Assembly: GCF_018336915.1 (NCBI RefSeq)
Contig: NZ_CP064924.1
Span: 90,001 to 122,000, forward strand
Direction: 5' to 3'
DNA length: 32,000 bases
Origin: Acaryochloris marina S15
GTDB taxonomy: Bacteria; Cyanobacteriota; Cyanobacteriia; Thermosynechococcales; Thermosynechococcaceae
The position numbers and the translations under genes are program-made. Positions 1-32,000 of this stretch are shown piece after piece (within the stretch, counting starts at the first letter, position 1; each line of letters starts with the position of its first letter). Below the pieces are notes generated by a model. The model was not told the origin of the DNA, did not search any database, and saw only the letters and a list, made by a program, of their open reading frames with translations.

Positions 1-300
1 CAGACGATATACACGCTGACTTGCTGAAGTTTGAATTCCCAAGAAACCCATATCAATCCAATCAATTCGTGTTTGCAAAGGGGGAGCGTGAGGGGAAGTG
101 AGTCCTTGGAGCAATGCCCCAATCAAGCCAATACTCAAGGCAGCCATCAAAGCAGACAAAAAAGAACATAATAGAGCTAACACAAGGTAACGACGATAAT
201 ATTTCAGCTCTCGCAGAATCAATTCATGTTCCTGCCATAAGTGGGTTGCTTTCAGTACATTACGAATGGCTATAGGCAGTTGCAATTGCAGTCTTAGCAT
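1..300 (-). CDS. ABC-type exporter, N-terminal transmembrane part (partial, continues past window start)
   Basis: Absent from the ORF track because it runs off the edge. Manual minus-strand translation from the ATG at 300..298 gives MLRLQLQLPIAIRNVLKATHLWQEHELILRELKYYRRYLVLALLCSFLSALMAALSIGLIGALLQGL... It stays open for all 100 codons. The basic stretch followed by a long hydrophobic helix resembles TM1 of MsbA-like ABC exporters. The product call is by resemblance only. Confidence 0.45.
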   Translation of the reverse strand, partial: MLRLQLQLPIAIRNVLKATHLWQEHELILRELKYYRRYLVLALLCSFLSALMAALSIGLIGALLQGLTSPHAPPLQTRIDWIDMGFLGIQTSASQRVYRL

Positions 301-589
301 TTAGTTTTCATAAGACTAGACTGAAGGGGCAGTCAGCTTTGATACAGGCCATATCCCTTGATCTAAAATGGGGGTCTACGTCATGCCAATTGAATTTACT
401 TCGGGTACTTTCCCCGCTGCTTGCAGCGAAGGAATTAGCTCACAATCTAAACCGAAGGTTTGGGAGTGAAACTCTTTTCATACCCCGACTGCTTTCAGCG
501 GGGTAGTTGATTATTTAACCTGGAGATATAAACAATCTAGAGGCCATATCTCCAGGGTTTAAGTATTTATGTTTATAGTGTTTCCGTAA

Positions 590-1295
590 ACTAGAATTAT
601 TGTGCTTCAAATGCCCTTTGGCTGTCGCAAGTCAACGGACAAGCAGCAAAAATAGCTGGAGTCTGTTTGTTTGTCTTTGGATTGAGCCAAAGCAAGCCAG
701 GAGATTGATGTGGGTGTATCCCCCAAACCGTAAGTGAACCTGCAGCGCCCAGCAAGATGATCACATTAGCTGTCAAAATAAAGCCTGCAACTAATGCAAT
801 TGAACTCATTGGCAACACAATCTGCAAACCTAGAGCCAGTAATGCACCACTAATAAAAATGAGTGCCACAACAGGAAACCCCACCACTAACCAACAGACG
901 GTAAGCGTAAAAACCCAGATTAAAAAGCATTTTATTGTTTCTCCCAAAGACCAATTCGGGAAGGCTAAAGAGTTCGATGAGATCATAGTTTTCCCTCAAG
1001 TTTGGTAGGATATTATTTTTAAAAAACAGCGTTTAGCCGACCTGTCACAGAGCACTTATGTTTAGAATCTTCCCCTTTATACTGCCGACGACTAAGGACT
1101 TAATATCTTTGATTGGCTCAAACTCCTTTCTACACAAGACTTTTAGTCTCAATAAAAAAGTAAATCTTTAACTCGTTCGGAGTACAACTATTTCTGAAGG
1201 TAGGCTATTTCTTTAGAATAGTGGGGCAATGTGTCATATACATGTGAAACGTATGCCATGTTCATGACTCAGAGGCAGTCAGTTTGATAAATGGA
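590..1295. repeat. Left copy of a diverged inverted repeat (small-membrane-protein cassette plus upstream region)
   Basis: The reverse complement aligns by eye with 23980-24572 across the coding region, the 3' flank (tatttttgctgcttgtccgttgacttgcgacagcca is identical) and the upstream region (attctaaagaa...cagcct..cttcaga, gagggaNagactatg). The left copy carries about 100 extra bp upstream of the gene. Confidence 0.85.
597..986 (-). CDS. Small hydrophobic protein, about 3 TM helices, unknown family (paralog of 24185..24556)
   Basis: 129-aa ORF with three long hydrophobic stretches. 82 of the first 102 residues are identical to the 24185..24556 product by manual alignment. Conservation of a protein-coding pattern between the copies supports a real gene. 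Confidence 0.7.
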   Translation of the reverse strand: MISSNSLAFPNWSLGETIKCFLIWVFTLTVCWLVVGFPVVALIFISGALLALGLQIVLPMSSIALVAGFILTANVIILLGAAGSLTVWGIHPHQSPGLLWLNPKTNKQTPAIFAACPLTCDSQRAFEAQ

Positions 1296-1330
1296 GATTT
1301 ACCCCCTAATATTACGTAGCTGATCGCGGA

Positions 1331-2227
1331 TCAAAATTTGGGGCTAGCAGGGCTCTTTTGGATTAGGACTGTTTGTGTTGTGTCGTTACCATTTGCGTAT
1401 GCAACCGCATTTTTACCCGCTGATTTCGCGGTATACATGAGTTTGTCTGCAGCTTGAATCAGCTCATCAATAGAATTGGGCGTATATTCAACAATTAAGA
1501 CACCCATGCTGCAGGTGACAGGCCATTGATGCTTTTCCATTTCTTCAAGTAGAATTTTCTGCAATCTGGCAACTATATGCTTGACTTCTGTCTCTTCAGG
1601 TATGTGCAGGAGAGCTGCAAACTCATCCACTCCTATACGAGCAACAAGATCAGTTTCTCGTAAGCAGTCACTCAGAATATCCGAGACGATTGAAAGAAGG
1701 ACATCTCCGGTGTGATGTCCCCATTGATTGTTAATGGTCTTAAAGTTATCTAGATCCAAATAAAGAAGCGCGAAAGGACAGTGGTAGCGCTTAAATCGCT
1801 GGACTTCCATATTGACGGCGTGATAGAAGGCTCTGTGGTTCAACAGCTTCGTCAAGGGATCTGTTCGAGCGAGTTGGCGCTCGGACTCTAGAATCAGCCT
1901 CTGTTCAGCCAGCAAAGAGGCAACAACCATAAAAAAGCCTAAACGTGTTAAGGCATTCCAATACAACAGATAAGACTGGGAAAACTGCAACCCGGCAAGT
2001 CTGTTAGTCGCCAGCCATAGTGCAGCACTCACTAAAGACATTATGAAACCACTCCTACGACTAATACCCCAGGCTACGAGAGTAACTGGTAGTAAGTAGA
2101 AGATAGAAAAGGATAGTTCAAATCCTGTCCAGTAATCCATCACGCCTATGATGAGCAAGGCAAATGTGGCGATTCCCCATAAAAGTGGTTTAGAACTCTG
2201 CTCAATTAATAAGAGTAAAGTTCTCAT
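1331..2227 (-). CDS. Membrane-anchored GGDEF-domain protein (diguanylate-cyclase family) with a degenerate GVDEF active-site motif
   Basis: 298 aa. The N-terminal 110 aa or so are hydrophobic. The GGDEF-domain hallmarks are DPLTKLLNHRAF, LLYLDLDNFKTINNQWGHHTGD and RETDLVARIGVDEFAALL. Confidence 0.85.
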   Translation of the reverse strand: MRTLLLLIEQSSKPLLWGIATFALLIIGVMDYWTGFELSFSIFYLLPVTLVAWGISRRSGFIMSLVSAALWLATNRLAGLQFSQSYLLYWNALTRLGFFMVVASLLAEQRLILESERQLARTDPLTKLLNHRAFYHAVNMEVQRFKRYHCPFALLYLDLDNFKTINNQWGHHTGDVLLSIVSDILSDCLRETDLVARIGVDEFAALLHIPEETEVKHIVARLQKILLEEMEKHQWPVTCSMGVLIVEYTPNSIDELIQAADKLMYTAKSAGKNAVAYANGNDTTQTVLIQKSPASPKF

Positions 2228-2376
2228 TACAGCTCTCCAGACAACTAATAATTCGTGATCACAAAATGGTTCGGTTATGTTTGAGTGGAACGACTCAACT
2301 GCATCAGCAATGAAGGTCTATCCCTATTAGACTAGGGGGAGAAATCTTGAGTCTTCAGAACATTCCAATACATGCT

Positions 2377-5223
2377 CTAATGTATATTGCTCAGCCTCCG
2401 ATGATGCCACCAACGCGACACCACTTTCTCAAGTTCAATCCAAACAAACATGAGAGTACTAAACCCCAAACAAATCAGCAACTCTAACCCACTTAAAGGA
2501 TGGACATCGAAAAAAGTTTGGAGAAAAGGGACGTATAGAACTAACAATTGCAACAAAGTGGTTATGGTGACAGCTCCCAGCAGGAAAGGATTGGATAAGG
2601 GATTGAGCTGAAACGTTAGCTGAGTATCAGAGCGTACCGCTATCGCATGACCCATCTGCGCCAGACATAAGGTCGTAAAGACCATCGTTTTCCAAGTGTT
2701 TGGATCACCTGGGTAGCCCGGTGCTTGGGTATAGCTGTATGCCCAGATCATCAGACTAATCGTCAAGATAGACAGCATCAAACCAATGCGGACCATATAC
2801 CATCCCAGACCACGGGCAAAAATGCTTTCACGGGGATTATGGGGAGGTCGTTGCATCACACCTGCTTCAGCAGGTTCCATCGCTAGCGCCAAAGCGGGTA
2901 ATCCATCAGTAACTAAATTCATCCATAGGATTTGAAGTGGGGATAAGGGAACGCCACCTAGTCCCAGCAGGGGAGCCGACGCAATGGTAATTACCTCGCC
3001 AATGTTGCTACCGAGAATGTACTTAATGAAACGGCGAATGTTGCTGTAAATGACCCTTCCTTCCTCAGTAGCTGCAACGATGGTGGCAAAGTTATCGTCT
3101 AGGAGAATCATATCGCTGGCTTCTTTACTGACATCGGTGCCAGTGATTCCCATGGCAATGCCAATATCTGCCTGCTTAAGTGCTGGGGCATCATTTACAC
3201 CATCTCCCGTCATAGCAACAAAGGCATGGCGACGCTGCAAAGCTTGGACAATCTGAAGTTTGTGCTCCGGTGCTACACGAGCATATACGCTCACCCGTTC
3301 AACCTGATATTCAAGTTCTTGGGGAGATAGTTGGGCCAACTCTTGCCCACTTAATACTTCATCTCCGGGTTGGGCAATGCCAATGTCTTGAGCAATGGCC
3401 ATGGCCGTGAGCTGATGGTCACCCGTAATCATTACGGGTCGAATCCCGGCTCGGCGACAACGAGCAACAGCAGCTTTAGCTTCAGGACGAGCCGCATCTA
3501 AAATACCCACCAGTCCTAACCAAATCAGATCTTGCTCAACATGGTCTAGCGTTGCTGGATCAGGGGGGGCTGATAAGGCTTTATAAGCTATCCCCAGCAC
3601 CCTTAGTCCTTTGCTGGCCATCGTATTATTCTGGGTGAGGATGCGTTCTCGCTGAGTAGCCGTCATTCCCTGCGCAGATGCCTTAAGCTGCACCTGACGA
3701 CATTGCTGCAATACTAACTCTGGGGAGCCCTTCATAAATAAGGAGTAAGGCTGAGTAAACCCTAGATTATCGTCTTGAGACAGTATGGTCTCGCAAATGA
3801 CACTCATCCGTTTTCGCTCGGATGTAAAAGGGATTTCGGCTAAGCGGGGAAAAGCATTTTGCAATTCAATCGGCCCCAGACCCGCTTTACTTGCAAGAAC
3901 CAAGAGTGCTCCTTCAGTTGGGTCACCCATAATAGCCCATTTACCATTCTCCTTTTGCAGCGCCGCATCATTACATAGAGAGCTAGCCATCAGCAGCATT
4001 TCTAGCTCAGGATATTGTGCAGATAATACGGCTTGCCCCTGATTAATGAATTCGCCGATAGGCTCATACCCTATGCCACTAACTTCAAAGTCGTCTAGAG
4101 CCAGCTGAATCTGCTGGGCCACCATTTTGTTCTGAGTGAGAGTCCCCGTTTTATCCGAGCAGATAGTGGTGACAGATCCAAGCGTCTCCACAGCAGGGAG
4201 TTTCCGAATTAGGGCTTGGCGACGGACCATGCGCTGGGTTCCGAGTGCCAGCGTTACTGTAATTACGGCAGGTAGACCCTCTGGAACTACTGCCACTGCC
4301 ATGCTCAGTGAAACCTCCAGTAGATCATCAACTAAGCTAAAGTTTCCCTCCCGCAAGATACCACCTAGGACGATGAATCCCACTAGCACCATAGATCCAG
4401 TAACCAAGACATTCCCCAACTGCCCCATGCGTTGCTGTAAGGGGGTCGGCTCAGTTTCCACGGATTGCAGCATTGCCGCAATCCGCCCTAGTTCTGTGCC
4501 CATGCCTGTAGCAGTAACAATTGCAGTCCCTCGCCCTTGAATCACCTCTGTCCCTCGAAAGACGAGATTATGACGATCTCCTAGAGCTGTATCTTCCGGC
4601 AAAGTCAAGTTAGTCTGCTTGGTCACGGCCTCTGCTTCACCCGTCAAGGCCGATTCACGGATTGAAAGGCTAGCCGTACTCAATAACCGACCATCAGCAG
4701 GTACCTGTACTCCTGCTCCTAGGAAAATGATATCCCCAGGTACTAACTCTTTGGAATCTACTTCCATCTCCTGGCCTTGGCGAACTACCCGAACCCGAGC
4801 TGAAGTCATAGATTTTAGGGCAGCCAGAGCCTGCTCCGCCCGACTTTCCTGCACAAAGCCTAGCCAACCGTTGAGCAGCACAATGGCTGAGATCGCGACG
4901 GCATCCTTAGGAAATTGACGATCCTGTAGATCCAACACAGCTGAAACTATGGCGACAGCGATCAACATCAATAACATGATGTTTTTGAATTGATCGATCA
5001 AGATATCCCAAGTTGAGCGACCTGCAGCTTCTTGTAACTCATTGTGGCCATACTGTTGTTGTCGATATATGACTTGATCTAGGGTGAGACCTTGGAGTTG
5101 ATCGCTCTCTAAGTTGTGCAGAATAGATTTGACATCAAGGGTATGCCAAGTTGATGTTGGTGGTTGCTCTAATTTCTGCAGTGGGGTTGAGGAGACTATA
5201 GTCACAATGCTTTCCTCAGGCAA
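2377..5223 (-). CDS. Cation-transporting P-type ATPase, type IIA (SERCA/PacL-like Ca2+-ATPase)
   Basis: 948 aa with the full P-type motif set: [48 protein letters not shown]. It has N- and C-terminal TM bundles. The track start is a TTG at 5223, so the exact start is uncertain. Confidence 0.92.
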
Positions 5224-5265
5224 AAGTAGCCTTAGTGATTCTCGAAGTAATGATTAATTTGAATG

Positions 5266-6267
5266 TCAGCTCACAAAATAGTCAGCAATATCAGGATTAC
5301 TCTTTTGCAGGCGATCAATCGCATCTTTTAGGAGTTGGCGCACCCGTTCACGACTAATGTCCATTTGACGACCGACTTCAGCCAAGGAACGCTCATTGCC
5401 ATCCAACAAACCATATCGAAGTGTTATGGCCTCTCGCTGTTGGATTGTTAGGATTGCCAATAAAAAATGGATAATACTGGGTAGGGTTTGCTGATTAACA
5501 AATTCTTCTGGCAATGGATCTTCGGATTCAATAAACTCAGCAAGGGAACAATCTTGGTCTTCACCCACTTTTATATCTAATGACAGAGTATGGAATGAGA
5601 GACGAAGATATTCTCTCACTTTTTCAGGGGCAAGGGAGAGGGCTTGAGCAATTTCTTCTGTCGTTGGAATACGGCCTAAAGATTGTGATAATTCCCGCCG
5701 CGTTTTCTTAATCTTATTGAAGTGTTCGGTTAAATAAATGGGTAGCCTGATTGTGCGGCCCTGATCTGCGATCGCGCGGGTAATCCCTTGCCGAATCCAC
5801 CAGTAGGCATAAGTCGAGAAGCGATAGCCTCGCTTTGGATCATATTTTTCCGCTGCTCTGCCTAGACCCAAGGTTCCCTCCTGAATCAGATCCAGGAGCT
5901 CTAAATTACGGTCATTGTATTTTTTGGCAATGACAACAACAAGACGTAAGTTGGCTGTAATCATTTTCTGTTTGGCCTTACGACCCTGCTCAAGCTGCGA
6001 TTCTAGTACTGTTGACTCCAAATGAGCAGCTTGTGCCCAAGTTTGAATTGAAGGCTCAATCCCAGCTTCATTAGTCAACTGGTCCCTCAGATCCAACAAC
6101 GCCATCATCGTTTGAACTTCTCTGCCCAATTGCAATTCTTGGTCTGGAGTTAATAGAGGGTATCGGCCAATGTCACGAAGGTATTGGCGAACATTATCTA
6201 CTGAGTTGTTACGCTTGCTAGCCCGATACTGAGTTAAGGGGTGAGTGACTGGTGTCATGATTGTCAT
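5266..6267 (-). CDS. RNA polymerase sigma-70 family factor, group-2-like (paralog 1)
   Basis: 333 aa. Region 2 is ITANLRLVVVIAKKYNDRNLELLDLIQEGTLGL...GYRFSTYAYWWIRQGITRAIADQGRTIRLP. Region 4 is LRYGL...SLAEVGRQMDISRERVRQL. The stop lies 42 bp upstream of the ATPase start. Confidence 0.92.
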   Translation of the reverse strand: MTIMTPVTHPLTQYRASKRNNSVDNVRQYLRDIGRYPLLTPDQELQLGREVQTMMALLDLRDQLTNEAGIEPSIQTWAQAAHLESTVLESQLEQGRKAKQKMITANLRLVVVIAKKYNDRNLELLDLIQEGTLGLGRAAEKYDPKRGYRFSTYAYWWIRQGITRAIADQGRTIRLPIYLTEHFNKIKKTRRELSQSLGRIPTTEEIAQALSLAPEKVREYLRLSFHTLSLDIKVGEDQDCSLAEFIESEDPLPEEFVNQQTLPSIIHFLLAILTIQQREAITLRYGLLDGNERSLAEVGRQMDISRERVRQLLKDAIDRLQKSNPDIADYFVS

Positions 6268-6645
6268 CTCTCTGACTTGAAATAGAGTTTGATTGCTCTG
6301 TTCCTAGAAAAATTAAGGCTTTTAGTGATGTGAGAAGGGAATCTCCCTTGTGGTAGTGAAGAATGTTCTCTGCCAAAATATCTAAATAGACTCGAATGTT
6401 GGCAATTAATGCTTACTTAGAAAATTACAAGTACTGAATGCTATATGAGGAGTGAAGTTCCTTTCAAAATGAGAATATATACAATACATCTATTGAATAA
6501 GAACTTGTCCGAGACAGAATCGACCTCAAGACCAAAAATATAGATTTGACTCAGCCAAATGGACTAGTCCGCTTGGCAGTTGACTATAATCACTGGGGAC
6601 AGGTTTGACGGGTATCAAAAAAAATGACCGTTAACTCAAAGAACA

Positions 6646-8418
6646 TCAGCGTTTAAAGATGATTTTGAGAAACACTTTAGGGCGTTCTCCACGCCTAAGT
6701 TCTGGTCCTGATCGATTGTTGATACGATTCTTATCAACTTGCCATTTTTTAGCTAGAACTGTTTTAATGGCCTGGAATCGATTAACATTCATCACTGAAC
6801 TTTCCAAGCTTTCCGCTCTAGCTACGATATCTACACTCAACTCAGGTTGCTGTTGTAGAATTTGGCCGACCTGATTCAGTTTCTGTTGATTCTCAGAGGA
6901 GAGGGTGGAAAGATCAAAGTCAAAGGTCAGCTGGTCAGGAGACGTAGGCACTCGCTCTAAAACTATCTGAGCTGTGGGTGTACTTAGACGATTTCGTAAA
7001 TCTTCTCTTAGTAAAGTTTGGGCATCTCGATCAATATCCCGATCACTGAGATAGAAAATTTTAAGGGTGAGGGGAATTATGGCACTGGTGCTAGCTTCAT
7101 GTCGTAAGAGCTGGGCAGGCGTTGGTAGAACCAATTCCCCTAATGCAGTATTCACGGTTTGTAGAAACTTTACTTGAGTCTGAGGAACCGTCAATGGTGG
7201 AGGAGTGCTTGGAGCTATAGGTTCCGGCAACACCTGATCGCCAGATAATTGCGCTAACAGCTTATTCGATGCAGTCAGAATTTCGATCAGCTGGATATCC
7301 AAGGACTCCACTGAACGCCCTAACTGGCGAGCTAAGGTTTCTCTGAAAGTTTGGCGTTCACCGAAAGTATAGGGGTCACTAGTGAATACGGTCAGTTGCA
7401 ACGTCAGTTTGTCATCGGTCGCGGCAGTTATTAACTGGCTTATATAGGATCGGGGTTCTCCTGATGAGGATTTGGCAAACTCTTTTTGCCAAATTGTTGT
7501 GGTCAGGCTTTTCAGTCGATTATCTTCCTGTTTTTGAGCTAACTCTGCCTGTAATCGTAGAAAGGCTTGATTGAGGGGAATTAATAAGAGGACGATCGGG
7601 AGTAACATGACTACTAACCGACTAGGCAAACTGCCAATTTTTTGCAACCGACTAGTTAACGGCAAGCGAGCTAAAAAGGTCTGGACCCATTGGCTTTCGG
7701 GATCTTGAGCATGCCATGAACGAACCTGAGTTTTTACCTCTGGTATGCCTATATTAAGAGCCAGAAACACCAACATGGACATAAAAGTAATTGCCGCTAA
7801 GTTGGTGAGAAACAACAATCCACCTCCTCGGGCAACTTGAAAACCGCTTGTAACAGTAATGTCAGGACTTAATCCAATGCCAATGCCATAACCGACAACA
7901 CAGAGGGGTGGCATGAGTGCCACTGCGATCGCAACACCTGGAATTGACGTAACAACTCCTTTCGGTTCTTTAGCTGTGGCAATCGATCCCAATGCTCCAG
8001 AAAATAACGCAATAAATAAATCTAAGGCATTGGGCTGGGTACGAGCCGCAATCTCAGATGTGAGTTCTTTAAAGGGGATGATGGTAATTATGATTACAGC
8101 AAAAGCAATAGCAACCGTACAGCTCACCGCCAAATTGACAATGGCCCTTGTCCCTAAAATTAAATCGCCAACCGCGAAAGCCAAACCATTGGCTAGAATG
8201 GCACCCATCAGTGGCGAAATCAGCATGGCACCAATAATCACTGCTGGACTATTGAGGACCAAGCCGAAAGTAGCAATGCCTGCTGAAAACAGTACCTGTA
8301 ACCAATAACTGAGATCTCCCAAACTCACTGAATCGAGAAGGCTGTGATAAATTTCTGCTTTGCGGCGAGGACTGATCTCTAGATGATCAGCCAGCCAATT
8401 GCGAAGATGTACTGCCAT
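6646..8418 (-). CDS. DUF389-family integral membrane protein with a long C-terminal soluble extension
   Basis: 590 aa. The N-terminal half carries the DUF389 signature (VIIGAMLISPLMGAILANGLAFAVGD) and multiple TM helices. The C-terminal 270 aa or so are non-hydrophobic. The last 90 aa or so (LTFDFDLSTLSSENQQKLNQVGQILQQQPELSVDIVARAES...) loosely resemble OmpA/MotB-like C-domains; this last resemblance is low confidence. Confidence 0.8.
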   Translation of the reverse strand: MAVHLRNWLADHLEISPRRKAEIYHSLLDSVSLGDLSYWLQVLFSAGIATFGLVLNSPAVIIGAMLISPLMGAILANGLAFAVGDLILGTRAIVNLAVSCTVAIAFAVIIITIIPFKELTSEIAARTQPNALDLFIALFSGALGSIATAKEPKGVVTSIPGVAIAVALMPPLCVVGYGIGIGLSPDITVTSGFQVARGGGLLFLTNLAAITFMSMLVFLALNIGIPEVKTQVRSWHAQDPESQWVQTFLARLPLTSRLQKIGSLPSRLVVMLLPIVLLLIPLNQAFLRLQAELAQKQEDNRLKSLTTTIWQKEFAKSSSGEPRSYISQLITAATDDKLTLQLTVFTSDPYTFGERQTFRETLARQLGRSVESLDIQLIEILTASNKLLAQLSGDQVLPEPIAPSTPPPLTVPQTQVKFLQTVNTALGELVLPTPAQLLRHEASTSAIIPLTLKIFYLSDRDIDRDAQTLLREDLRNRLSTPTAQIVLERVPTSPDQLTFDFDLSTLSSENQQKLNQVGQILQQQPELSVDIVARAESLESSVMNVNRFQAIKTVLAKKWQVDKNRINNRSGPELRRGERPKVFLKIIFKR

Positions 8419-8477
8419 TAAACTGATTCGCCCTTTCTTACAGGAAAGCTAGGATGAACATAAGCTCGATTTAGTGA

Positions 8478-9476
8478 TCAGCTAGCGAGAAAGTCCTGCA
8501 TGCCTTCCTTATGCTTTTGCAGATTTTTAATCGCTTGCTGCTGTATCTGGCGCACTCGCTCTCTACTCACACCCATCCGTCGACCAATGGCCGCGAGCGT
8601 ATGTACCTGTCCGTCAATCAAGCCATATCGAAGAATTAGAACGTCTCGCTGTTGGTTGGGAAGTGAATCCAATAATTGATTGATAGATTGATAAAACAAT
8701 TGCTGTGTAACTAATTGTTCAGGTTGCGGCCCCTCAGATTCTATAAAATCACCCACTGTCTGGTCCTGATCATCACCCACTCTGTGATCGAGGGAAAGCG
8801 TATGTTGAGCGATACGCAAAGACTCTAGAACTTCCTCGACGCCAATTGATAACTCTTTCCCAATCTCTGCCGGTGTTGGACTTCGGCCTAAGGATTGAGA
8901 AAGTTGTCGCTGAGCGCGCTTGATCTTATTAAGCTTTTCAAAACAATGGACGGGGAGGCGAACAGTACGACCTTGTTCCGCAATTGCGCGAGTAATTCCT
9001 TGCCGAATCCACCAATAGGCATAGGTCGAAAATCGATACCCCCGTTGAGGGTCAAACTTTTCAACAGCTCTTGCCAGTCCCAACGTTCCCTCTTGTATGA
9101 GATCGAGAAACTCCAGATTACGGTCTTGGTATTTCTTGGCTATGACAACGACCAAGCGTAGATTGGCAGTGATCATTCTCTGTTTGGCCTGTTGCCCCTG
9201 TGCCAGTTGTTCCTCAAGTAAGCTTATTTCGCACTGAGCTTCCTCAGCCCATATTTGCAAAGAAGGGGCCACTCCAAGGCTTTGAGTCAGCTGTTCTTTG
9301 AGAGCTTGTAGTGACACCATAATCTGAACTTGTCTGCTCAATTGTAATTCTTGGGCATGAGTGAGTAAGGGCACCCGTCCAATTTCCCGCAAGTAAAGAC
9401 GCACATTGTCGGTAACTATTTTCTGTTTTCCAACTCCAGATTGGTTATGTTTGGAGCGTTTGATGAGTTCTGTCAT
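8478..9476 (-). CDS. RNA polymerase sigma-70 family factor, group-2-like (paralog 2)
   Basis: 332 aa. It shares long identical blocks with 5266..6267 (ITANLRLVVVIAKKY, LIQEGTLGL, GYRFSTYAYWWIRQGITRAIA, SRERVRQ). The stop lies 59 bp upstream of the DUF389 start. Confidence 0.92.
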   Translation of the reverse strand: MTELIKRSKHNQSGVGKQKIVTDNVRLYLREIGRVPLLTHAQELQLSRQVQIMVSLQALKEQLTQSLGVAPSLQIWAEEAQCEISLLEEQLAQGQQAKQRMITANLRLVVVIAKKYQDRNLEFLDLIQEGTLGLARAVEKFDPQRGYRFSTYAYWWIRQGITRAIAEQGRTVRLPVHCFEKLNKIKRAQRQLSQSLGRSPTPAEIGKELSIGVEEVLESLRIAQHTLSLDHRVGDDQDQTVGDFIESEGPQPEQLVTQQLFYQSINQLLDSLPNQQRDVLILRYGLIDGQVHTLAAIGRRMGVSRERVRQIQQQAIKNLQKHKEGMQDFLAS

Positions 9477-9627
9477 GAAGTCTTCTCTCTAACATGGAAT
9501 GAAGTTTTGGGAATTTGGACAACAGAGAAAGATAATCGGCTGTGCCTTATCACAAAGCTGAAAAATTACATAACACATCAAAAAATGACTAGCCCAATTT
9601 AAAGCTATGCCTCTATTCATCAGATCC

Positions 9628-10260
9628 TTATCCTGTCGTTTGAAGACATGGGATGTAAGAATCTAGCGATCTGTTCATCTCGTTCCCTATAGCGATGTCG
9701 GGCAAAAGATGAGTGATGCTTCTATTGAGACTCAGACTGCCATGATGATTGGACGTTGATGGAGGGGGAATCGTTCTTTCAATGTCATCTTGATGAATGA
9801 GCCAAAGCCGTCCTTCTTGATATGCTGTTGGCAGCATCTTTTGTAAAACTTTGCAGGAATTATCATCTTCGTTGTGCAACCAGAGGTAATCCAAAACCTT
9901 CCCAGTTTTGGCATTGAAACGATAATCAACCAGATGTCCCACATTCTTCCCAGAACAGTCTCGGATTGGATCGCCAAGTTGATAGTCCACTGAAAGTGTA
10001 GGTTGAACTACAAATAAAGAATCATCAGAAACGGTCACCCAAATCCCTATTTCGTCAACAGCTTCCACATCTTCCCAAGGAAGAGATTGCAAGGTTTTAT
10101 CCCAGTGCCATGAGCGATAAGTAAGTCCAAATACTTGGTGTTGATCTTTATCAAGCCAAATTTGTTCTACCCGGCCTAGAACTTTGCCGGTTTCAGCATC
10201 TAAGACCGAGTAGTTTAGAAGGGATTTGAAAAATACAACTTGGATAGAAGACAAAACCAT
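9628..10260 (-). CDS. PRC-barrel-like domain protein (two repeats)
   Basis: 210 aa with a GGAGGAG Shine-Dalgarno just upstream. Two segments fit the PRC-barrel pattern: LLNYSVLDAETGKVLGRVEQIWLD and LGDPIRDCSGKNVGHLVDYRFNAKTGKVLDYLWL. The family call is by pattern resemblance. Confidence 0.55.
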   Translation of the reverse strand: MVLSSIQVVFFKSLLNYSVLDAETGKVLGRVEQIWLDKDQHQVFGLTYRSWHWDKTLQSLPWEDVEAVDEIGIWVTVSDDSLFVVQPTLSVDYQLGDPIRDCSGKNVGHLVDYRFNAKTGKVLDYLWLHNEDDNSCKVLQKMLPTAYQEGRLWLIHQDDIERTIPPPSTSNHHGSLSLNRSITHLLPDIAIGNEMNRSLDSYIPCLQTTG

Positions 10261-10334
10261 AGTTCTCCTCCATTAGGAGCAAATAAAGCAGAATAATCTA
10301 ATAGAAGAATTTTTCGACTCGATTGATCTAATTA

Positions 10335-10460
10335 TTAAGAGGTAGATCGATGGCTATAGACTAGGATGGCTTGACAAGAAATACGGATCAATAGAGTAAT
10401 CGAAACCCATTCAGCAATGACCAAACACAGCAAACCAATTGCTAAAAACCAAAGACTCAT
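10335..10460 (-). CDS. Possible 41-aa hydrophobic peptide (below the ORF-track cutoff)
   Basis: Manual translation gives MSLWFLAIGLLCLVIAEWVSITLLIRISCQAILVYSHRSTS*. An AAGGA lies 2 nt upstream of the ATG (taAGGAtcATG). It sits between the kinase and the PRC-barrel gene on the same strand. There is no homology support. Confidence 0.3.
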   Translation of the reverse strand: MSLWFLAIGLLCLVIAEWVSITLLIRISCQAILVYSHRSTS

Positions 10461-10639
10461 GATCCTTAGAAGGTTAAAACCCACCGGAGGTTGAATATAA
10501 TCGGCCTATGTCTAATAAAGACGTTGGAAGATGTGATTTGAGAGAACTTCAAGATCGGTTGTAATAATGCAGTATTCCTATTTAATTTCAAAGCTTGTTT
10601 AAACACATCCATCCTATGTCTTTAAATCAAGATTGCAAC

Positions 10640-11773
10640 TCATCCATTTGGACTAGTCCGCAAGGGTAGTCGTACAGTCATATTCGTTCCTTGATCCACT
10701 GCACTACTAACTTCAATATGTCCGTTGTGGAGTTCTACACATTGTTTGACAATTGCAAGTCCTAGACCGCTTCCCGGTAATCGTCCAACATTGGCTGCTC
10801 GATAAAATGGTTCAAATAGATGTTGTTGATCCTCCCAGGGAATCCCAATCCCTGAATCTTGGACTTGAAATTCAATCTGGCTTTCAAGGTAGGCAAGTCG
10901 TAACTGGACCTCATCCCCATCAGGTGAGTACTTGATCGCATTCGTCAGTAAGTTTCCCAAAATGTATCGTAATAATTTTTGATCTATGACTAGAGACTGC
11001 GATGTATCACAGGCATTTTTTACCTCAAATTCAAGGCGACAAGACTGAGTCGAACTGTATTTAACTTCCTCAATCAAGCGACGGCAAAATAGCTCTAAGT
11101 CTAGAGCTTCGGGTTCATAGGTGAGCTTACCTACCCCCACTCGACCCATCACTAACACATCATCCACTAATGAAGTTAGTCGCTTCAAAGAGTCTCGTAT
11201 ATGTTGGAAAAAATCCTGCGTTTTCTCTGTTGAGAGAGTGTTGCCCCGACCTTCCAGTAACTGGATATATCCAGAAATAGCGCCCAAGGGATTACGAAAT
11301 TCATGGGACACCATAGAAACAAACTGTGATTTAAGCCGATTTAGCTCTTGTAGCTCTTCATTGGCTTGCCGCAATTGAGCATTGGCCTGTTGTAGCTCTA
11401 TAGAGAACTGTCGAGTCCGTAAAAGAGTCTCCACTCGTACTTGGAGTGCGGCGATCTCAATAGGAGCAGTGACAATTTCTTCAATTACCTGCCAATACTG
11501 AGGTTTAATCGTGCTAACTTTTCCTTGGCCTACTATCAGCAGCACAGGTAAAAGTACGGGTTGTTGGGCTGATCTGAAATCCGCAATGGGTTGCCAAAGT
11601 TGTTCGAGCATTTGACCATCAACAATACATAGATCAAAGAACTCTTGCAGTAATTCATGGGACGAGTGCTTCTCTTCAGATGATACCGAGATAACTTCAT
11701 GCCGTTCAGATAACTTCTCTGAGACGAATTTACTATTGGCAGATCTAGCAAATAACAATAAGATTCGAGCCAT
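10640..11773 (-). CDS. Histidine kinase with an N-terminal pseudo-receiver domain (PsR-coiled coil-HisKA-HATPase)
   Basis: 377 aa. H-box SHEFRNPL, N-box LGNLLTNAIKYS, G1 VQDSGIGI, G2 GSGLGLAIV. The N-terminal 120 aa or so have a receiver-like beta/alpha pattern (ILLLFARS..., DLCIVDGQM, LLIVGQG) but lack the DD acidic pair and the conserved Lys. Confidence 0.88.
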   Translation of the reverse strand: MARILLLFARSANSKFVSEKLSERHEVISVSSEEKHSSHELLQEFFDLCIVDGQMLEQLWQPIADFRSAQQPVLLPVLLIVGQGKVSTIKPQYWQVIEEIVTAPIEIAALQVRVETLLRTRQFSIELQQANAQLRQANEELQELNRLKSQFVSMVSHEFRNPLGAISGYIQLLEGRGNTLSTEKTQDFFQHIRDSLKRLTSLVDDVLVMGRVGVGKLTYEPEALDLELFCRRLIEEVKYSSTQSCRLEFEVKNACDTSQSLVIDQKLLRYILGNLLTNAIKYSPDGDEVQLRLAYLESQIEFQVQDSGIGIPWEDQQHLFEPFYRAANVGRLPGSGLGLAIVKQCVELHNGHIEVSSAVDQGTNMTVRLPLRTSPNG

Positions 11774-11882
11774 TGATTTACTGGGAAGATGTCCTAGATG
11801 ATTTATTGGTTACTAAGGAATAGAGTGATAGACCTCTCAATCGTTATACTTCTCTAGTGCCATCATCTCGCAAATACACATT

Positions 11883-13382
11883 TTGAGTAGTCCTGTGACC
11901 AAAAGTTCTAAGAAGAAACAGACTAGTAAAACGCGGTTATCAACAGGGATATCTGGCCTAGATGAAATTCTCAATGGTGGACTCATAGCTAATCGGGCTT
12001 ATTTAGTGCGCGGGGGGCCAGGGACAGGTAAAACGACTTTAGGACTGCACTACTTAACCCACCAGCTGCCCAAGGGGAAATCATCCCTGCTCATCTGTTT
12101 TGGTGAACCGGGTCACCAAATCCTAGAAACTGGATCTGACATGGACTTAGATCTAGAGTCCGTCAGTTGTCTGGATCTCAGTCCTGACTCAGCTTTTTTT
12201 ACGGAGTCACAAACCTACGATTTTTTTAGCCCTGCTGAAGTGGAAAAAGATCCGATCACCCAGAAAATTGTGGATCAAGTGACGAAGTTGAAGCCAGACC
12301 GAATCTTTGTCGATTCGATGACGCAATTTCGCTACATCACTGCAGATACCTTTCAGTTTCGCAAGCAAGTATTAGCGTTTATCCGCTTTATTCTTGGCCA
12401 AGGTGCAACGGTCGTTTTTACATCAGAATGCAGTCCAGAAGAACCTGATTATGATCTGCAGTTCATGAGTGATGGGGTGATTAACTTGGGAATTACACCT
12501 ACACGGCGTACTGTTGGCATCTCCAAATTCCGCAGCTCAGGATTTCAAGCAGGAAATCACTCTCTGCGGCTTGGCCCCAAAGGCATGTCTGTCTTTCCCA
12601 AGTTATTACCTGAAGCTTACAAACGTAATTTTCAACCTGAACCCCTCCCATCAGGCATTCCCGCCCTCGACAAAATGCTCCGAGGTGGCATTGAACGAGG
12701 CATGGTGACGCTATTTAGAGGGCCGAGTGGGGTAGGCAAAACCACTATTGGTCTTCAGTTCATGAAGGAAGCAGCAAGCCGTATGGAACGGTCTGTCGTC
12801 TTTACTTTTGAAGAAGATGTAGAAATTATTCTTCGACGTTCAGAAAAGCTAAAAATCCCAGCACGGGTGATGACGGAGGAAGGGTCTTTAGCTATTGTCA
12901 AAATTGAGCCCTTGCAATACACTCCCGATGAGTTTTCCAGTATTGTTCGCCATGAGGTTGAGGAGAATCATATACGTATTGTCATGATTGATAGCATCTC
13001 GGGCTATAACCTCTCCATGCAAGGAGAAGATTTTCTATCTCACCTACATGCATTGTGTAAATATCTAGCCAATATGGGGGTTGCAGTAATCCTCATCAAT
13101 GAAACGGCATTATTAGATGAAGATGATAAAGGAACTGCTGATAGTTTCACTTATCTAGCCGATAATCTAATCTTGCTGAGATATGTCGATCGTCATGAAG
13201 ATGGCAAGGTCGAACTACGAAAGAGCATTGGTGTCATCAAAAAGCGGTTAAGTGATTTTGAAAAAACCTTAAGGGAACTGAAGATAACACAGTACGGTGT
13301 GGAAGTGGGTCCACCCCTGACGGGACTTCAAGGAATTTTTGATGGCGATATCATCAAGTCTGAAGATGACGATGATGTTTGA
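11883..13382 (+). CDS. KaiC-like double RecA/KaiC-domain ATPase
   Basis: 499 aa. There are two KaiC-type domains, each with Walker A (GGPGTGKTTLG; GPSGVGKTTIG) and Walker B (RIFVDSMT; IVMIDSIS). The C-terminal block TADSFTYLADNLILLRYVD aligns with the KaiC phosphosite region. The start is ambiguous (TTG 11883 or GTG 11895). Confidence 0.88.
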   Translation: MSSPVTKSSKKKQTSKTRLSTGISGLDEILNGGLIANRAYLVRGGPGTGKTTLGLHYLTHQLPKGKSSLLICFGEPGHQILETGSDMDLDLESVSCLDLSPDSAFFTESQTYDFFSPAEVEKDPITQKIVDQVTKLKPDRIFVDSMTQFRYITADTFQFRKQVLAFIRFILGQGATVVFTSECSPEEPDYDLQFMSDGVINLGITPTRRTVGISKFRSSGFQAGNHSLRLGPKGMSVFPKLLPEAYKRNFQPEPLPSGIPALDKMLRGGIERGMVTLFRGPSGVGKTTIGLQFMKEAASRMERSVVFTFEEDVEIILRRSEKLKIPARVMTEEGSLAIVKIEPLQYTPDEFSSIVRHEVEENHIRIVMIDSISGYNLSMQGEDFLSHLHALCKYLANMGVAVILINETALLDEDDKGTADSFTYLADNLILLRYVDRHEDGKVELRKSIGVIKKRLSDFEKTLRELKITQYGVEVGPPLTGLQGIFDGDIIKSEDDDDV

Positions 13383-14489
13383 TTAGGCAGGAATACGGAC
13401 CTTAAAACTGCTGCCTTTCCCCACTTGAGATTGCAACTCCACCGTACCTTGATGGGCCGCGACGATTTGACGGACTAGGTTCAGTCCCAACCCATTTCCC
13501 GAACAGCGATGATTACCTTGGAACTCCCGTTCAAAAACGATGGGCTGCTCGTCAGGAGAGATGCCACAGCCAGTATCTTCCACTCTCATTATTAGAGAAT
13601 TGTCTTGTTTTTCCAATTGAATCTGGATGGAACCTGTATCGGTAAATTTAATTGAATTACCCACGAGATTCGTAATGACTCTTCTTAGCTCTAACCGTGC
13701 ACCTGATAGATGAAAATCATGATTCAAATTGGTGTTGGACTTGGTCACTATCTTTAACTCAAGTCCCTTCTCTTCAGCCAGTGGTCTCAGTTCTTCAATC
13801 ACTGACTCCGTTAGTTGTTTTACATCGAAGGTCGTATAAGCTAAAGCTTTTTGGCCCGCTTCATATTTATAAATTTCAAGTAATGTATTGGTCATTTGCA
13901 ACAGATCAGAATTGCTGTCTTTCATGGTGGCAATCACTTTCTGGCAAGGATCCGGGATGGTTCCATATTTCCCACGCTCCACTAAGGTAAACATCCGATC
14001 TGCAGCCACGAGAGGAATACGTAAATCATGAGTAAGGCGATAGACAAACTCTTCCCTCATTACTGTCATTTGTTCTCGCTCATCAATACTATGTTTCAGA
14101 CGCAACAGGGAGCGAACCCGAGCCAACAACTCCGTAATCTCAACGGGTTTTTTAATGAAATCATCGGCCCCTGCATCAAGTCCTTCCACTACATCCGATT
14201 GCTCTTGGGCGGTGATCAGCAATATCGGGATAAAGGGCAAGTCTTTTTGCTTGCGAATCTGTCGAGTTAGCTCTGTACCATTCATTCCCGGCATCATGAC
14301 GTCCGATAAGACTAAATGAGGCAATGACATTTGAAACTGTTCGAGGGCGACTTGGCCATTCTCGGCTAAGCTCACCTGATAACCCTCCGTTTCTAGAACG
14401 GCTTGAATAAAGCAAAGATTTTCATAAGCATCATCAACCACTAAGATATGGACTTGTTGATCAACTGGATAGGGAGAAGTGACGTTCAT
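13383..14489 (-). CDS. Hybrid response-regulator/histidine kinase (REC-HisKA-HATPase)
   Basis: 368 aa. The receiver is canonical (VVDDAYEN, LVLSDVMMPGMNG, LLITA, FIKKP). H-box THDLRIPL, N-box ITNLVGNSIKFT, G1 VEDTGCGI, G2 GNGLGLNLV. A GAGG Shine-Dalgarno lies upstream. Its stop codon abuts the KaiC-like stop codon. Confidence 0.9.
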   Translation of the reverse strand: MNVTSPYPVDQQVHILVVDDAYENLCFIQAVLETEGYQVSLAENGQVALEQFQMSLPHLVLSDVMMPGMNGTELTRQIRKQKDLPFIPILLITAQEQSDVVEGLDAGADDFIKKPVEITELLARVRSLLRLKHSIDEREQMTVMREEFVYRLTHDLRIPLVAADRMFTLVERGKYGTIPDPCQKVIATMKDSNSDLLQMTNTLLEIYKYEAGQKALAYTTFDVKQLTESVIEELRPLAEEKGLELKIVTKSNTNLNHDFHLSGARLELRRVITNLVGNSIKFTDTGSIQIQLEKQDNSLIMRVEDTGCGISPDEQPIVFEREFQGNHRCSGNGLGLNLVRQIVAAHQGTVELQSQVGKGSSFKVRIPA

Positions 14490-14624
14490 AGGGGTGCCTC
14501 AGCAAGCTATAGTCTTGATTCTCTAAGGGATGTGGCATACTGAATGAAAGTTCCACTAGTGTATCCGACAACCTTCAGTATCCGCGTCGTCCTATTGGAC
14601 TAATCTCTATAGACATAATGGTTC

Positions 14625-15356
14625 ATGAATATCATCCGCATCGTAATTATTGAAGACCATACCCTTACCAGAATGGGATTGCTGGGAGCATTGGAGGAGC
14701 AAGATAATTTTGAAGTTGTAGGGGAAGCAGCTACGGGTAGTGAGGGATTAAAGCTGCTAGAAGACATACAGCCAGATGTCGCTATTGTCGATATTGGACT
14801 GCCTGATTTTGATGGCATTGAACTAGTTCAGCGATTTAGAAAAGTGCAATCAGAGGGTGAAGGTGCAGCCACCAAGGTCCTTATTTTGACAATGCACCAT
14901 CAGGAAGTTGAAGTACTGGCTGCATTTGCGGCTGGCGCAGATTCCTACTGTGTAAAAGATACTGATATTGAGCTATTGGTTGAGGCCGTGAGTACTACTG
15001 CTGAAGGGCATTCATGGATCGATCCTGCAATTGCCAGCATTGTGCTTGAGCAGGCTCGCAAAGGGCATTTAGAAGGCACTACGACCACAAATTATAAAGG
15101 TGAATTAGATGCTGTCACCATTCATGGTTTAGATCCTGACAAAGCTCAACTTCTTCAAACTTCGCCCTTGACGGAGAGAGAGCTAGAAGTTCTTGAACTA
15201 ATTGTGGGAGGACATAGCAATACTGCGATCTCAGAATCCCTATTTATGAGTATGGGTACGGTGAAAACTCACGTTCGCAATATCTTAAGTAAACTCTGTG
15301 CAAGCGATCGGACAGAGGCAGCTGTTAGAGCCCTTCGAGCTGGTTTGGTTAAATAA
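14625..15356 (+). CDS. NarL/FixJ (LuxR-type HTH) response regulator
   Basis: 243 aa. The receiver shows IIEDH, VAIVDIGLPDFDG, LILTMH and YCVKD. The C-terminal LuxR HTH is LTERELEVLELIVGGHSNTAISESLFMSMGTVKTHVRNILSKL. The linker is unusually long, about 55 aa. Confidence 0.92.
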   Translation: MNIIRIVIIEDHTLTRMGLLGALEEQDNFEVVGEAATGSEGLKLLEDIQPDVAIVDIGLPDFDGIELVQRFRKVQSEGEGAATKVLILTMHHQEVEVLAAFAAGADSYCVKDTDIELLVEAVSTTAEGHSWIDPAIASIVLEQARKGHLEGTTTTNYKGELDAVTIHGLDPDKAQLLQTSPLTERELEVLELIVGGHSNTAISESLFMSMGTVKTHVRNILSKLCASDRTEAAVRALRAGLVK

Positions 15357-15555
15357 ATCCTCTTGGAGCTTAGACATTTACTGGAGCTAGGCGGAAGGGG
15401 TGTCGGCCTAAACGTTTTGCTTTTTGAACACGTTCATGATTTATAGAATCAAATGAACCAAATTTCTAGGTTTCATAAAATTGCTACAGATTATTTACGC
15501 TTTCAGTCTGTTTTGCTATTAAGTTTCTATCTCAGTCTATGGATTCGTAATCACA

Positions 15556-16665
15556 TCAAACCGGCTCAACATAGCTCAGGAGTAGCTGAATCATACCTGA
15601 GATCGCCGATAAGGATGCCGTTTCAGTCGCCGTATGGTACTCCGTCGTCGGAATCTGCAGCGTTGTCCCATTAATCGCCCCATCAGTTGCCGAAACTACT
15701 CGTCCCAATTCAGTCCGACCCAGGGGATAGGGCTTTTCACGAGTCTCATTCTGGATCGCAATATATTCATCTTTAAACCCATAGGACAGCCCGAACTCTT
15801 CACAGCGCTTCACTAATTCTTGAGTCATGGTTGGGGAAAATGGGCCATTAGCATCTTTATGGCGCAACGTAATCTGCTGAGCATCTGCATCTTCACGGGT
15901 GGCATAGGGACTGGTATCGAGGACTATCAGTCGCTGGGTGGTCAGACACTGTCGTTGAAACCAGGACAACGTATACCGCCAACTGCGTCCAGTCTCCTCT
16001 TGGGCGGTGAATAGCCCAGTCCCTTGAAACCCCTGTCGGAACAGATAGATCAACATTGCAGCACTGACAACGTTATCCAGTTGGGCCGAAATTAGTCCAT
16101 CTTCAATCTGTAGCCGATCCAAAAAAGAAACAGGCGTTCCTGGCTGGAGAAAATCCAGTCCATCCACTTCAAAAATCAGGTTATTCCGTTCTGGGCAAAT
16201 GTAGGAGTGCGTAATTTCGCCTTGGCCTAAATAGGTGCCAGTATAGGGAAAATGAGCCTGCACCCGCTGTCCTTGAAAGCGATCTTCAATGGTGTGAAGT
16301 AAATGCTCGGATGCAGAGTCTCCCATGTTCTCACCCTGGTTCCCAGCAATGAAGGCTGCATATTGAAACTCATTCGGTCCAGTACAAAGGAGTCCATGAC
16401 GATCGATATGGGCAGAAAAGAATAAGCTATGGGGTCGATTTCCCTGGGCAACCAATACGCCATGATAGTGCTGTACCTCAATCCCGATTTCTTCTAATTC
16501 ACGTCGCAAGACCCGGAAAAAAGAGTCTTCGTTACCAACCACTGAAGGTTCTCGAATCAGTGGCTTCAGGATATCTAAGAACTGACTAACCTCCGGGTAA
16601 GTATATCCTGCAGTCGCCACTGGCATCAATACATCCTTCCGACCTAACAAATCTAGATATTCCAT
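15556..16665 (-). CDS. M42-family (TET/glutamyl-aminopeptidase-like) metallopeptidase
   Basis: The track ORF starts at TTG 16698, but the ATG at 16665 (MEYLDLL...) is preceded by AGGAG with 7-nt spacing, so I prefer it. Putative metal ligands occur in M42 order: SAHIDRHG, LDNVVSAA, AQEETGR, VLDTSP, TEYHTATE. Confidence 0.7.
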   Translation of the reverse strand: MEYLDLLGRKDVLMPVATAGYTYPEVSQFLDILKPLIREPSVVGNEDSFFRVLRRELEEIGIEVQHYHGVLVAQGNRPHSLFFSAHIDRHGLLCTGPNEFQYAAFIAGNQGENMGDSASEHLLHTIEDRFQGQRVQAHFPYTGTYLGQGEITHSYICPERNNLIFEVDGLDFLQPGTPVSFLDRLQIEDGLISAQLDNVVSAAMLIYLFRQGFQGTGLFTAQEETGRSWRYTLSWFQRQCLTTQRLIVLDTSPYATREDADAQQITLRHKDANGPFSPTMTQELVKRCEEFGLSYGFKDEYIAIQNETREKPYPLGRTELGRVVSATDGAINGTTLQIPTTEYHTATETASLSAISGMIQLLLSYVEPV

Positions 16666-17237
16666 ATCAAAGCTCCTGGTGAACAACAGCAACATCAATG
16701 GTTAGTGGCAGTGGATAGTTCATAAACTAGTGGGGCAGATGATATCCCTAACTGAAATGCTGGAGATGGGTGCAAGTGAAGTAGAATCTTGATCCAATAA
16801 TAGTAATATTTATCATTGTGCTTTGTGTCGCTGCTAGCACCTTTTCTGCTTCTGTAAAATCGTCTCGGGATAATCAGGGCACCTGATCTATTAACAAGAC
16901 ACACATCTAAAGCCTTTATTAGTTAGGAGTTCTAAAACGCTCAGTAGGCTTGAACAATATCCCATCTCCATTCCCGGTGTGGTCTGCTTACTGAGGCCCC
17001 AATGTGGTCTAACCAAGTGATGAATAAGGCGTTGTATATCTAGCACTCCCTGAAACACTGATTGGGCCAGGAACTTCTGTTCCCATCGGTTTTTGCCAAC
17101 TCAACAAAGGCAGCAACCCTCAACTGGCATTTGAATGACATTTAAATGAAATAGCTTTGACACATAGTTTCGTTAAAGTCATTCGTATAAATGAAAGTGT
17201 CAGCTACTTGATAACTCATCATAATTGATACTTTCCT

Positions 17238-17507
17238 ATGAAGAGTACAAAAAAGAGAGTTATGATACCTCACCCTGATCTACCCATAAACGGTACTCCC
17301 CTCAAATATAAACCCCTTAGCGTAACAAAATGTGACTTATCAATAGCAACTTTCGCTCAGCATCGCCTCACTGGACAGTGGTATGACTTGACAGCTCACA
17401 AGAGGGCTCTTGACCTATCCTATAACTTTGCCTTCTATAAACGCGGCCTCAAGCAAAAATCACACATACAATCCCTAAGTACACCTAGCAAACTATCGGA
17501 GATTTGA
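17238..17507 (+). CDS. Hypothetical protein (weak)
   Basis: 89-aa ORF alone in an AT-rich 1.07-kb gap. It has no recognisable motifs and no clear ribosome-binding site. Confidence 0.25.
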   Translation: MKSTKKRVMIPHPDLPINGTPLKYKPLSVTKCDLSIATFAQHRLTGQWYDLTAHKRALDLSYNFAFYKRGLKQKSHIQSLSTPSKLSEI

Positions 17508-17772
17508 CTTTTTTCGAGGGAGATAGAAAGGCAAAGTTCAACTACCAAATATATGAGGCAACACTTTTTGAACAAATAAATCTCAAAAACCTTTTTCTGA
17601 ACAATGCTTTGAAGTAATTTCAATATTTCAAAAGTGTTGCCCTTACGTAGGTGTGAAGTCCAGCCTGGGGTATGCCCTCAACATTGCATAGTCAAATCTT
17701 ATGATACTCTCCAACCGCAAAGAACGACTAACAAAGGAAATATACCTGATTTAAACTTTGGAGAAGTTCTCT

Positions 17773-18237
17773 TTACTCGACTTGCTTTTTGAGTTGACGA
17801 ACAAGCCAATAACTAATAGATAATGAGAAGATGGCTGTGGCGAGTCCTGCTAGATCTAATCCCGAAGATTTAGCAAAATCAAAAATAATCAACTTACGAG
17901 CCATCGCAATTAAGGCAGTTGCAATCACTAACTGTACTTGCACACCCTGATGATCTAGATATGCCTTGGTATTCTCTAATAATTCTAAAGCAATTAAAAT
18001 ATTGAGGAAAAGGCCAAATATACCTAGTATCATTGAATTAAAAAATCCATAGGGTTTTGTAATTAACTCACGAAACAAGCTATTCCCCAGATCCAGTAAA
18101 GCGAATGAAATGACTAGAATCAATCCTAAAGTCAAAATCTTGGCGACAGCACCTTCAAGCCGTTTCAATCCTTTCACAAAGGAATTATCGCTCAACGCTT
18201 TGACAATAGTATGCAATAGTCGACGTATACTGTTCAT
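17773..18237 (-). CDS. psiE: PsiE-family (phosphate-starvation-inducible E-like) membrane protein
   Basis: 154 aa with four hydrophobic helices. The block ALELLENTKAYL...VQLVIATALIAMARKLIIFD matches the PsiE family core pattern. Confidence 0.7.
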   Translation of the reverse strand: MNSIRRLLHTIVKALSDNSFVKGLKRLEGAVAKILTLGLILVISFALLDLGNSLFRELITKPYGFFNSMILGIFGLFLNILIALELLENTKAYLDHQGVQVQLVIATALIAMARKLIIFDFAKSSGLDLAGLATAIFSLSISYWLVRQLKKQVE

Positions 18238-18409
18238 GGAATATCTTACACGTTGTTCTCAATTACAGCCTATTCATCTTCAGTCCTGTAGCTGAATGCC
18301 TGACAGATCTTGGTATCCCATAGCTCATAAAACCTTGCACTGTAAAGAGCGGATGCGAGTGAACCAAATTTTGTTGTAGTGTTTCTTTTGAGCTTTTTTA
18401 GAAGCAAAA

Positions 18410-18664
18410 CACGGTTATGGATCATGGATGAACAAGGGAGCTGCACATACCTGAAGAGACAGAAGTCAAGCATGTAGTTGCCAGATTGCAGAAAATTTTA
18501 CTTGAAGAACTGGAAAAGCATCAGTGGCCTGTCACCTTCAGCATGGGAGTATTAATCTTTGAATATCCCCCCAGTTCTGTTGATGAGCTGATTCAATCTG
18601 CCGATCAACTCATGTATGAAGCCAAAGATGCGGGCAAAAACGCGGTCGCCTATTCAAATACTAA
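18410..18664 (+). pseudogene. 3' fragment of a GGDEF-domain gene (paralog of 1331..2227), 5'-truncated and cut by an IS at its 3' end
   Basis: LHIPEETEVKHVVARLQKILLEELEKHQWPVTFSMGVLIFEYPPSSVDELIQSADQLMYEAKDAGKNAVAYSN aligns with LHIPEETEVKHIVARLQKILLEEMEKHQWPVTCSMGVLIVEYTPNSIDELIQAADKLMYTAKSAGKNAVAYAN of the intact gene. Homology decays upstream of about 18410. An IS terminal repeat starts at 18665. Confidence 0.85.
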
Positions 18665-19793
18665 CCCAGGGCTGTTTCATTCTCATAGAGCCGTTGATAT
18701 GGTAGGGAGTCAGCCCCAATATCCTGAGCCTCCCGAATGCCTGAAATTGCTATTGTCGAAGCCTTTTGCGATCTGCCTGACAATCGTCGCGCTAGAGGGC
18801 GAAGACACACTCAATCGTTATGTTTAGCCCTATTCACCCTTGCAGTAGCCGCAGGCAATCGTGGATTCCTCGCCATCGGAGATTGGTTAAAGGCATACCA
18901 TGCTCAATTGGTTACTTTGTTTGCCCCTCATAAAGGCCGTTTACCTTCCTACAGTACAATTCGGCGTACCTTGTTGCGGATAGAGTATCTCTCGTATGGA
19001 GAGTGTTTATCTCGGTTTTTCGAGATTAAGCCCTTGCCTGGAGAAACAATTGCGACTGACGGAAAGTACTGCGTGGGTCATATGAAGCCATCAGTGATGA
19101 CCCAAGGTTAGACTCGCATCCAGCGATAATGCTCGTCAGTGCTTATATTGTTGAACGAGGGCTGATTCTGGAACCTTATGAGGTTGACTCGAAAACGAAC
19201 GAGATCACCGCGCTTCCTGCATTTATTGAACAGTTGGCACTCAAGGGTGTCGTATTTGCATTTGATGCAATCAGTACCCAAAAAAAACAGCCCAGACGAT
19301 TATAGATAGTGGCAATAATTATCTAGGAGCACTCAAGGGAAATCAATCTGGATTACTTAAAGGCGTCGAAGCTGAATTTAAAGCTCAACAGACAATAAAG
19401 CAAATAAACAAGGGACATGGACGTATTGAAAAAAGGACAATCAGTATCAGTCATGACTTAGCTGGTATTCCTGCGTTTCCGGGGTTACAAAGCATAATTC
19501 GTATCGTCTCCGAGCGCCAAATCTATCGAGCTAATATCGTTGAAAGCTCTACAGAGACTCGTTACTACGTTGCTTCATTTGTGGAGCCTGTGCAAGTTCT
19601 TGCTGACCGAATTCGTGGATATTGGGGAGTCGAAAATAAGGTACATCATGTTCGAGATGTGACTCAAGCACAACGATTAGCTGGCTTTAGCTTAGACAAC
19701 TTAAAGTCCTTGTTTAAGATGACATAACCCTATATTCAAAAGTCCAAGAAGTCATGCATAGAAAGTCTTTCAGATAAATGAAACAGCCCTGGG
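18665..19793 (+). mobile_element. ISAs1-family insertion sequence (about 1.13 kb)
   Basis: The terminal inverted repeats are cccagggctgtttcatt (18665-18681) and aatgaaacagccctggg (19777-19793). It encodes an H-repeat/ISAs1-type transposase. I could not recognise a target-site duplication. Confidence 0.8.
18737..19727 (+). pseudogene. ISAs1-family (H-repeat-associated) transposase, disrupted
   Basis: The N-terminus FCDLPDNRRARGRRHTQSLCLALFTLAVAAGNRGFLAIGDW is the ISAs1 signature. The frame breaks at the A3 run 19063-19065 and the A8 run 19280-19287. Manual reading in the shifted frames continues: LRGSYEAISDDPRLDSHPAIMLVSAYIVERG..., then AQTIIDSGNNYLGALKGNQ...RIRGYWGVENKVHHVRDVTQ. The C-terminal region also appears to have an internal deletion. 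Confidence 0.8.
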
Positions 19794-20257
19794 ATTCTAT
19801 CAGCCATGACATCACCCTTTATTCAGAAAAAAATGCTTTCCCATTTTTAGTAAAAAAATCCCCTATTAATTATTCATTTGTAAAAGTTGTCAGGGCACTG
19901 GTCTTCTAAAACTACAAGGCAAAAGTCGTTTTTCTGCAAGAGTTTCAGATAAAATGGAGGCAGAAGCCTTGAATGCGGATTCAATAAGGCCTAAAGACTA
20001 TAGATTCTGTTACGCAGCTAGTGCATTAGGTTCAAGTACTAGTTCGTGGAAATATTGGAAGGATTTTGCTAAAAAGTCCAGGCACTCGGATTGCTGGGGA
20101 CTGACGAGAGACAATTTAAGAAGAGGAGAAGGTGGACGCAGCAGTATGAGTGGCATTTCAACATCAATAATAAGCTGAAACTTCATACTATTATTGACTA
20201 GCATTAACGGACATTCCCCTTAGAAGAAATTTGAAATTACTATTGGTGGGAAATCTT

Positions 20258-21048
20258 ATGGGAGCTTATTCGAAAACTGCTTTAATTGTCAGCATTATTC
20301 TCGGAATAGCAGGAACTGGTCTATTTACTCAATCGCAATCTAAATCAGTTAAAATCTCACTTTCTTCAGACCCTGTTCAAAATTATTAGAAGAAGGAAAA
20401 GAGCAAGCGAAGCAGGGAAACTATCAAAAAGCTATTTACCATTATAATCAAGCCCTTCAAGAAAATCCTCAATATCTAACAGCATTTATTTATAGAGGAA
20501 TTGCCTATCATGATTTAGGTGAATATCAAGTTGCGATTAAAGACTTCAATCATGCTTTAAGAATTAATCCAGATCACCCGATTGCACTATACAACCGAGG
20601 AGAATCACGCTCTGATATAGGCGATTTCGACGGGGCCATTATTGATTTAACTAAAGCGATTCAGTTAAAGCCAAACTATGCTGAAGCATACAACGTTCGA
20701 GCAATAATATTTGGTTCAGTGCAAGGAGAATGGAAGATGGCATTGATGGATCTAAATCAAGCCATCCGCTTTCAGCCAGATTATGCTGATGCATATTATA
20801 ACCGTGGGAGAACTTATGCAGCAATGCAAAACGCTTCCCAAGCGATTTCGAATTATACAAAAGCTATAAAGCTAAATGCAGAATTAGCTGAGGCATACGG
20901 AAATAGAGGTCTGATTAAAGCCCAAACTGGGGATAAAAATGGTGGATTAGTTGATTTACAGCACGCGGCTGATCTTTTCCAGAAGCAAGGAGATTTGGGA
21001 AATTATCAGCATACGGTATTGAGGATTCAACAAATAAAGCAAAATTAA
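20258..21048 (+). pseudogene. TPR-repeat protein with an N-terminal hydrophobic anchor, split by one frame change
   Basis: The ATG at 20258 opens a 43-codon frame (MGAYSKTALIVSIILGIAGTGLF...) that stops at 20387. The TPR frame is open from 20353 but has no ATG/GTG/TTG before 20719. Adding one A to the A4 run 20379-20382 joins them (..SSDPVQKLLEEGKEQAKQGNYQKAIYHYNQAL..). There are at least 5 TPR units (AxxxYNRG). Confidence 0.75.
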
Positions 21049-21277
21049 TCTCTTAAGGAAAAGTGACTGCTGACCACAAGCTAGATGTAGGTAATGACAT
21101 ACCCCAGAATCAACCGATCGGACTAGTCCAAAAGGAGGATGGAGATGCAATAAATTTCATCCTCTCTGCTGATGGTGAGTTTAAGTAATTTTGCTTCAAT
21201 GAAGATACGGTTTCAACAATCTTGTGGGTTGCCAGATTACAGCTTTACTCAAGCCATTTATTATAAGAGATTGAACC

Positions 21278-21801
21278 ATGTTTTCTAGCCGTCCCACTCA
21301 ATGGATTCTTAGCACTACTTTCCTCGTAAGCAGCCTGGCCCTAGTTGGTTGCCAATCTATTCAGGCTAGACCTAATAGTGATTCTTCTCAAACAAATCCT
21401 GCGGCAATCCTCCAGCCTGGGAAAAATCAATCCCAAGATTACCTGATGACAGGGATTCAAAAGCCTTTACCGAAGACTATGTGGGTGCGATTGAAGCCTA
21501 TGATCTAGCGATTCAATTAACAACCTCGAATTCGGAAGTTTATTACAATCGTGGTGTTGCGTATTTCTCAATTGGTCAGACTGACAATGCGATCAAGGAT
21601 TTTAACCGTGCCATCGAACTAACTCCCACTATGGCTGAAGCTTATGGCAATCGCGGTACGATTCGTCTGCTGATGAATGATCGTCAAGATGCCTTATCTG
21701 ATTTCCAGACAGCTGCTCAGTTATTTGACGCACAAGAAGATCATACCTCTGCAAACATGATGCGTGGGTTGATTGAGCAAAACAAGACTCAGCCCTTATA
21801 G
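21278..21801 (+). pseudogene. TPR-repeat lipoprotein, split by one frame change
   Basis: The N-terminus has a signal peptide and lipobox (LALVGC). Adding one A to the A4 run 21459-21462 joins ..DYLMTGIQK to AFTEDYVGAIEAYDLAIQL... (track ORFs 21278..21508 and 21481..21801). Confidence 0.75.
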
Positions 21802-21981
21802 AATTTTGAAACTCCCTTCAGTATTGGCCACCAGGCGAAATAACATTCATCTCCCTCCCATCTGTAATCACCTTTAGATCATGACTCATACACTCTCTCA
21901 GGCAGTAGGGTGTTCCTCATCTACCCCAAAAATCACAAAACTCTCATGGTGGAAATCTGTTAGACCCTGAGATACCTATCC

Positions 21982-22086
21982 TATGATTTGGGCATTGACT
22001 TGGGTACTTCCAATACTTTGATGCACAGTTCTCATCAAGAAATCGTGTTGTAAGAATCCTCTGTTATTGCGATCAATTCAACAACT
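21982..22086 (+). pseudogene. mreB-like (actin-fold ATPase) N-terminal stub
   Basis: Manual translation gives YDLGIDLGTSNTLMHSSHQEIVL*ESSVIAINSTT*. This matches the MreB N-terminal phosphate-1 pattern (DLGIDLGTANTLVY..GIVLNEPSVVAI). It has an in-frame TAA, no start codon and no continuation. Confidence 0.45.
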
Positions 22087-22285
22087 TAAATGAAAATATC
22101 AGTGCTGAGTGTCTTAGATTATCATTCTCAATATTATTGACTATTGAATGCAGTTTTTCTGACATTGACACGAGGAATTAACTTTTTCAAGAACTGAATT
22201 TTTCTAAAATTCTCAATCAAAATTCTGGATACTTCAGTACTAACACTTTTCTGATTTGAACAGTATCCCCAATTATTAGAGGTAA

Positions 22286-23924
<1,639 letters not shown>

Positions 23925-23979
23925 TATTCTCGTTCACTACCTGAATGATTTCAGTCAAACCTTTTAAGTAGCATCACTC

Positions 23980-24572
23980 TCTATCTAAACTGCTGATTGT
24001 CTTAAAGTCATATACATGTAAAAACCTATGTCATGGATATGACAAACTACTCAATTATTCTAAAGAATCAGCCTGTCTTCAGAGATGACAGAATGGGAAA
24101 ATCCAAAAATCGAATTCTCTGAAGGCTGGTTTGCCAATATTTGCTTAAAATAATAAATACCTTGCCAAAATTGAGGGACAGACTATGACCATATCGCAAT
24201 CATTACCCTTCCCTAACTGGTCTTTGGGGGAGAAAATTAAATGCTTTTTAACCTGGGTTTTTATTCTTACGGTCTGTTGGTTAGTGGTGGGGTTCCCAAT
24301 TGTGGCACTCATTTCTATTAGTGGTGCATTACTGGCTCTAGGTTTGCAGGTTCTGTTACCAATGAGTACGATTGCAGTGGTCGCAGGCTGTATTCTGGCA
24401 GCCAACGTGATCATCCTACTGGGCGTAGCTGTTTCACTTACAGCTTGGGGGATACATCCACATCAGGCACCTGGTTTTCTATGGCTTAATCAAAAAAATA
24501 AAAACACAGACTCCCGTTATTTTTGCTGCTTGTCCGTTGACTTGCGACAGCCATAGAACAATCGAAGCACAA
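23980..24572. repeat. Right copy of the diverged inverted repeat (small-membrane-protein cassette)
   Basis: See 590-1295. It is in inverted orientation relative to the left copy. Confidence 0.85.
24185..24556 (+). CDS. Small hydrophobic protein, about 3 TM helices (paralog of 597..986)
   Basis: 123 aa, MTISQSLPFPNWSLGEKIKCFLTWVFILTVCWLVVGFP... The last 15 codons or so are read in a different frame from the paralog, although the underlying DNA is nearly identical. Confidence 0.7.
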   Translation: MTISQSLPFPNWSLGEKIKCFLTWVFILTVCWLVVGFPIVALISISGALLALGLQVLLPMSTIAVVAGCILAANVIILLGVAVSLTAWGIHPHQAPGFLWLNQKNKNTDSRYFCCLSVDLRQP

Positions 24573-24652
24573 TATTTCGTAAGCGACCATGGTGATGGGT
24601 TATGGTTCCATCAATCAGAGCTCGTTCTAACAGATTCTGGGGTCACTCAAAT

Positions 24653-24701
24653 ATCGTAAGCGACCATGGTCGCTTACGATGCAATGCATTACTATTGCAT
24701 C
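24653..24701. terminator. Two adjacent hairpins between convergent genes (possible bidirectional terminator)
   Basis: A 28-bp perfect palindrome, atcgtaagcgaccatggtcgcttacgat, spans 24653-24680. It is followed by gatgcaat-N8-attgcatc (24678-24701), which overlaps the kinase stop codon. There is no clear U-tract. Confidence 0.4.
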
Positions 24702-27418
24702 TCATGGCCTAAAGTATGTGAGTTCTTTTCCTGAAATTGCCCAAGTGTCTGAAGTAACTCTTGCAGAGTATAAGGCTTAGGCAAAAAGGCATCAACACTG
24801 ATAGTAGAAAATTGCTCTGTAATCAGTCCGCTAGTAGCAACAATCTTGAGGTGCGGATTGATGTCTCTCAGTGCTGAGATCGCTTCTTGCCCTCCTAGCT
24901 CCGGCATCATCATATCCATGAGTACAAGGTCAGGGTGATATTGCTTGTACTGAGCGATCGCATCTCTCCCATTCGTAGCCGTGACCACTTGATAGTTGAA
25001 TAGTTCTAACGTGCTCTTGGTCATTTGCAGGATCAGCGCTTCGTCATCCACCACTAAAATTAACTGCCCCTGCCCCTCTTGTAAGTCAGGATATTGAGGT
25101 ATCTCCATCTCATGATCGAGTTCAGCGGGGATAAACACTGTAAAGGTTGTTCCTCGACCCACCTCGGAATAAAGGTCTAAAAATCCGCCATGACCTTTGA
25201 TAATGCCCCTCACCGTCGATAGCCCTAATCCTGTACCCTGGCCAACCTCTTTGGTCGTGAAAAAGGGATCATAAATGCGCTCTTGTACCTCGAGTGGTAT
25301 GCCCATACCCGTATCAGCAACAGTGATCGCGACATACTTCCCAGTCTTTGCATCAATATGTATCTCCGCAAAGTGTTCATCCACTGTTATTGCTTTGGCC
25401 GATAGACTTAGAATGCCACCGTTAGGCATGGCATCACGGGCATTCACGCAAAGGTTCATCAATATCTGATGGACTTGGGTTGCATCGGCGGTCACCGTGG
25501 GCAGAGACTGGGTGGGAATATTGGCCTGCAGCTCAATGTGTTTTGGGAACGTGCTTCTGATGATCTGTTGAATCTCGGCCAATAGGTGACCGACCTGGAG
25601 CGTAATGAATTCCCCCTCAGCCCCCGTGCGAAAGCTAGAATTTGCTTGACTAATTCGCTGCCGCGTTGAGCGCTATCGTTGAGCATCCGCACCAAGCGGC
25701 GGCTCTTGCTGTCTGCTGGGTCTAGGGTGATGGGTAGGAGACCCGCTGAACCAATGATAGGGGTGAAATATTGTTGAGATCGTGAGCGATGCCACTGGCG
25801 AGGGTGCCTAAGCTCTCTAGTCGCTGGGCGCGCAGAAACTGGACCTCGAGCTGCTTTTGCTCAGTAATGTCCGTATCAACGGTGAGGATGAATTCAGGTT
25901 GACCCTCTGCATTACAGGCTAACGACCAGCGACTATCAACGACGATTGTTTGTTTCGATTGGGTCACTTTTCTAGCTCCCCTTGCCATTCGCCCTGTTCA
26001 AGAACAGTTTGTACGGCGGTGTCTAGCTCGGGGGAACTTGTTAATTGAGGAAGGTGATTGCATTTTGGCCGCAGGCTTCTGCTGCTGACCATCCATAGGT
26101 GCGCTGTGCCCCCTGATTCCAATACAAAATGCGATTATCTAAATCCCGTACAAAAATTGCATCGGTGGCAATGTCCAGCAATGCAGCCTGCTCCCCAATT
26201 GTATGTTCGGCCTGCTCACGGAGTTGTAGCTCATCTTGGAGCTGTTGATTGGTGAGCAGTAGGTTTTGCCGTTGGATTTGCAGCATATTGACCATGTGAT
26301 GGAGGGAACGCGAGAGCTGGGCCAACTCATCTCGTCCCTCAACGGTCGGTAAGGTTTCATCAGGGCTGCCTTGCCGAATGCGATCAGCAGCAGTGGTGAG
26401 TTTAATCGTTACGAACGAGATGCGGCGTGCAATCAACCAACTGAGCAATGCAAACAGCGTTCCGATACCCAGTCCCAACCAAAACCTTTGCCTGTAGCAC
26501 CCGAGCTGGGGCGAAGGCTTGGGTCACCGATCGACGGGCCAGCACAATCCAGCCCAGTCCAGGATAGCTGAGATAGCCCTTAGTCTTGGCCCAGCCAGTC
26601 ACAAACTCCCCTGACTGGGCCAAGACTCAATAAAATATCCTGTCCGATTCGTATTGGAGGCTTTAAGGATGGTGATCGGTAATGTTTCACCCTGAACACT
26701 GCTGGTCCCAGCAATACATGCCCGTCTTGGCAGAGAACCAAGATTTCAGCATGATTGTGTTTGGCTTCTGGATTGATGAGCCGATGGGTAGTCTCCTTTG
26801 CCCACGACCAGCTTAAATGGACAGCGAGAACACCCTGAAGTTGTCCCTGATCATCAAATAGAGGGTTGACAAGTCCACAAATCGGGATGATTCATCAGTG
26901 GGATTAGAGGGCCGTTTTTCTAGCATCAATGCCTCATGCATGCTACCAACAAAGGGCTGCTTCCGTCCTGCCTGAAACCACGGACGCTGGGCAACACTTT
27001 CTCCCTCCAGCAGTCCTCCAGTGCTGGCTTTCACTATACCTGCAGGGTCTGCTACCCCCAGCCAAGAATAGTTAGGGTAGGACTTCTGAAGCTGTTCCAA
27101 CAGATTCCGCTCAGTGGTTATTGAGACACTCGGTTGACGCAGCACGTCAAGGCTGGCAATGATTTGCAAATCCCGATAGCGCTCAAACATACCGCGATCA
27201 AGCTTGTCGGCCACTTGAAAGGCCAGATCTTCTAAAGATTGATTAGTGACCGCTTCTAGTTGTTCCGTGCTGATGTTGCCCACCACTAGACTCAAAACGG
27301 TCGAGAGCAGTAGAACCATCCCAAACGTGATCAACAGTAAGCGAGCTTTGAGGCTTTGACGAGGATCAATTGACCGCCGTGCTCGCTTACTCCAATGTCG
27401 AAGTGAGTCAGGCCACAT
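24692..27418 (-). pseudogene. Hybrid sensor histidine kinase (TM-Cache-like periplasmic domain-TM-HAMP-coiled coil-PAS-HisKA-HATPase-REC), heavily frameshifted
   Basis: Track ORFs 26813..27418, 26402..26623, 26041..26478, 25722..25988, 25492..25695 and 24692..25582, plus two untracked frames, are colinear parts of one roughly 900-aa kinase. Markers in order: WIVLARR..AFAPAR, GLGIGTLFALLSWLIARR, HAMP DELAQLSRSLHHMV, PAS LLDIATDAIFVRDLDNRILYWNQGAQRTYGW, H-box [11 protein letters not shown]-box NLCVNARDAM, G1 DTGMGI, G2 GTGLGLS, REC LVVDDE...LVLMDMMMPELGG. I traced 8 frame changes and no in-frame nonsense codon. Confidence 0.88.
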
Positions 27419-27510
27419 AGATAATATTTCTCAGATTTTTTTAGCTGGCCTGAAATGCATCCTTATCTAATATCACTCACCCATAGCTTACCTCGGCTCA
27501 ACCTCATATT

Positions 27511-27931
27511 GTGACCCAAGCAAAAGCAATGCTATCAAGGGCTCAGACGCAAAGACAGACAAATCCTAAGATAGCGGCGATAATGGAGTTGATTGAAACG
27601 ATTGTGGTCTATAAATTTCCACAACTGAGCCGGGAAGAGATAGAGAGTATGTTGGGCTTAAGCGAACTCAAGCAAACGAAAGTTTACCAGGAAGCCTTGG
27701 ACGAAGGTCGCCAGGAAGGACGACAGGAAGGTGAACAGTCTGGCGCTCTTAGAGAAGCCCAATCCCTCATCCTCCGCCAACTCACCCGCCGCATTGGTGA
27801 CGTTTCCCCTGAATTACAATCCCAGATTCAATCCCTCCCTCGATCAACTCGAAACTCTTGGTGAGGCATTGCTCGACTTTACTGAATCTTCTGATCTGGT
27901 GAACTGGCTGAAGGAACACTACACCGATTAA
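27511..27931 (+). pseudogene. C-terminal fragment of a DUF4351/Rpn-family (putative recombination-promoting nuclease/transposase) gene
   Basis: IETIVVYKFPQLSREEIESMLGLSELKQTKVYQEALDEGRQEGRQEGE...LILRQLTRRIGDVSPELQSQIQSL, then after a frame change at the C3 run 27837-27839, LDQLETLGEALLDFTESSDLVNWLKEH. This is the typical C-terminal module of this cyanobacterial family. The N-terminal nuclease part is absent. Confidence 0.6.
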
Positions 27932-28290
27932 CAGGTTTTCAGCTCAGTCAGACGCATAGGCGACAAGTCGGCATGTTGAGCCAAACACAAAATAATTTGC
28001 ACCACAGAGTATGAATTCCAAGATCACCATATTAGATCTGTGATTTTAATTCCAGATTTTCTACCAAAATCTGTATTACACAAAAACTTACACGAAAAAA
28101 TGACTCTCCCAGACTCGTCTCTAGAATTCTTTCCCCGATTGACTTTGGAGATTCCGGTGTTCGCTGTGGTTCTGGTCGGGCTGGTCTTTTGTTCGATCTG
28201 AAGAGTTTGGATGCTTCTGAGCTGTGACGCTAACCAAGCAAAGCATTTGGTTTATGGGTAGATGCCATCTACTCCCTTCCCGGCATAAGA

Positions 28291-28839
28291 TTAGGGCGCG
28301 AGTGAAAAGATATGATTAAGCGTTTTTTGGACTTGTGCTGCCGATAGAAACTGGTTTGAAGTAATGAACTGAATGAACTGTTGTCTGATTTGCGGAAGTG
28401 TCGTTCCAATGGGGAGATGATGCAGCAATCGCAATCTCAGTAAGTGAATCACATATTCGACCAAGTTTAGCTTGGGAGAGTAGGACGGCAGATACAAAAA
28501 CTCAACTTGAATCGATTGGGCCAGTCCCATTTGCTCTAGATGAACAGCCAGCTGGGACTGCATTTTGAGCTTATGAGTCGGATTGTTATCGAGAATAATG
28601 CACAGTTGAGTGTAGCCTGATTCAACGCATTCGGAGCATAGGTCTGCAAAGTACTCTGATACATCTTCTGTTTTGGAATATGGGCTTATTCCAAAATACT
28701 CCTCGCCACTATGGGCATCAACACAAAGGAAACCGTTGAGTTTCTTGCGAGCCCGCTCATTGCTCGGAACCTCTGGACGAGTATTGCTCGGAACCTCTGG
28801 ACGAGTATTGCGTTCTGCCCAGCCATAGAATAAATTGGG
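28291..28839 (-). pseudogene. IS630-family DDE transposase, C-terminal half
   Basis: Manual and track translation gives LFYGWAERNTRPEVPSNTRPEVPSNERARKKLNGFLCVDAHSGEEYF...CIILDNNPTHKLKMQSQLAVHLEQMGL...FLYLPSYSPKLNLVEYV. It contains an in-frame 24-bp tandem duplication. Confidence 0.8.
28761..28808. repeat. Perfect 24-bp tandem duplication inside the IS630 transposase
   Basis: tgctcggaacctctggacgagtat occurs twice back-to-back (28761-28784 and 28785-28808). This duplicates NTRPEVPS in frame. Confidence 0.9.
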
Positions 28840-30586
28840 GCTACCAGCATAAAGCGGGAAAAGATTTGAGTATTTTCAGATAGGATCGCACTCTTTTGTA
28901 GATGAAATAGGCAAGATATCTGCGGTTAGTCACAAAGAGCTGTATCGTACCTTTGCAAGTCAACAGAGGAAACGATGAGCCTGACAATACGAGAGCGCTG
29001 CCAAGCCGTCACTGATTGTCTGTTCGAACAGGGAGTAAAAGGGATTGCGAAAATTGCTGCTGCGACAGGTCTATCAAAAAGCAGTGTTCATCGTCATCAA
29101 CAGGCTATCGCTCGGCGTAACCAATATCCAGAGTCACTATGGTGGGAAAGTCAGACAGGGAGTCAATGGCTCAGAGTGATGGTCTTAGGAGTGGTGTACT
29201 ATTCGGCGTCAAACATGGGGTAGGAGCTGAGAGTCTATCAGAATTTTTTACAGCGATTCACATAGATGCTCATGTGGGCGTTTCAGCCAGCTCCCTTCGG
29301 CTGTTGAAACGGAAGATGCGGGATGCGATTATCGCCTATGAAGTCGCCCAGCAAGAGCATTGCCAACCCAAAGACGGTCAGGGCATCTGTGTCGGTGGGG
29401 ACGAAACCTTTTTTGGTTTACCTATCTTGGTGATGTTGGAATTGGCTAGTGGCTTTATCTTCACAGAGGTGGAACGTCCCAACCGTACTTATGCAACCTG
29501 GCAAGCCCAGATTCAGCAGTGGTGGACCCGCTGTGGATGGCATTGTCATTTTATGGTGAGTGATGGTGCTCCAGCCCTGATTAAATTAGCTGTATCAGGC
29601 TTAGGCTGTGTCAGTGTTTCTGATTTATTCCATGCCCTGAGTGCCTTAGCCCAACCTATCGGCAGTGATATGGGTCGTCAAATGAGTCAGTTGAACAAAA
29701 AAGCGACTGTACTTCAACAGCAACTTCTCAACGTTCGTAGTGAGGCTAAACAGCAACAACTCCAACAATCAAAGGCGGAGATTTCTGCTCAGCAACAGTC
29801 TTTAGAGCAGGACAAGATGGCCTATCATCAGGTTCTTCATCGCCTTACCCAAGTCATTCATCCGTTTAATATCAAGACTTTGGAATGGCAGCTGTTTGAT
29901 GATCTATCGGCTGGGTTGAATGCTCCCCTCGCCCAGATGTCTACCCTAGCCAAAACCTATGGTGCTCAGAAGGGAGCAAAGCCATTGACTCATTCCAACA
30001 ACAAATTCCTTCAATGGCTCAGGGGATTCATGCTTGGTGGCAATGGGTGACTCAAGCGCTAAAGGTAGCCACAGATGATCTCGATCTACAAAACTGGGTA
30101 CTCATGTACCTATTACCCTGGGCTTATTGGCAACAGCAAACGGACAAAACTCGGCATCCTCTACTCAAGGCAGATTATCGAAAGGCGACTGAACAAGCTT
30201 ATGCCCGGTTACTCAAGCACCCCATGACTCAACAAATGAACTCTCAAGAAAGCCAGGAGTGGGTAGACTGGGCGCAATGGATGAGTACGAAGTATCAACG
30301 GACTTCCTCCGCAGTTGAAGGACGTAATGGTTATCTATCCCGATTGCATCATGCAGCCCGAGGGTTTCGGAAGAATCCTTGAAAGTGCTCACCATCATCC
30401 ATAATTTTGACCTCAAAAGAGCAGATGGGACCACCGCAGCACAACGGCTTTTTGGGCATCCTTTTCCTGATGTGTTTGAGTCGGTTGTTAACTCTATGGG
30501 GGAATTGCCAGTGGCACGTCAGTCCTCAATGAAAAAACGGCCTAACCCTTTAACCCAAGCTATTTTCCCGGCTTAAATTGATACCC
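28840..30586 (+). mobile_element. Nested insertion sequence (about 1.75 kb) with a 9-bp target-site duplication
   Basis: TAAATTGGG is present at 28831-28839 and 30587-30595. Removing 28840-30586 plus one duplicate restores the continuous IS630 reading frame ..DEFAVSERPNLFYGWAERNTRP.. The terminal repeats are imperfect and share the core AAGC(C)GGGAAAA. Confidence 0.85.
28975..30576 (+). pseudogene. Transposase-like protein of the nested IS (resembles cyanobacterial proteins annotated DUF6399; family uncertain), three frame changes
   Basis: Track ORFs 28975..29223, 29139..30050, 30014..30382 and 30379..30576 are colinear. There is an N-terminal HTH-like segment (GIAKIAAATGLSKSSVHRHQQ). The C-terminal block is YQRTSSAVEGRNGYLSRLHHAARGF / LKVLTIIHNFDLKRADGTTAAQRLFG. 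The breaks are at TT 29202-29203, A3 29978-29980 and T3 30365-30367. Confidence 0.7.
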
Positions 30587-31137
30587 TAAATTGGGACGCT
30601 CAGAGACAGCAAACTCATCAAAAAATACGATGTGCTCACCTGGTTGTAGCGATTGCAGTTTTTTTACTGCTGCTACCCATTCTTGCTGGGCTTGCGGATC
30701 AGCATTTGCATAGTCGCGGTGGGCTCGCTGGTAAGACAACCCCAACTCCGAGAGCAATTCATAAATACGAGAGTCTTTCAACTGCACCTCGAAGCGTTGC
30801 TCAATTACAACTGACAAAATAGCCCCGTCCACATATTGCGATCAATGCCATAGTCTGTCGGGTGTTGTGTTAGCACCATTTCTTTGAGTTGCTGTTGTTG
30901 TTCTGGAGGCAACCGACTTGGTTTTCGATGTCGAATGGGTTGGACTAAACCTCTCAGTCCGCCGTCGAGAAATTTGTCTATCCAACACGTTAAAGTGTCA
31001 TAGCGACACCCTACTTGCTTACTCGCTTGGGCACGACTCTGTCCTTCATGCAGGAGTTTAATAGCGGTTAATCGCTGGCGAATGTATTGTTGTTGATTGC
31101 GATTGTAGAATTTCTGCCACTCATCTACATCAAAGGC
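30587..31137 (-). pseudogene. IS630-family transposase, N-terminal half (HTH region)
   Basis: Manual translation gives AFDVDEWQKFYNRNQQQYIRQRLTAIKLLHEGQSRAQASKQVGCRYDTLTCWIDKFLDGGLRGLVQPIRHRKPSRLPPEQQQQLKEMVLTQHPTDYGIDRNMW. After a frame change near 30829-30830 it continues as track ORF 30560..30832 (ILSVVIEQRFEVQLKDSRIYELLSELGLSYQRA...FFDEFAVSERPN). I could not identify an intact start codon. Confidence 0.75.
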
Positions 31138-31325
31138 TTATCTCGAAAGGCTTGTGTTCAGTTCACTGCGTCTATTTACTTTCTTCTCGATTTTACAGCG
31201 GGAAGGGAGTAAGTGGGGATACCTAGTGGGTTTCAGGTGGTGCAGCGGGGAGCGTTCTATGGGGTGGGGTTTATATTGAGAAATAAGGGTACTTGGCGAA
31301 CAATGATTTCTGAAGGTGGAAAGAC

Positions 31326-31769
31326 ATGGTTAGAGCTTTACTCAGGTTTGGTTCTGGGAATTTCGACTTACTTGAGATTTTGCGGGGAGGGCCAGATGCT
31401 TGGAACCAGTGGCGTGAGGAGAATCCTAATCAGGAGATAAATCTCAGCGGTGCTGACCTCAGCGGTGCCAACCTCCACAGTGCCGACCTCCACAATGCAA
31501 AACTAAGCAGTGCAAAACTCAACGGTGCCGATCTCCGCAGTGCCGACCTTAGCGATGCAAAGCTCAACGATGCGAACCTCACCCGTGCAAAACTAAGCAG
31601 TGCAAAACTCAACAATGCGAACCTCGTTGGTGCCAACCTTTTTGGTGCCCACCTCTTCAATACCGATTTCACGAATGTCAACCTCAGACGTGCCGAACTC
31701 TTCGGTGCTATTCTTTTTGAAGAAACTAAGATTGATCCTAAATGGCTTCCTAAACCTCATCCAAGATGA
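31326..31769 (+). CDS. Pentapeptide-repeat protein
   Basis: 147 aa. Following an N-terminal WNQWREENP segment there are about 20 consecutive A(D/N)LXX pentapeptides (ADLSGANLHSADLHNAKLSSAKLNGADLRSADLSDAKLNDANL...). Confidence 0.88.
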   Translation: MVRALLRFGSGNFDLLEILRGGPDAWNQWREENPNQEINLSGADLSGANLHSADLHNAKLSSAKLNGADLRSADLSDAKLNDANLTRAKLSSAKLNNANLVGANLFGAHLFNTDFTNVNLRRAELFGAILFEETKIDPKWLPKPHPR

Positions 31770-31836
31770 GATCTAGAGTTTTTAGATCTTGGGTGTTTTT
31801 GCATAGATTCCGTTAGGGGCTTATGCAAAAACACCC
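31769..31836 (+). terminator. Two stem-loops immediately after the pentapeptide-repeat gene
   Basis: The first is agatcta-N7-tagatct (31769-31789), followed by tgggtgttttt. The second has 15-bp perfect arms, gggtgtttttgcata (31791-31805) and tatgcaaaaacaccc (31822-31836). Confidence 0.5.
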
Positions 31837-32000
31837 TACATGTATCAACAATTTTGATTCTTTTGATTAATTTCCAATAAAAGGTACCCATCGATATTCG
31901 GTAGTCAGGTGAGATTATCTCAGCCCCTATTCTGTAGAAGCCATATAAACCGGTGCTCTGAGGATCTGAGCTTCGGTCCAAATGTGTTCAGTTAATCCAA

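Follow-up and report, generated by a model that had tools for sequence, protein, structure and literature searches.

We identified the four-gene cluster around a KaiC-like ATPase in the window (the 32-kb stretch of Acaryochloris marina DNA analysed here) as a lineage-specific rewiring of a widespread signalling module. It is a real system and not a new kind of one, for which we infer a KaiC-gated phosphorelay, including the contact between the ATPase and a pseudo-receiver (PsR), the direction and sequence of the phosphotransfer steps, the signal sensed and the genes targeted. The KaiC-like ATPase gene forms the conserved unit as a pair with the gene of a pseudo-receiver histidine kinase (PsR-HK, or HK1), usually with a single-domain receiver gene between them, while a receiver-histidine kinase (REC-HK) and a NarL-type regulator are a lineage-specific output. 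We see an even chance that the cluster works as a KaiA/KaiB-independent signalling module, in which a KaiC-family hexameric ATPase gives the input to a sensor-less histidine kinase.

An ORF check of the window showed that all four genes are intact and alternate in orientation (<- -> <- ->), just as the sequence-only reading had called them. As identified by ORF and Pfam analysis, they encode PsR-HK, a soluble histidine kinase of 377 aa (10640-11773, minus strand); the KaiC-like double-domain P-loop ATPase of 499 aa (11883-13382, plus strand); REC-HK of 368 aa (13383-14489, minus strand); and a NarL/FixJ-type response regulator of 243 aa (14625-15356, plus strand). The divergent intergenic regions have the sizes given in that reading, 109 bp between the PsR-HK and KaiC-like genes (11774-11882) and 135 bp between the REC-HK and regulator genes (14490-14624), and the stop codon of REC-HK directly adjoins that of the KaiC-like gene, with a gap of 0 nt. 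On near-identical contigs, gene callers place the KaiC-like start four codons later, at GTG 11895 (495 aa), so that the first gap would be 121 bp. All four domain calls of the reading, the pseudo-receiver included, were borne out by Pfam, profile or AlphaFold2 evidence.

As had been proposed, the ATPase belongs to the double-domain KaiC family; it does not belong to RadA/Sms. Pfam detected PF06745 in two stretches (E=1.8e-66), corresponding to two tandem KaiC P-loop domains, and the best NCBIfam matches are KaiC models. That the protein is instead a RecA/RadA-type DNA-repair protein, placed among two-component genes incidentally, would fit the source name 'recombinase RecA' of two records (P0001 and P0027) and the weak RecA, RadA and DnaB matches around the Walker A region. 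However, this reading is scarcely credible and effectively refuted, given that RadA/Sms scores 65 bits where the cut-off is 403, that both domains align with structures of KaiC over the full length (E=1e-46 to 1e-69), and that PsR-HK is adjacent in every informative locus; the protein also has no zinc-finger, Lon or DNA-binding module. Its Walker A residues are K50/T51 and K286/T287, and its arginine fingers R217 and K453/R455. The ATPase residues of both halves are invariant in 82 sequences, indicating selection for an active NTPase, and every domain in the cluster shows the residues from which catalytic competence is predicted.

Its sequence shows that this ATPase is no clock KaiC. Circadian KaiC has paired glutamates in both CI (E77-E78) and CII (E318-E319), whereas CI here has the single catalytic residue E75, the counterpart of KaiC E77 being G74 (Gly, Ala or Ser in all 82 family members); the CII pair E310/E311 is invariant among the 82 sequences. 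The dual phosphosite S431-T432 of KaiC is replaced by T423-Y424, position 424 being Tyr in 82 of 82 sequences and position 423 Ser or Thr in 81 of them. Residue 499, the last one, aligns with about residues 493-500 of the 519 of KaiC, without the KaiA-binding tail, and the circadian KaiC cut-offs are not reached (212 bits against 408 for PRK09302, and 125 against 546 for TIGR02655). Moreover, tblastn searches with KaiA and KaiB of S. elongatus gave no match better than E=2.8 in the 32-kb window, and none reached E<=1e-3 across 84 related loci; Pfam identified neither kaiA nor kaiB among the larger neighbouring ORFs. The statement that no KaiA or KaiB partner lies nearby therefore holds, and the ATPase has neither the C-terminal extension nor the adjacent kaiB/kaiA of circadian KaiC.

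The window ATPase matches the type of LbKaiC2 (LBWT_17950) from Leptolyngbya boryana, an assignment that rests on residue offsets and gene context. LbKaiC2, encoded next to the histidine kinase LBWT_17960, was purified and assayed; it assembles into multimers (hexamer or pentamer), its ATPase activity is low and depends on temperature, and no autophosphorylation was detected (Matsukami et al. 2024, PMC11680916). The diagnostic residues of the two proteins correspond at a constant offset of 6, namely the single CI Glu (E69 versus E75), the CII EE pair (E304-305 versus E310-311) and the single Ser/Thr phosphosite (S417 versus T423). Both also lack a C-terminal extension and share about 26% identity with S. 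elongatus KaiC, and the window protein, with its adjacent histidine kinase, shows every feature of the LbKaiC2 type. In L. boryana the kinase gene lies 3 nt downstream, as in Pseudanabaena FACHB-2040, in a two-gene, same-strand form, whereas the window has a divergent PsR-HK plus REC-HK and the NarL-type regulator. Neither the pseudo-receiver nor the B-loop motif is described in the LbKaiC2 study, which does not cover the single-domain receiver or the phylogenetic spread either (PMC11680916). The system had been called uncharacterised, which holds only in part, as LbKaiC2 was assayed and Pseudomonas KaiC-like/histidine kinase/response regulator modules are published.

[quoted passage not shown] Their role is non-circadian and stress-related. 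They differ in that the coupling domain is PAS rather than a pseudo-receiver, in that their KaiC-like proteins, phosphorylated at one or two sites, belong to a different KaiC subgroup, and in that an output through REC-HK and NarL is not described for them. A KaiA-less KaiC homologue encoded with an operon histidine kinase is likewise found in the KaiBC hourglass of Rhodobacter sphaeroides and Rhodopseudomonas palustris (PMC4794148). However, these systems keep KaiB and a phosphorylation cycle, while no KaiB was found in 84 loci of the window family, and that family is only distantly related (98 bits to the PDB 8dba chain, deposited as 'Circadian clock protein KaiC').

The KaiC-like gene adjoins PsR-HK in 78 of 80 species-level genome loci, and the remaining two contigs end just past the ATPase gene. 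The adjacent kinases align to HK1 from residue 1-3 on (from residue 42 in L021), and the pair spans Cyanobacteria, Chloroflexota and one deltaproteobacterial MAG. A search from the kinase side recovered the same pairing in Stanieria PCC 7437 and Pseudanabaena FACHB-2040. A gene for a 122-aa single-domain receiver lies between the two in about 57 of the 80 loci; in these three-gene lineages it is the only linked receiver, and no DNA-binding regulator is present. REC-HK and NarL were found only in loci without the single-domain receiver, whose place they take in the four-gene divergent form, and 13 two-gene loci have neither. The four-gene form occurs in only one subclade, comprising Acaryochloris, Thermosynechococcaceae, Xenococcaceae and some Leptolyngbyaceae. 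There, eight more loci, each distinct (L001, L005-L008, L010, L012 and L009), carry all four genes with their orientations kept, except that the last two are inverted in L009, and with KaiC-like identity down to 59%; L002-L004, further contigs with the L001 arrangement, are outside this count. This recurrence indicates that the arrangement is not due to chance, and the four have not been dispersed by the IS, TnpB and Hsp20 insertions of L005 and L008. Whether related genomes keep the four genes syntenic had been set in advance as the refutation test, and within one subclade they do. The idea of a self-contained four-gene unit was not confirmed, because the conserved core is the KaiC-like and PsR-HK pair and REC-HK and NarL are limited to that subclade.

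PsR-HK carries HisKA and HATPase_c (Pfam), with the H-box His157 and intact N, G1 and G2 boxes, and an Acaryochloris marina protein (P0124) matches it at 100% identity. No transmembrane segment, PAS or GAF domain was found in the window protein. Residues 1 to ~130 have no Pfam assignment, and residues 1-129 gave no match, PF00072 included, even at E<=10. Nevertheless, a profile of 30 orthologous N-termini matched solved receiver domains (PleD, E=1e-12) and the window's own genuine receiver (hhalign probability 89%, E=2.5e-6). In the AlphaFold2 model (pLDDT 82) the N-domain has the (beta-alpha)5 topology of the CheY-like receiver fold, its helix alpha5 running on into the DHp helix. By these comparisons the domain (residues 1-~125, nt 11399-11773) is a derivative of an ordinary receiver, in agreement with the early call of an N-terminal pseudo-receiver, and it represents a discrete family of 595 clusters that almost always occupies residues 1-120 of kinases. 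The window PsR has A9-R10 for the acidic pair, V81 for the Thr and A103 for the Lys, so that it cannot be a normal phospho-acceptor; D52 is the sole phosphotransfer residue kept. In the wider family, E/D9 is found in 69 of 79 sequences, D52 in 77, T81 in 68 and the Lys in 17, and position 10 is never acidic. The domain had been likened to the pseudo-receivers of KaiA and CikA, a parallel that is an analogy only: comparing the PsR profile with the KaiA N-domain, hhalign found nothing to relate them (probability 0.1%). PsR-HK as a whole is neither SasA nor CikA. It has a receiver fold in place of a KaiB-like (thioredoxin-fold) N-domain and scores 146 bits against 342 for PRK09303, an NCBIfam histidine-kinase model which we take to be the SasA model; it has no GAF domain, and its pseudo-receiver is N-terminal and not C-terminal as in the GAF-HK-PsR architecture of CikA.

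The most conserved family-specific motif of the ATPase is Y112-D-F-F-S-P-A-E-V-E121 (12216-12245, plus strand), which continues to P124 and whose columns are invariant in 82 sequences. In the alignment with S. elongatus KaiC, it overlies the CI B-loop segment (KaiC F121-S124) and is eight residues longer. The B-loop segment of KaiC is the docking place of KaiB and SasA, and we propose that the motif is a putative docking surface for the partner kinase. The KaiC-like protein would hydrolyse ATP slowly, in a state that may follow the ATP/ADP ratio, temperature or T423 phosphorylation. The pseudo-receiver would read this state, probably at the extended B-loop motif on the CI ring, and, because alpha5 is continuous with the DHp helix, binding there would switch the autokinase/phosphatase activity of PsR-HK at His157. 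As no autophosphorylation was detected in LbKaiC2, a clock-like readout of the phospho-state is doubtful, and the state that is read may be the nucleotide-bound conformation only. Since E/D9, D52 and T81 are kept in the wider family, the PsR elsewhere might accept a phosphoryl group, which would make its coupling to the ATPase indirect.

Alternatively, the pseudo-receiver might be ruled by a small ligand such as quinone or c-di-GMP, as in the pseudo-receivers of CikA, KaiA and ShkA, or by residual D52 phosphorylation, the KaiC-like protein being a downstream effector or chaperone-like partner and not the input. We hold this to be quite improbable. Ligand-binding pseudo-receivers are documented (PMC12632262), the window contains GGDEF genes, and D52, like E/D9 and T81, is widely retained among orthologues. 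However, the window PsR has lost the metal-binding acidic pair, Thr and Lys, the ATPase has no effector domain beyond its two KaiC halves (Pfam), the linkage is specifically to the ATPase and conserved across phyla, and the GGDEF genes are not conserved neighbours.

For REC-HK, Pfam identified Response_reg, a weak HisKA and HATPase_c, and the receiver is its only input domain. This receiver is complete (D19, D20, D63, T93 and K114; nt 14112-14447), and the kinase part has the DHp His154 and a catalytic domain with N, G1 and G2 boxes. The product thus has the hybrid architecture of Leptospira LvrB (a REC-HK 'hybrid response regulator', PDB 8vc9), a REC-DHp-CA protein of about 370-380 aa that is fed by an upstream kinase; LvrB also matches the HK1 model structurally over its full length. 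LvrA/LvrB is a precedent for cascades from a kinase to a REC-kinase, although it belongs to an unrelated lineage, lacks a KaiC-like component and has a receiver that can be phosphorylated. REC-HK orthologues are present in every locus of the four-gene subclade. The NarL-type regulator belongs to the NarL/FixJ family (PF00072, E=2.7e-22; PF00196, GerE, E=7.2e-19), with a complete receiver (E10, D11, D56, T89 and K111), a linker of ~58 aa and a C-terminal GerE helix-turn-helix (181-236). Of the NCBIfam models, MadR (146 bits) and NarL (134 bits, where 250 is required) match it best, both below cut-off, and it is thus no equivalog of NarL.

PsR-HK would, in most lineages, pass the phosphoryl group to the 122-aa receiver encoded between its own gene and that of the ATPase. 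As this is the sole linked receiver in three-gene lineages, the ancestral partner of PsR-HK was probably a stand-alone receiver. In the Acaryochloris-type lineage the receiver (D63) of REC-HK would replace it, and REC-HK would control the NarL-type regulator (D56), and hence transcription; in favour of the step from PsR-HK to REC-HK, the conserved cluster contains no kinase besides these two. The linear order from HK1 through REC-HK to NarL is only one among several topologies compatible with the data, and the DHp specificity positions differ between clades. RpaA is acted on by SasA and CikA, of which one is chiefly its kinase and the other chiefly its phosphatase, and PsR-HK and REC-HK might both act on the NarL-type regulator in the same way, the REC-HK receiver serving as a phosphate sink or feedback port. 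This branched wiring, which we consider rather unlikely, would suit a cluster with two kinases and one DNA-binding regulator, and single-domain receivers associated with the Pseudomonas modules were proposed as phosphate sinks (bioRxiv 10.1101/2022.01.26.477890). However, the three-gene lineages link a single-domain receiver without any DNA-binding regulator, and the REC-HK receiver takes the position of the ancestral stand-alone one.

The clock output through KaiC, SasA/CikA and RpaA shares with the window a KaiC-family hexamer, two histidine kinases, of which one carries a pseudo-receiver, and one DNA-binding response regulator. The window differs in having no KaiA/KaiB, an ATPase without dual phosphosite and A-loop tail, and a regulator of NarL type rather than OmpR type. 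Tentatively, and with some doubt, we suggest that the KaiC-like and PsR-HK pair could represent a widespread, KaiB-independent direct reading of a KaiC-family hexamer via the invariant extended B-loop. It might be a non-circadian sensor of energy, temperature or elapsed time in Cyanobacteria and Chloroflexota. In Acaryochloris the stand-alone receiver would have given way, by rewiring, to a cascade from kinase to kinase with a NarL-type transcription factor at its end. If this is true, KaiC-family rings would have served repeatedly as docking places for receiver-fold domains, as with the KaiA and CikA pseudo-receivers, and the module would be a simple two-protein model for the possible beginnings of clock output coupling.

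The first intergenic region (11774-11882) contains a -10-like TATACT followed by TCTCTAG (11845-11857, plus strand), a block that recurs in L001 and L005 and in part in L008 and L010; a generic promoter scan did no better than shuffled controls. In the gap between REC-HK and the regulator, three conserved non-coding blocks, GGCATACT (14534-14541), CCACTAGTGTATCCGAC (14553-14569) and CCTATTGGACTAA (14591-14603), are shared by the window, L001, L005, L007 and L010. Elsewhere in the window lie GGDEF genes, which do not neighbour the cluster in a conserved manner. Downstream of PsR-HK and on the same strand, a Group-2-like sigma-70 factor is encoded at 8478-9476 (minus strand), and a PRC-barrel gene (9628-10260) separates the two. 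The sigma gene adjoins PsR-HK in L001-L004, lies nearby in L005 and is absent there in L007-L012; it is a possible target or co-regulated gene, linked within Acaryochloris only.

The four genes were found where the sequence-only reading had placed them, in alternating orientation (<- -> <- ->): a pseudo-receiver histidine kinase (PsR-HK, or HK1; 10640-11773, minus strand, 377 aa), a KaiC-like ATPase (11883-13382, plus strand, 499 aa), a receiver-kinase fusion (REC-HK; 13383-14489, minus strand, 368 aa) and a NarL-type regulator (14625-15356, plus strand, 243 aa), and the two divergent gaps within the cluster indeed measured 109 and 135 bp. On near-identical contigs, gene callers placed the ATPase start at an alternative GTG, position 11895, which gives 495 aa. 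Pfam assigned HisKA and HATPase_c to HK1, with residues 1 to ~130 left without assignment, two KaiC (PF06745) stretches to the ATPase, Response_reg, a weak HisKA and HATPase_c to REC-HK, and Response_reg and GerE to the regulator. The receiver active site was complete both in REC-HK (D19, D20, D63, T93 and K114) and in the regulator (E10, D11, D56, T89 and K111), and TM-like segments were found in none of the four proteins (maximum Kyte-Doolittle 19-residue average below 1.6). These results show that every catalytic domain of the cluster is intact and that the sole input of REC-HK is a true receiver. A protein of Acaryochloris marina matches HK1 at 100% identity. The nearest annotated record, also the sole match in the plasmid database, comes from Acaryochloris sp. 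'Moss Beach' (83% DNA identity): a plasmid with these four genes and, in addition, a sigma-factor gene. The ATPase and REC-HK genes converge with no base between their stop codons (13380-13385), and the same was seen at the related locus L001; as this leaves no space for a terminator, transcription from the two sides must either collide or continue past the junction.

Whether the ATPase groups with KaiC or with RadA/Sms was decided on the KaiC side: it matched KaiC structures from end to end (E=1e-46 to 1e-32 with phmmer and 1e-69 to 1e-58 with the family profile) and scored only 65 bits for RadA/Sms. Curated KaiC models gave 212 bits (cut-off 408) and 125 bits (cut-off 546). Residues were mapped through an alignment with S. 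elongatus KaiC, and conservation was counted over 82 family sequences. The Walker A lysines (K50 and K286), the Walker B aspartates (D144 and D370), the arginine-finger positions (R217, K453 and R455) and the CII glutamates (E310 and E311) were conserved in all 82, and the CI glutamate pair was reduced to its second Glu (G74-E75). The KaiC S431-T432 position is occupied by T423-Y424, where Y424 is invariant and residue 423 is Ser or Thr in 81 of the 82 sequences, and the chain ends ~20 residues short of KaiC's KaiA-binding tail. Family-specific conservation was strongest at Y112-D-x-F-S-P-A-E-V-E121...P124, which overlies KaiC F121-S124 and where the B-loop segment is lengthened by eight residues. 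The B-loop segment of clock KaiC is the docking site of fold-switched KaiB and SasA, and the invariant surface motif of the ATPase is likely the contact point for its partner kinase.

Manually entered S. elongatus KaiA and KaiB sequences served as tblastn queries; no match in the 32-kb window surpassed E=2.8, and none at E<=1e-3 occurred in 84 related loci, which agrees with the previously noted absence of kaiA and kaiB near the cluster. The ATPase failed four tests that define a clock KaiC, and the cluster kinases failed those for both SasA and CikA; the cluster is not a clock. By residue correspondence and gene context, the ATPase is assigned to the family of LbKaiC2, the KaiC-like protein LBWT_17950 of Leptolyngbya boryana (PMC11680916). 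Residues E69, E304-305 and S417 of LbKaiC2 correspond to features of the window ATPase numbered 6 higher throughout, and LbKaiC2, which is 25.7% identical to KaiC, likewise has no C-terminal extension. It forms a hexamer or pentamer with low temperature-dependent ATPase activity and no detected autophosphorylation, and a histidine-kinase gene lies 3 nt downstream of its gene; its authors left the function open and suggested a group distinct from KaiC1/2/3 (PMC11680916). The cluster is an instance of the known class of KaiC-like ATPases with two-component proteins.

Residues 1-129 of HK1 gave no Pfam match even at E<=10; profile searches and structure prediction were needed to establish the fold. 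When the N-termini of 30 orthologues were combined into a profile, it matched solved receivers, with PleD at the top (E=1e-12) and dozens of OmpR/PhoB and CheY receivers behind it, and hhalign aligned the domain to the genuine receiver of REC-HK at 89% probability. The AlphaFold2 model of HK1 (41-sequence alignment, pLDDT 82) displayed a (beta-alpha)5 N-domain, whose fifth helix (107-176) runs unbroken into the DHp helix. The window protein carries A9-R10 at the acidic pair, V81 at the conserved Thr and A103 at the Lys, leaving D52 as the sole canonical receiver residue. Among 79 HK1 orthologues, position 10 was acidic in none and Lys in 17, and D52 was present in 77, E/D9 in 69 and T81 in 68. 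The N-domain is clearly degenerate in the window HK1 and, judged by these residues, atypical across the family, bearing out the pseudo-receiver proposed by the sequence-only reading. The sole sensor of PsR-HK is shown to be a non-canonical receiver, rigidly joined to the DHp helix.

An exhaustive search with the N-domain over 1.84 billion representatives returned 595 clusters, 200 of them at E<=1e-10; in nearly all, the domain occupies residues 1 to ~120 of 350-1150-aa proteins. It is a discrete N-terminal subfamily, not a set of generic receivers. The word-indexed search with the 148-aa N-domain gave 3 matches only, the index rather than the family being the limiting factor, and Foldseek matches to the whole HK1 model were dominated by kinase cores. 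Homology to the KaiA N-domain was ruled out by an hhalign probability of 0.1% (manually entered KaiA sequence). Partner kinases of ~510-525 aa were observed in Calothrix, Gloeocapsa, Chroococcidiopsis and relatives (L015-L019, L022, L023, L026, L027, L035, L039 and L062), in which an extra PAS-sized segment of ~130 residues separates the pseudo-receiver from the DHp helix, and PAS Pfam matches were found in the ~520-aa HK1 orthologues, indicating that some lineages add a second input domain.

Scanning one genome per species identified at least 471 loci with ATPase relatives, the best 80 of which were fetched; the family motif occurs in at least 471 species-level genomes. The ATPase gene adjoined an HK aligning to HK1 from residue 1-3 in 77 of these 80 loci; the adjacent HK of L021 aligned from residue 42, and at two loci the contig stopped just past the ATPase gene. 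Linkage of the ATPase to PsR-HK is essentially absolute across phyla, the 80 loci coming from many cyanobacterial orders, Ktedonobacteria, Anaerolineae and one deltaproteobacterial MAG. The usual arrangement is ATPase -> HK on the same strand, either as a two-gene form with a 3-nt gap (Pseudanabaena FACHB-2040 among others) or, at about 57 loci, as a three-gene form with a conserved ~122-aa single-domain receiver in between, which scored 165-200 bits against its HMM at 55 of them. The three genes overlap or abut in Stanieria PCC 7437, where the middle one is a Pfam Response_reg protein. The receiver consensus reads ILAVDRNxRNLELL...LALVDISGFD...PFLVISP...MLVKPL (L011:8485-8850, L034:8915-9286, L062:8459-8827, L168:3633-3998 and about 53 other loci).

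The divergent four-gene form was found only in the window, L001-L004, L005-L008, L010 and L012, and L009 carries the set with its last two genes inverted; these loci have ATPase identities of at least 59% and belong to Acaryochloris, Thermosynechococcaceae, Xenococcaceae and Leptolyngbyaceae. The four-gene synteny that the sequence-only reading had set as a test held within one subclade, and elsewhere gave way to two- and three-gene ATPase/HK forms; the observations of that reading stood, and its interpretation stood in part. The stand-alone receiver was missing from the four-gene loci. Their best HMM match was the REC of REC-HK, rejected as an orthologue at 31-34 bits versus 165-200 bits for true members; by score, the resemblance is generic similarity. 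A metagenome scan with REC-HK was swamped because of the generic receiver motif DVMMPGMN, and gave only relatives at <=33% full-length identity, higher over the receiver part alone. Inside the ATPase/REC-HK junction, L005 carries an IS-like transposase fragment and an Hsp20 gene (8493-9444) and L008 a TnpB-like ORF (4100-4993); the four-gene cluster is kept in both despite these insertions. The Anaerolineae locus L020 has a second, distant KaiC-like gene (14195-15448, 25% identity) ~6 kb downstream of the family member, adjoining receiver and NarL-like genes.

We propose that the KaiC-like ring would be the input of the module. The pseudo-receiver would read the ring's nucleotide state, or possibly the T423 phospho-state, plausibly at the extended B-loop motif, and this reading would set the kinase/phosphatase balance at His157. 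The phosphoryl group would pass to the stand-alone receiver in most lineages, and in that of the window to D63 of REC-HK and then, via His154, to D56 of the NarL-type regulator. Clock output through SasA and CikA is a precedent for KaiC-kinase coupling, and LvrB, a REC-kinase hybrid like REC-HK, for such an architecture. The wiring may be branched instead of a linear cascade. A comparison of DHp specificity residues showed differences between clades that do not assign partners. [quoted passage not shown] The lack of autophosphorylation in LbKaiC2 (PMC11680916) is a weak point for ring readout through the T423 phospho-state.

As far as the searched literature shows, the pseudo-receiver as the signature coupling domain of the family, the motif kept invariant in the B-loop region, the operon of three genes that includes a stand-alone receiver and the Acaryochloris-type swap of that receiver for a REC-kinase and a NarL regulator are new. 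KaiC homologues are far more numerous than true clocks, and few of them have an assigned function. Here, one large KaiC-like family is tied to a dedicated partner kinase with a degenerate receiver as sole input, so that a signalling hypothesis with two or three proteins can be tested for LbKaiC2, published without an assigned function. The two-, three- and four-gene forms offer natural variation for studying how two-component signalling can be gated by a slow ATPase in the absence of KaiA and KaiB, the four-gene variant being a putative kinase cascade with a DNA-binding output. Among the arrangements found here, that of Acaryochloris alone has a linked transcription factor, which makes it the best starting point for finding the regulon.

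The ATPase-side gap contains a conserved TATACT-TCTCTAG block (11845-11857), and the regulator-side gap three blocks (14534-14541, 14553-14569 and 14591-14603) conserved in five loci. A k-mer comparison found no motif common to the two gaps, so a shared operator is not supported. Sigma-70 promoter and terminator scans of 8300-15700 gave counts equal to shuffled controls, and Rfam and tRNA scans of the window found nothing.

Other sizeable ORFs of the window matched GGDEF proteins, a P-type ATPase, two sigma-70 factors, DUF389, a PRC-barrel protein, an M42-like peptidase and PsiE, and Pfam also revealed a fragmented GroEL and a fragmented Cache-HAMP-PAS hybrid kinase. GroEL/Cpn60 is split over three consecutive ORFs at 22292-23924 (130, 120 and 317 aa; profile positions 1-99, 112-209 and 238-489) and by sequence looks like a frameshifted pseudogene. 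Separate minus-strand ORFs at 24692-27418 (Cache, 26813-27418; HAMP-PAS, 26041-26478; HATPase_c-REC, 24692-25582) look like pieces of a single hybrid sensor kinase that has decayed. Behind a C-terminal GGDEF fragment (18486-18827) come short ORFs that resemble parts of a transposase (18737-19111 and 19129-19305), and 19112-22291 holds small TPR-like ORFs and otherwise no ORF of at least 110 aa; the region from 18486 on appears to be decaying DNA with IS remnants. Two paralogous sigma-70 genes (5266-6267 and 8478-9476, minus strand; regions 1.2-4) lie on either side of a gene for a DUF389 membrane protein, and all three share the strand of PsR-HK. Linkage of a sigma-factor gene to the cluster was seen within Acaryochloris only, and on the 'Moss Beach' plasmid the counterpart of the nearer gene (8478-9476) likewise adjoins the cluster.
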